A DNA stretch of 64,000 nucleotides from an uncultured virus (IMG/VR IMGVR_UViG_2814123061_000003) (lineage: Duplodnaviria; Heunggongvirae; Uroviricota; Caudoviricetes). The notes below the pieces were generated by a model, which was not told the DNA's origin, did no database searches, and worked only from the letters and a program-made list of their open reading frames with translations. Shown here one piece after another: positions 1 to 64,000 of this stretch. A program made the translations under genes and the position numbers. The stretch lies in IMG/VR virus record IMGVR_UViG_2814123061_000003. One strand, given 5' to 3'. Every line of letters starts with the position of its first letter. The first letter of the stretch is position 1.

Positions 1-771
1 TTAAATGACCCGCCCATACCAGACCACTTTGCCAACAATACAAAAATCCGAGGGGACATTGTTAAGGTCAATGTTGAACGGCTTGTAAACCGGGTTTGTG
101 CTCGTAACAATGAGTTGTGCTCCAGGCAAACGCTGCACTCGTTTTACGATTAATTGTCCATCGAGTCGCAATACATAGATTCCCTCTCTAGGTTCCCGAT
201 CACCATGATTTACAAGGATGATATCTTTGTCGTTCAGGACGCCTTCCATCGAGTCGCCTTGCACGCTGATAACAGACAGCTGTTTGGGATCAGCCTTCAA
301 ATGATTAACCACCCAATAACGTCTAAATGATACCGTGAACATAGGCGTTTCATCATCATTCCAAGCACCGTAGCCCGCAGACGCAGTCACGTTATAGCGC
401 GGCACAAAAATGAACTCTTCTAAATCAACTTCATTTCCATGCACATCATTTATGGCTGTACTTGGTGGAGTTGCTGGCCTTGAAATTAAATTGGTACCAG
501 TACTGCTCTGCTCACCCGTTGCAAGCCATTCGATACTCACTCCAGCTGTACGGGCCAGCACAACTAAGTTGTCCAGTGTCGGTTGTGTGTGGCCAGCAAA
601 GTACTTATGCATCGCCCCATAACTAATTCCGCAATCAGCCGCAAATTGACGGATGCTCTTGCCGTCTATCGCTTTCCGCAACCTGTCGCTAAAAGTGGTT
701 CCTTTTTGATTATCACTTAAAGGAACTTTTGGGCCGTTTTCGTTCTGCGGATCCTTTTCTGTATAACTCAT
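1..771 (-). CDS. Phage repressor, XRE HTH plus S24 peptidase (CI-like)
   Basis: HTH SIRQFAADCGISYGAMHKY; S24 motifs ASAGYG, VQGDSM, LIVKRV; divergent from ner; SD GAGGA before the ATG at 771. Confidence 0.9.
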   Translation of the reverse strand: MSYTEKDPQNENGPKVPLSDNQKGTTFSDRLRKAIDGKSIRQFAADCGISYGAMHKYFAGHTQPTLDNLVVLARTAGVSIEWLATGEQSSTGTNLISRPATPPSTAINDVHGNEVDLEEFIFVPRYNVTASAGYGAWNDDETPMFTVSFRRYWVVNHLKADPKQLSVISVQGDSMEGVLNDKDIILVNHGDREPREGIYVLRLDGQLIVKRVQRLPGAQLIVTSTNPVYKPFNIDLNNVPSDFCIVGKVVWYGRVI

Positions 772-905
772 TGATTCCTCCAGTATTAGATGCGTGTTCG
801 CGATAGTTGTCATTTGAGTCACAAAAGGAACCAATAAAAGCTTGTAATTTTCCTTTTAGTGATCAACACTACTATTACAGTGTGTAAGACAGATGAGTTA
901 TTACT

Positions 906-1163
906 ATGTATAAACGAGTAGAATCTCAGAAAACATCAACAAATGGAATCACTTCTTGTGATTGGCATCGTGCTGACATCATTGCCGAGTTACGTAAGAA
1001 AGGGACCACCCTGGCTGGTTTATCCCGTAACGCTGGTTTAAATGCCCGCACTCTCAATAACGCTTTAGACCGTAAATACCCTAAGGGTGAGCGCATTATC
1101 GCTTCTGCAATAGGCGTTGAACCGTCGGTTATCTGGCCTTCAAGATATTGTGAGGTGCTGTGA
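906..1163 (+). CDS. ner: Ner/Nlp-family transcriptional regulator
   Basis: DWHRADIIAELRKKGTTL...IWPSRY signature; lies between repressor and transposase. Confidence 0.93.
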   Translation: MYKRVESQKTSTNGITSCDWHRADIIAELRKKGTTLAGLSRNAGLNARTLNNALDRKYPKGERIIASAIGVEPSVIWPSRYCEVL

Positions 1164-3208
1164 TGTGGTCGACGGTATCTGAGTTAGCTGGATGTGCTGG
1201 TGTACCAGCAACAGAGAGAGGTTGTCGGAAATTTTTGGACAACCTTGCATCCAAGAATCCATCAATGAGAAGAAAACGCACTGGTACAAAAGCGTTTGAA
1301 TACCACATTGATTCGTTACCGATTGTGACTCAGGAAGAATTAAAGAACCGTTATTACAAAGAAATATTATCAACTCAACAGGTAAGTACAAAAGAAACCA
1401 AAACCAGTTCGAATATAGGTTCATCTGATAACGGTAAACTTGCTCTGATTCGCCAGTGCCCGGCTCTTCTTGAGCGTGAAGTGGGCTCTCTGACTGATAA
1501 ACAGAAAGAGATCGCCGATGCTCGTGCTGTTCTGGCAATGGAATTGGAGAAACTGCGCGATGCCGGGATGTCCCGTACCGCAGCGGTTAACTACATCTCT
1601 ATCGAATCCCGTAAAGGTACGTTGCCTGCACATCTGCTTAAGGCTGCTGAGATGGCCAATGCCCGCAAAGGCTCCAGCCGTGTCGGTGTTGGTACCCGTA
1701 GCCTCCAGGAATGGCTGACCATTTTTGAATCCACAAAGCCCGGCGTTGAGCGTATGGCCATGCTGGCCCCTGGCCATCTTAAAGCGAAGAAGCCTGAGCA
1801 GATTACCTGGCTTCCGGCGTTCCTTGCTCACTGGCGTAACCGCAAAGGCCCAAGTCTGCGCGAGGCATACCGGGATTTCCAGGACGAGTGGTCTGTTATC
1901 TATGCTGACCAGCCTGCAATGGCTGCTGCATGCCCCTCTTATGATGCCGTTCGTCGTGCCATGGAGAAGCTACCGCGCCGTGAGAAAGCCCGTGGCCGTG
2001 TGAGTGGTTCGGCTGCGCTGGCTTATGAATGCTTCCAGAAGCGTGACTGGTCCCTTATGCCGGTTAATGGCTGCTGGATTGCGGATGGTAAATCCCTTGA
2101 GATGAAAGTGGCACACCCTGACCATGGACGCCCGTTCACTCCAGAGCTGACGTTAATTATTGATGGCCGGACACGCTTTATTACGGGCTGGAGCCTGGCA
2201 CTTTCAGAAAGCGTTATTGCTGTTGCTGATGCCTACCGTTACGCCATGCGTCATTTCGGCAAACCGTTATTTGTGTATTCCGATAACGGCGGCGGTGAAA
2301 CAAACAAAACGCTTGATGCCGATGTGACGGGTATTTTCAGCCGCCTTGGTATTGAGCACCCGACCAGCATTCCGGGGCGTCCTCAGTCTCGCGGTATCAT
2401 CGAACGGCTTAACAAGGGGGTTCCTCGTCGTGTGGCCATGCAGTTCGATACGTTCAGCGGCGACAGTGCTGACCGGGAGCATGCCCGCATCACCTCGCGT
2501 GCTATCCAGTCAGCCATCAAGGCGCAGGAGAACGGGCGAGAGCTGACGCCAGTACAGCGTAATGCCCTGGGTAAATTGCCCTCCTGGCAGCAGCTGCTTG
2601 ACGCGATCGCCAGCGAAGTTGATGCATACAACAACACGCATGAACACCGCGAGCTTCCAAAACGTAACGGACGTCACATGACACCTGCTGCCTATCGTCG
2701 GGCCGTTCTCGAAGCTGAAGGTGACGATATTGAATATCTGACTGATGTTGAGTTGCGCGAAGCCTTTATGCCGGAGATGGTGCGTACCGCGCAGCGTGGC
2801 TGGTTGCGCCTGTTTAACAACGACTACTTCTCTGAGGAATTAATCCAGGTGGATAGCGAAGAGGTCCGGGTGGCTTTCGATATTCACGATCCCTCTTCCG
2901 TTATCGTTCGCCGGATGGATGGTACCTACGTCTGTACGGCGATCTGGAACGGTAATAAACGTGCAGCAATACCGGTGAGTGCAATGGATGTGGCTGTTGA
3001 GAAACGCCGCCAGCGCCGCCTCAACCGTATTGAAGACAAACGCCAGGAAATTGAAGCAGAGGGCCGCTCTGTATTACCGGGCCAGCGCTTCGACGATCTG
3101 GGGAGTTTTATCCCGGCTGAATTCAGCCGGATTACGGAAGAAGAGCATTATTTCTTCCTCGAAACCGACCGTGATGAATATCTGAAAAAAACCGGTAATA
3201 CCCGGTAA
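1163..3208 (+). CDS. MuA-type DDE transposase
   Basis: N-terminal Mu HTH; DDE motifs WIADG, YSDNG, GIIER; Mu transposase C-terminal region. Confidence 0.95.
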   Translation: MWSTVSELAGCAGVPATERGCRKFLDNLASKNPSMRRKRTGTKAFEYHIDSLPIVTQEELKNRYYKEILSTQQVSTKETKTSSNIGSSDNGKLALIRQCPALLEREVGSLTDKQKEIADARAVLAMELEKLRDAGMSRTAAVNYISIESRKGTLPAHLLKAAEMANARKGSSRVGVGTRSLQEWLTIFESTKPGVERMAMLAPGHLKAKKPEQITWLPAFLAHWRNRKGPSLREAYRDFQDEWSVIYADQPAMAAACPSYDAVRRAMEKLPRREKARGRVSGSAALAYECFQKRDWSLMPVNGCWIADGKSLEMKVAHPDHGRPFTPELTLIIDGRTRFITGWSLALSESVIAVADAYRYAMRHFGKPLFVYSDNGGGETNKTLDADVTGIFSRLGIEHPTSIPGRPQSRGIIERLNKGVPRRVAMQFDTFSGDSADREHARITSRAIQSAIKAQENGRELTPVQRNALGKLPSWQQLLDAIASEVDAYNNTHEHRELPKRNGRHMTPAAYRRAVLEAEGDDIEYLTDVELREAFMPEMVRTAQRGWLRLFNNDYFSEELIQVDSEEVRVAFDIHDPSSVIVRRMDGTYVCTAIWNGNKRAAIPVSAMDVAVEKRRQRRLNRIEDKRQEIEAEGRSVLPGQRFDDLGSFIPAEFSRITEEEHYFFLETDRDEYLKKTGNTR

Positions 3209-3219
3209 GTGAGAGACAT

Positions 3220-4113
3220 ATGAGCCTACAAACAGAACTGAATGAAATTATGTCCCGCAAGGGGTACAGCCAGACACAGGTAGCCCGCGCTTTTGGTAAA
3301 AGCCCGGCAGTGGTTAATCAGTACCTGCAGGGAAAATATCAGGGGGATGTGGGAAGCATCGACGAACTGGCCCGCAGCTTCATTGCCCGCGAAGCCGACA
3401 AGGAAAAGTCGCGTCGCATCACGCCGCGCTATATCCCCACAGTGACCTCCCGCAAAGGGATTGAGGTCATTCGCTTGGCGCACCTGGATGGGGAGATCAA
3501 CGTTCTCTATGGTGCTGCTGGCTTGGGTAAAACCATGATTTTGCGCGAATACGCGTCCAGGCATCGTGATGCGCTGCTGATAGAGGCCGACCCCGGCTAT
3601 ACCGCCCGTGTTGTGCTCGAAGAGCTGTGTGGGCTGCTTGGCCTCAGCAAACGCGGCAACATGCATGAACTCAGCGAAGCCTGTATTGCTGCCCTGCGTG
3701 ATTCAGGTCGCCTCCTGATGGTCGATGAGGCTGAGAACCTTCCATACCGTGCGCTGGAAACACTGCGCCGCATCCACGACAAAGCCGGTATCGGTGTCGT
3801 TCTGGCCGGGATGCCTCGCCTCATTATCAACCTGAAAGGCAAGCGCGGTGAGTATCAGCAGCTTTTCAGCCGCGTGGGTCTGGCGCTCAACATCGGCGAA
3901 TCCCTGCCGCAGGCCGATATCAGCGATATCGCGATCAGTATGCTGCCGGATGCTGAGAACCCTGACGTATCTGAGGCGCTATTCCGGGCGAGCAACGGAA
4001 ACGCCAGACGTCTTTTCAAACTGGTGCGCGGTGTCAGCCGTCACAGCGATATCAGTGGCAATGCAGTCAGCGCAGGCGCTGTCCGCAAGTTCGCAGAAAT
4101 GCTCATTAACTGA
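3220..4113 (+). CDS. MuB-type AAA+ transposition ATPase
   Basis: Walker A GAAGLGKT, Walker B LLMVDEAE, N-terminal HTH; follows transposase. Confidence 0.95.
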   Translation: MSLQTELNEIMSRKGYSQTQVARAFGKSPAVVNQYLQGKYQGDVGSIDELARSFIAREADKEKSRRITPRYIPTVTSRKGIEVIRLAHLDGEINVLYGAAGLGKTMILREYASRHRDALLIEADPGYTARVVLEELCGLLGLSKRGNMHELSEACIAALRDSGRLLMVDEAENLPYRALETLRRIHDKAGIGVVLAGMPRLIINLKGKRGEYQQLFSRVGLALNIGESLPQADISDIAISMLPDAENPDVSEALFRASNGNARRLFKLVRGVSRHSDISGNAVSAGAVRKFAEMLIN

Positions 4114-4123
4114 GGATTTAACC

Positions 4124-4414
4124 ATGACCAGAACATCAGGAAATACCGACAACGCAGGTGTTATCTCCGCGTTGATCCGGGCAGAAACGCTGATTTTATT
4201 TCTGTCAGCTCAGGGGGTTCAGGTGAAAAGCGTATCCCTGCGCAACACACAGCCGGTCATTCGTATCGTGCGCCATGCGTGGTGTGAGCGAATGAAAAAA
4301 GAGGGTCTGGCGCGATTTGATATTACCGGCAATGACCGCCACGGTCGCTTTCGCCAGGGCGTTTATCAGGATGAAAGCGGGTGTCGGGTGGTCTGGTCTG
4401 AATCACTCCATTAA
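4124..4414 (+). CDS. Hypothetical phage protein
   Basis: SD GAGGA then ATG; packed in early operon. Confidence 0.65.
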   Translation: MTRTSGNTDNAGVISALIRAETLILFLSAQGVQVKSVSLRNTQPVIRIVRHAWCERMKKEGLARFDITGNDRHGRFRQGVYQDESGCRVVWSESLH

Positions 4415-4426
4415 GCAGAGGGATAT

Positions 4427-4633
4427 ATGGCAAAGATTGTTATTGAAATAAAAGACAAATCTCGCGGTTTTGAAGTCGGTTGCAGGGTTATCCCTGATGA
4501 CGGCGACAGCGAGATCGTCAGCAAGGTGGCTGACAAAGTCGGTAAAGGTCTGGCTGGTCACGTGCTGGCAAAGGTTAACGAAGCAGTTAAGAAAGTAGCG
4601 CGTCAATTTAAGGAGAGTAAAAATGTCCACTGA
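4427..4633 (+). CDS. Hypothetical phage protein
   Basis: SD GAGGG; operon packing. Confidence 0.7.
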   Translation: MAKIVIEIKDKSRGFEVGCRVIPDDGDSEIVSKVADKVGKGLAGHVLAKVNEAVKKVARQFKESKNVH

Positions 4634-5267
4634 AAACAAGCAATTCACTGAAAAAACAGCGCCAGAGGGTTACTGGATTGACGCCAAGGGCGTACTGACC
4701 CCTGTCAGTCTGATTAAAGATACCGACCAGATGCGTGACGATCTGGTGCGTAGCATCGTCGAAAAAGCGACGGCCCTGAGTGCTGCACTGGCAGAGTTCA
4801 AGCTTAGCGGCTTTTCCGATATCGGAGCCTTTGTTGATATCTCCGCCAGTCAGTACGGCGTCAGCCTGGGCGGTAAAAAAGGTAACGTCACGCTCTACAG
4901 CTATGATGGCCGCTATAAGGTTCAGCGTGCCATGCAGGACCGTATCGCATTTGACGAGCGCCTGCAGGCTGCTAAATCGCTGATTGATGAATGTCTGGCA
5001 GACTGGACCGAGAATGCCACCCCGGAGATTCGCGCCATTATCACCCGCGCATTCCAGACGGAAAAAGAAGGTGAAGTGAACACCGGTGCGGTTCTGTCAT
5101 TGCGCCGCCTTGATATTTCAGACGCTCGCTGGGTCAAGGCGATGGAGGCAATCGGCGAGGCCGTTCAGGTTGTCGGCAGCCGCTCTTATATCCGTGTTTA
5201 TGAGCGCGTTGGTGAAAGCGATCAGTATCGCGCCATTCCTCTCGATATCGCTGGCGTGGGGGTGTGA
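4623..5267 (+). CDS. DUF3164-family Mu-like phage protein
   Basis: GGKKGNVTLYSYDG, FDERLQAAKSLIDEC, YIRVYER motifs. Confidence 0.85.
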   Translation: MSTENKQFTEKTAPEGYWIDAKGVLTPVSLIKDTDQMRDDLVRSIVEKATALSAALAEFKLSGFSDIGAFVDISASQYGVSLGGKKGNVTLYSYDGRYKVQRAMQDRIAFDERLQAAKSLIDECLADWTENATPEIRAIITRAFQTEKEGEVNTGAVLSLRRLDISDARWVKAMEAIGEAVQVVGSRSYIRVYERVGESDQYRAIPLDIAGVGV

Positions 5268-5268
5268 G

Positions 5269-5502
5269 ATGGCCACTCTCTTTGATCGTGTTAAAGCGGG
5301 CAAGCCTCTCAGCCCCTTCATGTTGTATGCAATCAGAGCTGTCATTGCCGAACAGAACGGCGAGTTTCAGCGGGCAGCGGATTCATGGAAGCAGGCATTC
5401 AGTCTGGCAAAAATGGAGGTGAACTCCATTTATGCGGCTTCGCGTATGGAGTTCTGCCGCCACGCCGCGCATCGCGGCTGGGGAGTACCATATGAAAGCT
5501 AA
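5269..5502 (+). CDS. ANR/PerC-like small regulator
   Basis: AEQNGEFQRAADSWKQA...YAASRMEFC pattern. Confidence 0.6.
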   Translation: MATLFDRVKAGKPLSPFMLYAIRAVIAEQNGEFQRAADSWKQAFSLAKMEVNSIYAASRMEFCRHAAHRGWGVPYES

Positions 5503-5683
5503 AGAATTCAATGCCCTTTACCCTAAAGGCAGTTCATTTATCTACCAGCCAGCCACTGGTTTACGCGGTGGCCGTGTAGTCAGAACGGTAGATTTGGCAA
5601 ATGACCTTTATAAGGTCACGGTCGTGGAAATAAATCAGGAGCCTTATTTCGCGAATATTGAATCGCTGAAACTCGTGAACTGA
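5492..5683 (+). CDS. Hypothetical phage protein
   Basis: SD GGGAG; overlaps previous stop; resembles 8101..8316. Confidence 0.65.
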   Translation: MKAKEFNALYPKGSSFIYQPATGLRGGRVVRTVDLANDLYKVTVVEINQEPYFANIESLKLVN

Positions 5684-5763
5684 TTTTAACCGTAATTTAA
5701 ATCACTTTTAAAAATGGCGTAAACCCGCAGGGGCTGGCTTACGCCAAATTCAGGAGTTGAACA

Positions 5764-6483
5764 ATGGAAAATAAAGAGAAATACATCCAGAGAATTAAAA
5801 AGCTGCTCGCGATGGCGCGTAATAACTCCAGCGCCGAAGAAGCCGCACTTGCCCTCCGCCGCGCTCAGCGCCTGATGGAAACCCACAAGCTGACTGAGGC
5901 TGATGCTGATCTGATGGATATCAATGAAGCTTCTACCCAGAAGGCCCCCTCTCATGCTGAGAAGATGCCGGAATATATGGCAATACTGGCAGAGATGGTC
6001 GCCCGCGTTTTTGGTGTGAAGTTTTATACCAGCCATGGCACTGAGCAGTGGGGCAAGCCAGCAAAACGCACCATACACTATTACGGCCCCGACGAACGCC
6101 CTCAGATAGCGGCATATTCATTCGAAGTTCTGGGTAAGCAACTGGCGAAAGCCCGCCGTGATTACCTCTCCACATTACGCAAGAACATCAAACAAGCCAC
6201 CAAAGTTGCCCGCGCAGATACCTTCTGCTCCGCCTGGGTCAACGGTGCTTATGCCGTTGTCAGTGATTTCGCCGTTACGGAGGCGGAGACAACACTGATG
6301 GAGTGCTACCGCAGCCGGAAATTAAGCGAAGGCATGAAAAAGCTGGAACCGCGCAAACCCGGCAAAGCCAGGGGAACGGATAAGGCTGAAAGCGAGGGAT
6401 ATCTGGCTGGCCGCAATGCGCAGCTGCACCACGCGGTAAGCAATTCAGCTAATAAATGCGAACATATCGGAGCAACAAAATGA
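5764..6483 (+). CDS. DUF2786-domain protein
   Basis: RIKKLLAMA...EEAALALRRAQRLMETH signature. Confidence 0.85.
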   Translation: MENKEKYIQRIKKLLAMARNNSSAEEAALALRRAQRLMETHKLTEADADLMDINEASTQKAPSHAEKMPEYMAILAEMVARVFGVKFYTSHGTEQWGKPAKRTIHYYGPDERPQIAAYSFEVLGKQLAKARRDYLSTLRKNIKQATKVARADTFCSAWVNGAYAVVSDFAVTEAETTLMECYRSRKLSEGMKKLEPRKPGKARGTDKAESEGYLAGRNAQLHHAVSNSANKCEHIGATK

Positions 6484-6917
6484 AAACCTCATATCAACTG
6501 GAAACCACACCAGTCAAAGAACTGGTGCGGGCTGGTCACGAATTCGCAGCGGCAATGGGTGCTGATATCCCCTTAATCGAGATCGCAAAGCTGGTCAGTC
6601 GACTGGCTACGGCGCTTGATGTCCAGTTCACTCGTGCTAATACGTTGGCATCACTGGCCGTTGAGCCTGTGGCGTTCATCAATGGAGCCAGAGAGCCCGT
6701 GCTGTATGGAGAGCATATTGGAATAGCAATCGCGACTGAATTGTATGCCGCCGCGCCAGCACCGGTAGTGCCAGAGGATATCCCCGACAGCGTGTACGAA
6801 ATCCTATGTCAGGCATGTGGTGGCGGAGAAAAAGCCTGTGATTTCGCAGAGGACATTTGGGACGCGTGCCGCAAGGCTATCGCAGTATCAAATCGTCCAC
6901 AGGGGAAAACCATATGA
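6480..6917 (+). CDS. Hypothetical phage protein
   Basis: Translational coupling with neighbours. Confidence 0.6.
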   Translation: MKTSYQLETTPVKELVRAGHEFAAAMGADIPLIEIAKLVSRLATALDVQFTRANTLASLAVEPVAFINGAREPVLYGEHIGIAIATELYAAAPAPVVPEDIPDSVYEILCQACGGGEKACDFAEDIWDACRKAIAVSNRPQGKTI

Positions 6918-7174
6918 CCATCACCGAAATTCTTAATACCGGACTCGCTTTCATGGGTTGGCTATTCATCATGGTCCAGGCCGGTAAGTGGTTTACCTCT
7001 GTGGTCTTGAAATCCTGGGATAAGCATCGTAAGTCATCACGTCGCCAGAAGGCTGTTGATGAGTTGTACGATGCCTTCGATCTGCAGAGCATTGAGCCTG
7101 GTACTACCGTTCGTCTCGCCACAAAGGGTGCTCTGACAATCATGATGTTCCGCTCTGAGGAGGCAGCCAAATGA
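6914..7174 (+). CDS. Hypothetical membrane protein
   Basis: ATGA overlap; N-terminal hydrophobic helix. Confidence 0.6.
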   Translation: MTITEILNTGLAFMGWLFIMVQAGKWFTSVVLKSWDKHRKSSRRQKAVDELYDAFDLQSIEPGTTVRLATKGALTIMMFRSEEAAK

Positions 7175-7341
7175 CAAACCGCAAAGCAAGAAGAATGCTG
7201 CGCATGCCTTTCAAATTCAGTAACCGTAAAGCGATGACAGGCTGGCCAGCAACGATACCCCAGCCAGGCAACGAGTGGTGCGACAAAAAGAAACGCAGCG
7301 CTGCACAGAACCGCTGGAAAAATCATGCGAGGTACCTCTGA
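7171..7341 (+). CDS. Small basic hypothetical protein (56 aa, not in ORF track)
   Basis: Hand translation MTNRKARRMLR...HARYL; SD GAGGAGG; coupled on both sides. Confidence 0.6.
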   Translation: MTNRKARRMLRMPFKFSNRKAMTGWPATIPQPGNEWCDKKKRSAAQNRWKNHARYL

Positions 7342-7715
7342 TGAATATAAATAAACATTCTGAGCGTAAGCCAGTGGTTTTCATTGCCGGGCCAATGACC
7401 GGGTATCACAACTTTAACCGCGATGAATTCAACGCTGAGGCTCGCATCCTGGAAGAGCGCGGCTTCACCGTTCTTAACCCGGCCATTCTTCCGGACGGCC
7501 TGCAGCATGAGCAGTACCTGCAAATTACATTGTCCATGCTTGAGCAGGCTGATGCTGTTTTCCTCCTAGACGGGTGGGAAAAGAGCACCGGCGCAACCAG
7601 GGAGTTTGATCGCGCCTGTGAGCTGGGCCTGCTGTTCCTCTACCAGAACTGGGAAAGCGTGTCGATTGCGGCCTATCGCAAACGCGGCCCGTCAATGGAG
7701 GTGGGTCATGCATAG
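7341..7715 (+). CDS. DUF4406-family protein
   Basis: VFIAGPMTG, VLNPA, LDGWEKSTGATRE motifs. Confidence 0.85.
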   Translation: MNINKHSERKPVVFIAGPMTGYHNFNRDEFNAEARILEERGFTVLNPAILPDGLQHEQYLQITLSMLEQADAVFLLDGWEKSTGATREFDRACELGLLFLYQNWESVSIAAYRKRGPSMEVGHA

Positions 7716-7923
7716 CGTATCCGGTTGTAAGTTCCTGGATAACGGAAACCGCCGAGTCTGGTACTTCCGCGATAACAGTCAGGTTGTCGAGTTGTTGGCG
7801 GTGCCGCTTAAGTTGCGCTTCAACTATTACGACGCCAGCAACCGTACAGTTCGCAATAAGGGTACTCAGGCTGATATGAAAAAGGCGATTGAATCTTTCA
7901 AGAAACTGCGGGGGATAAAGTGA
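7708..7923 (+). CDS. Hypothetical phage protein
   Basis: SD GGAGG; operon packing. Confidence 0.6.
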   Translation: MHSVSGCKFLDNGNRRVWYFRDNSQVVELLAVPLKLRFNYYDASNRTVRNKGTQADMKKAIESFKKLRGIK

Positions 7924-8141
7924 TGGATATAGCTTTAGTCCTCATATTTCTGGCGATGTATTTAACACTTGGCTGGTGTTGGGTATGCATCCTTGTCCGA
8001 TTAGTGGGATTAGCTAATCTATCCCGCCAGAATTGCTGGTTTGCCTTTCTCTTGTGGCCTTTGAGCATTATCGCGACCGATGCGAACCTGGAGGAAAACG
8101 ATGAGACATCTCCTGAGAAATCTGACAGCAAAGACGTTTAA
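7920..8141 (+). CDS. Small membrane protein
   Basis: Two hydrophobic segments; GTGA overlap. Confidence 0.55.
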   Translation: MMDIALVLIFLAMYLTLGWCWVCILVRLVGLANLSRQNCWFAFLLWPLSIIATDANLEENDETSPEKSDSKDV

Positions 8142-8316
8142 CCAGCGCTTCCCCGTTGGCTCACAGTTCCATTATTACCTGACGCCCGGTGTATCGGAGC
8201 GGGAAATTGTAATAACCCGATCAGCAGCCTGGCATATGCGCAATGGTCGTCTGGTTGTCAGGGTTGAAGGGAAAATCGGTGGTATATCAGTCAGCAAAAT
8301 GGAACCTTTAAAGTAA
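8101..8316 (+). CDS. Hypothetical phage protein
   Basis: SD GGAGG; resembles 5492..5683. Confidence 0.6.
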   Translation: MRHLLRNLTAKTFNQRFPVGSQFHYYLTPGVSEREIVITRSAAWHMRNGRLVVRVEGKIGGISVSKMEPLK

Positions 8317-8377
8317 GTCATTACAGCAGGCACTTCACAAAGTGCCTGCGATAATGGCAACCAACAGGAGGAATATT

Positions 8378-8854
8378 ATGTCCACGCCAGCAAAACGAGG
8401 CCTTATCGGGGCTATTAAAGCGGGTCAGGCATATTTAGGATGGGATGATGTTACTTACCGCAGCGTGTTGTCTCGCTTATGCAACGGTAAAACATCATCC
8501 ACTAAATGCACCCTCAACGAGCTGCAGGCTGTCAGGGAATATATGCATGATAAGGGCTTTCCTCGCTACTCAGCAAAACACGGTCGACGCCCAAAGGTTG
8601 CCAAAACGCGTGAATCAATTCTTGCTAAAATTCATGCATTACTTGCAGATGCAAAACGTCCGTGGAATTATGCCGAGAAAATGTGCGATCATATGTTCCA
8701 CGTCAAATACATCGAGTGGTTGACGACAGAACAGTTAACCAAACTCATGCAGGCTCTCAGCATTGATGCGAGTCGGCGAAAAAAGCGGGAGCGTAATAAT
8801 GAATCTGGAACAGGTAACGGAGCTGCTGCCATCAGCAGTGATACAAATAGCTGA
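8378..8854 (+). CDS. gemA: Mu gp16/GemA-like protein (DUF1018)
   Basis: LGWDDVTYRSVL...GKTSSTKCT...GF motif; directly upstream of mor. Confidence 0.85.
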   Translation: MSTPAKRGLIGAIKAGQAYLGWDDVTYRSVLSRLCNGKTSSTKCTLNELQAVREYMHDKGFPRYSAKHGRRPKVAKTRESILAKIHALLADAKRPWNYAEKMCDHMFHVKYIEWLTTEQLTKLMQALSIDASRRKKRERNNESGTGNGAAAISSDTNS

Positions 8855-9233
8855 CCTGATAGGCTTCCCGGCGACCGAGCAGCTTCTTTCTGCTTTTGGT
8901 GGTACCACGTTCCCGATAGGTAAAGGCCTCCGCGCTATGGGGGCCAGCCGTGCAGCCCTCCTGCGCGATACTATCGGCGATGAGAAAACTCAATTACTTA
9001 TCAAGAATTTCGGCGGCGAAGTTCTCTATTTACCGCGCTGTGATCGTGCCCTTCGTGAATTACGTAACCGTCGCTTTCTCGCCGAGTTCGCCGAAGTGCG
9101 TGAACAAGGTTCATCCTCTCTTATGGCCATGACCTTTCTTTGCCCTAAGTATGGATTTAGTGATCGCTTTGCGTGGGAACTTCTTGCACAGCAGAAAAAC
9201 AAAGATTGTAACAGTCAAGGAAAATTATTCTAA
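8799..9233 (+). CDS. mor: Mor/C-family transcription activator
   Basis: FGGTTFPI, FGGEVLYLPRC, RNRRF and C-terminal HTH. Confidence 0.85.
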   Translation: MNLEQVTELLPSAVIQIADLIGFPATEQLLSAFGGTTFPIGKGLRAMGASRAALLRDTIGDEKTQLLIKNFGGEVLYLPRCDRALRELRNRRFLAEFAEVREQGSSSLMAMTFLCPKYGFSDRFAWELLAQQKNKDCNSQGKLF

Positions 9234-9739
9234 TGGGCAATGCAATGAGATATATGGCATTTTTCTTGGTGGTATTTAGTACTACTGCAGTAGCAAAAAC
9301 AGTACCCAATACAAAAGCAGTAGAGACTTATAAAAATCAACTTGAGGAAACCAAGAGAATATTTAATGAAACGCAGAGCACTTTAATGGGTGCAACTGCT
9401 GTTTTTGATATGTACAAGAATCTGGGATATCTTACACCTGAAGTTGTTGCAGTGAGTCGTCATTTCCTCCTCCTTGATGAGGATGCGAAAAAATTGTATG
9501 GGGAGAATCTTCTTTTAAACCCTACACCTTTTAGCTCTTGCGCTACGTTACCAGCAGCAGCTTACTCATATTGGATGGCAAGGCTATCTTCATTAAAAAC
9601 TGATAATGTTAAGGCTGTGAATGCGCAGGGTGAATCATACATAAAACAGGGTAAGGAATGTAAATTTGCAATTAACAACCCACCTCCTGCGCATATTGAA
9701 GAAAGTGACGATGTAGAGATAATTGATGTTACTCAATAA
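9233..9739 (+). CDS. AT-rich exported hypothetical protein (moron)
   Basis: Signal-peptide-like N-terminus ending AVA; lower GC than flanks. Confidence 0.7.
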   Translation: MGNAMRYMAFFLVVFSTTAVAKTVPNTKAVETYKNQLEETKRIFNETQSTLMGATAVFDMYKNLGYLTPEVVAVSRHFLLLDEDAKKLYGENLLLNPTPFSSCATLPAAAYSYWMARLSSLKTDNVKAVNAQGESYIKQGKECKFAINNPPPAHIEESDDVEIIDVTQ

Positions 9740-9740
9740 G

Positions 9741-9787
9741 CCACTGAACCCCTTCACCTGATTATTCACCTAACCCGATGAAATACT
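9741..9787 (+). promoter_or_regulatory. Late promoter 1 (lysis operon), activator-binding repeat
   Basis: CCACTGAACCCCTTCACCTGA, repeated at 17897 and 29742; AATACT at the same offset as the other -10-like hexamers. Confidence 0.75.
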
Positions 9788-9817
9788 GACGCCATCCCTT
9801 TTTAACCGGATGGCGTT

Positions 9818-10462
9818 ATGCTTTTAACACTCCCACAATTTCAGCGAGCAGCAGGCCTTTCGCCAGTGATGGCGCAACGCTGGTTTGAACCATTCAGTAA
9901 AGCCACCGCTGAATTCCAGATTAGTACACCCGCCCGGCTTGCCGCCTTTATTGCTCAAACCGGCCATGAAAGCGCGGGTTTCAGTCGGCTCAGTGAAAAT
10001 CTCTATTATTCAGATGCTGAGCGCGTGGCGCGTATTTTCCGCAGCGACTTCGATCTCAATAAGAATCGTATTATCGAGCCCGGCGAGATTGAATTTGCCC
10101 GCCGCTATACCCGTAACCCTGAAAAAATGGCGAATTATGTTTACGCGAATCAGGGTGGTAACGGTAATGAAGCATCAGGCGATGGCTGGCGCTTTCGCGG
10201 GCGTGGCCTGATTCAGATTACCCTGCGCAATAATTACGTGCTTTGTGGTAAGGCGCTGGGTCTCGATCTCATCGCTAACCCCGATTTGCTACTGGAGTAT
10301 GTCAACGCAGCCCGCAGCGCGGCCTGGTACTGGAAGGCTAATGGCTGCAACGAGCTGGCGGACAAAGGCGATTTTCTGGCTGTCACCCGCCGTATCAACC
10401 CTCCGGCTGAAGGTCAGGCCGACCGTTTGGCGCGGCTGAATGTCGCTAAGGCGGCGCTATGA
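9818..10462 (+). CDS. Endolysin, glycoside hydrolase family 19
   Basis: AAFIAQTGHES, ENLYYS, FRGRGLIQIT, TRRIN motifs. Confidence 0.92.
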   Translation: MLLTLPQFQRAAGLSPVMAQRWFEPFSKATAEFQISTPARLAAFIAQTGHESAGFSRLSENLYYSDAERVARIFRSDFDLNKNRIIEPGEIEFARRYTRNPEKMANYVYANQGGNGNEASGDGWRFRGRGLIQITLRNNYVLCGKALGLDLIANPDLLLEYVNAARSAAWYWKANGCNELADKGDFLAVTRRINPPAEGQADRLARLNVAKAAL

Positions 10463-10722
10463 CGATCTCTCTGCGCGATCTGGTGACGAACCCGGCCACC
10501 GGTCGTCTCTCAACGTCAGATACCATCGTTTTTCTGGCCTTCCTGGTCAGTTCCTTCGTGCTGGTCTGGATCACCGTAACCCGTCCCGAAACACCTGGTG
10601 AGCTGTATTTCACCTATCTGGGCGCATGGGTGGCACAGAGCCAGGCATCAAAACACATGTCCATCAAACGAGCCAGAGAGGTGCGCGATGTGGGAAGCAG
10701 CCCTGAAAATCCTGAAGGTTAG
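10459..10722 (+). CDS. Putative holin (DUF2644-like)
   Basis: DLVTNPATGRLSTSDT motif; two hydrophobic segments; follows endolysin. Confidence 0.7.
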   Translation: MTISLRDLVTNPATGRLSTSDTIVFLAFLVSSFVLVWITVTRPETPGELYFTYLGAWVAQSQASKHMSIKRAREVRDVGSSPENPEG

Positions 10723-11320
10723 CTGGAAACCGCTGCTCGTCGTCGTGGTGCTGACAGGCTGCGGGATATGGTTCGGCACCTTCATCACAGGCAACAGGCT
10801 GGACGCTCAGGCGCTGGCCTTCAGCAAGGAGAAGCAAAGCCTGACTGATGGTTTCAGTGAAAAAGAACGGCAGTGGGATCAGGAGCGGCTCAGTGCTGCG
10901 AATCAATATGCAACTGACCTGAAGGCTGCACTTGATAAGCAGAACGCCTGGCAGCAGAAAGCGGATGCGCTGACCCGCGAGCTGGCTGAAAAACAAAAGG
11001 CACATGACGAGACTGTTCGCGATCTTAAAAAGAGGCTTAAAGATGCACTTGATAAAGATGGTCCTGGTTATACCGGCATTGGTCCTGGTGGCCTGCAGCT
11101 CTTCCGTGAAGCCTTCGGCTACCCCGGAACCGAAAGCCTCCCCGCTGGTCAGCATCTGCCAGCCACCGCCAGCGGCACTTCTGGTCATTCCGGCCAGGCC
11201 ACAGGCACCGGTGGCGGACTCTCCCCCACGGGAATAGTGTCGTTTTCAGCGGAATACGGCGCATGGTGCCAGCTCCTTGAGGGCAGGCTGCAGGCAATAA
11301 ACGAGTATTACAGGAAGTGA
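10688..11320 (+). CDS. Putative i-spanin
   Basis: N-terminal TM followed by coiled coil; lysis cassette position. Confidence 0.7.
   Translation: MWEAALKILKVSWKPLLVVVVLTGCGIWFGTFITGNRLDAQALAFSKEKQSLTDGFSEKERQWDQERLSAANQYATDLKAALDKQNAWQQKADALTRELAEKQKAHDETVRDLKKRLKDALDKDGPGYTGIGPGGLQLFREAFGYPGTESLPAGQHLPATASGTSGHSGQATGTGGGLSPTGIVSFSAEYGAWCQLLEGRLQAINEYYRK
11043..11237 (+). CDS. Putative embedded o-spanin lipoprotein
   Basis: Lipobox LVAC, Pro-rich mature part, SD AGAGG; nested in +1 frame within i-spanin. Confidence 0.7.
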   Translation: MHLIKMVLVIPALVLVACSSSVKPSATPEPKASPLVSICQPPPAALLVIPARPQAPVADSPPRE

Positions 11321-11571
11321 AAAATATTATGACTCTTGATATGGCCTTTCAGATTGCGCTGGCGCTGGCTGCAACCTTCGGCACCATCTGGATACGTCGT
11401 CTGCAAAAAGACATCACCGACCTGGAAAAGGCGGTTGATCGCATCCGGGATGAATACCAGCGCCGTGAGGATGCCAAAAGTAATTACACCGCAATGATGG
11501 ATGCGATGAGGGAGCTGCGAGCGGCTATCGAGCGCATTGATAACAAACTGGACAGGAAACAGGACAAATGA
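11317..11571 (+). CDS. Hypothetical protein (TM plus coiled coil)
   Basis: GTGA coupling; typical slot before small terminase. Confidence 0.65.
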   Translation: MKNIMTLDMAFQIALALAATFGTIWIRRLQKDITDLEKAVDRIRDEYQRREDAKSNYTAMMDAMRELRAAIERIDNKLDRKQDK

Positions 11572-11852
11572 AAGCCAGACACAAGCGCCGAACCCGTCGC
11601 GCGACAATCAGCCAGAGCGAACAGGAAACGCTGAGCCGGATTTCAGCTCAGCTCGACCGCCTGCAGGCTCCCGTCAGCCCGGACATTCTGGGCGGGATTA
11701 ATGACAAGCTGAGCCGGATTGATGTTCGTCTCACTAACATCAGCGACGATGCCGCTCGCCGTGGTGCCTCTGCCGGTGCGATTACAGGTGGCATCGCGGG
11801 CGGCGTCATCACGGTAGCCATTCTGCTCATTCGCGCAAAACTGGAGCTGTGA
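11568..11852 (+). CDS. Hypothetical protein with C-terminal TM
   Basis: ATGA coupling; GAITGGIAGG motif. Confidence 0.65.
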   Translation: MKARHKRRTRRATISQSEQETLSRISAQLDRLQAPVSPDILGGINDKLSRIDVRLTNISDDAARRGASAGAITGGIAGGVITVAILLIRAKLEL

Positions 11853-11853
11853 T

Positions 11854-12354
11854 ATGGCGCATCCGCAGGAAACACGGGAAAAACTGCGACGATCTTATAT
11901 CTTCGGCCAGATGTCGCTCGAAATCGCCTCCGCTCAGGCTGGCGTGGCATTTGCGACAGCTCGCCGCTGGAAGAAGGAAGCACAGGACGCAGGCGATGAC
12001 TGGGACAAGTTACGCGCCGCTCACCTTATGGCCGGGAATGGTCTTGAGGAGATTGGCCGAGCCATTCTCACCGGGTTAATGACCCAGTATCAGACCACGC
12101 TGGAACTGCTGACAACCGAGTCTCAGCTCCCTCCGGGGGAACGCGTCGAGCTTCTGGCAAGCCTTGCCGATGCATTTAACAAAGCCGTCGCAGCCAACAA
12201 GAAAATACTGCCGGAGGTGAGTCAGCTGGCGGTGGCGCTGGATGTTATCCAGAAGCTCAGCGCATTTGTCGCCGAGCACTATCCGAAGCATCTGGGCGCG
12301 TTCGTGGAAATCCTTGAACCCTTCGGTAAAGAGATGGAGAAGCACTATGGCTGA
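11854..12354 (+). CDS. Putative terminase small subunit (DUF1804)
   Basis: MAHPQETREKLRRSY, TARRWK, GDDWDKLRAA. Confidence 0.85.
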   Translation: MAHPQETREKLRRSYIFGQMSLEIASAQAGVAFATARRWKKEAQDAGDDWDKLRAAHLMAGNGLEEIGRAILTGLMTQYQTTLELLTTESQLPPGERVELLASLADAFNKAVAANKKILPEVSQLAVALDVIQKLSAFVAEHYPKHLGAFVEILEPFGKEMEKHYG

Positions 12355-12556
12355 CAAACTTATCCCTGTTAACTCGCGTGTAAGCGTTATGGCAAGCCAG
12401 GTGGCTTATGTTGACGCGCCTGAATTCCGTGATGAAGTCAGAGTTCACTTCGTTGATGGTCGTACCGAAGAACTTGAGTTCTCCATGCGTAATGAGAGAT
12501 GGAACGCCAAGGCCAGGTTTGAAAAGGCGGTTAACGATGCGTTAAACGGGAATTAA
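12347..12556 (+). CDS. Hypothetical protein
   Basis: SD GGAG; fills gap between terminase genes. Confidence 0.6.
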   Translation: MADKLIPVNSRVSVMASQVAYVDAPEFRDEVRVHFVDGRTEELEFSMRNERWNAKARFEKAVNDALNGN

Positions 12557-12560
12557 TCGA

Positions 12561-14213
12561 GTGGCCAGAACCAATAAATTATCCAGCAAAGATTTTCTTG
12601 CCGAACTGGCGGAGCTGTCCGCCAGTCTTCGTCGCACCATTGAAGCCGAAGATGTGGGCTTTGACCCCTCCGCAGCTGCAATTGCTGAACGTCGTGGCCT
12701 CGTTGCTGACCCTGTAACGGGGTTTGAATACTTTGTGCAGCATTATTTTCCGCACTATGTCCGCCATGCTGCCCGCAGTGAATTGCATAACTATCTCTAT
12801 AAGCGCCTGCCTGAAATCATCCAGGCTACGGGAAGCCAGAACGATGCGATAGCGGCTCCGCGTGGTGAAGCCAAATCCACCATCGTAAGTCAGCTTTTTG
12901 TCATCTGGTGCATTGTACTGGCGCTCAAGCATTACCCGGTCATCATTATGGACTCCATCGACCAGGCCTATCCGATGCTGGAGGCGATAAAGGCGGAACT
13001 GCAGTTTAACCCCCGCCTGCTGATGGACTTCCCTGAAGCGACGGGCGGTGGCCGCGTCTGGCAGGCCGGGACAATCCTCACCCGAAACGACATTAAGGTG
13101 CAGGTCGCCGGTAGTGGCAAAAAGCTGCGTGGTCTGCGCCATGGCCCGTATCGTCCTGACCTGGCTGTGCTCGATGATATCGAGAACGATGAGCTGGTGC
13201 GTAACCCTGAGCAGCGTGACAAGCTCGATAACTGGCTCAAAAAAACCGTCCTGCCGCTCGGCGGCGCGGGGGCCAAGTTCGATGTGGTGTATATCGGGAC
13301 AATCCTGCACTACGACTCCGTGCTTTCCCGCACCCTTAAAAATCCGCTATGGACGCGGGCCCGCTTCAAGGCGCTCATCAGCTGGCCGCACAATATGTCG
13401 CTGTGGGATAAATGGGAAGAGATCCTGCGCAACAACGACGAAGATGGTCAGATGCTGGCGCAGGCATACTACCGTGAGCATCAGGCTGAGATGGATGAAG
13501 GTGCTGTTGTGTCATGGGCTGCGCGTCCGCTTTATGCCCTGATGCTCATCCGTGCCCGTGATGGCCACAGTACCTTTGATGCGGAATATCAGAACGATCC
13601 CGTCAGCGGCGAAGATGCGCCATTTACCGGCTGCATTAATTTCTGGGTCAACCGCCTTAACGAGTGGCGCTTCTATGGCGCATGTGACCCGAGCCTGGGT
13701 AAACATGGCAACAGCCGTGACCCTTCTGCGTTGCTGGTTGGCGGTTTCAATCGCTATACCGGCATTCTGGACGTTGTTGAAGCGCGTATCCGAAAGCGTG
13801 TGCCGGACAAAATTATTTCTGACGTTATCGAGCTGCAGCGGGAATATAACTGCCTCGTCTGGGCGGTCGAGTCCGTCCAGTTCCAGGAGTTCCTGCGCAC
13901 CGAACTGGTGAAGCGCTCCGCTGCGATGGGTATCCCCGTGCCTGCCAGAGCCGTCACGCCTTCGGTTGATAAGCTCCTGCGCATTGAGTCACTGCAGCCA
14001 CATATGGCCAACGGCCTGATACGCCTGCACCCTTCGCAGACCACTCTCATCGACCAGCTCCGGCACTTCCCCAAAGCTGACCATGATGACGGGCCTGATG
14101 CCCTGCATATGCTCTGGATGCTGGCCGTTTCCGGCGCTGGCAATTTCGAATTTAAAGCTGTTCCCCGCCGTGGCCATAGCGGGGACAGGTTCGGTCCTTC
14201 AGGAGGATTTTGA
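12561..14213 (+). CDS. Terminase large subunit
   Basis: APRGEAKST Walker A, AVLDDIE Walker B, CDPSLG and HDDGPDA nuclease motifs. Confidence 0.93.
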   Translation: MARTNKLSSKDFLAELAELSASLRRTIEAEDVGFDPSAAAIAERRGLVADPVTGFEYFVQHYFPHYVRHAARSELHNYLYKRLPEIIQATGSQNDAIAAPRGEAKSTIVSQLFVIWCIVLALKHYPVIIMDSIDQAYPMLEAIKAELQFNPRLLMDFPEATGGGRVWQAGTILTRNDIKVQVAGSGKKLRGLRHGPYRPDLAVLDDIENDELVRNPEQRDKLDNWLKKTVLPLGGAGAKFDVVYIGTILHYDSVLSRTLKNPLWTRARFKALISWPHNMSLWDKWEEILRNNDEDGQMLAQAYYREHQAEMDEGAVVSWAARPLYALMLIRARDGHSTFDAEYQNDPVSGEDAPFTGCINFWVNRLNEWRFYGACDPSLGKHGNSRDPSALLVGGFNRYTGILDVVEARIRKRVPDKIISDVIELQREYNCLVWAVESVQFQEFLRTELVKRSAAMGIPVPARAVTPSVDKLLRIESLQPHMANGLIRLHPSQTTLIDQLRHFPKADHDDGPDALHMLWMLAVSGAGNFEFKAVPRRGHSGDRFGPSGGF

Positions 14214-15784
14214 TAATGGTTCAGATTCTTGACCAGTATGGTCGCCCGCTTAATAAAGAGGTGCTTAAAGCCCCCCAGACCTCCCGCACGTTCGAGCTAC
14301 AGCGTGACTGGCCAACTCACCCCTCACGGGGAATGACTATTGCCCGGCTTCCTCGCCTGCTGGAAGCGGCTGAGCGCGGCGACCTGGCGGCTCAGGCTGA
14401 CCTTTTCGAAGATATGGTTGAGCGGGACGGGCATATCTTTTCTGAAATGGCCAAGCGTAAGAATGCGCTGCTCACTCTGGACTGGAGCATTGAGCCACCG
14501 CCGAACGCGACGGCGGAAGAAAAGCAGATCGCCGCGATGGTGGCCAGCTGGTTCGCTGACCTTCAGGAGATGGAAGATATTACCCTGAATGCGGCTGAAG
14601 CTATCGGGCATGGCTTTTCCGCTCAGGAGATTGAAAAGTGGGAACTTGACGGCAATCTGTGGCTTCCCGTCAAAATCAAACTGCGTCCGCATCGCTGGTT
14701 CTGTACCACGCCGGAAGCCGGGGACGAGGTGCGTCTTAACACCGGCACGCTGGGTGGAGAAGAACTCTGGCCGTTTGGCTGGCTGGTGCATACGCATAAC
14801 GCCAAGTCAGGCTATATCGCGCAGTCAGGGTTATACCGCGTGCTGGTCTGGCCATATCTGTTTAAAAACTACAGCGTTCGCGATCTCGCTGAGTTCCTGG
14901 AAATCTACGGGCTGCCACCGCGCATCGGGTCGTATATGCCCGGAGCCAGCCAGGATGAACAGGATAAACTCATGGAGGCGCTGGTCAGCATCGGTCATAA
15001 CGCCTCGGGGATCATCCCTGATAACACCAAAATCGAATTTAAGGATGCCGCTGAGGGGCAGTCCGATCCTTTCATGGCGATGATTAACTGGTGTGAACGT
15101 ACAGCATCAAAGGTCATTCTCGGCGGCACGCTGACGTCACAGGCGGACGGTAAGTCCTCAACACACGCTCTTGGCAATGTGCATAACGAAGTCCGCCACG
15201 ATCTGCTGACCGCTGATGCCCGCCAGCTGGAAGGGTTTTATCGTGGCTTCATTCGTATGTTACTGGCCATTAATGGTTATAACGTCAGCCCGCGCCGTCA
15301 GCCGCGCCTGGTATTTGATACCCGTGAGCTGGAGAGCATTGAAACCTTTGCTAATGGTGTTTCCGCGCTGGTACGCGCCGGGATGGACACTATCCCGACG
15401 TCATGGATACACAAAAAGGTTGGCATTCCGGTGCCAAAAGAGAACGAAGCTGTGCTGACGCCGCCTGCTGTTTCCTCTCCGGTAGGGCTGAGCACCACGC
15501 CAGTATTCCGCCATTTCGCGGCACTGAGCACCACGGGCGAGGTTGTTGACCCTGCTCAGGATGCGCTGGACAGCGCCACGTCGCCCGGAGAGAGCATCGC
15601 GGTGGCCATGGATAAGCTGATTGCGCCGCTGGTCTCGGGCCTGAGCAAGGGGCAAAGCCCTGATGAGGCTCTGGATATCATTGCTGCGAGTTACCCTCAG
15701 CTGGATGATACGCAGCTGCAACAGCTGATAAAGCAGGCGCTGTTTGTCAGCGAGGTCTGGGGGCGACTCAATGCCGAAAGCTGA
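14213..15784 (+). CDS. Portal protein (Mu gp29/DUF935)
   Basis: FLEIYGLP, KVILGGTLTS, HALGNVHNEVR. Confidence 0.92.
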   Translation: MMVQILDQYGRPLNKEVLKAPQTSRTFELQRDWPTHPSRGMTIARLPRLLEAAERGDLAAQADLFEDMVERDGHIFSEMAKRKNALLTLDWSIEPPPNATAEEKQIAAMVASWFADLQEMEDITLNAAEAIGHGFSAQEIEKWELDGNLWLPVKIKLRPHRWFCTTPEAGDEVRLNTGTLGGEELWPFGWLVHTHNAKSGYIAQSGLYRVLVWPYLFKNYSVRDLAEFLEIYGLPPRIGSYMPGASQDEQDKLMEALVSIGHNASGIIPDNTKIEFKDAAEGQSDPFMAMINWCERTASKVILGGTLTSQADGKSSTHALGNVHNEVRHDLLTADARQLEGFYRGFIRMLLAINGYNVSPRRQPRLVFDTRELESIETFANGVSALVRAGMDTIPTSWIHKKVGIPVPKENEAVLTPPAVSSPVGLSTTPVFRHFAALSTTGEVVDPAQDALDSATSPGESIAVAMDKLIAPLVSGLSKGQSPDEALDIIAASYPQLDDTQLQQLIKQALFVSEVWGRLNAES

Positions 15785-17030
15785 TGTTGATCTGGGGTAC
15801 GCCATCGGGTTAAAGCCCGAAGAAGCGATTGCCTACTTCGAATCGAAGGGCTACGCCACCGGTTTTAACTGGCACGATATTGAGGCCCGCGCCCATGCCA
15901 CCAGTTTCACCGTGGCGGGCGTCCTTAAACAGGATGTGCTTGAGGATATTCATAAATCGCTTCGCGAGCATATTGCTAACGGCGGCACGCTCCGGGACTT
16001 CGAACGGCAGATTACCCCAACGTTGATCCGTAAGGGCTGGCTTGCCGACCGTGCCAGGCTGGTCGCCGATGAGGATGGCGTTCTGGAGGGTAAACAACTC
16101 ACGCCACGCCGTCTGCGCACCATCTTTGAAACCAATATGCAGGCGGCCTATGGTGCCGGTCGCTATGCGGAGCAGATGGCCAACGCGGAGTTTCGCCCCA
16201 TATGGGAACGCGTGGCCGTCATGGACATGCACACCCGGCCACTCCACGCCAGACTTAATGGTTTCACAGCCCGCTATGACGATCCTGTGTGGCAGTTTAT
16301 GTACCCGCCTGACGGATACCACTGCCGCTGCCGCATTCGTGCCCGAACTCAGGCAGATGCAGACCGCATGGGGATTGAGGTCAAATCGTGGGAGCAGGAC
16401 ATTGTTACGGTACAGCAGGCATGGGGACCAAAAGAAACCCGTGACGTTAAGGCGTTACGCTTCAACGGCGAGCTTTACACGCCTGATGCCGGATTCGGGC
16501 ACAATCCGGGTCAGGGCTGGCTCTCTTCTCTCGGACAGCGCCTTATGGATAAATCTGCAACCACCACGCCCCGGATTGCCTCTCAGGCTATCCATGAAAC
16601 CCTGTCTGAACCTGCTGTGCTGGATGCCGTCAGCGATGATGTGCGTCGCTGGGTCGACACCGTCAGCGTGCGGCAGAAGACCCGTGGCGACCTGAGGCGC
16701 GTTGGCGGTATCCAGCCTGAGCTGCTGAATCGCCTCGAAGAGCGTGGTGTTAACGGTGCGATCACATTAAGCATTCACGAAGAGGATGTCCGGCTGGCTC
16801 CGGGCCCGATGTGGTCAGAGCTTCCCGTTCTGCTCCGTCAGCCAGCTGGTGTCTGGCTTGATGATGACGCTCTGGTGTGGCTCCTCTCCGGGCAGAACGG
16901 CACCCGCGCCGTACGTGGTGTGCAGTCGGACGATGGCTGGCGTCTGTCGCTTGTAAACGCCGGTGCTACCGTCACCCCTGGCGATGTGTTATCTGAACGC
17001 GCGGCGCAGCTGTTGGAGCTGAAATCATGA
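15771..17030 (+). CDS. Mu gpF-like minor head protein
   Basis: RRLRTIFETNMQAAY, PPDGYHCRC. Confidence 0.9.
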   Translation: MPKADVDLGYAIGLKPEEAIAYFESKGYATGFNWHDIEARAHATSFTVAGVLKQDVLEDIHKSLREHIANGGTLRDFERQITPTLIRKGWLADRARLVADEDGVLEGKQLTPRRLRTIFETNMQAAYGAGRYAEQMANAEFRPIWERVAVMDMHTRPLHARLNGFTARYDDPVWQFMYPPDGYHCRCRIRARTQADADRMGIEVKSWEQDIVTVQQAWGPKETRDVKALRFNGELYTPDAGFGHNPGQGWLSSLGQRLMDKSATTTPRIASQAIHETLSEPAVLDAVSDDVRRWVDTVSVRQKTRGDLRRVGGIQPELLNRLEERGVNGAITLSIHEEDVRLAPGPMWSELPVLLRQPAGVWLDDDALVWLLSGQNGTRAVRGVQSDDGWRLSLVNAGATVTPGDVLSERAAQLLELKS

Positions 17031-17569
17031 GCTACGCCATCAGGTATGACATTGGTGACTTTGAGCGCTCACTCGGTGAACTCATTAAAAAGCTGGAAAA
17101 CCGCGCCCCCCTGATGCGTGAGATGGCCGCTGCCATGGGGGATGCGGTTGAAGAAAACTTTGGGCAACAGGGGCGGCCCGCGTGGATGGGCTGGAGTCCG
17201 GCATATGCCCGTCAGCGCCGGGGCGGTAAAATTCTCCAGAAGAGCGGTCGACTGGCGGCGAGTATCACGCAGTACAGCACGAATGATGAGGCGACGGTCG
17301 GGACCAATGTGAAATACGCCCGCATCCATCAGGAAGGCGGGGAAATCAGCATTCCGGCCCGCAGCCAGAAAGCCTACTACCGCCAGAACAAGGATGGTTC
17401 AGTGGGTAACCGGTTCGTTAAAAAATCCCGCTCCAACTTTGAACAGTGGAACACTATCGGGGCGTATAAAATTAAGATGCCCGCGCGTCCTTTCCTGCAT
17501 CTCACCGAAGATGACGTGGAGAAGATGGAGAGTACGGCTGAGCAATATCTGAAACGTATTTTAGACTGA
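17027..17569 (+). CDS. Mu gpG-like virion morphogenesis protein
   Basis: SGRLAASI, VGTNVKYARIHQEGG, MPARPFL. Confidence 0.9.
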   Translation: MSYAIRYDIGDFERSLGELIKKLENRAPLMREMAAAMGDAVEENFGQQGRPAWMGWSPAYARQRRGGKILQKSGRLAASITQYSTNDEATVGTNVKYARIHQEGGEISIPARSQKAYYRQNKDGSVGNRFVKKSRSNFEQWNTIGAYKIKMPARPFLHLTEDDVEKMESTAEQYLKRILD

Positions 17570-17685
17570 GGGCAAATTCGTCCTGTAAGGCGCTGTGACG
17601 CGTTCAGTCTGATTGTGCTAGAGTGATTCGGCCAGAAGGTATTCAGACGTTTTTAAAAGCGGTTTAAAAAGGTCTGGGCTCATAA

Positions 17686-17895
17686 ATGCATTACGGGAGC
17701 GAGCAACTGGACACATTCAAAGCTTTCCTTGATTATTTCACCCCGCAGCAGTGGGTTTTCATTGGCATCTTTGGGGGCCTGGTTATAAAGGTTGCTGAGT
17801 GGTTCACTGACCGATACTTTGCCCGCCGGCATCAGAAGCGTCAGTCTGCTAAACCCGATAAGCCGACAACCAAAGAAAACGATCCTCAGCAATAA
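17686..17895 (+). CDS. Small membrane protein
   Basis: One hydrophobic helix and basic tail; between G and I. Confidence 0.45.
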   Translation: MHYGSEQLDTFKAFLDYFTPQQWVFIGIFGGLVIKVAEWFTDRYFARRHQKRQSAKPDKPTTKENDPQQ

Positions 17896-17896
17896 T

Positions 17897-17950
17897 CCAC
17901 TGAACCTCTTCATCTGAACCTCCCCGCAGTGGTGCCGTATCGTCGGCACC
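17897..17950 (+). promoter_or_regulatory. Late promoter 2 (head protease operon)
   Basis: CCACTGAACCTCTTCATCTGA; TATCGT at 17938-17943. Confidence 0.75.
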
Positions 17951-19066
17951 ATGAAAAAGACACTCATCGCTTCACTCACCCAGGAAATTAACACCGCCAC
18001 TCCCGGTGTCATCCAGCTATTCCCGGCTGGTGAATTCCGCGCCCGTGATGGCCGTCCGACCGAATGTGCCGCCTGGCTGATGACGCGGGAAATTGCAGAG
18101 CGCCTTATTGCCGCAGCTGATGCCCGCGACACCCCCTACGTCCTGGACTACGAACACCAGACCCTTCGGGCCGCTAAAAACGGTCTGCCTGCGCCTGCAG
18201 CTGCATTCTTCAAAAAGCTGGAGTGGCGGGACGGTGAAGGTTTGTTCGCCATCGATGTCGAGTGGACAGCCGCAGCGGCTGCGATGGTCGAGGCGAAAGA
18301 GTATCGCTTTATTTCACCCGTGTTTTCTTACGACAAAACCGGTCAGGTGATGGAGTTGCTCAACGCCGCGCTGACCAATACACCTGCGGTCGACGGGATG
18401 GAGGAAGTGTTACTTGCTGCCGCCTCCCTGATGGCCGCGCATTTAACCACAGAGGGTCAGACCGAAATGGATGAAGAATTTCTCAACGAGCTACTGAGCA
18501 ACCTGCGCTGGATGCTCAATCTGCCAACCGCTTCAACGAAAGAAGAGATCATGGCTGAGCTACAAAAAATTATCACCATGATTTCCAGTGGTCAGGGGAC
18601 TGCAGCGGCGTCGGTCAGTCTGCTGGATATCCTGAACCAGAACGCGCAGAGCATCGCCGACCTGTCAGCAAAACTCGACACGCCTGACCCGGCTAAATGG
18701 GTTTCGGTGGAGGTCATGCATTCAGCCGTTCAGCAGGCAACAGAGCGCGCCGGTGCGGGTAATACCGCCGCACTCGCCACGCAGCAGGCTGAAGCGTTGA
18801 TTACGGTTGCCCTCGGCGACGGTCGTCTGCTTCCTGCACAGCAGGAATGGGCTGCATCACTGGCGAAATCCGATCCGGCCAGTCTTACCGCCTTTATCGA
18901 AAAATCGCCAAAGATTGCCGCACTGACTACCAGTCAGACTCAGGGGCAACCGCCTGCTGGCCTTCCGTCACGCCCGTCACAGGGTGCTGAAGATGATGTG
19001 ATTGACCCGGCCATCTGCTCAATGATGGGCAATGACCCGGAAAGCGTCGCGAAATACCTCAAATAA
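17951..19066 (+). CDS. Mu gpI-like head protease with probable internal scaffold start
   Basis: LDYEHQT, EYRFISPVF, AALTNTPA; internal Met (MDEEFL) after GAGGG, as for Mu I/Z. Confidence 0.92.
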   Translation: MKKTLIASLTQEINTATPGVIQLFPAGEFRARDGRPTECAAWLMTREIAERLIAAADARDTPYVLDYEHQTLRAAKNGLPAPAAAFFKKLEWRDGEGLFAIDVEWTAAAAAMVEAKEYRFISPVFSYDKTGQVMELLNAALTNTPAVDGMEEVLLAAASLMAAHLTTEGQTEMDEEFLNELLSNLRWMLNLPTASTKEEIMAELQKIITMISSGQGTAAASVSLLDILNQNAQSIADLSAKLDTPDPAKWVSVEVMHSAVQQATERAGAGNTAALATQQAEALITVALGDGRLLPAQQEWAASLAKSDPASLTAFIEKSPKIAALTTSQTQGQPPAGLPSRPSQGAEDDVIDPAICSMMGNDPESVAKYLK

Positions 19067-19077
19067 AGGAGAGCGAA

Positions 19078-19470
19078 ATGGATCGTCATACCCCTTATCG
19101 CGACGGCCAGCTGTTTGCCGTCCCGGTTGCGGCAGCCACTGAACTCTTTGGCGGCCACATTATTGCGGCCAACGCAGCGGGCTTTGCTGTACCAGGCAGC
19201 GCCACGGCGGCCAATACCACCCTCGGCATCTGTGATGGCTGGGTGGATAACTCTGCCGGTGCCGCCGGTGATGCGAGCGTGCTGGTTCGTCGTGGTAAAG
19301 CCTGGTTCCTTGCTAACAGCACTGCTGACCCGGTCACGCTGGCGCAGACTGGCAAGGATTGCTACGTGGTGGACAGCCAGACCGTGGCCAAAACCAGTGA
19401 TACCAACGCCCGTCCGATCGCCGGAAAGGTGCTTGGTCTTGAGAATGATGGCGTCTGGGTTCTGATTTAA
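19078..19470 (+). CDS. Putative head decoration/cement protein
   Basis: Ala/Gly-rich, between protease and major head gene. Confidence 0.65.
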   Translation: MDRHTPYRDGQLFAVPVAAATELFGGHIIAANAAGFAVPGSATAANTTLGICDGWVDNSAGAAGDASVLVRRGKAWFLANSTADPVTLAQTGKDCYVVDSQTVAKTSDTNARPIAGKVLGLENDGVWVLI

Positions 19471-19483
19471 TAAGGAGAGAACC

Positions 19484-20392
19484 GTGTTAATTAACGTAAA
19501 AAATGTACGTCAGATTTTCATTAATCTGAAAGCGACCTTCCAGAACGCCTTTGATCAGGCTCCGTCCGACTGGCAGAAGATTGCCATGGTGGTGCCGTCG
19601 ACCGGGAAAGAAAACGACTACAGCTGGCTGAGCCGTTTCCCGAAAATGCGTGAGTGGATTGGCGACAAGGTGGTTAAAGCGCTCGCCGCGTTCAACTACA
19701 CCATCCGCAACAAAGACTGGGAAGCGACGGTAGAAGTTGAACGTAACGATATCGAAGACGATCAAATCATGGGCTATGCCCTGCAGGCGAAAGGTGCGGG
19801 CCAGTCCGCTGCAGAACTGCCTGCCGATATCGTCTTCGCTCTCCTGAGCAAAGGTTTCACCAATCTTTGCTACGACGGTCAGCCCTTCTTTGATACCGAC
19901 CACCTTTCGGGGGGCAAGTCGGTCTCTAACAAAGGCACGAAAAAGCTTGCCGTTACCTCGCTTGCCGCCGCAAAAGCAAGTTACGGGGCTGCACGAACGG
20001 CCATGCGCAGCCTGAAGGATGATGAAGGCGCGTCCCTGAAAATTCGCCCGACCATCCTGGTTGTGCCTCCGGCTCTTGAAGACGATGCCAACTATCTGAT
20101 GACGGCTGAACGCTTCCCTGACAATACGCCAAACCCATACAAGGGGACGGCTGAAGTTCTGGTTGTGCCGGAGCTGACGTCAGATACCGCCTGGTTCCTT
20201 CTGGACACGTCAAAACCCGTGAAGCCCCTGATTTATCAGGAGCGTAAAAAACCGGTCTTTGTCGAGCAGACCGACTACAACGCTGACAACGTCTTTATGC
20301 GCAAGAAGTTCATCTTCGGTGCTGAAGCCCGTGCAAATGGTGGCTACGGCTTCTGGCAGATGGCGTATGGCTCCACCGGGGAGGACGCATAA
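19484..20392 (+). CDS. Major head protein (Mu gpT-like)
   Basis: FPKMREWIG, RNDIEDD, YDGQPFFDTDH, GYGFWQMA. Confidence 0.95.
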   Translation: MLINVKNVRQIFINLKATFQNAFDQAPSDWQKIAMVVPSTGKENDYSWLSRFPKMREWIGDKVVKALAAFNYTIRNKDWEATVEVERNDIEDDQIMGYALQAKGAGQSAAELPADIVFALLSKGFTNLCYDGQPFFDTDHLSGGKSVSNKGTKKLAVTSLAAAKASYGAARTAMRSLKDDEGASLKIRPTILVVPPALEDDANYLMTAERFPDNTPNPYKGTAEVLVVPELTSDTAWFLLDTSKPVKPLIYQERKKPVFVEQTDYNADNVFMRKKFIFGAEARANGGYGFWQMAYGSTGEDA

Positions 20393-20799
20393 TGCCGATT
20401 CAAATCACTGCCCGCCGCGATGGCTTTCGCCGTCTCGGCATCGCCCACAGCGCGAATACTGTCACCTGGCCGGATGACCATTTCAGCGACAGCGAACTCC
20501 AGATTCTGGAAAACGATCCCAATCTGATTGTGGTTCGTTTGCAGGATGTGCCTGAAAACGCTGGCGACGGCGATGCTGTTTCGGCCCTGACCACCGAGCG
20601 TGACGGCCTCAAGGCACGCGTCAGCGAGCTGGAGGCGACGGTTCTGCAGCTCAACCAGGATGGCGACGCGCTTAAGCAGCAGCTTGCCAGTGCAAACGGC
20701 ACCATCACGGAGCTGGAGACAGTACGTGATGCACTGAGTCAGACGCTGGATGCGCTGCAGGCCGGTTCGGAAAACACGGACAAAAAGGCCAAGGGGTAA
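20392..20799 (+). CDS. HI1506/Mu gp35-like protein
   Basis: ITARRDGFRRLGIAH...DPNLIV plus coiled coil. Confidence 0.75.
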   Translation: MPIQITARRDGFRRLGIAHSANTVTWPDDHFSDSELQILENDPNLIVVRLQDVPENAGDGDAVSALTTERDGLKARVSELEATVLQLNQDGDALKQQLASANGTITELETVRDALSQTLDALQAGSENTDKKAKG

Positions 20800-20802
20800 G
20801 CC

Positions 20803-21231
20803 ATGTACGCGAACCGGGAGGACATGGTCAGGGCGTTTGGTGAGCGTGAGTGCGTGTCGCTCACCGACCGCAACTACACCGGGCAGATTGACGATGATGT
20901 GCTGAACGGCGCACTCGTTCAGGCCAGCGCTGAAATCGACGGATATCTCTGCGGTCGCTATCCGGTGCCCTGGGCTGATGAGCCCCGTGTTCTCGTTGGT
21001 CGCTGCTGCAACATCGCCCGCTATCTTCTGTGCGGCTCTGAGACCCAGATGACAGCGGAAATCCGCGAGCGGTATGAGGACACCGTTCGTTACCTGGAAA
21101 AAGTTGCATCCGGGCGAATCAATCTGGGCCGCACGACGACGGGTGAAGTGGTGAAAAGCGGAACCGGTGCGCGGATGGTGTCAGGTGGTCGCGTCTTCGG
21201 GCGTGACCAGACTGGCGGAGGAAGTTTCTGA
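20803..21231 (+). CDS. Mu gp36-like head-tail connector (DUF1320)
   Basis: ASAEIDGYLCGRY, CNIARYLL. Confidence 0.88.
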   Translation: MYANREDMVRAFGERECVSLTDRNYTGQIDDDVLNGALVQASAEIDGYLCGRYPVPWADEPRVLVGRCCNIARYLLCGSETQMTAEIRERYEDTVRYLEKVASGRINLGRTTTGEVVKSGTGARMVSGGRVFGRDQTGGGSF

Positions 21232-21890
21232 TGGTGATTACGGATATTGAAAAAGCCATCGTGGAGCGCCTTCGCAAAGGTATGGGGCGTATGGCGAAGA
21301 ACGTGCGCTCCTACGGCGGCGAGCTGGATGGCGAGCCTGCGGAGGTACTGCGCCAGCTGCCTGCCGTCTGGGTGACGTTCGGCGGGGTCCAAAAAACCGA
21401 GCCATACAGCACAGCTCGGCAACGGTTTGTCACCCACGGTCGCTTTGTCGTGGTAGTTGGCGAGCGCAGCCTGCGCAGTGAAGAAGCGGCCCGTATGGGT
21501 GGGCCGCACGTACAGGAGGTCGGTACGTACATTCTTGTTGCCGCCGTTCGTCGTCTGCTGTCGGGTCAGGATATGGCCGATACGGGTATCAAAATCGACC
21601 CGCTCAGCCCCGGTCGCGTGCGCACGCTCTTCAACACCCAGATAGAGTCTCAGGCATTTTCCGTTTTTGCCTGTGAGTTCGACACGAAATGGGTTGAGTC
21701 GGCGCTGGAAAACGGGCGCTACCCGCTTACTGATGCGCCTGAAGGCCATGTTGATCATATGTTCCAGATTTATGGCGGTGCCACCACCGACGATGACCCG
21801 GCGTGGCTGAGAACCCGACTCAGTTACGATCTTAAGCAGCCTGATAAAGACAATGCAGCAGAGGACATTATCAGTCATGAGCAAAATTAA
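21231..21890 (+). CDS. Mu gp37-like tail terminator (DUF1834)
   Basis: VRSYGGEL, LPAVWVTFGG; synteny. Confidence 0.85.
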   Translation: MVITDIEKAIVERLRKGMGRMAKNVRSYGGELDGEPAEVLRQLPAVWVTFGGVQKTEPYSTARQRFVTHGRFVVVVGERSLRSEEAARMGGPHVQEVGTYILVAAVRRLLSGQDMADTGIKIDPLSPGRVRTLFNTQIESQAFSVFACEFDTKWVESALENGRYPLTDAPEGHVDHMFQIYGGATTDDDPAWLRTRLSYDLKQPDKDNAAEDIISHEQN

Positions 21891-22098
21891 AGTAAAAGCC
21901 GCCAGTGGCTTAAGCGTGCCGCGAGAGGATAATGCGCGTCGCTACATCACCGATGCGGCCCCCCTTGAGGTGGAGAATACCGCTTATTACCAGCGTCAGG
22001 TAATGGCCGGTGATCTGATTGTTGTCACGGACAGTGACAAGAACACCAAAAACAAAAACAACGCAGTCAGCACGGAGGTGAACGGTGAGCAGTCCTAA
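21877..22098 (+). CDS. Mu gp38-like protein (DUF2635)
   Basis: VKAASGLSVPRE, AYYQRQVMAGDL. Confidence 0.8.
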   Translation: MSKIKVKAASGLSVPREDNARRYITDAAPLEVENTAYYQRQVMAGDLIVVTDSDKNTKNKNNAVSTEVNGEQS

Positions 22099-23503
22099 TA
22101 TCAGTTTTGACACTATCGGTACGAACCGCAAGCCGGGTCAGTATATTGAGTTCAACACCCGCCTGGCCGTTCATACCCTGCCGGGTAACACCCAGAAGGT
22201 GCTGATGATTGCGCCAATGCTGGCCTCCGGTTCGTCAGCACCGCTTGTCATTCAGTCTGTTTTCTCTGATGAAGAGGCTGCTACGTACTTTGGCCGTGGC
22301 TCACTGGCGCATCTGATGGCCACAGCGGCCATCGGTGCCTACCCCTATCTGCAACTGCAGATCGTCGGGGTCAGCGATGCGGCCACTGCAACAGCCGCGA
22401 CGGGCAAAGTCACCCTGACCGGCACAGCATCATCCAGCGGGAAGCTGAGCGTGACCATTAATGGCACCCGTATTGATGTCGGTATTTCGGCAGCAGATAC
22501 GGCGGATACCATTGCGGCAGCGTTAACGGAACTGATTACCCAGAAAGACGGGTTGCCAGTGACGGCGACGGCAAACGCGGGGGAAGTGACCCTGACCTGC
22601 CGCCATAAAGGGGCGGTTGGTAACGACATTATTGTCTCTTCCGCCGTGACTGCAGCGGGTATCACAGCAGCGGCGACCACTCTTGCAGGCGGCAATGTTG
22701 ATCCGGATATTACGCCAGCGCTGGCAGCGGCGTTCTCTGCAGGTCATAACATTATTGTTTGCCCGTTCTCCACCCAGGAGGCGATGACGGCACTGCGTAA
22801 CCATCTGACAAACGTCAGCAATGCGATGGAGCAGCGCGGTGCAATCGGCGTGGGTGGCTGGCGCAAGTCGCTTTCCACCGGCATTGCACTGGCAGCCTCA
22901 CTGAATGACGGGCGTATTACGCTGGGCTGGCATAGCGGTTCGGTAAAAACTCCGGCGCAGATTGCCGCTGCCTATGCCGCAGTTATCGCCAGTGAAGAAG
23001 ACCCGTCCCGCCCGCTGAACACCCTTGCGATGAGCACGCTGGATGTGACTGCAGTGGAAAGTCAGCCAGGGAGAACCGAGCAGGAGAACGCCCTGCGCAA
23101 TGGCCTTACCCCGTTTGAGATTGGCCCCGGTGACAAAGTTCAGATCGTTCGCGCGATCAGCACCTACACCAAAAACGCCCAGGGCGTGGATGATGTGGCC
23201 CTGCTGGATATCACCACCATCCGGACGCTGGACTATGTGCGCAAAGCCTGCCGTGAACGCATCGCTCTGCGATTCCCGCGCGACAAGCTCAGCTCAAGGA
23301 CACCGCCGAAGGTGCGCAGCGAACTGCTTGATGTGCTTTACAAGCTGGAGGAGCTGGAGATTGTCGAGGAGGTGGATGCCAACAAAGACGGTCTTATTGT
23401 TGAGCGCGATCTGCAGGATGTTAACCAGTTGAACGGTCGCATTCCTGCGGATGTTGTGAATGGCCTGCACGTCTTTGCCGGTCGAATTGATTTGCTGCTC
23501 TGA
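22085..23503 (+). CDS. Tail sheath protein
   Basis: RKPGQYIEFN, DPSRPLNTL, DVVNGLHVFA. Confidence 0.93.
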   Translation: MSSPNISFDTIGTNRKPGQYIEFNTRLAVHTLPGNTQKVLMIAPMLASGSSAPLVIQSVFSDEEAATYFGRGSLAHLMATAAIGAYPYLQLQIVGVSDAATATAATGKVTLTGTASSSGKLSVTINGTRIDVGISAADTADTIAAALTELITQKDGLPVTATANAGEVTLTCRHKGAVGNDIIVSSAVTAAGITAAATTLAGGNVDPDITPALAAAFSAGHNIIVCPFSTQEAMTALRNHLTNVSNAMEQRGAIGVGGWRKSLSTGIALAASLNDGRITLGWHSGSVKTPAQIAAAYAAVIASEEDPSRPLNTLAMSTLDVTAVESQPGRTEQENALRNGLTPFEIGPGDKVQIVRAISTYTKNAQGVDDVALLDITTIRTLDYVRKACRERIALRFPRDKLSSRTPPKVRSELLDVLYKLEELEIVEEVDANKDGLIVERDLQDVNQLNGRIPADVVNGLHVFAGRIDLLL

Positions 23504-23516
23504 GGGGTAAACCAGA

Positions 23517-23891
23517 ATGGCTCTTGAAGAATATGTTGGCGCGATCGTCATGGAAGTCGACGGCCAGGAAATTGAAGTGACTGACCTCAAGGAAGATGTG
23601 ACCACCGGGCGAAAGCTTGTGAAGACGATGAACAAAACGGGCCGCGCCAAAGGTTTCTCCCGTGGCATCGAAGAGATCCAGCTGACCGTTACTGTGGTCA
23701 TCCCGGAATCCGGCGACCTGGACTGGGGCGGTATTGAAGGTGCGAAAATCACCCAGTATCCACTCAACAGCAGCGGTAAACGTGTTTCTTACCTGGACTG
23801 CTTCAGCACTCAGGTCGGGGCTCAGTATACCGTCGATAACGAAGCGAAGCGCGATATCACCATGAATGCACTTCGTCGGGTGGAGGAATAA
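23517..23891 (+). CDS. Tail tube protein
   Basis: 124 aa, directly after sheath. Confidence 0.8.
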   Translation: MALEEYVGAIVMEVDGQEIEVTDLKEDVTTGRKLVKTMNKTGRAKGFSRGIEEIQLTVTVVIPESGDLDWGGIEGAKITQYPLNSSGKRVSYLDCFSTQVGAQYTVDNEAKRDITMNALRRVEE

Positions 23892-24284
23892 ATGGAAAAG
23901 CAGCAGCTTTTATATGGCGTTAAATACGGTGATAAAGTCCATTTTGACTTTGCCGTCAGGCTGCCTGTGGTGAGCGATACCATTGAAGCGCTGCGGGCAA
24001 CCGATGAAGCCTGCGGCACTACCGAGGGTGCCGCCGCAAACATGTATTACCGCGTTGCGGTAATGGCGTGTGCGATTACTTCCCTCGGAGACGTGCCAAA
24101 GGAAGAAATCACGGCGGAGCTGCTCCTTAACGAGCTGAATGATGATGATTTCGATCTCATCGATGCTCAGATTGAAGCCATTAAAAAAAAGCGGATGGAT
24201 TTGAACAAAAGCTCACCGGCTACCGAACCCTCGTCCTCGCCCTCGGGCGATACGGTATCAGTGAACAACAAATCGGAAGCATGA
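23892..24284 (+). CDS. Tail assembly chaperone (predicted -1 frameshift product ends at 24415)
   Basis: Between tube and tape measure; slippery A AAA AAG at 24185-24191 with open -1 frame. Confidence 0.8.
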   Translation: MEKQQLLYGVKYGDKVHFDFAVRLPVVSDTIEALRATDEACGTTEGAAANMYYRVAVMACAITSLGDVPKEEITAELLLNELNDDDFDLIDAQIEAIKKKRMDLNKSSPATEPSSSPSGDTVSVNNKSEA

Positions 24285-24418
24285 CCCGAACGGAACTCGA
24301 CGGCTACACCGAAGCACTTGCCCGGTTACATGGAAAGAAAACCGGGCAAACCACCACCCGCACAACCCGCACTGTCAAATCGCAACGCCGGAAGAAAGTC
24401 GGCAAACGGAGATAGTCC

Positions 24419-26587
24419 ATGGCGCGTAACTTACAACTGGCGCTGCAGCTGCTTGCCCGTGATACCGGCTCCAAAGTGCTTAAGCAGGCGCTGCAGGGCA
24501 TCAGCCGTGATACCAAAGCGGCGCAAAAGACCGATGACGAGCTGGCGAAATCCCGCCAGCAGAACTCAACCACAGCGATTCGCGCCTCCCGTTCTCTTCA
24601 GGACGAATACCGTCGCGCCAGTTCGGCGCGATCTACTCTTGGTATTCGTTCAGAGCGCGATATTCAGCGCGAAATACAGCAGACCATGGCGGCCTATAAC
24701 CGCCTTACCCGCACAGGTATGCTGTCCGCAAATGAGCAGAACCGGGCTTTCAGGGCCATGACTGACAGGGTCAAGACGCTTCGAACTGAGCTTGGCGGCG
24801 TGAATGACTCAATGACGCGTATGCAGCGATTCCGCGCTGCAGGTTCAAACGTTGCTGCAGTTGCTGGCGGGATTGCTGCTGCAGGGGCTGTATTATCGAC
24901 GCCAGTATCAAAACAGATGGACTATCGCCAGCGACTGGCAATGATGGCCAATACTGCTTATGCAGATGAAGGGCTGCAAGGTCGCAGAAAAGGAATGGCG
25001 GACATGGATTCTATGGTTCGCCAGGCTGTTCGTGCTGGCGGCGGAACAAAAGAATCAGCAGCTGATACCCTTGATACAATGCTGGCTTCAGGGGCTGTTG
25101 ATATGCAGTCTGCAAAGGTGATGCTACCTTTAATTCAAAAATATTCTACAGCCACTGGCGCAGCTCCAGAGGATTTGGCAAATATTGCCATAAAGTTAAA
25201 ACAATCGTTTGGCATAAAAGACGGTGACCTTGAGTCAGCTCTTAATATGGCAATTAGTGCCGGGCAAAGTGGTTCTTTTGAATTGAAAGATATGGCAAAG
25301 TGGCTTCCTAAGCAGCTTGCCAGTGCTGGCAACGTCGGTATGAAAGGCCTTGACGACTTTGCTGTCTTGCTTGGCTGGAACCAGGCTTCAGCTATTACAT
25401 CAGGTTCACCGGACGAGGCCGGTAATAATCTTAATAATTTATTGCTTAAGCTGAATAGTCAGGATGCTGCTAACGCTGCGGCACGTATTAAATTACCCAG
25501 TGGTAAAGGAATTGATCTCTCTGGAAGTCTTGCGAAAGGCGTAGGTAATGGTATAAATCCTCTCGAAGCCTTTAACACGATTGTTGATAAAATCGTGGCT
25601 TCAAATCCAGCATATAAAAAACTTGAAGATAAACTCAAAACAGCCCCGGAAAGTGAACGTAAAAATATAATTAGTTCGCAAGCAAGGATTATTGAAGGTT
25701 CTGGTATAGGTAAAATCATTGCTGACCAGCAGGCATTATTAGCTCTGTTAGGATATAGGGGGAATAAAAAATATACCCAAGACGTAATTTCAGGGGCGAA
25801 TTCACAACGTAATTTACCAGTTGGTAATACTGCCGGTAACATCAACTTTGCTTTAATGTCAGAGCAGCCAGGATATAAAACCGGGCAGTTAAAAAACGAA
25901 CAAGACTTTGCTGAAATGGATTCCATTGCCCCTTTATCTGATGCACTGGGTGACATTTCAGAAAAATTAACCAAATATGCTGGTGAGTATCCGGGGCTAA
26001 CCACTGCGATTGCAGGTGCCACCACTGGCATTAAAGCCATGACAGCGGCAGCGGTAGCTTTTGCAGGGCTCAATTTCCTGACGGGCGGCGGAATAAAAAT
26101 GCCGGGCTCTCCTGCAGGTGGGGTACCGTCCGCGGGTGGTTCTGCTCTGGGACGTACCTGGTCTGCTATCCGGGGTGGTGCAGGTAAAGTTCTGGGGCGC
26201 GTTGCTGCTCCGCTGGCACTCTACCAGGGCATGCAGGATGCGCCGCTCGTTCATGTTGAGCGAGGCGATGCTGATGCGCGTGCGCGGCTTAAAGTTGACA
26301 ACTATTCCAGTGAGTCAGCACGCATGCTGGATGCAGTAAAAGCCCGCCCCGGATTGCTGGATGCCGTGGATGAGGTCAAATCATGGTGGAGTTCTCCGGC
26401 CACAGTGGGGCAAAACACACCAGCAACAACAGGCGTGCCGTCTTATCTTTTGCCCCAACAGCAACAAAAATCACAACCCATTAACCTCACCACAAAGCTG
26501 GTACTGGACGGACGTGAAATTGCATCAGCTGTTAATGAATACAACGGCGAACAATCCGTTCGCGGCTCAACAGGAGGCCCGCAGTGA
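24419..26587 (+). CDS. Tape measure protein
   Basis: Long Ala-rich helical protein; GSFELKDMAKWLP motif; synteny. Confidence 0.9.
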   Translation: MARNLQLALQLLARDTGSKVLKQALQGISRDTKAAQKTDDELAKSRQQNSTTAIRASRSLQDEYRRASSARSTLGIRSERDIQREIQQTMAAYNRLTRTGMLSANEQNRAFRAMTDRVKTLRTELGGVNDSMTRMQRFRAAGSNVAAVAGGIAAAGAVLSTPVSKQMDYRQRLAMMANTAYADEGLQGRRKGMADMDSMVRQAVRAGGGTKESAADTLDTMLASGAVDMQSAKVMLPLIQKYSTATGAAPEDLANIAIKLKQSFGIKDGDLESALNMAISAGQSGSFELKDMAKWLPKQLASAGNVGMKGLDDFAVLLGWNQASAITSGSPDEAGNNLNNLLLKLNSQDAANAAARIKLPSGKGIDLSGSLAKGVGNGINPLEAFNTIVDKIVASNPAYKKLEDKLKTAPESERKNIISSQARIIEGSGIGKIIADQQALLALLGYRGNKKYTQDVISGANSQRNLPVGNTAGNINFALMSEQPGYKTGQLKNEQDFAEMDSIAPLSDALGDISEKLTKYAGEYPGLTTAIAGATTGIKAMTAAAVAFAGLNFLTGGGIKMPGSPAGGVPSAGGSALGRTWSAIRGGAGKVLGRVAAPLALYQGMQDAPLVHVERGDADARARLKVDNYSSESARMLDAVKARPGLLDAVDEVKSWWSSPATVGQNTPATTGVPSYLLPQQQQKSQPINLTTKLVLDGREIASAVNEYNGEQSVRGSTGGPQ

Positions 26588-27915
26588 GCTGGGAAGATTC
26601 ATTACAGGATGCCTCATTCAGGGGCGTCCGCTTCGATGTGGTTAATACCCGTGACAGCGCCAGCCGCGACATTGCGACGTATGAGTATCCCTATGTGGAC
26701 GGCGGCGATGTTGATGACCTTGGCCGCAAGCCTCGTAACCTGCGAATGACGGTCCTTTTCTGGGGCGACGATTACGATGTGCGACTGCAGGCGTTTCTGG
26801 CGGCGCTGGATACACGCGGCAGCGCGGAGTTAATCCACCCGGTTTTCGGCTCCATGACGGGCATGCAGTGCATTGAGTATCAGGCATCGCATGAAGCGGA
26901 GAACGTTGATTACTGCGTTGTCGAGGTGGTCTTTATCCAGGGGGGACTTAATCTGCCTTTCTTTGGCAGCGACTTCCCGCTGTCGAAAGCCGATATCATT
27001 TTCAACCAGGCGCAATCCGCTCTGGAGAAAGCCCAGACGGCCATCGACAATATTCTCTCGCCTCTGCGTACAGCGAAAAAGTGGATGAAGAAAGCGAAAT
27101 CGCTGGCAACCACGACGCTGAATATGGTGACCGTACTTAAGGGGGAACTGACAGGATTTGTCAGTACCACCTCGGATTTTGTTAATTATCCGAAAGCGTT
27201 CATGAATGACCTGCAGAGTGCACTGAGCCTGACATCGCTTCAGTCCAAATCAAGTGTCAGTAATAACCCAGGAAGCTATTCACAGTCCTCAGACGTTTCC
27301 GGTACAGCGGGCATAGTGATGGCCGACTGGAAGAATGGCCGTAACAATCTGCAGGATGTGGCCGCATTACCTCAGCAGATAGTGACAGGGCAAAAGACTG
27401 TTGCTGTCACCGTTCCGGCGGGATCATCAACGTCTGATATCACTGAGCTGGTAACGGCGGTAAAAATCCAGGTTGCAATCCAGCTGGCGCTTGATGCTTC
27501 CGACATACTCAGTGACAGCAGCATCAGCGATATTCTGTCTCCTGTCGATATTGAGCAGATCACCAACGACACCAGGACGGCCATTCAGACGGCAATCGAC
27601 CAGACGCGGGACACCTTTGCTGCCGATACGCAAAACGTGAGCGCCGGTGAAACACCGGGTGGCGTGACATGGCAACCCGTGGTTGAAAACCTCAAGGATA
27701 TTGCCCTGACCGTTCAGGAACTGGGCGCAGCGGTTATTACCAGCAGACCGCCACTGACGACGCGAGTGATATTGTCCGACACCAACCTGCATTTACTGGC
27801 CCACTTGTGGTACGAGGACTACACCCGCGCCGCCGAGCTGCTGCGCCTTAATCCGACATTACGTAATCCTAACAATATCAAAGCCGGTGACGTTCTGAAT
27901 GCCTACTCAAGATAA
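26584..27915 (+). CDS. DNA circularisation protein (Mu gpN-like)
   Basis: LQDASFRGVRF, YEYPYVDG, LIHPVFG. Confidence 0.92.
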   Translation: MSWEDSLQDASFRGVRFDVVNTRDSASRDIATYEYPYVDGGDVDDLGRKPRNLRMTVLFWGDDYDVRLQAFLAALDTRGSAELIHPVFGSMTGMQCIEYQASHEAENVDYCVVEVVFIQGGLNLPFFGSDFPLSKADIIFNQAQSALEKAQTAIDNILSPLRTAKKWMKKAKSLATTTLNMVTVLKGELTGFVSTTSDFVNYPKAFMNDLQSALSLTSLQSKSSVSNNPGSYSQSSDVSGTAGIVMADWKNGRNNLQDVAALPQQIVTGQKTVAVTVPAGSSTSDITELVTAVKIQVAIQLALDASDILSDSSISDILSPVDIEQITNDTRTAIQTAIDQTRDTFAADTQNVSAGETPGGVTWQPVVENLKDIALTVQELGAAVITSRPPLTTRVILSDTNLHLLAHLWYEDYTRAAELLRLNPTLRNPNNIKAGDVLNAYSR

Positions 27916-29116
27916 AGATTCGCAGAATACGGTGAGCCTGATTATTGATGGCAAAATCCACAGTGCATGGAGCCGGTATCAGATTGACTCCGATTTTCTG
28001 ATCCCCTCCGATGCTTGGAGTGTAACGCTTGGTCTGCCAGACGGTATTTTCCCTGCGGCCATTAAACGAGGTGTGCCGGTACTGGTCAGGGTGGGTAATG
28101 ATGTGGTGATGTCCGGTCGGGTGGATGTGGTTCAGCGCCGCGTATCCCGTCAGCAGGTCTCTTTATCGCTTTCCGGTCGCGATGGCGCTGCCGTGCTTGT
28201 TGACTGTGCTTCACCCGTTTTTACCTCCCGTCAGCTCAGTCTTGAAGAAGTGATCGCCCAGGTCGTCAGGCCGCTGGGGGTGACGAACATCCGCATTGAG
28301 GCTGAGACATCCCTGCGTAATGACAAGGTCAGCGTTGAGCCCGGAGAACGTGCGTGGGATACGCTTGAGCGTGCAGCTGCTGCACGCGGGTTATGGCCAT
28401 GGTTTGAGCCAGATGGCACGCTGGTTATTGGTGGGCCGGACTACACAAAAGACCCGGTGGCCACGCTGATTCTTAATCGTGACGGTCGGGGAAACAACGT
28501 CCTCGATCTCAGTGACCGGTCATCCATTACCGGGGCGTTCTCTGAACTGACAATGCTGGCACAGGGACACGGCCAGGGGAAAAAATCCGGGAAGCTCGAT
28601 GTTATTGACGTTGATGACCAGAGCGCTGACGCAGAAGACGACGATGATGCCGATGATATTTATGACAGCACCGGCTCTGCAGAGAATGGCTTTCATGGCT
28701 TACGTAGTACCGTTCGCGACAGTACCGTACCTTTCTATCGTCCGCAGATTATGGTTGCAGGTGATGCTGATAACCAGGCGCAGGTTGATTATCGCGCAAG
28801 AAAGGCCATGGCTGACGCCCGTCTGAGCGGGTTTGATCTGACAGCTATTGTTAAAGGCCATCGCATGGAGAACGGTCAGTTATGGCAACCGGGCCAGCGT
28901 ATACGTGTCCGAAGCGAGCCACATGGCATTGATGACATTTACTTCATCATGGGAAGAGAGTTTTCCGGTGGACGGCCAGACAACACCATTACCACCCTGC
29001 GTCTCAAAGAGGATGGAATATGGATACCGGATGCTTATCCGAAAAAACGGAAATCACGTAAACGCCGCGCCAAAGTAAATAAAGAGCTGGAGATTATCGA
29101 TGTGGAACAAAATTGA
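27899..29116 (+). CDS. Baseplate hub (Mu gpP/gp44-like)
   Basis: LSGRDGAAVLVDC, VEPGERAW, LWQPGQR. Confidence 0.9.
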   Translation: MPTQDKDSQNTVSLIIDGKIHSAWSRYQIDSDFLIPSDAWSVTLGLPDGIFPAAIKRGVPVLVRVGNDVVMSGRVDVVQRRVSRQQVSLSLSGRDGAAVLVDCASPVFTSRQLSLEEVIAQVVRPLGVTNIRIEAETSLRNDKVSVEPGERAWDTLERAAAARGLWPWFEPDGTLVIGGPDYTKDPVATLILNRDGRGNNVLDLSDRSSITGAFSELTMLAQGHGQGKKSGKLDVIDVDDQSADAEDDDDADDIYDSTGSAENGFHGLRSTVRDSTVPFYRPQIMVAGDADNQAQVDYRARKAMADARLSGFDLTAIVKGHRMENGQLWQPGQRIRVRSEPHGIDDIYFIMGREFSGGRPDNTITTLRLKEDGIWIPDAYPKKRKSRKRRAKVNKELEIIDVEQN

Positions 29117-29705
29117 TTCTCGTATTAACACGGCGTTAAACCGTATAAGACAGGCCTTCAGGGGCGTTTTAATAAGGGTTAACAGCGGCGGTGATATTCA
29201 GACCATTCAGGGTAAAGGTCTGGCTACGGAGTCCCTGCAGGATGTGGAGATGTTCCAGCAATACGGTTTTACATCCAACCCGCCCAGGGGCACTAAAGCC
29301 ATTATGCTCCCGCTGAACGGGCGCACCAGTCATAGCGTGGTGATTGCCACGGAACACGCTTCATACAGGCTAAAGAGCCTGAAAAGTGGTGAGCTTGCCA
29401 TTTATTCGGATGAAGGCAGCAACATTATCCTGAAGCGCGGAAAAATTATTGAAGTGAACTGTGATGAATATATTGTTAATACTAAAAAACATACCGTGAA
29501 TACCGAAGAGCATATTGTTAATACCAGAACGTATAAAACGACAGCCTCAGAGCGGGCGGATTTTGATACGCCACTGCTGAAAGGCAGTAATGAAGTTGCT
29601 GACGGTAAATCTACGCTGAACACCATGCGCGAGACTTATGACGGTCACGACCACAACCACGGCGGCGATGCAGGCATAACGCAGAAACCTAATCAGTCAA
29701 TGTAA
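29100..29705 (+). CDS. Baseplate spike (Mu gp45/gpV-like)
   Basis: FQQYGFTSNPP, GELAIYS, C-terminal HxHxH. Confidence 0.9.
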   Translation: MWNKIDSRINTALNRIRQAFRGVLIRVNSGGDIQTIQGKGLATESLQDVEMFQQYGFTSNPPRGTKAIMLPLNGRTSHSVVIATEHASYRLKSLKSGELAIYSDEGSNIILKRGKIIEVNCDEYIVNTKKHTVNTEEHIVNTRTYKTTASERADFDTPLLKGSNEVADGKSTLNTMRETYDGHDHNHGGDAGITQKPNQSM

Positions 29706-29741
29706 TTTGTGGTAACGTAAGTTCACCTTCAAAAGCAATAC

Positions 29742-29794
29742 CCACTGAACCCCTTCACCGATAATTTCAATTTCCATGCCGATAGTATTACGGC
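29742..29794 (+). promoter_or_regulatory. Late promoter 3 (baseplate/fibre operon)
   Basis: CCACTGAACCCCTTCACCGA; TAGTAT at 29783-29788. Confidence 0.75.
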
Positions 29795-30145
29795 ATGGAA
29801 ATGTTGATTGATCCAACGACCGGCGATTATACCGGCGACAGCTCAGACTCTTTAGCGAATGCCGTCTACTTACGGCTGATGACCCCCCTTGGCTCATGGT
29901 GGGCTGATCCAACTCTGGGCTCTCTTTTACATACTCTTCGCCGCGAAAAGGATGTTTCCCGCGTTCAGAAACTCGCGGTGCAGTATTCGCAGCAGGCCCT
30001 GAAGCCGATTATTGATGACGGTCGCGCTAAGTCCATTTCCGTAACTGCAGAGCACTGGCAAAAAGGCTGGATGCTTCTTCATATCATCGTCACGTCCGCG
30101 AGCGGAACGCCGCAGACCTGGAAATTTCCGGTTAAGGTCAGCTGA
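29795..30145 (+). CDS. Mu gp46-like baseplate protein
   Basis: GSWWADPTLGSLLH...ALKPIIDDGRA. Confidence 0.9.
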   Translation: MEMLIDPTTGDYTGDSSDSLANAVYLRLMTPLGSWWADPTLGSLLHTLRREKDVSRVQKLAVQYSQQALKPIIDDGRAKSISVTAEHWQKGWMLLHIIVTSASGTPQTWKFPVKVS

Positions 30146-31212
30146 TGCCATTCATTACCAAAAATGCCGCGCAAATTCGCACCGATATTCTGCGGGATAT
30201 CAAAAATCTCCTGCAGTTGTCAGATGACAAGCTGGGGCCAGACAGCGACTGGTATGTCCGGGCGTCAAGTGTGGCCAGCGTTGCCGAGGGGCTTTATCAG
30301 CATCAGGGATGGATAGTCCGTCAGATATTCCCGGATACAGCTGATTCCGAATTTCTCTATCTGCATGCCCGTTTACGTGGTTTAAGCAAAAAAGCGGCCA
30401 ACAGCGCCTCCGGGCCCGCCACATTTACCGGCGAACCGGGCGCGGCAGCTGCCGCCGGTCTTGTGTTCAAACGCGACAGTGTATCGTGGACAACAACCGA
30501 AGAAATTACTATCGGGTCGGATGGAAAAGCATCCGTAAATGCAATGTCTTCTCTGTCCGGGACTGCGGGTAATACCACCTCAGTCACATCGGCAACGCTG
30601 ACCACTACACCTGACGGGTTTGACAGCACAGTGACCGTTGGTCTGATGACTGGCGGTACGGATGAGGAAACTGATGCGGAGCTGCTTGCCCGTCTGCTTG
30701 AAATCATTCGCCGACCTCCTGCAGGCGGTAATAAATATGATTACAAACGCTGGGCACTGGAAGTATCCGGCGTATCTGCAGCGTATGTTTATCCGTTGCG
30801 ACGGGGGCTGGGCACTGTTGATGTTGTTATTACGTCTGCAGGTGGGCTGCCTTCTCAGGATGTGATCGACAGGACGCAGACTCACATTGACGATGTCCGG
30901 CCTGTTACAGCAAAAAACACGCTGGTTCTCATGCCTGCCATCCGTACATTTGACGTGCTCGTAAAGGTATCACTGGAAGGCATCACCCTCGCCTCAGCCA
31001 AACAGGCTATCGCCGGAACGCTTGAGGACGATGACTCGCGCCGTGAGCCGGGAGTGGCTTTTATTCGCAGCCAGGCGGGGACACTGATTTCTCTCATTCC
31101 AGGTATCACCGACTATGACATCGTTACACCATCCGCAAATATTCAGCCTGTGATCGATGCCACGAAAGTCGAATGGCTTAGATTAGGAAGTGTGGAGGTA
31201 GAGCTGCTATGA
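30145..31212 (+). CDS. Baseplate J/gp47 protein
   Basis: QIFPDTAD, GGTDEETDAELLARL, GGNKYDYKRWA. Confidence 0.92.
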   Translation: MPFITKNAAQIRTDILRDIKNLLQLSDDKLGPDSDWYVRASSVASVAEGLYQHQGWIVRQIFPDTADSEFLYLHARLRGLSKKAANSASGPATFTGEPGAAAAAGLVFKRDSVSWTTTEEITIGSDGKASVNAMSSLSGTAGNTTSVTSATLTTTPDGFDSTVTVGLMTGGTDEETDAELLARLLEIIRRPPAGGNKYDYKRWALEVSGVSAAYVYPLRRGLGTVDVVITSAGGLPSQDVIDRTQTHIDDVRPVTAKNTLVLMPAIRTFDVLVKVSLEGITLASAKQAIAGTLEDDDSRREPGVAFIRSQAGTLISLIPGITDYDIVTPSANIQPVIDATKVEWLRLGSVEVELL

Positions 31213-31781
31213 GCTACTTCACGCTGTTAAATCGTCTGCTGCCACTCGTTTCGTACAGTCCGGGCCAGCCTCTGCTTGATGCATCATTGCGATCAGAATC
31301 AGGTGTTTTTGACACTCTCGATGCGTCTGCAGGGCTTGTTGAAGGAGGAGTTACTCCATTTTATGCACGCAGCCTTTTGTCTGACTGGGAACGTGTCCTG
31401 GACCTTACTCCTGCTGAAGGTGCGACATACCAGCAACGCCAGCAGCGTGTACTGGCCAAACTGGCTGAGGTCGGTGGTCTCAGTATTCCTTATTTTATCC
31501 AGCTGGCCAGTAACCTTGGCTACATCATCACAATTGATGAACCGCAACCTTTCAGGGCGGGAGTTAACCGCGCCGGTGATCGCCTCTGGGTTGAAGACAT
31601 TATCTGGGTCTGGCGCGTCAATATTCAGAACTCTGGAACACAATCCTATCGCTTTCGCTCAGGCAGTTCAGCAGCAGGTGAGCGCCTGACTACCTTTGGT
31701 GATCCGGTTATTGAAGAAGTCTTCCGCGATCTCAAACCAGCTCATACATTTTGCTACTTCGCATATCAGGAGAATGAATAA
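31209..31781 (+). CDS. Mu gp48-like baseplate protein (DUF2313/YmfQ)
   Basis: LLSDWERVL, GGLSIPYF, LKPAHT. Confidence 0.9.
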   Translation: MSYFTLLNRLLPLVSYSPGQPLLDASLRSESGVFDTLDASAGLVEGGVTPFYARSLLSDWERVLDLTPAEGATYQQRQQRVLAKLAEVGGLSIPYFIQLASNLGYIITIDEPQPFRAGVNRAGDRLWVEDIIWVWRVNIQNSGTQSYRFRSGSSAAGERLTTFGDPVIEEVFRDLKPAHTFCYFAYQENE

Positions 31782-32485
31782 TGCGGCCCTTAATGCCACC
31801 GGTGCAGACGCCGGATAATCTTTTCCATGATGGTAATCCGCTCACTGGTGAGCTGGGAACCATAGTTGATGCTGAACACCTGAATAATGAACAAGCCGCT
31901 ATCCGCGATATACAAAGTGAGCTGATTGCTATTCTAACAGCAGCGGAAATGGAACCAGAATCGACGGCAGGCCAGCTGTTAGCTGCGTTGAATAAACTTT
32001 ATGCCCCACTTAACGATACTTTGGGAGCGCTTTCCAGTCTGGTCGGAGGGGCTAATAAACTCCCATATTTCACCGCCGCTAATGCTGCCGCTTTAACAGC
32101 ATTATCCAGCATTGGTCGGGACATCGTCGGCAAAGCAACGGTTGCTGACGTTCTCACATACCTTGGTTTGCAATACTCGATCAGTGAACCAGATACAGAA
32201 ACTGTTGTTTACACACTTCCTGGTGGATATAAGCTCATGGCTTTTAACCGATTAGTGAACAACTCAACCACTGTCGGTACGGGTGTAACAACCCCCATTA
32301 CGTTCCCTCAGGCCTTCCCTTCGCGATTGATTGCTGTGTTCGCTACGAAGAAAAACTATGTTCAGGCAGCTGTGAGTTGCGAGAACCAGTCGCTGACTGG
32401 CTTTGATGCGGTGGTAACGCTAATTACAACTATCGCGGGTGGTATTACAAGCACTCGCGCAATGTTTTTCGCTATTGGGAAATGA
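31781..32485 (+). CDS. Tail fibre S (constant part plus currently expressed variable part)
   Basis: Mu S-like N-terminus FHDGNP; crosses inversion site at VLTYLGL; C-terminal ITFPQAFP domain. Confidence 0.85.
   Translation: MRPLMPPVQTPDNLFHDGNPLTGELGTIVDAEHLNNEQAAIRDIQSELIAILTAAEMEPESTAGQLLAALNKLYAPLNDTLGALSSLVGGANKLPYFTAANAAALTALSSIGRDIVGKATVADVLTYLGLQYSISEPDTETVVYTLPGGYKLMAFNRLVNNSTTVGTGVTTPITFPQAFPSRLIAVFATKKNYVQAAVSCENQSLTGFDAVVTLITTIAGGITSTRAMFFAIGK
32151..32176 (+). other. Left invertase crossover site (gix/pix-like)
   Basis: TTCTCACATACC-TT-GGTTTGCAATAC fits the 12-2-12 Hin/Gin-family site format. Confidence 0.8.
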
Positions 32486-32919
32486 CCATGAAATATTTCT
32501 ACAGTGCTAAAAATAATGCGTTTTATTACTACGGCTGGAAAGATGAATATGATGCTGCTGGTACATGGCCAGATGATGCAATTGAAGTGACCGACGATAT
32601 TCATGAAAAATATTCGGCAGATCCACCTAAAGGAAAAATTTTAACTGCTGGCGCTGACGGTATGCCTGCCTGGGGAGAAACGCCTCCACTGACTCACGAT
32701 GAGAATGTAGCTCAGGCCGAAGGTGAAAGAAAAAATCGTATTGGAGTAGCGAACGATTTTATGAACAGCAGGCAATGGCCTGGTAAGGCTGCTATCGGGA
32801 GACTGAAGGGGGATGATCTTACACAATATAATCTGTGGCTGGATTATATTGATGCACTAGAGGCCGTTGATACCTCCAGCGCACCTAATATCGAATGGCC
32901 TACTCCCCCGGAGGTGTAG
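32482..32919 (+). CDS. Tail fibre assembly chaperone U
   Basis: WPDDAIEV, GMPAW, APNIEWPTPP (Tfa family). Confidence 0.88.
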   Translation: MTMKYFYSAKNNAFYYYGWKDEYDAAGTWPDDAIEVTDDIHEKYSADPPKGKILTAGADGMPAWGETPPLTHDENVAQAEGERKNRIGVANDFMNSRQWPGKAAIGRLKGDDLTQYNLWLDYIDALEAVDTSSAPNIEWPTPPEV

Positions 32920-33325
32920 GCCATACGGGTTTTGCTGTATCAACTCGCATCAGCAAGACCCGGTATTTTTTCCACTCACCGAGCGACGAAGTTTCCTGCT
33001 CTGTGGCTATTTCGGCATCAACAGCATCCTGCCGCCAGTCGATTTCAGCGTCAGCTTTTGCACGAAGTGTGGCTTTCATGTTTTCGGCATCTGATATTTT
33101 CTGTTCTGGTGAAAGCGGCGGCTCATCAACCCATGCAAGAGCCCCTGAAACCATTTCCAACATTTTGCCTGTCGGCTTATTTCCCCCATTAAATCTGACA
33201 GCATCCTCATCGCTGATTTCAATACCATCCTGCGGCCATGTCTCCTCCTTGATATAACTTTCGTACAGCACTGCATTGTAGATTGCATTTTCGGACGGGC
33301 TGTAAACACTTTTAATTTTATTCAT
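32900..33325 (-). CDS. Alternative tail fibre assembly chaperone U'
   Basis: WKKYRVLLMRVDTAKPVWPTPP (Tfa family); inverted orientation. Confidence 0.88.
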   Translation of the reverse strand: MNKIKSVYSPSENAIYNAVLYESYIKEETWPQDGIEISDEDAVRFNGGNKPTGKMLEMVSGALAWVDEPPLSPEQKISDAENMKATLRAKADAEIDWRQDAVDAEIATEQETSSLGEWKKYRVLLMRVDTAKPVWPTPPGE

Positions 33326-33329
33326 TCTG

Positions 33330-33736
33330 TTATCTCCCTTTCGCTATATAGCAAAGATTAAACCCACCGCTACCTGACATACGGCCTGTAAAACCCGTTC
33401 TTGAAGTACCAACTGAGTTAACTCCATAAGCAGGCATGGTTGTCGGGGAAAGCTGAGACTCCTGGATATCTGCCATTGACAGAGTAATTGATTCGACCCG
33501 CGCGGGGAAAGGTACCGGAAAAACAACACTCGTCCCTGTTTGTCCATTGGGGAAACCGAAAATACCCCATTGTGTAATTACCCCATCCGGCCCCTTACTC
33601 CATCCAGATTTACTACTCACCCATGACGATCCTGATTCTGAGTAGCCCGTTGTAAAACTACTCATATCTGGTACTTGCCCGGTACCTGTTCCGACGTTCT
33701 TCGTTGCCGCTGTTCCCAAACCAACATTTTTGAGAA
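33330..33736 (-). CDS. Silent alternative tail fibre variable segment S'
   Basis: GLGTAATKNVGTGTGQVPDMSSF, ITQWG, VFPVPFP; begins at right crossover site in frame for fusion to S. Confidence 0.85.
33711..33736 (-). other. Right invertase crossover site
   Basis: Reverse complement TTCTCAAAAATG-TT-GGTTTGGGAACA, inverted to the left site with the same TT core. Confidence 0.8.
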
Positions 33737-33790
33737 TGACCATCTAGCTCACCAGTGGCATGCTTTCTGCCTTTTGCAGGGGATAAAACC

Positions 33791-34063
33791 ATGCTTATTG
33801 GGTATGTCAGGGTGTCAACAAATGACCAGAACACCGCATTGCAGCGAACCGCGCTGGAATGCGCAGGATGTGAACTGATATTTGAAGAAAAGATCAGCGG
33901 AAAAACCTCGGAGCGTCCAGGGCTAAAGCGAGTGCTTAAGACCCTGGGAAAGGGGGATACGCTTGTGGTATGGAAACTAGATCGCCTTGGGCGCAGCATG
34001 CGGCATCTTGTCCTGTTGGTATCCACCCTTTATCGTAGGTTCCCGGCTTCATCATTTGAATGA
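33791..34063 (+). pseudogene. gin: Gin/Pin-type serine invertase with in-frame internal deletion
   Basis: IGYVRVS and WKLDRLGRS catalytic motifs fused near 34020 directly to the family's terminal VSTLYRRFPA; only 90 aa. Confidence 0.88.
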
Positions 34064-34075
34064 GATAAGCAGCGT

Positions 34076-34174
34076 GGCGTTTTAATTTGCACCGTGCGCA
34101 ATAGCGGTTTTTCGCTCTCTTGCTGCGGTGCATAATTTAATGCGTTTCGGTGCGAAAAATTTCGCCGCGCTACA
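34076..34174 (+). repeat. Mu-like right end with three transposase-binding sites and terminal CA
   Basis: CGGTGCATAATTTAATGC (34126), CGGTGCGAAAAATTTCGC (34148), inverted CGGTGCAAATTAAAACGC (34077-34094); TACA ends at 34174. Confidence 0.8.
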
Positions 34175-34439
34175 GTATATAGCGATACAGGGGGCATTGT
34201 GAGGTTTCACTTAGGGACGAGGAAGGATTTTAGATACAGCTTCGCACCCAGTGGGTTTGAATTTTCCGTATAAAATAAAGCAAATACTTTTTATCACTAA
34301 CTAATGGTATGGTCAAGGAAAAATTTAAATTTCTCGACTTTTTATAGTAAAAACGTACAATAGTCGCATCAAATGTGAATCAGCAGCGAGGGCGAACAAC
34401 ATGAGATGACTTTTAATTTAGACAACAAAGGGGGTCTCT

Positions 34440-34820
34440 ATGACCGTATCAAAACGTGGCCGTGTGCCAAAAACAATCAAAGAAGCAGTACAAGCACAGT
34501 TTGCTCACATGGGGGAGGGCTATACAACACTTACAAAGTGGAAGAAGACTGAAAGCGTAGCCTACTTTAGTGTCTTTCGTGAGTTGCCAAATGAACCAGA
34601 ACCAATAATCTATACATTTGCTATTCATGGTGATGAAATACGCTACACATGTTGTGACGTGAACACCTGTGAAGCAACTCAGATATCATTAGCCTACTCA
34701 GAGGATGCTTTCTTTCAGTTCATGTTCAAATGTAATCTACCATTAGAATTTGAAGCATTTTCAGAAATAATACGTCTGATAACTGTACATGGGATAGGCG
34801 TTTCAGCATTCTATAAATAA
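34440..34820 (+). CDS. Hypothetical protein
   Basis: SD GGGGG; followed by hairpin AGAGGCAT/ATGCCTCT. Confidence 0.65.
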   Translation: MTVSKRGRVPKTIKEAVQAQFAHMGEGYTTLTKWKKTESVAYFSVFRELPNEPEPIIYTFAIHGDEIRYTCCDVNTCEATQISLAYSEDAFFQFMFKCNLPLEFEAFSEIIRLITVHGIGVSAFYK

Positions 34821-34913
34821 AAAGAATGAGAGGCATAATATGATGCCTCTTCTATATCAACTCCTACTTTTGCTAGTCACTATAAATAGTACTACATGAA
34901 TAGGAGAATGATT

Positions 34914-35108
34914 ATGATTTGGTTAGGTAATGTACTCATTGAAGTACTTGCTACTATTGTATATATGTTTGTACTATTCCCACTTTGGGTAGTGCTATAT
35001 CTTTGTTTTATGGTTTTAGTGTTACTGTCACTTCCCCTAAAGATTACGATGATTAGAAGGTGCCTCGGAGTTAGTAACTCACAAGATTCTACAAAAGAAG
35101 ATAATTAA
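34914..35108 (+). CDS. Small hydrophobic membrane protein (holin candidate)
   Basis: SD TAGGAG 7 nt upstream; about 40 hydrophobic residues then charged tail; TATAAATA at 34881. Confidence 0.55.
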   Translation: MIWLGNVLIEVLATIVYMFVLFPLWVVLYLCFMVLVLLSLPLKITMIRRCLGVSNSQDSTKEDN

Positions 35109-35377
35109 AACGTAAGACAGAAAAATGAAACGGGATTTGTTTACATGGTATAATATAAGTATCTTGGGACACTTGGGGATCTATGTCCTATAATAAGATA
35201 TTGCTATTTGTATGAAGTCGAAAAACATCCAGATAGCCGAAATCCCCACTCTAATTACAGAGAATAAATAGTAGTAATAACATTATAATCCCTCCTATTG
35301 CTAATTAAAGATAGTCCTTTTAGGGCTACTTTTTTACGCATGAGAACGTGAATTATGTAACACAAAAGGTATACATT

Positions 35378-35530
35378 ATGGAAAAGAAAAATAAAGATAT
35401 TTCAGTATCTATTCGTATCACGGCAGAACAAGCTGAAGCAATTCAAAAGATGCTAGTTGATACCGGCAAGGCAAAGAACCGTTCCGCAGGTATTCAGTAT
35501 TTGATCACTCAAATGATGATTCAGGGATAA
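35378..35530 (+). CDS. Ribbon-helix-helix (CopG/Arc-like) regulator
   Basis: ISVSIRIT strand, helix, NRSAGIQYLI helix; 50 aa. Confidence 0.7.
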   Translation: MEKKNKDISVSIRITAEQAEAIQKMLVDTGKAKNRSAGIQYLITQMMIQG

Positions 35531-35612
35531 ATTATATAATGGTTGTCTACTAACCACACAATAAGTAGAAACGTAGTTACAGGAAGTAACGCGAAATCAT
35601 AAGGAAACAAAC

Positions 35613-35879
35613 ATGAGAAGACAAGTAAGTTATAGTAAATTGAAAAGAACAATCAGGACTAATAGAAAGTCATTGAACAAATCAATACAAAAGAAAGAAA
35701 AGGTAAATTTCATTCGACTAACATTTTCACAGTACGAAAATATCCTACTAAGCGATATGACAAGTGCTAGAATTTGTAATGTACTAAAAGTGAATTGTGA
35801 TAAACATTTCATTAGCAATCTACGCAAAAATAAAGTTCCAGAGTATCGTGAATGGTTCAAAAAGGTACGCGGAGTGTAA
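35613..35879 (+). CDS. Basic hypothetical protein
   Basis: SD TAAGGA; Lys/Arg-rich. Confidence 0.6.
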   Translation: MRRQVSYSKLKRTIRTNRKSLNKSIQKKEKVNFIRLTFSQYENILLSDMTSARICNVLKVNCDKHFISNLRKNKVPEYREWFKKVRGV

Positions 35880-35969
35880 TACCTTCCAAAATTTTCCGGA
35901 ATAAAAAAGCCTGAGTGCTAGGAACACATCAGGCCAGTATTAATTAACATTTTTATAGGGATATTTATC

Positions 35970-36494
35970 ATGACAAAAAAGAAAGAAGCACATGAACTAA
36001 AGAAACGTGGACGAAAATCGAAAGAACACGACAATGCAGAATTACAAGATCATCTAAGAGGGGTACGCTACCTCAATCAACTTACTGATGAAGCACGTAG
36101 AGTAATATCCAATTCAGTAAAAAGTTACTTTGAGAAGAACAAGAAACGTAAGACTTTTGCAAACAAAAACATGCTGCTATTAGTAACTTCTACACGCTAC
36201 ATCACTGATATATCAATAAAGCACAATATTGAGTACTACGACGCTTTTACACAAAAGGAGTATGGCGATTCATCAGTACGTGATTACAAGATGGTTACGA
36301 TAGCCATATGTGAGGGTTTAAATGAACTTCTAAACAGTGGTAAGCCTATCAGAAGTGATACACCAGAGGGAGCACAGTACCTAACAGGTGAGGAAGCGTA
36401 TCAACTACGCGAAGCTATTGATGCTGGGTGCTCTAAAACCGATTTACTAAAGGTTATAGCTTCAATTTATCCCGAATTAAAACATTCTATGTAG
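35970..36494 (+). CDS. Hypothetical protein
   Basis: 174-aa ORF with SD AGGG. Confidence 0.7.
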   Translation: MTKKKEAHELKKRGRKSKEHDNAELQDHLRGVRYLNQLTDEARRVISNSVKSYFEKNKKRKTFANKNMLLLVTSTRYITDISIKHNIEYYDAFTQKEYGDSSVRDYKMVTIAICEGLNELLNSGKPIRSDTPEGAQYLTGEEAYQLREAIDAGCSKTDLLKVIASIYPELKHSM

Positions 36495-36923
36495 TGTTTT
36501 AATTCAGGGTCAAATGTCGTAATTAGGGTTAAAGTGGGGTTTTATAGGGGAAATTAGCGATTTAGGTGCTACATTTAGTGGTGTAAATAGCTTAAAATCA
36601 CCATATATAGTGATTCCCGAATTTCGACACCATAATTAGAAATTATTAAGACCTCTTGAACTACGTCCAAATCGGTCTTTGAGTGCCTACACTCCCTGCG
36701 GTCGTACAGTCACTGAAACACAAATTAAACCGATCCTTGCGTTTTTTCTCGCTAGTACTCGAAAAGAACGCGAGGGATTTTACTCGCTTTCGCTCAGACA
36801 AGTAACAGTACTGTCAAAGTAATTAATCAAAGTATTTGTGAGTCGCCACGGAGTCACGCCCGAACGAGTCACCCGCAAACGCAGTCGCCCGCAGAGGGCA
36901 TCACTAACAAGAAGGAATATCTA

Positions 36924-37154
36924 ATGAAACCTAACTGGAAACGCGATGGAATGAAGTCTAACGGACTCTATAACAGACAAGCACGCTCAGTACTAACAGA
37001 TACACCAAATCTCTCAGACGCTCATATAGAAGCCATAACCGACTATACAAATAAGTACATCATAGAGAACGGTAGAAGACCTTCATATACTCATATGAAT
37101 AAACAATTCGGTATTCGTGCTACTGCTACATTTTATAGAGGACTAACTAAATAA
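36924..37154 (+). CDS. Hypothetical protein
   Basis: SD AAGGA. Confidence 0.55.
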   Translation: MKPNWKRDGMKSNGLYNRQARSVLTDTPNLSDAHIEAITDYTNKYIIENGRRPSYTHMNKQFGIRATATFYRGLTK

Positions 37155-37231
37155 CCTACCATTTTTATAGGTCTGCTCATGGTCTTAATCATATGTTAGA
37201 ATCCTCATATACAAACGTCAGGGAAAACAAA

Positions 37232-37759
37232 ATGCAAATAATGAGGATGACATATGACGACATTGATAAAAATGGCTATGCCAAATTACACGTCTATGGA
37301 ATAGGAACTTTCTCAGTATTCAGTGGGCAAAACCCATATACCAATGATCCCAACTGTGCATTCATGCCAAACAGTGCAATCCCAACCGGGCGTTACTGGA
37401 TAGTAGACAGACCAACTGGATCAGTAGTGAATCAGATACGGGCATGGGGTGTTGATACAATAACTGGTAATGATCACTCAGAATGGTTTGCACTCTTCAG
37501 TGCTCAAACCATGACAGATAGCATTCTGATTAATGGTGTATCGCGTGGTAGTTTCCGTTTGCATCCATTACGGCCAGATGGAACGGGTGTATCAGAGGGA
37601 TGCATAACATTCGTCAATCGCCCTGATTTCTATACTGTACGTAGTCAGTTGCTACGTACTAAAAAGGTTAAAGTACCAGGTTCCAGAACTGGATTAATGG
37701 CGTATGGCTGGGTGGACGTACAAGGGAGGAGCAACTATGCGAACTGTAGGATTCGTTAA
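37232..37759 (+). CDS. DUF2778/Tlde1-like L,D-peptidase-fold protein
   Basis: FSVFSG, IPTGRYWIVDRP, WFAL, RGSFRLHP...SEGCIT (His/Cys). Confidence 0.85.
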   Translation: MQIMRMTYDDIDKNGYAKLHVYGIGTFSVFSGQNPYTNDPNCAFMPNSAIPTGRYWIVDRPTGSVVNQIRAWGVDTITGNDHSEWFALFSAQTMTDSILINGVSRGSFRLHPLRPDGTGVSEGCITFVNRPDFYTVRSQLLRTKKVKVPGSRTGLMAYGWVDVQGRSNYANCRIR

Positions 37760-38012
37760 GTATGCAGCCTTATATAGTATCTGCATCATCTTTTCATGGT
37801 GGCTATCAAGCTTTGGTAAGCCCCTGAACGGCATAACGCAATGGGCTATGGATACCGCCTATAGTACTTTCGGTTCCGGCCTGAGCGGGTCATATGAAGC
37901 TGATGCAGATCCAGTAAGATTCATAGCCTTAATCGTGATGGTACTCATCTACGCTACGGTACTGTTCCTGCTCATACGCTTAGCCCTCATAAAGTTCCAG
38001 AACAAACGCTAA
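37737..38012 (+). CDS. Two-TM membrane protein (possible partner or immunity)
   Basis: SD GGAGG; overlaps DUF2778 gene. Confidence 0.65.
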   Translation: MRTVGFVKYAALYSICIIFSWWLSSFGKPLNGITQWAMDTAYSTFGSGLSGSYEADADPVRFIALIVMVLIYATVLFLLIRLALIKFQNKR

Positions 38013-38154
38013 TACCTCATTTTATTAAGTACCCTCACTGGATATAGTGGGGGTAATTTTCATATAGCTATATGTACTGTTTACGTGCTGAATTCAAATT
38101 ATTAGTAAATACATAGAAGGCTTAACAGTACTAACCCACTATGGAATTTTTGAA

Positions 38155-38427
38155 ATGATAAGAATGGAATTTAACAACAACGATGATGGAACATATTACT
38201 TTCTCTATGTTACAGAGGAAGTACGCATTGAAACTAATGGTATTGATGGCCTTCAAATGGAAACCCGCGATTCGCGAGTATGGGATTTAGGCGAACCTTT
38301 TCAGTATCTAACCATAAGCGAACGTAAGGAGGAGTATTTTAACGAAAGTTTAATCAATCCTTACATTGATACAGTAAGAAAAGCCGCTGAAATTATCTTT
38401 TACTCATTATATGAAAGTGCTGTATAA
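38155..38427 (+). CDS. Hypothetical protein
   Basis: ORF preceded by TAAATAC at 38106. Confidence 0.55.
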   Translation: MIRMEFNNNDDGTYYFLYVTEEVRIETNGIDGLQMETRDSRVWDLGEPFQYLTISERKEEYFNESLINPYIDTVRKAAEIIFYSLYESAV

Positions 38428-38457
38428 CAGTTAGAGAATATTTAATCTCCAGTTATA

Positions 38458-38478
38458 TCCACCTCGTATGAGGTGGAA
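38458..38478. terminator. Probable bidirectional terminator hairpin
   Basis: TCCACCTC-GTAT-GAGGTGGA between convergent genes. Confidence 0.6.
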
Positions 38479-38483
38479 TGTGA

Positions 38484-39149
38484 TTATTTAAAGAGAGTAT
38501 CGAAATCAACAGTTAAGTCTTTAATTGATTGGGCTAATAAATGATGAAGCTCTTCGATATCGTCATTTTTATCTTTCCATGATAAAAGAACATTATATAA
38601 ATTACTCTCGTTTTTATATTGCCGTAACATATCAGAATGTAGTCTATTAACACGGTTTAATGTTTTAATTAATAGAAGGAATTTATCTGTTTGTAATACG
38701 GAAATTTTCCATACTGTTAAACTTTCACATCTTGTTCCAAAGTCAATTACTTTTTTACTGAATTCTTGCCATATTTCATGATGCCGTTTAAAGGCATCTT
38801 GTAGCTCCATTGGGGTAGGATTACTATTCTGTATGATCCGTAATCTGTAACTGGATATCAAATGTTGTTGAAGTATCCTCAACTGTACCATTTCAGCCAT
38901 ACACGTACTGGCTTGCTTGAACCCTTCATGTTGTATCTTAGGAGAGATCCAATCTTTCGCATTGTACGCAGCATAGACAGCCGCTCCAGCCATCGCCAAA
39001 TTACACGCAGCACTTACCCAATCAGTTACGCTCCCCCATTCGAATCCTTTAACATTCAGAAAAAGAACCTTGATAAATACTAAAACTGCAACAATGAACA
39101 GCACTATAATGATGCCTAATAAAGTAAAATTTGTTTTTTTTAATTCCAT
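38484..39149 (-). CDS. Membrane-anchored hypothetical protein (moron)
   Basis: Two N-terminal TMs with WGSVTDWVSA motif; very AT-rich. Confidence 0.7.
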   Translation of the reverse strand: MELKKTNFTLLGIIIVLFIVAVLVFIKVLFLNVKGFEWGSVTDWVSAACNLAMAGAAVYAAYNAKDWISPKIQHEGFKQASTCMAEMVQLRILQQHLISSYRLRIIQNSNPTPMELQDAFKRHHEIWQEFSKKVIDFGTRCESLTVWKISVLQTDKFLLLIKTLNRVNRLHSDMLRQYKNESNLYNVLLSWKDKNDDIEELHHLLAQSIKDLTVDFDTLFK

Positions 39150-39574
39150 TGTTGATAAAATCCGCAATTAAATTTATTGATCAAATATTGTACTTTACCA
39201 CTGTAAACGCAATCAAGTACACTCACAACCTCACGCCCCCCACGATGGGTAGGTTTGTTGAAGGTGTGGGTGTGGCGTGAAGCTATCATATGATAATCCT
39301 CAGTACTCATTAGCAGACTTCTTTTTTGTTTGTAAGCAGAGTAATTATTGATTATGCTAATAATACTCATGATGACTTATAGAGAGCATAAAGATAGTAA
39401 TGGGTTGGTCTGCGTTAAAAATATTCGCGATTAACTACATGTCGCTTTGATACTTGCTGGGGTTATCTCAGATTGATAAATGCCTCAAGTGTTGAAAAAT
39501 GTAATTGACAAGTAATGTTATAACTGGAATATATTGAACTGTAATGTCTCAATGCTGAAAATATAGGATATATC

Positions 39575-39940
39575 ATGGATCTTAGAGTTTTGAATGTTGA
39601 AGGGCATGGGGAATTAGACAAAGAACATATTGTACTCGTAGCCGATTCTCAAGCCAACCTTTGGAATTATATACTTTCAGATTCTACTTATCATGGGGAT
39701 GGAAGTACATCAAATAAACATAGGCATGTTTTTGATTTTGATGAGTTACCTGCGATAACACTCAATAAAGATGATTTAGTTCTTCTTTTCACAAAAAATG
39801 GTAAATTTGGTACTCATACCTTACCGAGTGGTGCTAAGGCGTATTTCATTTATTGGGGATTAAATGAAACCGTTTGGAATAAGGATGGCGACGAGGCTAT
39901 TCTGATTGAAGTTTCTCAAAGAAGCAAAAAGAACGTATGA
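39575..39940 (+). CDS. Hypothetical beta-rich protein, possibly lamin-tail-domain-like
   Basis: KEHIVL, YILSDSTY, VWNKDGDEAILI pattern. Confidence 0.6.
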   Translation: MDLRVLNVEGHGELDKEHIVLVADSQANLWNYILSDSTYHGDGSTSNKHRHVFDFDELPAITLNKDDLVLLFTKNGKFGTHTLPSGAKAYFIYWGLNETVWNKDGDEAILIEVSQRSKKNV

Positions 39941-40125
39941 GTGACTAATTTAATCACATGTTTTATTTGGCAGACCTTAAATCTGGTCTGCCATGAATTA
40001 TCAAGAGTACTTAACGTAATTAAGTTTTATTTAACTAATTTCAAATCATACATCAAACAGCCGTATGTTTTTCTAGTGCTGCTACAATTAAATAGGGGGT
40101 TGTTGTGGGCATGTGTGGCGTGAAT

Positions 40126-40440
40126 CTAGAACGGTAATTCTTCTTGCCCACAAAACCAATCATCAGCATGTTGTTCAATCACACGGTGTTCAGCATGTAG
40201 ATAACTCAAAGCATCCAGAACCCTGTTAAATGGCGTTTCGCTAATCAGTACAAAACAATCCCTTTCAACCGTTCCCAGCCAGAACAACCCTCCTACAGAA
40301 CCTTCAAATATCACCCGATCACCAAACTTGAATTGCTCAAGAACACTTCCCCGATAACAGACCGTGAACCAAACCCCAGCGTGTGAGAACTGATGAACAC
40401 CTCTACGTATGGATGGATCGTAACCGTTCTTATTGCCCAT
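40126..40440 (-). CDS. Hypothetical protein, probably SOS-regulated
   Basis: SD GGAGGG; LexA box upstream; ends EELPF. Confidence 0.7.
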   Translation of the reverse strand: MGNKNGYDPSIRRGVHQFSHAGVWFTVCYRGSVLEQFKFGDRVIFEGSVGGLFWLGTVERDCFVLISETPFNRVLDALSYLHAEHRVIEQHADDWFCGQEELPF

Positions 40441-40468
40441 TTCTTAGCCCTCCAAACAAAACCAATAA

Positions 40469-40488
40469 TACTGTAATTATATACAGTA
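40469..40488. promoter_or_regulatory. LexA (SOS) box
   Basis: TACTGTAATTATATACAGTA matches CTGT-N8-ACAG. Confidence 0.85.
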
Positions 40489-40626
40489 CAAAATAAAACA
40501 CCATAAAATAGATAAAAACGATCATTTTCAATAAGTTAAGTAATTTTCTTTAGTGTGGTTAGTCTTTCATTGATATCTAAAAACGATCAATAATTTTTCA
40601 TTAACCATTTTTAAAGATAAGCAAGG

Positions 40627-41301
40627 ATGATCAATACAACCTTCATAGCAGAACCAATCATGACAACATCAGGCCAGCTCATAGGCTGTGAACTGTTAAC
40701 CCGCTTCCATCGTGAAGATCTGCCAGTGCTGAACAGCAAGTACTTCATCATGGCTATGACGGTTGAAGGTAAGAAGGAACTACTCAAGCAACAACTACAG
40801 GCCATTGAAGTACGTGCGGCCTGGTTCAGAGATAACCGGCTTTTCTGTACCGTTAACGTTGATACCGTACAGGCACGGCTATGTGTCTTTGACAGGGATA
40901 TTATTCAGTTATTGGATAAGCTGGAGTTTGTGAGGCTGGAGATCTCAGAAGATTTTGAAGGTCTTGAAAAGGGTATTGAACATCCGATACTCAGAACACT
41001 GTTAAACGTTGGCTATCGCTTGTTCCTTGATGATCTTGGTTCAGGTCGTGCCAATGTCGCAGCACTAACTACTGGATGCTATGAGGCCGTAAAACTTGAT
41101 AGAGCGTTCTACCGTCAGGAAGTACAGAAACCCACATTCAACGTAATGATGAAGAACATCATGAAGTACTGCCATTATGTGATCGTAGAGGGAGTAGAGC
41201 AACGCCAAGAGCTACCAATATTACGCGATGCTGGAGTAACAGCGGTTCAGGGCTATCTATACCGTTCAGTACCATTCAATAAAGTTCACACACTTCTATA
41301 A
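40627..41301 (+). CDS. Stand-alone EAL-domain c-di-GMP phosphodiesterase (PdeH/YhjH-like)
   Basis: CELLTR, TVNV, LEISE, LDDLGSG, VKLDR, IVEGVE, VQGYLY all present. Confidence 0.9.
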   Translation: MINTTFIAEPIMTTSGQLIGCELLTRFHREDLPVLNSKYFIMAMTVEGKKELLKQQLQAIEVRAAWFRDNRLFCTVNVDTVQARLCVFDRDIIQLLDKLEFVRLEISEDFEGLEKGIEHPILRTLLNVGYRLFLDDLGSGRANVAALTTGCYEAVKLDRAFYRQEVQKPTFNVMMKNIMKYCHYVIVEGVEQRQELPILRDAGVTAVQGYLYRSVPFNKVHTLL

Positions 41302-41345
41302 CACCATAGTAAATACCCTATAGACAACAACTATGGGGTATACCT

Positions 41346-41723
41346 ATGAACATCACATTACACTTCCCTAAAGGCTCTACAAGCATCATAGACGGTACTT
41401 ATACAGGTTATGAGTATTCCCGTACCGATAAGCTAATCAACGCTCATATCACGTTTGATGAATCATACAAGCTATTCATCAACCATCACAGTTTAGTACT
41501 CAGCTATAAATACATTACGGTGAATCACCAGCACAGCTACACAATCGGTAGATGGGTTTATGACTGGAACACAATAGGCAATTACAAAGGCTCAGAGCGA
41601 GTACACCTCGACTATCTACAGTGCTTGACTCAGGAACTAATACAAGATGAATCATTGAACGGTAGACCTATAGATAACTATCGAATTGCTCTATTAATAA
41701 ATGAATTCAGAGAAGAAATTTAA
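41346..41723 (+). CDS. Hypothetical protein
   Basis: ORF preceded by TAAATA and an RBS-masking hairpin. Confidence 0.6.
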   Translation: MNITLHFPKGSTSIIDGTYTGYEYSRTDKLINAHITFDESYKLFINHHSLVLSYKYITVNHQHSYTIGRWVYDWNTIGNYKGSERVHLDYLQCLTQELIQDESLNGRPIDNYRIALLINEFREEI

Positions 41724-41846
41724 CCCAACTAACGAGAACGATTATCAAATAGGTTCTCCCTGAACTTTTCAAACACCGCGTAGTTTCGCCGCACCCTTTT
41801 TAAAAAATATATAAGGTTTTGAACCTAATTCATTCATAGAGGCTAT

Positions 41847-42392
41847 ATGACATACCTACAAATAGCAAATATATACGGCTATGATCCGGCAACAGTTAGC
41901 CGTGATTGGAAAGCCAGAGGCTTAGATATTAGCCAAACAGACGAAGAAATATATCAATGGGTACAGGATAACGTACTAACACCATTGAGAGGACAAACAG
42001 ATCTAAAAGAAGAAACCCAACGTGAACAATTACGTTTAGCAAAAGCTAAAGCTGACATTGAAGAAATGAATGCGGATCAACTAAGACGTAATTTAATTGA
42101 AGTTGATTATGTAACTGAATCACTATCAAGCTACTTACTTCAACTAAAGAACATGTTGCGTAGTATTCCTAACACAACATACGTAGAACTATTCAGTAGT
42201 GAAGATGCTAACCAATTGAGGGAAACACTCAAAGATAAAATAGATGAAGTACTACGTGATATAGGAAATTACGAGTACGAGGAAGAAATAGAAGAATATG
42301 AAAATGGAATTTCAGAATCAGAAGAAATTATTGAAGATATTGAATCATGCAGTGAAGAACATACTACCGCCTCAGAAGATAAAACCGAGTGA
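41847..42392 (+). CDS. Terminase small subunit (Nu1-like)
   Basis: N-terminal HTH (IANIYGYDPATVSRDWKARG), coiled coil; precedes gpA. Confidence 0.85.
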   Translation: MTYLQIANIYGYDPATVSRDWKARGLDISQTDEEIYQWVQDNVLTPLRGQTDLKEETQREQLRLAKAKADIEEMNADQLRRNLIEVDYVTESLSSYLLQLKNMLRSIPNTTYVELFSSEDANQLRETLKDKIDEVLRDIGNYEYEEEIEEYENGISESEEIIEDIESCSEEHTTASEDKTE

Positions 42393-44223
42393 TTGGGTAG
42401 AGAAGAACTTAAAGTTTTGTGATGGTGAATTACAAGGTTCACCAATGCGTTTATACGAATTCCAGAAAGAACCTCTTAACGCAATTATTGAACCTGGAGT
42501 ACGTAAGGTTGTGCTAATGAGTTCAGCACAGCTTTTGAAAACAACAATAGTTACTGGTGCTTCATTGTACTTTCTACAGCACGATCCATCAAATATGGTT
42601 ATTGCAGGTACAACAGCAAACACAGTTAAGAAGTACAAGAATGGTAAGTACGATCCAACAATTCAACTAACACCATCACTTGCTAAATTAATCACAAGTA
42701 AATCAGATAAAACAAAAACAAATGATGCCACAACCCAGGAAACAACAGTTGGTACATTCAATTACTTTGTTTCTCTTAACTCACCATCTACGCTACGTGG
42801 CCTAACTGCTAAACGTGTCTTTTGTGACGAGATCTCAGGCGTTGAGACAGACGGTGATGAAGGGAACCCCATAGCCCTTGTATCACAGCGTTGTGAATCG
42901 TTCCGCGATTCCTTAATCATGATGTGCTCTACGCCGTTAGTACCGGATGATCCCATATGCCAGGAATTTGCTATGAGCGATCAGCGTTACTTTCATGTGC
43001 CTTGCCCTAAGTGCGGTGATGAACAACGCCTGATATGGGAAAACGTTAAATTCAAATGGAAGGTTATCGACGGTGGCCGCCGTTCTATCCCTGATGCCGA
43101 TACCGCCTATCTTGAATGCCCGCACTGTAAACACCAGTACAGCGAAGCAGAACGAGTAAGAGCGGTATCACAAGGACGATGGATCGCAACACATCCAGAG
43201 ATTAAGGATGTAAGGGGCTACCACATATCACGTTTGTACTCTCCGGTTTCGTCGATCCGCAAGCTGGTACAGGACTTTGCCGAAGCATTTAAGAACTTTG
43301 ATCATATGCGATTCGTCAATAACGCATTGGGCGAACCTTACATTGATAAAGAAAACGTTGAGCATGATTTAGCACTACTGGAACAGCTACGTGATTTTGA
43401 TATTGATATTAATAACATTCCTAATGATTGTGTTGGTGTGGGATATGCCGTAGACCAACAATTAGATCGCCTTGAATGTACGTTAGTTGGTATATCAGAA
43501 AAGAATTATTATGTACTCGATCATCGTAGCTTTTTTGCAGTGGATTGTAATAAATATGATTCACCAGCTTATACTGAACTACAAAATTTCATAAATAATA
43601 CTAAGTTAAAAACCAAGAATGGCACGCCATTACGAGTACTTCAAGTATGGGTAGATAGTTCTAACGGTGCGGCAACCAATACGATTTACCGTTTCTGTAA
43701 TAAAAAAGGGAATGAGATATACAAACCTATCAAGGGTGATGGACGTACAACCATTCCACTATATAAAGAAAGTACATCCGGTGGTTATAAGTTCATGCTA
43801 TTGAACGTTAACGAAGGTAAGAACCGTATTCGTAAGTTACTAAACGCAGCAATGAACGAAGAAGAACATGAAGGTAAGAAAATCCACTTTAGTTATAGTC
43901 TACCTGATGATGCGTTTCTTCAATATACCAGTGAAAAACGTGTAATGAAAGGTGGTCAATTAGTATGGGTGAAACGCAGCGGTTCTAAAGATGATAGAAA
44001 CGAAATGTTAGATACATTGAATTACTGCCTAATCAGTTTTGAATACATGCTAAACAAACTTGGAACAGACGCGTACAAGAAACTTAGAAATTATAATACT
44101 AACGTGGCAAAAGCTAAATACAGTGAAGAAACACAAATCAGTGAATCACCATCAGAACATGTTCCAGTACGTAAACAGCGTAAAAGGCGTATGGGTAGTG
44201 GTAGAAACTGGTTTAATGAATAA
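42298..44223 (+). CDS. Terminase large subunit (lambda gpA family)
   Basis: SSAQLLKT, VFCDEI, CSTP, CPKC/CPHC, VDQQLDR, RNEMLD. Confidence 0.93.
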   Translation: MKMEFQNQKKLLKILNHAVKNILPPQKIKPSDWVEKNLKFCDGELQGSPMRLYEFQKEPLNAIIEPGVRKVVLMSSAQLLKTTIVTGASLYFLQHDPSNMVIAGTTANTVKKYKNGKYDPTIQLTPSLAKLITSKSDKTKTNDATTQETTVGTFNYFVSLNSPSTLRGLTAKRVFCDEISGVETDGDEGNPIALVSQRCESFRDSLIMMCSTPLVPDDPICQEFAMSDQRYFHVPCPKCGDEQRLIWENVKFKWKVIDGGRRSIPDADTAYLECPHCKHQYSEAERVRAVSQGRWIATHPEIKDVRGYHISRLYSPVSSIRKLVQDFAEAFKNFDHMRFVNNALGEPYIDKENVEHDLALLEQLRDFDIDINNIPNDCVGVGYAVDQQLDRLECTLVGISEKNYYVLDHRSFFAVDCNKYDSPAYTELQNFINNTKLKTKNGTPLRVLQVWVDSSNGAATNTIYRFCNKKGNEIYKPIKGDGRTTIPLYKESTSGGYKFMLLNVNEGKNRIRKLLNAAMNEEEHEGKKIHFSYSLPDDAFLQYTSEKRVMKGGQLVWVKRSGSKDDRNEMLDTLNYCLISFEYMLNKLGTDAYKKLRNYNTNVAKAKYSEETQISESPSEHVPVRKQRKRRMGSGRNWFNE

Positions 44224-44232
44224 GGAATAAAC

Positions 44233-44718
44233 ATGGCAACACGCAGCGTTGATTTCACCTCAGATATTATCAAAGGTGAAAGCATTGTGTTTAGTTTTGC
44301 CGCAGATTCTACAGTAGATATTGTTGGTGTGGATGGTTTAAAGCAATCATACAGCTATCCATACACAACAATAGATACTTCAACATGGAAACCAGGTGCA
44401 TATACAGCAATTATTAATGATACAACATTTGCTGTACGTACTTTCCAGATAGTAGATCCAACTGCGACAGCTAATAAATACAATCAATACCTATCAATTA
44501 TTGATGAAATAAATATTGTCATAGAATCCAAAGTACAAGGCGGTGGTGTTATCTCACAGAGCATCAACAATAAAAGCCTAACAACTGAATCTATGGACTC
44601 ATTACTAAGACTACGTACCCATTATATGAAACTTGCTAATCAAGAATTAGCACGTATGAAAGGGCTTTCCTCTGGTAATCCAATTAAATCTATAACAACT
44701 TTTAACAGGGGTAAATAA
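44233..44718 (+). CDS. Head completion protein (gpW-like C-terminus)
   Basis: Between terminase and portal; SQSINNKSLT...LLRLR. Confidence 0.65.
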   Translation: MATRSVDFTSDIIKGESIVFSFAADSTVDIVGVDGLKQSYSYPYTTIDTSTWKPGAYTAIINDTTFAVRTFQIVDPTATANKYNQYLSIIDEINIVIESKVQGGGVISQSINNKSLTTESMDSLLRLRTHYMKLANQELARMKGLSSGNPIKSITTFNRGK

Positions 44719-46238
44719 TGTTCTGGAAAAAGAAACGAATTGATGAACCTGTACAAGAACCACAACAACCAAAACAATTTGAACGTAAGCAGCTAACCGA
44801 TAATGCACTAAAACGTGAACTAAAAGAAATCCGTACTAACTCACAATCACCGATTATCAGTTTTGGATTCTCAGCAGGTAATACGGCAGGTAATATTAAT
44901 AGTATTATCAATATGACGTTGCCAACATTAGTAGCTAAATCACGTGAACTAAGTCTAAACAACGGTATAGCAAGAAAGTACTTTCAAGTGAACTCTGATG
45001 GCGTTACAGGGGCATCCGGTTTATATATTCGTCCTGATGTAAATCTTCATGATGATAATGAAGAAAACTTAGCTATCAATGAAGAACTTGAACACTTGTT
45101 CTATAAGTACGCAGATAATCCAGAAGCATTTAGTATGAATGGCAAGATGGACTTAGCAGCATTCCAGCGTTTAGTAGAACGTACACGTAGTATTGACGGT
45201 GAAGCGTTTATTATTGTTCATGATGTTAACGGTACTGTTAAGTTTGAACTCATTGACACTATGCGAGTACCTGTAATTGGTAATCGTATTTTTGATGATG
45301 GTAGTTATGTATCTAACGGCATCCATTTTGATCAACATGGAAAGGCTATTGAGTACTATGTAACTAAGGTTAATCCAACTTCATATACATATGAGATTGG
45401 CAACTATGACATTATCCCAGCATCCAGAATGCTTCACCTGATGATTGAAGATTATCCAAATCAACAGCGTGGTATTCCAGATATCGTAGCTGGTACTACA
45501 TTACTAAAAGACCTTGAAGCATTCATTAAAGCAGCAATCATATCTAAAAAACTTTCAGCCTCAGCAATGGCATTCATTACTAACTCAGCAAGTAATGATG
45601 AAGATGTTGATTTTATGAAAGGATATGAACCTGATTACTATGAAAATGACAGCCTACAAAGTGGTGCTTTAGTCGAACTTCAACCAGGGCAGAACGTAAC
45701 GAGTGTAAACCCAAATGGGGCAACAGATGGTATTACCGAATTCGTTAATGCTCAGATGCAACAGATCGCTATGTCTCTTGGTATTACTGAACAATCGCTA
45801 AGTGGTAGTACTGCTAATGCGTCATTCTCAGCAGCGAAGCTAACAGATCGCCTACAACGTCAAACATTTAAAACACGTACAAATGCTTTAACCACATTCG
45901 TACTAAAACCAATTTATTCACGTTGGCTAAAAGCTGAAATGTTACGTAATAAGGGCTTGAACCTTAATTTTAGTGATTTCGATAAATTAGTAAACGCTAA
46001 ATACGTTAGTGAATTCGTTGAATCACTTGATCCTCTTAAAGATGTACAAACACAGGTATTAATGATCGATAACAAGATCAAAAGCCGTTCTATGGTCGTT
46101 TCTGAATTTGGCTATGACCCATATCAAGTACTGAAAGAAATTGAACTGGAGGAAGCACAAACAATAAATACTACAAAGGAAGTTATTCAGGATGAAGAAA
46201 CCACTAACGAGGGAACTAAACCTACAGAAGATAAATAA
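44718..46238 (+). CDS. Portal protein, lambda family
   Basis: IDGEAF, QQRGIP, ASFSAAK, LDPLKD. Confidence 0.9.
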   Translation: MFWKKKRIDEPVQEPQQPKQFERKQLTDNALKRELKEIRTNSQSPIISFGFSAGNTAGNINSIINMTLPTLVAKSRELSLNNGIARKYFQVNSDGVTGASGLYIRPDVNLHDDNEENLAINEELEHLFYKYADNPEAFSMNGKMDLAAFQRLVERTRSIDGEAFIIVHDVNGTVKFELIDTMRVPVIGNRIFDDGSYVSNGIHFDQHGKAIEYYVTKVNPTSYTYEIGNYDIIPASRMLHLMIEDYPNQQRGIPDIVAGTTLLKDLEAFIKAAIISKKLSASAMAFITNSASNDEDVDFMKGYEPDYYENDSLQSGALVELQPGQNVTSVNPNGATDGITEFVNAQMQQIAMSLGITEQSLSGSTANASFSAAKLTDRLQRQTFKTRTNALTTFVLKPIYSRWLKAEMLRNKGLNLNFSDFDKLVNAKYVSEFVESLDPLKDVQTQVLMIDNKIKSRSMVVSEFGYDPYQVLKEIELEEAQTINTTKEVIQDEETTNEGTKPTEDK

Positions 46239-48105
46239 AGCTATTGATGTAGAGAATCGAACAATTGAAATTGCCTTTGCCAGTGAAACACCTGTTAAAC
46301 GTGATTTTGGTGAAGGGCTTGGTGTACTAAATGAAATTCTTAAATGTACTCCAGATGCCGTAAATCTTTCTCGCCTACTTAATGGTGCTCCATTACTAAT
46401 AGAACATGATTTCACTCGACAAGTGGGAGTTGTATTAGATGCGAGAGTAGACAGTGATCATATATGCCGTGCGACGGTAAAACTATCTTCAATTCAAGCA
46501 GCAGAAACTATTTTTACAATGATTCAGGAAGGTATCCGTACAAAGATTTCAGTAGGGTACAACATTGAATCATACCATATCGAAGGTGAAAACCTAATTG
46601 TAGATCTTTGGTCGCCATATGAAGTAAGTAGCGTATCTGTACCCGCAGATGATTTTGTTGGTGTTTCACGTTCACTAAATACAAATGAAATTCAACTTAG
46701 TGAAGGTGAACAAATGGAACTTGAAAACCAACAAGAAGAACTACGAGTTAATGACGTAGAAGAAACAGAAGTTGAAGTACAAGAAAGTACTGAAACAGAA
46801 GAAGTAGAAGTATTAGAAACTCCAGAAGAAGTACAAGAACCTGTAGAAGAAACAGAAGTATTAGAAACCGAAGAAGTAGTACAAGAACCTATTGATGAAG
46901 CTGAAACAGAAGAAGTACAGGAAAGTACTGGTGATGTTGAAGTAGAAGCACAAGAACGTGCCGCACTAAATAAAGGTGAATCTGACGAATATCGAATTCG
47001 TGAGTTAACCGCTATTGCTGAACTCTACAACGTAGATAGTTCGGAAGCAATTAAATCAGGTGTATCAGTTGAACAGTTTAAACAGGAAGTTCAAACCAGA
47101 TCCCTAAATAAAGAAACAAATCTAATTAACAAGGATGTTAATCTTATGAAAAAAAATGTAATTGGTGAACTAATCCGTAGTATCAACGAAGATAACTTTG
47201 ATTCTGTAAAGGTTGAACTTGAAAAAGGTCAACGCGGTTTCAAAATGGATTTTTCACGTGCTCTTGGTGCTAATACCGATACTCAAACAGCAGCAGGTAC
47301 AGTTAAAACTGTTTATGCGGATTCTTATCTAACCGCTCTATTGGCTCAATCCATTCTTGGTAGCCTAAATCCAACTATCTATAGTGGCCTTGCTTATCGT
47401 GGTGTACTTTCTATTCCTCGTCTAACTGGTCTAACTCCAGCGGCTCCAGGTAACTTTAAGTTCTACGAAGAAGGTGATGCGGTAACAGAATCTATTTCTA
47501 ACTTTGATTCAATAAAGCTATCTCCAAAAATGTTCGCGGGTTCTGTACCAGTAACTAAGCAACTAATGCTAAGTTCTGATACCGCAGCTACTTTTGTTCA
47601 AGATGCCCTAATCCGCTATGCGGCTAATGGTCTTGAAGCTCAGATCTTCTCTACCCTACAGGCAGCTATTCCAGAAGTGGAAACCGCAGCAGTAGGTACT
47701 ATGACCGTAGCAGACGTACAAGAAGCTATTAAAGCACTTGGTGTTGCTAACGTTGATGTACGTTCTTGTGTCGCAGTCATGCACCCAAGTACATTGGCTA
47801 AACTACGTCAAACCGCAGTAATGGGTAACACCGCAGCCGTATCTATGGTTGAAGGTCATCGTTTTGATATGTGGCTAAACGATGAAGTACGTGTAATTGA
47901 ATCTACCTTTGTTGAAGCTGATTCTGTAATCATCGGTGATTTCCGTAACCTAATCATTGCTAACTGGTCAGACGGTCAAGAAATTGATGTAGACACTACT
48001 ACTCACCGTGCCGCACAAATTACTGTATTCCGTTCATTCCAGTACTTAGCAACCGCTATTGCTCATGATGAAGCGTTTGTAAATCTAAAAATTAAATCCG
48101 CTTAA
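46192..48105 (+). CDS. Prohead protease-scaffold-major capsid fusion (HK97 fold)
   Basis: Protease motifs PLLIEHD, ISVGY, PYEVSSVSVPAD; acidic linker; capsid motifs LSPK, VMHP, IIGDF. Confidence 0.9.
   Translation: MKKPLTRELNLQKINKAIDVENRTIEIAFASETPVKRDFGEGLGVLNEILKCTPDAVNLSRLLNGAPLLIEHDFTRQVGVVLDARVDSDHICRATVKLSSIQAAETIFTMIQEGIRTKISVGYNIESYHIEGENLIVDLWSPYEVSSVSVPADDFVGVSRSLNTNEIQLSEGEQMELENQQEELRVNDVEETEVEVQESTETEEVEVLETPEEVQEPVEETEVLETEEVVQEPIDEAETEEVQESTGDVEVEAQERAALNKGESDEYRIRELTAIAELYNVDSSEAIKSGVSVEQFKQEVQTRSLNKETNLINKDVNLMKKNVIGELIRSINEDNFDSVKVELEKGQRGFKMDFSRALGANTDTQTAAGTVKTVYADSYLTALLAQSILGSLNPTIYSGLAYRGVLSIPRLTGLTPAAPGNFKFYEEGDAVTESISNFDSIKLSPKMFAGSVPVTKQLMLSSDTAATFVQDALIRYAANGLEAQIFSTLQAAIPEVETAAVGTMTVADVQEAIKALGVANVDVRSCVAVMHPSTLAKLRQTAVMGNTAAVSMVEGHRFDMWLNDEVRVIESTFVEADSVIIGDFRNLIIANWSDGQEIDVDTTTHRAAQITVFRSFQYLATAIAHDEAFVNLKIKSA
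46760..46950 (+). repeat. Degenerate tandem repeats encoding acidic E/T/V linker
   Basis: Repeated GAAACAGAAG, GAAGTATTAGAAAC and GTACAAGAACCT units. Confidence 0.75.
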
Positions 48106-48116
48106 TGGTGAAATAA

Positions 48117-48416
48117 ATGAGAGCATTTTTTAGTAACTCACAATCAGAGTCACTACTTAATGCTTTTGGTGAAAAGCTCGTCATTGTTCAAGATGGTGTA
48201 TCAATAACGATTACCGCAATTTTTGAACAAGACGAGCTTTTTTTCGATGATAGTAAAACTACCGTAACATATTTTAGTGCTAAGTCAGGAATTAAACTAA
48301 ATAGCACCTTCACGATTGATAACACCGAATACGTAGTAAATAGAATAGATGATGATACGAGCGGTATCTCTAACTATCACTATGTTCGCAAGATCGATTT
48401 AGAAGAGGAAATATAA
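48117..48416 (+). CDS. Head-tail joining protein (gpFII-like)
   Basis: Position after capsid; ITAIFE...FTIDNTEYVV...DDTSG. Confidence 0.65.
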   Translation: MRAFFSNSQSESLLNAFGEKLVIVQDGVSITITAIFEQDELFFDDSKTTVTYFSAKSGIKLNSTFTIDNTEYVVNRIDDDTSGISNYHYVRKIDLEEEI

Positions 48417-48417
48417 T

Positions 48418-48855
48418 ATGTTCACGGCAGACTATTCAATAAGAAAGTATTTGATTAATAAATTAGCAGTGATTGTTAATTTACAATATCCATCAAAAGC
48501 CTCAGTAGATAATACTACAATGGTTTACATTGGTGATTCTTCTGTACAACGTACACAGATAGCTAAAGCAAATCAAATTGTAAACAATCAAATCGTACCT
48601 TCAACTATTAGAAATTTATGTGAATTTCGAGTTGAGTTTGTAGCTGTCGGACAATCATTTAAAAGTGCTTCAGATGAAATAGAAAAGATTCTTGAAGCAC
48701 TTTATACATCTGGTTTCTTTGATGAACTAAACCAGCAACTTCCAATGCCATTATTCAATATCCGTATTGAAGATAGCCTAATGACTACTCAAGCCGAAGC
48801 AACGGAAACCGCTTATGTACACACGCAAACTCTATCTTTTAGCTATGGGGAATAA
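48418..48855 (+). CDS. Putative tail terminator
   Basis: Size and position before tail tube. Confidence 0.5.
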   Translation: MFTADYSIRKYLINKLAVIVNLQYPSKASVDNTTMVYIGDSSVQRTQIAKANQIVNNQIVPSTIRNLCEFRVEFVAVGQSFKSASDEIEKILEALYTSGFFDELNQQLPMPLFNIRIEDSLMTTQAEATETAYVHTQTLSFSYGE

Positions 48856-48857
48856 TT

Positions 48858-50549
48858 ATGGCTCAAACATTTTTAGGGAATCTAACTACAGTATGGATTA
48901 ATACCGATACAACCAACGTTGATCCAAATGTCCGTACTTTTGTTCAAGTAGAAAACCTTTCAGCATTTCCAAGTTTTAGTGAATCAACTTCTGTTTCAAC
49001 TGTAGAAACATATGATAGTACTTACACCTCTAAAGTAGCGGGTGATAGTTCATATGGTGATATGACTATTTCAGTTAACTATATTCCAGGTGAAAACGCC
49101 GTACTTGATTCTGTTGTTGATTCTCAGCAATTAGTACAGGTCAAGGTAGAAATGCTTGATGAAGGTTCAAACGATACTACCGTAAACTATGTGCTTTACA
49201 ACGGTTACTTATCCAGCGTTTCCGATACGTCGGATATGGATCAGGTTGTTACCCGCTCATACGTATTCACACCAGAAAGCCAGGTATCAGCAGGTATTCT
49301 TGATGAATCAGTAGTTGAACTCTATCGCGGTGATTGGGGTGTTGGTTCGAACGGTAACGAGTTTCCAAGCTATCAAGGCCGTGACGGTAACTCATTCGTT
49401 AAGATCGCAGCAGCCAACGCACCAACAGGTGTTGATATGTTGGGTATCACTAACCTTGATGGTTCTAACGGTACTCAATTGGTAATGAGCAAAACCGGTA
49501 CGCCAGTACTCAACTTTCGTAACTTCTCAACAGCAAGTAACGGGGCATGGTACAAGGTCTACACCAGTGCTGATAAACCAACGCTAACAGAACTTGGTGC
49601 GGCAGCCGCTACCGATCTCAGTTACTACGTACCAATCACACGTACTGTCAATGGTAAAGCACTTACAGCTAACATTACTCTGGTAGCAGCAGATATTAGT
49701 GATGTTTACTCTAAGACCTACATTGATTCAAACGTAGTACCGAAAGTGTTTCAATTAAACGGACACGCATTATCAGGAACGGCGTTGAACTTAGTAGCGG
49801 CAGATATACTTGATGTGTATTCACAGACACAGGCTAATAATACCTTTGTAGCTAAAACAGTTACTGTTAACGGATTGCCTTTAAGTAGCAATATCACACT
49901 AACGGCAGCACAACTTACTGATATGGCATCTTTAGCATATAGTAATAGTACTTATGTGCCTAAGACGTTCTTAATCAATAACAAGCCATTATCTGGTACT
50001 AACATTCAATTAGTAGCAGCAGATATTAGTGATGTATATTCCCGTACTGAAAGCAACGGATTGTTTGCGTTACGTATCACTACAATTAACGGTTATGCTT
50101 TAAACAGTAACGTAACCTTGAACTATAACGATGTAGGAACGTATTCAAAAGCACAAATTGATGCCAAAGATGCCGCACTACAAGCGAACATTGATACCAA
50201 AGTAACTATCACTCAAGACCTTCTAACAATAAATAACGTAGAAGATACATTAGAACTTGATATGTCTGATGGTAAACGTGTTTTCAAAGCAACTCTAACA
50301 GCACCAGTAACACAACTCAGTGTTATAAATGCGAGTGGAAGTAATTTAAACAGCCAAACTATCACGATGTTATTAACACAAGGAACAGGGGCAAATAAAA
50401 TTTCATGGCCTTCTAATGTTAAATGGTCTTATGGGCGTGAACCAGTATTAACCTTTACGAAAGATTCAATTGATGTAATTCAATTCTTGTCAATAGATGG
50501 AGGAAGTACCTGGTACGGCTCCTTACTAATGGCGGATCTACAAGAATGA
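48858..50549 (+). CDS. Tail-tube domain fused to fibre repeats and a C-terminal domain
   Basis: First ~140 aa align with 53425..53898; five ~36-aa NGxxLxxxxxLxAAD-type repeats at about 49629-50165. Confidence 0.8.
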   Translation: MAQTFLGNLTTVWINTDTTNVDPNVRTFVQVENLSAFPSFSESTSVSTVETYDSTYTSKVAGDSSYGDMTISVNYIPGENAVLDSVVDSQQLVQVKVEMLDEGSNDTTVNYVLYNGYLSSVSDTSDMDQVVTRSYVFTPESQVSAGILDESVVELYRGDWGVGSNGNEFPSYQGRDGNSFVKIAAANAPTGVDMLGITNLDGSNGTQLVMSKTGTPVLNFRNFSTASNGAWYKVYTSADKPTLTELGAAAATDLSYYVPITRTVNGKALTANITLVAADISDVYSKTYIDSNVVPKVFQLNGHALSGTALNLVAADILDVYSQTQANNTFVAKTVTVNGLPLSSNITLTAAQLTDMASLAYSNSTYVPKTFLINNKPLSGTNIQLVAADISDVYSRTESNGLFALRITTINGYALNSNVTLNYNDVGTYSKAQIDAKDAALQANIDTKVTITQDLLTINNVEDTLELDMSDGKRVFKATLTAPVTQLSVINASGSNLNSQTITMLLTQGTGANKISWPSNVKWSYGREPVLTFTKDSIDVIQFLSIDGGSTWYGSLLMADLQE

Positions 50550-53368
50550 TAAGAAAACAAAATATCAGCAATGCCCAACAGATGATTGAAGGGCATTGGA
50601 AATTTTTAGAACGTAATACTGGTTTAGTTAATGATAATAAAACAGATCACTATGTACTAAACCCACAAAACGTTATATGTAACAACAGGCATTTTATAGC
50701 GGAAACGGGATGGGAAGCACAACCGGACGGTGATGCAACCACAGAAGGACAATCCTTAGCAATTCTTGGTGCTATCTATGCGTATCAGGCAACCAAAGAA
50801 CCGTACTACCTACAACGTGCTAAAGACTTTTTCAACGCCTATCACATGGCGTTCTTCCGTGGTGTAGCGTTTCCTGATCCACCTGATGGTTCATTGCGTT
50901 GTAACTGGATCTGTAACGGTAAGGCTCCAGTACTGGCACATTACCCATTAGATCCAGAGTATCCAACTCACGGCGGGTTCAAGGGCGTATTGTTCACATG
51001 GACGAACGGACAAACACAGATACCTCATGGTTCACCTAACTACGGTGAATACCTCGATGCTGTATGGTTTGCCTTTCCAGAACGGGCGGGTCTTGGTTGG
51101 AACCAGGTTAACGCAACTGCCTACGCATGGTTAGCCAGTGAAGATAGCATTGATTGGGATACTAAAGCCCCTACTTATGATGTTGATTGGATTGTTGACC
51201 GTACAGGCCGAAAGGTAGATAGCAATGGTGATGTACTGGCAGAAGGGCTAACAAGTCAGATCGGTACAGTCCAGCTCAAGGACACGTCTATAAACGGCAA
51301 TTACCGATTCAATTACGCAACTAAAAACCCTGTATCAGAGGGTGGTTATCTCATGGGGCGTAATGAGCGTTGGCACAACAGGCCAGTAAACGTACCTATT
51401 GATAACTATGGTACGCTCGACTTTTCTGATAACGCCTCAGATGCTGAATTGTGGTTCTGTCAGGCATGTAAATTACTATGGGATATTACAGGCGAACGTA
51501 TCTATTACTTAGCATGGCAGAATTCACTAATTACTTGTACTGGTTATTCTGATATTGATAAATTTGATATGTTCTTTCGTAAGAGTGCTATTGCTTTAAC
51601 GCCTTTTACAGATGGTATCTCATACGATTATTTCTATCCAAGTGATCAAGTAGCATCATATTCACGTGATTCAGATGGCTATATTGTCATAAATCAAAGT
51701 GCCTCAGCACAAACAACACTTGAACAACAATCTATATGGTTCAAGTTTAATAATAGTTCATCATTCCATGTTGAATATAGTGGTGTTGATACAACTGGTA
51801 AGCCGTTAAGCCTTGCTGTAGCTATGACAGTTAATAAAACAAAAACAGAAGATGGTGCTATTAGATACCGTTGCGGTTTACCTATTACTAATACAGATAA
51901 TAGTATTATTTCAATGGATATTCCAATGAACCACTTTACCAGAATTGCTAAACCTGATGGTGGACAGTACTTAACCGCAGATATGCGTATGTTATCTGAC
52001 TATGGGGATAATACAGTAACTTCACTTCAATATGTTTCCGGTATCGCTGGAACGTACTATGACAACGTGATTTCTACTACTATGGATTCTGACGGTAGTT
52101 CTACAGTTGGATTCTGGATCTTTGATGATGAAACACAGGACTTAAACAGCTTCACATACAGAACATATGCTGATGATTTTAATATCCGTATTGTTGATGA
52201 TCTTGGTTGGCGTTGGTGGACTATGCTACCAGCAAGTAACGGGGCATGGGTAACACAAACGTTTAATGTACTGGATTTTAAATTGAGTTCTTATCAACCG
52301 GATCATGAAGAAGGTGATGAACAGCCCGGACAACCAACACTAACAGGACGTGAAGAGTTTACGCTATTACTTGATACCGATCCGGTTGATGGTGTCTCAG
52401 GGCGTATTGACTGGTATTGTGTTAACGATTTGCCAGCACTTTATAATGATGGTGGTACAGGGGATTATTCAGTACTGGTTTCTCTAACTTTCAACGATAG
52501 TACCAGTAGTGGATATACAGCACGTTTAGGTGATTGTGTAATTCGTAATTACATGCTTGATAGTTTGTCATATACACCCGGACTAATACCATTTAGTAAC
52601 ATCACAGATCCATATGCTCAACTGTATTCCGGTTGGCGTGGTCTACCATATCCAGGTTATCAACTACCCGCTATATGGTGTTTCAAAGGTACTACAATTG
52701 ATCAAACCAGACTAAATAATAGTATTAAGTTCTTATGTGATGCTCAAGATTGGTTTACTAATAAATTCCATCCTGCTTTACCTGGTCCATGTGCTCAGGC
52801 TTATGTATGGAACCGTCAGGACGCATTAGCATATTCACCTGATGGACAACCGGATCAATTCATTATGCAGCACTGGTATGAAGAAGCATGGTCAGGTTAT
52901 GAACCTCGTGCGTTCTTTGGTGGTTGTGATGTGGTCCATGAACTATATCAACGTGGTGATTATGCTATTCCGCAGAACATTATTACGTACTGTAATAACT
53001 GGATGAATTACTTAAAGTGGTTCATGAAAAATAATGATGGTCACGCACCAACACGATTTAAAGATACAGGTGAAGTTATCTATGATGGCTTTACAGGTCA
53101 TATGTCTGGTTTGTGGCTTGCTGGTGCTTCAATGATGGCAATAGCAGGTTATCCAGATCACGAATTACTTGATTTACTATTCGCGGAAATTCAACAGAAC
53201 TATAACGTAGTTTCAGCTAATCACGTAATGAATGGTGGCTGGTCATCAGCTATCAGAAGTGGAACACCTACTACACCACAGAACAACTCTATGTTCTTTG
53301 GATTCTATACAGGTGAACTACTAAGAGGTTTAGCACTTTACATGAAGTACTACAACCAACATATATAA
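50546..53368 (+). CDS. Large tail-associated protein, GH8-like glycosidase
   Basis: ATTEGQSLAIL and DNASDAELW resemble GH8 catalytic motifs; ATGA-coupled to tube-fibre gene. Confidence 0.6.
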   Translation: MIRKQNISNAQQMIEGHWKFLERNTGLVNDNKTDHYVLNPQNVICNNRHFIAETGWEAQPDGDATTEGQSLAILGAIYAYQATKEPYYLQRAKDFFNAYHMAFFRGVAFPDPPDGSLRCNWICNGKAPVLAHYPLDPEYPTHGGFKGVLFTWTNGQTQIPHGSPNYGEYLDAVWFAFPERAGLGWNQVNATAYAWLASEDSIDWDTKAPTYDVDWIVDRTGRKVDSNGDVLAEGLTSQIGTVQLKDTSINGNYRFNYATKNPVSEGGYLMGRNERWHNRPVNVPIDNYGTLDFSDNASDAELWFCQACKLLWDITGERIYYLAWQNSLITCTGYSDIDKFDMFFRKSAIALTPFTDGISYDYFYPSDQVASYSRDSDGYIVINQSASAQTTLEQQSIWFKFNNSSSFHVEYSGVDTTGKPLSLAVAMTVNKTKTEDGAIRYRCGLPITNTDNSIISMDIPMNHFTRIAKPDGGQYLTADMRMLSDYGDNTVTSLQYVSGIAGTYYDNVISTTMDSDGSSTVGFWIFDDETQDLNSFTYRTYADDFNIRIVDDLGWRWWTMLPASNGAWVTQTFNVLDFKLSSYQPDHEEGDEQPGQPTLTGREEFTLLLDTDPVDGVSGRIDWYCVNDLPALYNDGGTGDYSVLVSLTFNDSTSSGYTARLGDCVIRNYMLDSLSYTPGLIPFSNITDPYAQLYSGWRGLPYPGYQLPAIWCFKGTTIDQTRLNNSIKFLCDAQDWFTNKFHPALPGPCAQAYVWNRQDALAYSPDGQPDQFIMQHWYEEAWSGYEPRAFFGGCDVVHELYQRGDYAIPQNIITYCNNWMNYLKWFMKNNDGHAPTRFKDTGEVIYDGFTGHMSGLWLAGASMMAIAGYPDHELLDLLFAEIQQNYNVVSANHVMNGGWSSAIRSGTPTTPQNNSMFFGFYTGELLRGLALYMKYYNQHI

Positions 53369-53424
53369 ATAAACAGAAGGGGTATCAAGGACTGATGCCC
53401 CAAATATATAAAGGAATATTAAAT

Positions 53425-53898
53425 ATGGCTTTTAATTCTATTTTTGTAGGCAATAATGTAAAAGTTGAAATCGCTAATGCTCCAGCGGGTGGCGGTCAGG
53501 CAACTACTTTTACTGTTGTTGAAGAAGTTGGTGCTTTTCCATCAGCGGCAGGTGCGGAATCTAACGTTGTTAGTGTGAACACTTTCGGTCAACAGTACGC
53601 TAAGAAATTGCTTGGTTCTCGTTCAGTACCGGATCTAACTCTAACTGTTAACTGGAAACCAGGTGCGACAGGTCAAGAAATGCTTGCGGCAGCCGCAGCA
53701 GCACAAACCCTAATCCAGGTTAAAGTAACTTATTATCAAAATATTGATGATCAAGATGGTGCGGCTTATTACAGCATCGTAAACGGTTATGTAAGTTCTG
53801 ATGTAGTTAACGGTGATTTTGATGGTGTAGTAACTCGTGATTTCGTTGTTTCCGTTACTGGTGCTCCAATTGCGGTTGGTGAAGTTACTGGTGCGTAA
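53425..53898 (+). CDS. Major tail tube protein
   Basis: KLLGSRSVPDLTLTVNWKPG pattern; precedes chaperones and tape measure. Confidence 0.8.
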   Translation: MAFNSIFVGNNVKVEIANAPAGGGQATTFTVVEEVGAFPSAAGAESNVVSVNTFGQQYAKKLLGSRSVPDLTLTVNWKPGATGQEMLAAAAAAQTLIQVKVTYYQNIDDQDGAAYYSIVNGYVSSDVVNGDFDGVVTRDFVVSVTGAPIAVGEVTGA

Positions 53899-53938
53899 GT
53901 ACTAAATACTACAAACCAACTAACAAGGATAAAGCGAA

Positions 53939-54229
53939 ATGGATTTTACTAATCTTATGAATGCTATTGGTGTGAAATTAACACCAGTAGTACTAACACC
54001 AGAATGTACTGTATACATCAAACTACCAACTATTACCCAACACGCAGAAGTTTCAGATCCATATAAAGCGATCTTCTATTGTGTGGTTGATGAAAGTGGT
54101 AAACAGATTTTTGATTCACCTGAACAAGTTGAACAGAATGTTGATTTAACAGTACAACTAAAACTAAATGCCGAGATCGGTAATGTGTTTGCCAAATCCT
54201 TTAATGTTGAGGATGTAGAGGCAAAGTAA
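53939..54229 (+). CDS. Tail assembly chaperone (G-like)
   Basis: Position; ends in G GCA AAG TAA. Confidence 0.75.
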   Translation: MDFTNLMNAIGVKLTPVVLTPECTVYIKLPTITQHAEVSDPYKAIFYCVVDESGKQIFDSPEQVEQNVDLTVQLKLNAEIGNVFAKSFNVEDVEAK

Positions 54230-54597
54230 GACGCGATCCGATTCTCAGACTATCACTATCTTTATTGTATAACAGCGGGTGTAGTGTGGATGATCTCTAC
54301 ACTATGCCCGTTTTGCTTTTCTTCTACCTATTAGTTTTCAAAGAATCGGTTGATCCTGATTCATCACAAATTGAACAAATCAGGCATACAGAACTACTAC
54401 AGGCAATATGGTTAAGTACTGGCAATATCAAGAAAGAAGATATACCGAAATTTAGTATCTATGAACTCGATTCATTGAACATTATTTCAAATAAAACCTT
54501 AGCTGAACAACAAGCAGAGAGGGAGAAGAAGATCGCAGAACAACAAAAAGCAAACATGCTTAATTGGATGGGAGTAAAGCCACATGGCAAACAATAA
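54226..54597 (+). CDS. Tail assembly chaperone -1 frame extension (T-like)
   Basis: Open -1 frame VRRDPILRLSLSLLYN... with no good start of its own. Confidence 0.7.
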   Translation, partial: VRRDPILRLSLSLLYNSGCSVDDLYTMPVLLFFYLLVFKESVDPDSSQIEQIRHTELLQAIWLSTGNIKKEDIPKFSIYELDSLNIISNKTLAEQQAEREKKIAEQQKANMLNWMGVKPHGKQ

Positions 54598-57046
54598 TAA
54601 ACAATCAATGATATTTGAAATCACAGGTGATGAATCTGGATTACAAAAATCATTAAAAAACGCAGCAAATGATATAGGTGATTTTGGGGATCGTGCTGGC
54701 GGTGTGTTCGGTAGTTTCAACACCGGACTATCAACCACGGCTAAAGCTATGTCTGGTTTCGCTGGTGCGGTAGGGGTGGCAGGTATCGCCATTGCCGCCA
54801 CATTAGCCAACGTTCAAGCTCAATCAGAAAAGGCGTTTGAAGTCTTTCAGGCAGCATCACTATCACAAACTGGCATAGTACAGATACAACAGGCGGCTAA
54901 TATGTTTGCGGGTGTTGGTCTGACTATGGATCAAGTAGCCGATCAGATGAAAGATGCTAAGGATAAGTTAGGCGATGCTATCACGAATAACGCTGGCTCT
55001 ATGCTAACCGATGTGATTCAACCATTGAAGTTGAATATGTTTGAGTTACAGAAAGCAGCAGAAAACGGTGAAGATATTATTGCTAAGATTTACTATCAAG
55101 CTAAACAAATGGGTTTTAGTCAGGCTCAGATTGTACAGATGATGGAAACCGTAGCTAACGATGCTACTAAACGCATGACTGTATATAGAGAATTCAGTAC
55201 TGAACAAGAGTACCAAAATAGCCTTGCTAATGAAACTATACAGTTAACAGCAGAGCAATCACGACAATTTGAAGAATATAGAACGGCAACTAATAATCTA
55301 TCAAGGGCGTGGGATGCGTGGCGAAATTCAACACTTGCCCCTGTTGCTAAAAGCCTTGCTGATATTCTTGATCTAATGACTAAGATACTCAACAGTAAGC
55401 CAGTGGCAGCAGCCGCAGCAGCTACGAGTAAGCAGGGTATACAGGCAGTACAGGAATATCAAAAACAGTACCAACAACAGATACAGAAAAACTCTTCTAT
55501 CTATGGTGCTCAGATGGTAGAGGAACAGCAGAAGCAACAAGAAGCCAATAACAAAACCTTTGAGAATCTTTTAGCAAATCTTGATGCCGCACATAATCTA
55601 CTTGATAAACAGAAAGAAGAATATAACAAAGGTTCAGATAGAAGTGTTATTGATACAGCGTTGAAACCTTATCTATCAGCTAAGCAGAAGACACAAGCAC
55701 AGATTGATACTCTTGATGCTACTCACAAACAATTACGAGCAACTATTAAAGATTCTTTAGTACGTGCATATAAGGGTGATGAAGCGGCAATGAATGCCGA
55801 TTTAGCTAAACTTGATGAAGGTTATAAAGCTAACCGTGAGAAGTTAGTAAAAAGCCTAACAGCCGATGAAGATAAAGCACGTGAAGATAAAGCTAAGAAA
55901 GATGAAGCAGCAGCCAAGAAAGCACAAGCCGCACAAGATAAACTTAATGAACAAACTAAAAGAGCAAAAGCACTATTAGAACAAACCCTATCACAGATCG
56001 GTACTAACGAAGCTCAGATACGTATTACTCGTTTTAACTATGAACAAGATGAAATTGAAAAACGTATCAGTACAGCAGGTAAATTAGCTGGTAAGAGTGA
56101 AACTGAAATTACAGCAATGTTAGATCAGCAATATAAAAGCCGTGCGACTAAGTACAAAACTATGGTTGATGAAATGCTTGCTGAAACAGACCGTTTAAAA
56201 CAAGCACAAAACATTGCCGCAATTGCCAGTGATCCGAATGCCACACCAGAGGCTAAAGCCAAAGCAGCAGCAGCGGGTAAGACGTGGACAGGTGACACAG
56301 CAGGTCAGGGTTTAGGGTATACAAACCCATTAGACTTCTCACCAGATCCAACGAAAGTACAGCAAGTAAACACTGAACAGCAAGAGAACCAGGATGGGGC
56401 TAAAGCTCTATACGATGCCAAAGTAATTGGGTTCCAGGAGTACCAGGATCAGCTAACAGCGATTCAGGCCAACGCCGATATGAAACGTGGTCGATTAACC
56501 GCAGACGCCTTAACCAGTACTTTAGGTATGTGGCAAGCTGGGGCAGGTGATGTAGGAACTATCATGGCTGGGGTTTTCGGTGAGTCATCAGCAGCGGCTA
56601 AGGCAGCTTTTGCCGTAAGTAAAGGTATTGCCATTGCTCAGGCAGTGATCAACATCCAGCAGGGCATATCCGAAGCAATCAAACTTGGGTGGCCTATGGG
56701 GATCGCAGCAGGTCTACAGGTAGCAGCTCAAGGTGCGTCCATTGTCCGTACTATTAAAGGTACAGCTATTCAGGGGCAAGCCCATGATGGTTGGGATTCA
56801 CTACCAAGTACTGGTACATACAATCTTGAAAAAGGTGAACGTGTAGTAGGTAAATCACTAAACCAGGATTTAACAAAATACTTGAGTAATCAGGATGGTA
56901 GTAAATCAGGTGATATTAAGATTGACGCACCGTTAATTATTAATAGTAATGGTCAAATCTCAGATTCAGATTTCCAAAAGATGTGTGATAAACACGCTGA
57001 TACTATTGTTCAGGCAACACGTAAATCTCAGAAGAATAACGTATAA
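54584..57046 (+). CDS. Tape measure protein
   Basis: Ala/Gln-rich helical; C-terminal GQAHDG...TYNLEKGERV. Confidence 0.92.
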   Translation: MANNNKQSMIFEITGDESGLQKSLKNAANDIGDFGDRAGGVFGSFNTGLSTTAKAMSGFAGAVGVAGIAIAATLANVQAQSEKAFEVFQAASLSQTGIVQIQQAANMFAGVGLTMDQVADQMKDAKDKLGDAITNNAGSMLTDVIQPLKLNMFELQKAAENGEDIIAKIYYQAKQMGFSQAQIVQMMETVANDATKRMTVYREFSTEQEYQNSLANETIQLTAEQSRQFEEYRTATNNLSRAWDAWRNSTLAPVAKSLADILDLMTKILNSKPVAAAAAATSKQGIQAVQEYQKQYQQQIQKNSSIYGAQMVEEQQKQQEANNKTFENLLANLDAAHNLLDKQKEEYNKGSDRSVIDTALKPYLSAKQKTQAQIDTLDATHKQLRATIKDSLVRAYKGDEAAMNADLAKLDEGYKANREKLVKSLTADEDKAREDKAKKDEAAAKKAQAAQDKLNEQTKRAKALLEQTLSQIGTNEAQIRITRFNYEQDEIEKRISTAGKLAGKSETEITAMLDQQYKSRATKYKTMVDEMLAETDRLKQAQNIAAIASDPNATPEAKAKAAAAGKTWTGDTAGQGLGYTNPLDFSPDPTKVQQVNTEQQENQDGAKALYDAKVIGFQEYQDQLTAIQANADMKRGRLTADALTSTLGMWQAGAGDVGTIMAGVFGESSAAAKAAFAVSKGIAIAQAVINIQQGISEAIKLGWPMGIAAGLQVAAQGASIVRTIKGTAIQGQAHDGWDSLPSTGTYNLEKGERVVGKSLNQDLTKYLSNQDGSKSGDIKIDAPLIINSNGQISDSDFQKMCDKHADTIVQATRKSQKNNV

Positions 57047-57097
57047 ATATCATATGGCCCACATGGATTGTGGGCTAACTATTAAAGGAATAATAAT

Positions 57098-57652
57098 ATG
57101 TTAAATAACACTCTTATTAGTGAGTTCATGTTAACGGACAATATACCGCAATACCAAAACCAAACATGGACAGGTGAAACTATTACACGTGTTGTTGGTT
57201 CGCAGTACTTTACCCTTAGTTTCAAAGTTACCTTAAACAAGATGAACCGTGCTGAACTCGCTAACTTCTACGCTTTATATGGTCAGGGCAAACCGTTCTC
57301 TATGCCTCTTGGATGGTGGAGTACATACAACGGTACTCAAACATCACAAGTACAGGCAACAGCAGCAAGGGCAGCGGGGGCAACATCCATTGCCGTTAAT
57401 GCTAATACACTTGAAGTTGGTACGTTAATTCAATTCAACGGACACAAGAAACTATACCGAATCATAGCCAACACTGGCAACGTGATTAGTATCTTCCCTG
57501 GATTAATCAAAAACATCCAACTTGGGGAAGTAATGAAATATGACAATATTCAAGGTTCATTTATTCTTACACCACAGAACGCAGCATATCAGATGCCAAG
57601 TACAAATATTATGGAAGTGACAATAAATGCAACCGAAAACATCAGAGGTTAA
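57098..57652 (+). CDS. Distal tail protein
   Basis: Follows tape measure; LYGQGKPF, ISIFPGL. Confidence 0.7.
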   Translation: MLNNTLISEFMLTDNIPQYQNQTWTGETITRVVGSQYFTLSFKVTLNKMNRAELANFYALYGQGKPFSMPLGWWSTYNGTQTSQVQATAARAAGATSIAVNANTLEVGTLIQFNGHKKLYRIIANTGNVISIFPGLIKNIQLGEVMKYDNIQGSFILTPQNAAYQMPSTNIMEVTINATENIRG

Positions 57653-57655
57653 TTT

Positions 57656-58300
57656 ATGTCTATTCCAAGTAATGTACTAACTAATGCGGATCTTGTCGCG
57701 TACTGGAACCTTACACGAGGCGATAACAAAACCGTACTAACAGAAAAAGAACTATATCAATGTGGTGTTATGGTAAAGCTAATAGATGTACTTCCACCTA
57801 CCGGAAGTAACATATATCTAACTGATGCCATTGCCGATCAAAACTATAATGGGATTAACTATAAGTCTGTACCTGATTTCCTTGATTCATCATTTGCTAA
57901 CTATGTAGAAAAGAACCAAATTAATAATAACGGTACTTCTTTAAAAGTAAGTAATGTAAGCCAGGATTATCTATCTATGGCGTTACGTGGATTGTGGAAT
58001 GATGCAAAAGTTAATATCTGGATGGGAATTGTTAACCCAGCTACAGGAGGTATTTTATATGCCTATCGTATGTTTAGTGGTTACATTGATTACTTTAGTT
58101 CAGACTTTAACAACACAGCAGGTAATACCACAAATGAAACAACAGTAAATCTAAATTCATTGTGGAAGAAGTTAGACCAAACACAACGCCTGTTATCAAG
58201 TACATCAGTACACCAATCATTACACACTGGTGATAAGTTCTTTGACCTAATAGGAATACTAAATAGTTCAGAACAATTCTGGAAGAGTAGTAAGAAATAA
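57656..58300 (+). CDS. Tail tip/hub protein
   Basis: MFSGYID, C-terminal GDKFFD; synteny. Confidence 0.7.
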   Translation: MSIPSNVLTNADLVAYWNLTRGDNKTVLTEKELYQCGVMVKLIDVLPPTGSNIYLTDAIADQNYNGINYKSVPDFLDSSFANYVEKNQINNNGTSLKVSNVSQDYLSMALRGLWNDAKVNIWMGIVNPATGGILYAYRMFSGYIDYFSSDFNNTAGNTTNETTVNLNSLWKKLDQTQRLLSSTSVHQSLHTGDKFFDLIGILNSSEQFWKSSKK

Positions 58301-58695
58301 TGAAAAACGGATTTATAACAGAGTACCTAAGTAGTTTAGTTGGTGAACCTTTAGTGTACGGTACTAATGATTGTCATATCATGGTGCTAACAGTAATTGA
58401 TATGATCACCGGTAGTAAATACCGTGATGAAATCTACCAGAAATACACAACACCAACAGCAGGTAGAAAATACGCAAAAGCAAACTGTAGTTATTCTACT
58501 CTACATCTATTGTGTAAAGAAAAAGGCCAATTAGTAACTGAACCACTTGATGGGGATATCATCATTTCATCAGGTCACAGTACAGTTTATTGGCGTGGGA
58601 AAGTAGTAATTTTATCAGAAGATAAATCTAACTATATCGTTTCTCAATATATCCCAAATGAAAAAGACAAAATATACAGATTTAAAGGGGAATAA
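58300..58695 (+). CDS. NlpC/P60-like tail protein
   Basis: YGTNDC, GDIII..GH. Confidence 0.7.
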   Translation: MKNGFITEYLSSLVGEPLVYGTNDCHIMVLTVIDMITGSKYRDEIYQKYTTPTAGRKYAKANCSYSTLHLLCKEKGQLVTEPLDGDIIISSGHSTVYWRGKVVILSEDKSNYIVSQYIPNEKDKIYRFKGE

Positions 58696-58697
58696 CT

Positions 58698-61600
58698 ATG
58701 GCAGTAGCAGCAGTTGCCGTAGCTATTATCGCAGGGGCATCAGCAGCGGCAGCAGCATACGCAGCAGGTTTAGCTTTAGCAGCAGTAGTAGCTATAGGTA
58801 TTGGTACAGCAGCACTATCTTACATTAGTTCATCACAGATGATGAATGTAGGCCAAATGGGGGTAACGTATCCGAGTACGGGTAGTAACAATGCCCGATC
58901 AACATCACCAAGTACTGGAATACCGATTTCATACGGCGGTTCTAACCGCAACGCAACAGAGGTAGCTTATAACAAGTTAGGCTCTATCGTCGTATGGCAG
59001 AACGTCTATAAAGGTACTTCAAATCAGTTATGTACGGTTCACGCGATCAGTATCGGTGAAATCGGGCAAGTACCAGGGGAACAATCACAAGGCGTAATCA
59101 AGCAGATCTTTTTTGATAATGCTCCGGTACTCATGGATGGTGCGTACATCACCACAGAGGGGATCGTGCCTACCTCAATGATGATTGAGAAGTACCGCAA
59201 ATACTTACAGATTGAGATACGTTTCGGTAAGCCGTCCTACGGTGGTTCTATGACGCTTGCCCGTCAATATGGCGGTAGTCAATGGACTGACAACATGCGT
59301 GGTGATGGTCTTGTACAGATCTGTTCCGTAATCAAGAAAACCAATGATTCATTGATTGATGGGATTCTAACGAACCAGAACTATACATTATCGGTAGAAA
59401 TGCGTGGACGTATGATCTATGACTTAACTGATAATGTACGTAAACCAAGTTCAAACCCACCAAGCCAACTATATGACTTTATCACTAATACAGAATTTGG
59501 TTTTGGGCTTGATCCTAATGATATTGATATTACCAGTTTCCGTAATATGGCAAACTATTGTGCTCAGAATCATTTCTATTCCAATGGTAATATTCAATAT
59601 GATAAATCCTTTAAGGAAAACATTGAAAATATTCTACAAACATTTGGTGGTGTACTTTATGAATCAAACGGTAAGTACTATCTAACCGTTGATGCTCCAG
59701 ATATTCCAAGTGTACATTTTGATGAAACAAATATTATTGGCAGTGTGAATATCACAACGGGTTCTAAGTCTGACTATTTTAATACAATGGACAGTACCTA
59801 TACAAACCCAGGTAATGACTATTCACAAGATATTATCCGTTATCCAAGTGATGCCATTAGTAACGCATCCATTGCTAAAGATGGTTATATTATCAAGAAG
59901 GATTTAAACTATCTTTGGTTACAGGATAAAAATCAGCTTGCTATTCTTAGTAACATTGAATTGCTAAAATCTAAGTACATTACGAACACGATTACTTTCA
60001 ATACCTATGTAACAGATATGAAAGTATATGATGTGTTTACAATTGATTTTAAAGAAGCTGGATTTAGTAATAAAAAGTACAGATGTATTCAACGTACTGT
60101 ACCAATGACCGTAGATAAAGCAGGCATTATCCAGATCACCGCGATTTCATATGATGATGGTATATATCAAGGAAAAGATCCGGGACAATTCCCACAAGAT
60201 GGATTGACCAATCTACCTAACCCAACATACGTAGAACCGCCAAGTAACCTACAGGCTCAACGTTTAGGGGCAACGGCATCAGGTAACACCGTTCTATTAA
60301 CATGGGATCTTAGTCAGGATACAACTGTACGTGGTTATAAGATTCGTTATAAACGCAGTGATTCCAGTGTTTGGATCAGCATTGGTAACGTAGGGCAGTA
60401 CTCTACAAGTTTTGAGATATTAAATCTTCTATATGGGGTACAGTACGATTTTGCTATTGAGGCGTATAACACATTAGGTTATTCATCGGATTTAGTAGCT
60501 ATCTATAATCAAACACCACAAGTTATATTCGCATTACCGAAGATTACTAACCTTGATATGGTGAATGATGATGTAGGTTTAAACCAGACTTATGCTCAAG
60601 ATTTTATTTTACGTTGGGATGATCAGGCTAACATAGCCGTAAATGGTAAAACATTTGCTGATTTCTTCAAACATTATGAAATTCGTGTGTATGACCGATA
60701 CAGGAACTACATCACATCGTACTACACCACTACAAGCAACTGGACGTACTCATATTCAATGAATACCAGTGATGGCCTTAGCCGTTACCGTGTGTTTGGG
60801 ATCATCGCTCATGGTTGGGGTACTGGTATCTATAGTGAAGAAGTTCAGATTGAAGTTAGTAACCCACAACATCCACAGTTGTTAGGTGTAAATTTGAAGA
60901 GTGGTTATGATTCCGTGTTCATTGACTGGACTGAATCAAACGTACCGGATTATGCGGGAATCGTTCTGCAAATCGCACTTGATGAGGGTTTTAGCTCAGG
61001 GTCGAAGTACTTTAGCAGTGCTAACCGTTATTCAGCATCGTTTGGTATTGAAGATGGTTCATGGTTCGCACGAGTAGCAGCCTATGACGTGTTCGGACAG
61101 GATGAATTGGTATGGTCGCCTACTATCGGTTTTAACCAGAACACGAAGGTTCCTTACAGCAAATTGAACGAAGATGTTATTGATGGCCTACTTAACAGTG
61201 ATACGGCTACTGGCATTGTTGAGAAACAGATCGTAGATGAACTTGGTTCACGCTGGCAGCTACAGGTATCAAACAACGGTAACGTAACGGGCATTGCTTT
61301 AGCCGCAGATGAAAAAACATCAGTGTTTACCGTAATGGCGGATCGCTTTAGTGTTATCAGTACGGACAGTGCCAAACTATCAGACAGGGTTTATCCGTTT
61401 GTGGTTCAGGGTGGTAAGACTTACATCAACTCAGCGGTGATAGCATCAGCGAGCATCAATGAGGCTATGATCAATAACCTTTCCGTTTCACGTGCGAAAA
61501 TTCAGGATGCCGCAATAGACAACACGAAGATTGCCAATGCCGCTATTCGTAATGCACATATCATGAATGGTGAAATTGACTCAGCGAAGATCAGCCAGCA

Positions 61601-62234
61601 GATACAATCCAGTAATTGGGATGGTACGAACGGTTGGATGATTAACAAGAACGGTACAGCCAACTTTGGTAACGCTACTATTCGCGGTACGATTTTTGCG
61701 AACAGCGGAGTACTCAACAACGTTACTATCAATGAAAACTGTAACATTCTTGGTACTCTAAGTGCCTCACGTATCGTAGGTGACATTTGCCGTCCTCAGT
61801 CTACAGGTATAGCATCAGTGCCGTTTATTTTCGGTTCACATACTGTATCAGGTGGTCAGGCCGCTAATGATCCAGTAGCTTACCAACACTATGTAGCGTT
61901 GCGTATACGTGGTGAAGATTTCGATCGTATCCTTGATAGTAATATGACTATCACACTTACTTCATTTGAGCGTCAGTACTTCTATATTCGTATGGGTGGT
62001 GATGGCATTGGTTTAACAAACTTAGCTTTCGTTGATGCTGGTAACAATGGACATAACACACCATATACTTTCCCAATCAATGGTATCTATGTACCTGCTG
62101 TTGGTCGTGGCAAGTGGAATTATATCTATGTTATGTGTACTACATCGCGTTCTGGTTTAGCTTCACTTAATGTACCTTCATTATTGAATGCGTTTATATA
62201 TCGAGCGGGGGATCAACCTTTATATAATGCGTAA
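58698..62234 (+). CDS. Central tail fibre/host specificity protein (J-like)
   Basis: IPISYG, FN3 domain, DUF1983-like ADRFSV...GKTYINSAVI, GWMINKNG. Confidence 0.9.
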   Translation: MAVAAVAVAIIAGASAAAAAYAAGLALAAVVAIGIGTAALSYISSSQMMNVGQMGVTYPSTGSNNARSTSPSTGIPISYGGSNRNATEVAYNKLGSIVVWQNVYKGTSNQLCTVHAISIGEIGQVPGEQSQGVIKQIFFDNAPVLMDGAYITTEGIVPTSMMIEKYRKYLQIEIRFGKPSYGGSMTLARQYGGSQWTDNMRGDGLVQICSVIKKTNDSLIDGILTNQNYTLSVEMRGRMIYDLTDNVRKPSSNPPSQLYDFITNTEFGFGLDPNDIDITSFRNMANYCAQNHFYSNGNIQYDKSFKENIENILQTFGGVLYESNGKYYLTVDAPDIPSVHFDETNIIGSVNITTGSKSDYFNTMDSTYTNPGNDYSQDIIRYPSDAISNASIAKDGYIIKKDLNYLWLQDKNQLAILSNIELLKSKYITNTITFNTYVTDMKVYDVFTIDFKEAGFSNKKYRCIQRTVPMTVDKAGIIQITAISYDDGIYQGKDPGQFPQDGLTNLPNPTYVEPPSNLQAQRLGATASGNTVLLTWDLSQDTTVRGYKIRYKRSDSSVWISIGNVGQYSTSFEILNLLYGVQYDFAIEAYNTLGYSSDLVAIYNQTPQVIFALPKITNLDMVNDDVGLNQTYAQDFILRWDDQANIAVNGKTFADFFKHYEIRVYDRYRNYITSYYTTTSNWTYSYSMNTSDGLSRYRVFGIIAHGWGTGIYSEEVQIEVSNPQHPQLLGVNLKSGYDSVFIDWTESNVPDYAGIVLQIALDEGFSSGSKYFSSANRYSASFGIEDGSWFARVAAYDVFGQDELVWSPTIGFNQNTKVPYSKLNEDVIDGLLNSDTATGIVEKQIVDELGSRWQLQVSNNGNVTGIALAADEKTSVFTVMADRFSVISTDSAKLSDRVYPFVVQGGKTYINSAVIASASINEAMINNLSVSRAKIQDAAIDNTKIANAAIRNAHIMNGEIDSAKISQQIQSSNWDGTNGWMINKNGTANFGNATIRGTIFANSGVLNNVTINENCNILGTLSASRIVGDICRPQSTGIASVPFIFGSHTVSGGQAANDPVAYQHYVALRIRGEDFDRILDSNMTITLTSFERQYFYIRMGGDGIGLTNLAFVDAGNNGHNTPYTFPINGIYVPAVGRGKWNYIYVMCTTSRSGLASLNVPSLLNAFIYRAGDQPLYNA

Positions 62235-62275
62235 TAAATACTATTACCAAAATATATAATATAGGGAAATTCTTA

Positions 62276-62545
62276 ATGGATATTGGGACACTTCTTGCTC
62301 TGGTTATTAGTGGGTTAGGCGTTTTATATTCTATCTTCCGTGACAATACAAAGGATACTACTGATTTATTAAGTCGTGTATCCTACCTTGAAACTACCAT
62401 TGCGGTACAAGATAGTAACATTACACGTCTAAGCGACGAACAAGACAAGATGAAAGAAACCTTGCGAAACCTTGAAATTCAAATTCACGAATTGGATATC
62501 AAACTTGAAAGGATTATTACTATTCTTGAACAATCAAAGCAGTAA
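62276..62545 (+). CDS. Holin/hemolysin-like TM plus coiled-coil protein
   Basis: N-terminal TM, coiled coil; after tail genes. Confidence 0.55.
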   Translation: MDIGTLLALVISGLGVLYSIFRDNTKDTTDLLSRVSYLETTIAVQDSNITRLSDEQDKMKETLRNLEIQIHELDIKLERIITILEQSKQ

Positions 62546-62547
62546 TT

Positions 62548-62587
62548 AAAAAGGGATAGTACCGTAATTGATACTATCCCTTTTTTT
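62548..62587. terminator. Bidirectional intrinsic terminator
   Basis: AAAAAGGGATAGTA...TACTATCCCTTTTTTT between convergent genes. Confidence 0.85.
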
Positions 62588-63032
62588 ACTTATTAGTTAG
62601 TTGTGCGATCATCGCATTAACTCTATTTGGTGTCTGACGATACCATAAACTATCTTTTGCTTGTTTGATTGCTTCCGTGTAGTTGGCATCACGTAGTGCT
62701 TGAATCATCTTTTTAAACTTCATCGTTCCAGATAGGCCAAGTTGAAAAATCATGATGATCATGAAGTCTTGCCAATCTTTAGGAATGGTTAGGTTTAGTT
62801 TACTTAGCTGGCTTGTTGCTATGGCTATATCTTTATCAAGTAGTCGAAGTACTTCAATCTCATTAATACCATTATTGAAATTCTCGTTTGGTAGTACCTT
62901 ATGTCCGTATCCTACGGTTAAGAATCCTTCACTATCTTTATATGGATAATACTTGTTGTTTCTAAAGTACCCCATACGTATTTGATATGCTCGTGAACCC
63001 TCATAATCTATGAGTCGTGTTTTTATATCCAT
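62586..63032 (-). CDS. T4-lysozyme-like endolysin (GH24)
   Basis: YEG, YKDSEGFLTVGYGH, MIFQLG, SLWYRQTPNRV parallel the T4 lysozyme motifs. Confidence 0.9.
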   Translation of the reverse strand: MDIKTRLIDYEGSRAYQIRMGYFRNNKYYPYKDSEGFLTVGYGHKVLPNENFNNGINEIEVLRLLDKDIAIATSQLSKLNLTIPKDWQDFMIIMIFQLGLSGTMKFKKMIQALRDANYTEAIKQAKDSLWYRQTPNRVNAMIAQLTNK

Positions 63033-63035
63033 TGA

Positions 63036-63071
63036 ATAAATACCTTATGATAATTTTTATAAGGTATTTAT
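63036..63071. promoter_or_regulatory. Palindromic bidirectional TAAATA promoter/RBS hairpin
   Basis: Perfect 13-bp inverted repeat ATAAATACCTTAT / ATAAGGTATTTAT filling the divergent gap. Confidence 0.75.
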
Positions 63072-63503
63072 ATGGAAGCATGGCAATACAACGAAGATTG
63101 GAGCGAGAAGGAATTAACAAACGGAAGTTATGTAGGATTCGTGTACTTGTTCCAATTTGAAGATAACACAAGCTACATAGGCAGCAAACAGATGTACAAG
63201 AGAGTTAAGGATATTAAGAAACTAAAAGATAATTCAATAGAAAACGGATGGCGTGAGTATAGTTCAAGTTCAAAAATAGTTAATTCCAAGATTGAAGAAG
63301 GGTTGAATTATACTCGTACCATCTTGTGGGCTTTCCCTTCGATGAAAGAAACACTTTTTGTAGAAACAGCATTAATCATAAATGAAGGACTAAAAACGGG
63401 TAATCTAAACCTTGCCGTAATGCATAAGGCAAGATTACCGAGTGGGAAAGATGCTGTACGTATTCGTGGAATCCTTCAATCATTATATGAAATACTCAAT
63501 TAA
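63072..63503 (+). CDS. GIY-YIG-like nuclease
   Basis: GFVY...SYIGSK, WREYSSSS, conserved Glu (FVETAL) and terminal LN. Confidence 0.7.
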   Translation: MEAWQYNEDWSEKELTNGSYVGFVYLFQFEDNTSYIGSKQMYKRVKDIKKLKDNSIENGWREYSSSSKIVNSKIEEGLNYTRTILWAFPSMKETLFVETALIINEGLKTGNLNLAVMHKARLPSGKDAVRIRGILQSLYEILN

Positions 63504-63512
63504 GGAATTGAT

Positions 63513-64000
63513 ATGGCTTGGAGAAACAGTAATAGTCCTAATGATATGAAGCGATTCATAAACAAGAATAGCCCAAAGATAGGACAAGAATTTAAAAAAG
63601 AATTAAGTAGCCGTATGCGTATTGTTACACAGCACATTCAAAGAAAGATTGATAATGATGTAGCGGGTGGTGGTGTCGCGTTTACTGGAAAGAGTATGTA
63701 CTTTAACTTTAGAAAGATAAATGAGTTCAAGACAGTTAACCAAATCATCCTATTACCTAATCAAGCATCATATTTGAAGTACATTCTTGATCCAGTATAT
63801 AAGCATGTTAATGAAAGTAAGATCATACCTTACCAGAATGCTAAGTTAACGAAACAGGGCAACATTACACAACTACGTTCTAGATCTAAGAGTAATAAAT
63901 ACAAAAAGGTGAAGAGTAAGAATGGTAATACGTACTTAATCGACACTACCAAGAAATCCTCTAAACGCAATCCTAAACTAGCACGTGAACAGAGGGTGAT
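63513..64000 (+). CDS. Partial CDS, basic protein, possibly neck/tail completion (gpZ-like)
   Basis: SD TAAGGA; open frame MAWRNSNSPNDMK... to window end. Confidence 0.55.
   Translation, partial: MAWRNSNSPNDMKRFINKNSPKIGQEFKKELSSRMRIVTQHIQRKIDNDVAGGGVAFTGKSMYFNFRKINEFKTVNQIILLPNQASYLKYILDPVYKHVNESKIIPYQNAKLTKQGNITQLRSRSKSNKYKKVKSKNGNTYLIDTTKKSSKRNPKLAREQRV

Follow-up and report, generated by a model that had tools for sequence, protein, structure and literature searches.

In lambda (C/Nu3), Mu (I/Z) and the herpesviruses (UL26/UL26.5), the scaffold is made from an in-frame start inside the protease gene, and the capsid protein is encoded by a separate gene. The tripartite gene of Gifsy-2 is presumably akin to protease-capsid fusions. 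Phage satellites (P4, PICI, PLE) are integrated, cargo-rich elements that borrow their virion parts from a helper. The hexamer TAAATA lacks the T at -7 of sigma-70 promoters. A fusion of capsid and protease is described in PMC8601537. According to PMC1524935, the T4 late promoter reads TATAAATA at positions -13 to -6 and Aeh1 has CTAAATA; the promoter DNA printed in PMC7892883 is identical to the T4 gene-22 site.

Here we analyze a head gene in a 64,000-nucleotide stretch of DNA from an uncultured virus (the window). It lies in a prophage-like element (34175..64000, plus strand) that is AT-rich (38% GC) and runs beyond the window end; the right end was read in relatives, which are enterobacterial prophages of 30 to 36 kb. 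Our literature search, which covered few subscription papers, found neither this family described nor any prophage said to borrow gp55. We consider it probable that the head gene encodes nested products and is also transcribed in a nested fashion, from gp55-type promoters like those of T4 late genes.

The gene is a single open reading frame (46192..48105, plus strand) whose 637-residue product joins an HK97-type prohead protease, an acidic scaffold and an HK97-fold major capsid protein, and hence is a protease-capsid fusion with the protease His and Ser in place. It matches phrog_617 (E-value, 2e-84), the fusion model NF045541, TIGR01543 and TIGR01554, although the NF045541 and TIGR01543 scores, obtained on a 174-residue piece, lie below the curated cut-offs. 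Its fold matches are 8GTA and HK97. The protease domain (residues 1 to 160; 46192..46671) is modeled confidently from about residue 9 to 161 and terminates at an invariant Arg160; His72 (46405), Ser120 (46549) and Glu144 (46621) are likewise invariant in the alignment of relatives (A1), and we take them to be catalytic as in HK97-type proteases. The following segment (46714..47145), in which 46 of 144 residues are acidic, is modeled with low confidence or as disordered up to about residue 263 and as helices from about 264 to 304; its position and composition suggest that it acts as a scaffold.

Five TAAATA hexamers lie in or near this gene, at 46165, 46232, 46676, 46967 (preceded by C at 46966) and 47105, all on the plus strand. 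Box P1 (ATAAATA; 46165..46170) is written in the 3' end of the portal gene in codons for I-N-T, 21 nt before the full-length ATG at 46192, with a predicted +1 at 46176 and an SD-like AAGGAAG at 46176 to 46182; half of the close relatives examined (7 of 14) have TTAATA in its place, and most lineages have a comparable AAGGA or CAGGA before this start. Box P2 (CTAAATA; 46676..46681; TCA CTA AAT ACA, S-L-N-T; predicted +1, 46687) stands 32 nt before an internal ATG at 46714 (M175), which has the SD AAGGTGA at 46703 to 46709 and would give a scaffold-capsid product of 463 residues (50.8 kDa). Box P3 (CTAAATA; 46967..46972; A-L-N-K; predicted +1, 46978) lies 173 nt and box P4 (CTAAATA; 47105..47110; S-L-N-K; predicted +1, 47116) 35 nt before a second internal ATG at 47146 (M319); the SD there, AAGGA at 47131 to 47135, is made of the AAG of Lys314 and the GA of the next Asp codon, and the predicted capsid-only product has 319 residues (34.4 kDa). 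P4 is altered to CTAAAC in the relative L013. The initial annotation, which had proposed three products each with its own TAAATA, SD and in-frame ATG, was right in the coordinates of these elements and in the predicted length of 319 residues for the shortest product. It did not list the TAAATA at 46232..46237 (K-I-N-K), which overlaps the portal stop codon, is followed by no start, is poorly conserved and is probably incidental.

By itself the window is weak evidence, and the case for more than chance depends on the relatives. TAAATA is not over-represented across the window (52 versus 47.6 ± 6.9) and its number was not counted as support; CTA is a frequent Leu codon there (109 of 388), and all three internal boxes arise in 459 of 20,000 draws of random synonymous codons. 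In two sets of RNA contigs, depth is about 0.2 to 9 over the structural genes from 42.7 kb versus 66 to 152 over 40.0 to 41.3 kb, values that carry neither strand nor transcript ends and may include DNA carry-over.

We compared 23 lineages less than 80% identical, after dropping 8 near-duplicates (at least 80% identity), L071 (truncated), L074 (no intact ORF) and the close relatives L001 to L012, L014 and G004; as the lineages are related by descent, p-values overstate the significance. When Leu, Ile or Val is followed by Asn and any residue, the codons spell TAAATA in 48 of 62 cases in the linkers, compared with 4 of 51 elsewhere in the gene (protease, 4 of 30; capsid, 0 of 21) and 53 of 469 in other structural genes. 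The motif thus survives both synonymous and amino acid change, the check that had been proposed for the internal boxes: linker boxes are spelled CTA, ATA, TTA or GTA followed by AAT-A, in L-N, I-N and V-N contexts, and 16 of the 23 I-N pairs in the linkers use ATA, a rare codon for Ile. The capsid start (AAGGA and ATG) is kept in 20 of 23 lineages, and the Lys314 codon is AAG in 20 of 22 versus 13 of 73 for other Lys codons before Asp or Glu. As in nested genes of the lambda C/Nu3 type, a conserved internal SD and in-frame start thus lie at a domain boundary.

P2 and the scaffold ATG occur together in 15 of the 23 lineages and are both absent from the other 8, a pattern that requires two to three changes on the tree; 11 of 23 lineages pass a strict SD-and-box test at this start. 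Of the 15 carriers, 9 have a gap of exactly 32 nt between P2 and the ATG, and in 8 of the 15 P2 is shifted by 10 to 76 nt from the Arg, so the box tracks the ATG and not the R-S. The family does not need all three tiers, as eight lineages are without the scaffold start. The statement that each product has its own box, true of the window, does not extend to the family either: a P1-type box lies within 60 nt of the full-length start in 10 of 23 lineages and a P4-type box 32 to 50 nt from the capsid start in 8 of 20. The most constant box is of the P3 type: 19 of 20 lineages have one 80 to 260 nt upstream of the capsid start; the motif at 46966/46967, which had been set aside as having no obvious start, is hence no orphan and parallels the T4 promoter inside gene 22. 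Among more distant relatives, drawn from genome searches and viral contigs, 51 of 58 fused head genes (those with an ORF found among L080 and L082 to L142) have no TAAATA, and one alone has it at a linker-like position.

Across the element, TAAATA appears to be an oriented signal that resembles T4-family late promoters. TAAATA and the overlapping AAATAC are the top-ranked hexamers 18 to 45 nt before 453 starts. The box is preceded by A (72%) or C (19%), a conserved -35 is absent, and the predicted +1 is a purine at 99 of 132 noncoding sites versus about 60% nearby; the 98% purine at in-gene boxes was set aside, as there the +1 falls on the first base of a codon and the encoded region is acidic. 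A stop codon artefact was rejected (17 of 140 noncoding sites are stop codons), and matches to sigma-70 promoters were not in excess (12 versus 16.6). The antisense TATTTA is the most depleted A/T hexamer in the elements (11 observed versus 104 expected); it is also depleted in T4, RB49 and KP15 (12 versus 41) but not in rV5/phi92-like controls (23 versus 21). Back-to-back boxes at 63037 (plus) and 63070 (minus), before a GIY-YIG gene and the lysozyme gene on the opposite strand, show that box orientation follows gene direction. The late genes of T4, RB49, KP15, Vi01 and RaK2 have the same core at similar gaps, and the element boxes are likewise TAAATA-core boxes about one turn before the start with no -35. 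They do not have the full T4 consensus TATAAATA, as its T at -13 is weak (24% of 136 sites); Vi01, KP15, RaK2 and Aeh1 deviate as well. The initial annotation had not noticed that the box is the core of a gp55-type late promoter used element-wide, with no cognate sigma found.

Codon conservation, together with a box that moves with the ATG, supports internal starts and promoter-like behavior, the part of the earlier interpretation that stands. We hypothesize that a few full-length protease-scaffold-capsid chains would come from read-through or P1 transcripts, that scaffold-capsid chains would initiate at M175 behind P2, and that the bulk of the capsid protein would initiate at M319, its transcripts coming from P3, P4 and boxes further upstream. 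The boxes would be gp55-type promoters like those of T4 late genes, with the sequence (A/C)TAAATA and without a -35, written into I-N, L-N or V-N codons, and internal promoters might thereby set subunit stoichiometry. Through the shared capsid domain, protease and scaffold would co-assemble inside the prohead and then be cut off at Arg-Ser/Ala sites, the last being Arg356|Ala357 (47257..47262, plus strand), a predicted maturation cut that would leave a mature capsid protein of 281 residues (30 kDa). At the place of Arg356, the 23 aligned lineages have an Arg whose next residue is small (A, S, T, G; also D, Q, N), and the 8GTA chain (268 residues) aligns from about Arg356|Ala357 onward. The mature shell chain of R4C aligns to the capsid part only; the available part of the R4C paper does not mention a protease or cleavage. 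The suggestion that R-S/A-L marks cleavage sites is compatible with nested starts, and such cleavage is probably additional to them, not an alternative.

Which factor would read the boxes? Our leading guess, a tentative one, is that a T4-family phage or a RaK2-like jumbo phage supplies its gp55-type sigma when it infects. Genes for gp55, gp33 and gp45 were not found in 65 loci, 173 element ORFs, 3 element records and 401 host genomes, in searches that recovered the positive controls, and phrog_234, which detects the sigmas of T4, Vi01 and RaK2, found none among these ORFs, records and genomes. An early gene (35970..36494, plus strand) is a homologue of ORF075 of jumbo phage RaK2 (fold match, E-value 2.4e-6; profile match, E-value 4.8e-16), and the lysozyme (62586..63032, minus strand) is 45% identical to ORF073w of RaK2/K64-1; the close phage relatives of these two genes sit 0.5 kb apart in RaK2, which encodes gp55. 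The 174-residue early protein was set aside as a hidden sigma (no gp55 similarity, no sign of a sigma fold; best PDB match SANT/SLIDE-like, with an ambiguous Z-score of 5.9), and so was a 202-residue conserved late ORF as an activator, as it resembles DUF6441/minor tail Z clusters. In DCP80 a T4-like record with gp55 begins with 27 kb that belong to a relative, a weak lead only, since duplicated rIIA blocks make the record look like a concatenated mixed assembly. Flank logos singled out no one helper group (5 to 12 sites each). The rV5/phi92-like phages have a tail fibre 55% identical to that of the element, but lack both a TAAATA signal and a T4 gp55 match and were rejected as donors of the factor. 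Borrowing faces a hurdle, as gp33 represses basal gp55 transcription and activation requires DNA-loaded gp45, according to PMC2988020.

It is possible, if somewhat doubtful, that the starts and promoters are real and are read by an unrecognized element or host factor, the prophage being autonomous and the likeness to T4 due to ancestry or convergence. The elements carry complete virion, lysis and serine-integrase gene sets, with helicase/primase genes in some lineages; some boxes also precede early or cargo genes, and many small early ORFs have no family. A divergent sigma could escape detection, as RaK2 gp55 does when T4 gp55 is the single query. Against autonomy, few nonstructural ORFs are common to all lineages (those for the integrase, lysozyme, GIY-YIG, holin-like and lambda-Z-like proteins), phrog_234 is silent as described above, and none of 50,697 phage records was found to be a stand-alone isolate of the family.

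Nested translation alone, with TAAATA acting within one long mRNA as a translation enhancer or a site of processing and with no internal promoters, would account for the SD and ATG being better kept than the adjacent boxes and for the A-rich, weakly structured leaders, and PMC2988020 cautions that mapped 5' ends may be processing sites. This reading gives no reason for the purging of the reverse complement from gene interiors, and the fixed gap, the +1 purine and the divergent pair fit a promoter; we regard it as improbable. Least plausible is a single polyprotein cut at Arg-Ser/Ala with L/I-N-x as a protein motif and TAAATA from codon bias, which could draw on the Ser or Ala that follows Arg in 37% of linker cases versus 14% in the background, on the invariant Arg160 and conserved Arg near 356 and on the frequent codons CTA and AAT, but is contradicted by the rarity of TAAATA in the same tripeptides elsewhere, the rare ATA in the linkers, the boxes lying away from R-S and the AAG of Lys314.

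Returning to promoters read by an infecting phage's sigma, we hypothesize, with less than even confidence, that the family is a widespread one of integrated, virion-complete elements and that an unrelated virulent phage, most plausibly of the T4 family or a jumbo phage resembling RaK2/K64-1, turns on their entire late program through its late sigma, including the protease:scaffold:capsid ratio encoded within one gene. If so, the attacker's transcription factor would serve the prophage as an induction signal, and the prophage would leave in particles of its own, perhaps to the detriment of the attacker; a prophage family common in Enterobacter, Klebsiella, Cronobacter and E. coli would then represent a new type of phage parasite. 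Helper dependence could account for the lack of a stand-alone isolate and would bear on how pure and how effective therapeutic preparations of T4-like and jumbo phages are. Fused protease-capsid genes also pose a stoichiometry problem, as a shell needs hundreds of capsid subunits and few proteases; this gene offers exact coordinates for a solution at the levels of transcription and translation that can be mutated by silent changes. If the nested products are real, hundreds of entries labeled as a single "major capsid protein" are misannotated.

The closest parallel to the head gene is in T4 and RB49, in which the gene-23 promoter lies inside scaffold gene 22, 134 nt (T4) or 160 nt (RB49) before the capsid start; P3 is its counterpart. 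There the box is spelled S-I-N-T or S-L-N-T in the scaffold frame, and the element boxes too are in-frame I-N, L-N and V-N codons. The TAAATA core, the absence of a -35, the start gap, the +1 purine, the antisense avoidance and the back-to-back pairs are all shared with T4-family late promoters, and the divergent pair has the layout of T4 genes 4 and 53. Unlike in the T4 family, the element boxes sit in an unrelated lambda/HK97-like prophage without detectable gp55, gp33 or gp45, protease, scaffold and capsid share one frame, and the T at -13 is weak. RefSeq annotates the T4 isoforms 17/17'/17'' ("internal transcription and in-frame translation") and 21/21' (internal initiation), but these are terminase and protease, not a protease-scaffold-capsid series. 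The phrog_617/NF045541 fusions (VP882, phiHAP-1, Bas97, R4C and the Rhodobacter cluster RcC) have a domain order identical to that of the window gene; they are annotated as single products, and distant members almost never have a linker TAAATA. In contrast to genes of the lambda C/Nu3 type, the capsid would be a third nested product here, and each tier can carry its own putative promoter. Finally, the element resembles satellites in being integrated and rich in cargo and perhaps in depending on an incoming phage, but it has virion genes of its own (for terminase, portal, head, connector, tail, tape measure and tip) and may borrow only the late transcription factor.

The boxes and starts of the head gene are real and conserved, and nested translation starts within it are highly probable. 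The positions that the initial annotation had claimed for the ORF (46192-48105, plus strand), its TAAATA boxes (46165, 46676, 46967 and 47105), its SDs and its in-frame ATGs (46192, 46714 and 47146, for products of 637, 463 and 319 aa) were all found again in the window sequence, together with an additional fifth TAAATA at 46232. The N-terminal part of the head protein is an HK97-type protease, with H72, S120 and E144 invariant in the alignment of relatives, and the C-terminal part is an HK97-fold capsid domain; the linker between them is modelled as an acidic stretch (aa 162-263, low confidence) followed by a predicted helical segment (about 264-304). The prophage-like element that carries the gene is AT-rich (38% GC), begins at about 34.2 kb and extends beyond the window end, with lambda-type terminase and portal. 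The proteins of its nearest relatives bear the names Enterobacter, Cronobacter, Klebsiella and E. coli, and one E. coli relative is a 34-kb island adjoining ybiT.

By itself, the window is weak evidence, because TAAATA is not over-represented across it (52 found, 47.6 expected) and the three internal boxes all arise by chance in 459 of 20,000 draws of random synonymous codons. Relatives came from viral contigs, 12 of 401 enterobacterial genomes and one phage record; after removal of 8 near-duplicates we kept 23 lineages less than 80% identical, which are kin and not independent, so that significance is overstated. In these lineages, the tripeptide Leu/Ile/Val-Asn-x is encoded as TAAATA at 48 of its 62 occurrences in the linker, compared with 4/30 in the protease, 0/21 in the capsid domain and 53/469 in other structural genes; the synonymous conservation on which the initial annotation had made its reading depend is thus present. 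The capsid start, AAGGA or TAAGGA with an ATG 7 or 10 nt later, occurs in 20 of the 23, and the Lys codon inside its SD is AAG in 20/22, versus 13/73 for other Lys codons preceding Asp or Glu. Fifteen lineages have both a box and an ATG behind the protease, separated by exactly 32 nt in 9 of them, while 7 of the 8 lineages lacking that box also lack a Met within 50 residues; the tree requires 2 or 3 changes for this pattern. A stricter SD list was passed at the scaffold start by only 11/23.

The proposal that each product has its own box holds in the window but does not extend to the relatives: a box lies 60 nt or less from the full-length start in 10/23 lineages (altered in 7 of 14 close relatives), and the proximal capsid box is found in 8/20. 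The most constant box, 80 to 260 nt before the capsid start in 19/20 lineages, is the one at 46966 that had been set aside as having no obvious start. All four boxes together, as seen in the window, are unusual, and of 58 fused head genes from farther relatives, AT-rich ones included, 51 lack TAAATA and a single one carries it at a linker-like position.

Could the R-S/A-L motifs mark protease cleavage sites instead? As an addition to nested starts this is consistent with the data, since 37% of Arg residues in the linker have Ser or Ala as the next residue, versus 14% in the background. As an alternative it is improbable: the scaffold box is displaced from R-S in 8 of 15 lineages, and therefore belongs to the start and not to the Arg. 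Arg160 is invariant in the aligned lineages, which also have, near position 356, an Arg with a small residue after it, and the solved shell chain of R4C (8GTA, 268 aa) aligns from about this position. We infer a maturation cut at Arg356|Ala357 and further putative cuts in the linker; the parts of the R4C paper available to us (PMC10276861) contain no discussion of such cleavage. As a result of a short duplication, the predicted maturation site of loci L004 and L008 reads H-A-L-G-A-R-A-L-G, with R-A-L-G retained.

Across 453 genes of 23 elements, TAAATA and the overlapping AAATAC are the top hexamers 18 to 45 nt before starts. The box peaks at 25 to 35 nt, has A or C at -1 and is accompanied by no conserved sequence farther upstream. 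Only 17 of 140 non-coding boxes are stop codons, and a purine occupies the T4-predicted +1 in 99 of 132 non-coding sites. Between 41.3 and 64 kb of the window, 28 boxes lie on the coding strand versus 1 on the opposite strand, and this one precedes the lysozyme gene, the sole oppositely oriented gene. An oriented promoter acting at the DNA level is favored over an RNA element because the antisense box is depleted in gene interiors (11 observed, 104 expected from codon shuffles); it is likewise depleted in late genes of T4, RB49 and KP15 (12 versus 41), but not in rV5/phi92-like controls (23 versus 21). The boxes are thus likely promoters of the type recognized by gp55, the T4-type late sigma, and silent mutations of the boxes offer exact tests of the nested promoters.

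Which factor then reads the box? No sigma, antiterminator or late activator was found with PHROGs among 23 window ORFs and 150 early and right-end ORFs (one per cluster, from 151 eligible plus one added). Queries with gp55 and its partners gp33 and gp45 had no match in 65 loci, although T4 gp55 alone also misses the gp55 of RaK2, a Klebsiella jumbo phage. The phrog_234 profile, which detected the T4, Vi01 and RaK2 sigmas as positive controls, had no match in either the 401 genomes or the 3 element records. RNA contigs have low depth over the structural genes and are uninformative on transcript starts. Among 50,697 phage records there was no stand-alone isolate of the family; the best terminase match was a family member (L143) that makes up the initial 27 kb (1-27000) of GenBank record PQ671644, which is labelled T4-like phage and resembles a mixed assembly.

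The sigma of a helper phage may read the boxes, a possibility that we place somewhat short of even. The element has exchanged genes with large virulent phages. The matches listed for its GIY-YIG gene are phages of 136 to 177 kb, such as Bp7, S16 and STP4-a, which we take to be T4-like. The nearest relative of the lysozyme (62586-63032) is RaK2 ORF073w, and a diverged early gene (35970-36494) matches RaK2 ORF075 by both fold and profile. ORF075, limited to 10 Klebsiella jumbo-phage records, has 7 matches among element ORFs, with an eighth ORF matched by ORF074. These RaK2 genes are neighbors, about 7 kb from the gp55 gene, and the ORF073w-ORF075 cluster of RaK2-like phages (RaK2 NC_019526, 64202-65693), in which all three genes have relatives in the element family, may be either a captured element fragment or a donor. 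A 940-aa tail protein (50546-53368), preceded by a fusion of a tail-tube domain and a fiber (48858-50549), is 55% identical to lateral tail fibers of rV5/phi92/PVP-SE1-like myophages and present in only 8 of the clustered loci. Such links suggest shared cells; neither direction nor dependence follows from them. Borrowing of gp55 is argued against by the fact that gp33 represses basal transcription and activation requires loaded gp45 (PMC2988020). The full virion set of the element, with helicase/primase genes in some lineages, also counts against it, as does the degradation of host DNA by T4.

Two hairpins lie at boxes. At 63036-63075, a 15-bp hairpin (-16.1 kcal/mol) has two back-to-back boxes as its ends. 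It spans the AAGGT SD of the GIY-YIG gene, and symmetry implies that it also spans the SD of the lysozyme gene; transcripts initiated at these boxes would lose most of the hairpin's 5' arm. It resembles the translation locks of T4 late genes. At 41305-41350, a box is followed by a hairpin (-18.3 kcal/mol) covering the SD of a 125-aa ORF at 41346. The left end (33755-34175) contains no integrase in the window and abuts a truncated invertase that belongs to a prophage tail region richer in GC (about 24-33.7 kb); relatives have a serine recombinase there, and in a 37.5-kb contig 34175 is preceded by 2.9 kb of different sequence. The cargo includes a Tlde1-domain gene that overlaps a small membrane gene (37193-38012), resembling an antibacterial effector-immunity pair. 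A stand-alone EAL-domain gene (40627-41301), common to 9 elements, falls in the best-covered part of the RNA contigs.

The box core equals that of late genes in T4, RB49, KP15, Vi01 and RaK2, with similar gaps. According to PMC1524935, the T4 late promoter is TATAAATA at -13 to -6 and Aeh1 has CTAAATA; T4 late promoters have no -35 element and require gp55 (PMC2988020, PMC9026906). T4 itself encodes a box as S-I-N-T within scaffold gene 22, 134 nt upstream of gene 23, and the promoter DNA in the methods of a study using P23 (PMC7892883) is identical to this site letter for letter. RB49 has TCA CTA AAT ACT (S-L-N-T) 160 nt before gene 23 and a second box at 33 nt. For T4 gene 17, RefSeq annotates internal transcription and in-frame translation. 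Further comparators are lambda C/Nu3, Mu I/Z, UL26/UL26.5 and Gifsy-2. In the literature, represented mostly by titles and abstract openings, we found no account of the element family, nor of foreign gp55 being used by a prophage; supplements may bear on this novelty. Head genes with nested products are of a known kind, as are T4 late promoters; what is new is their combination in one protease-scaffold-capsid frame of a prophage without a detectable sigma.
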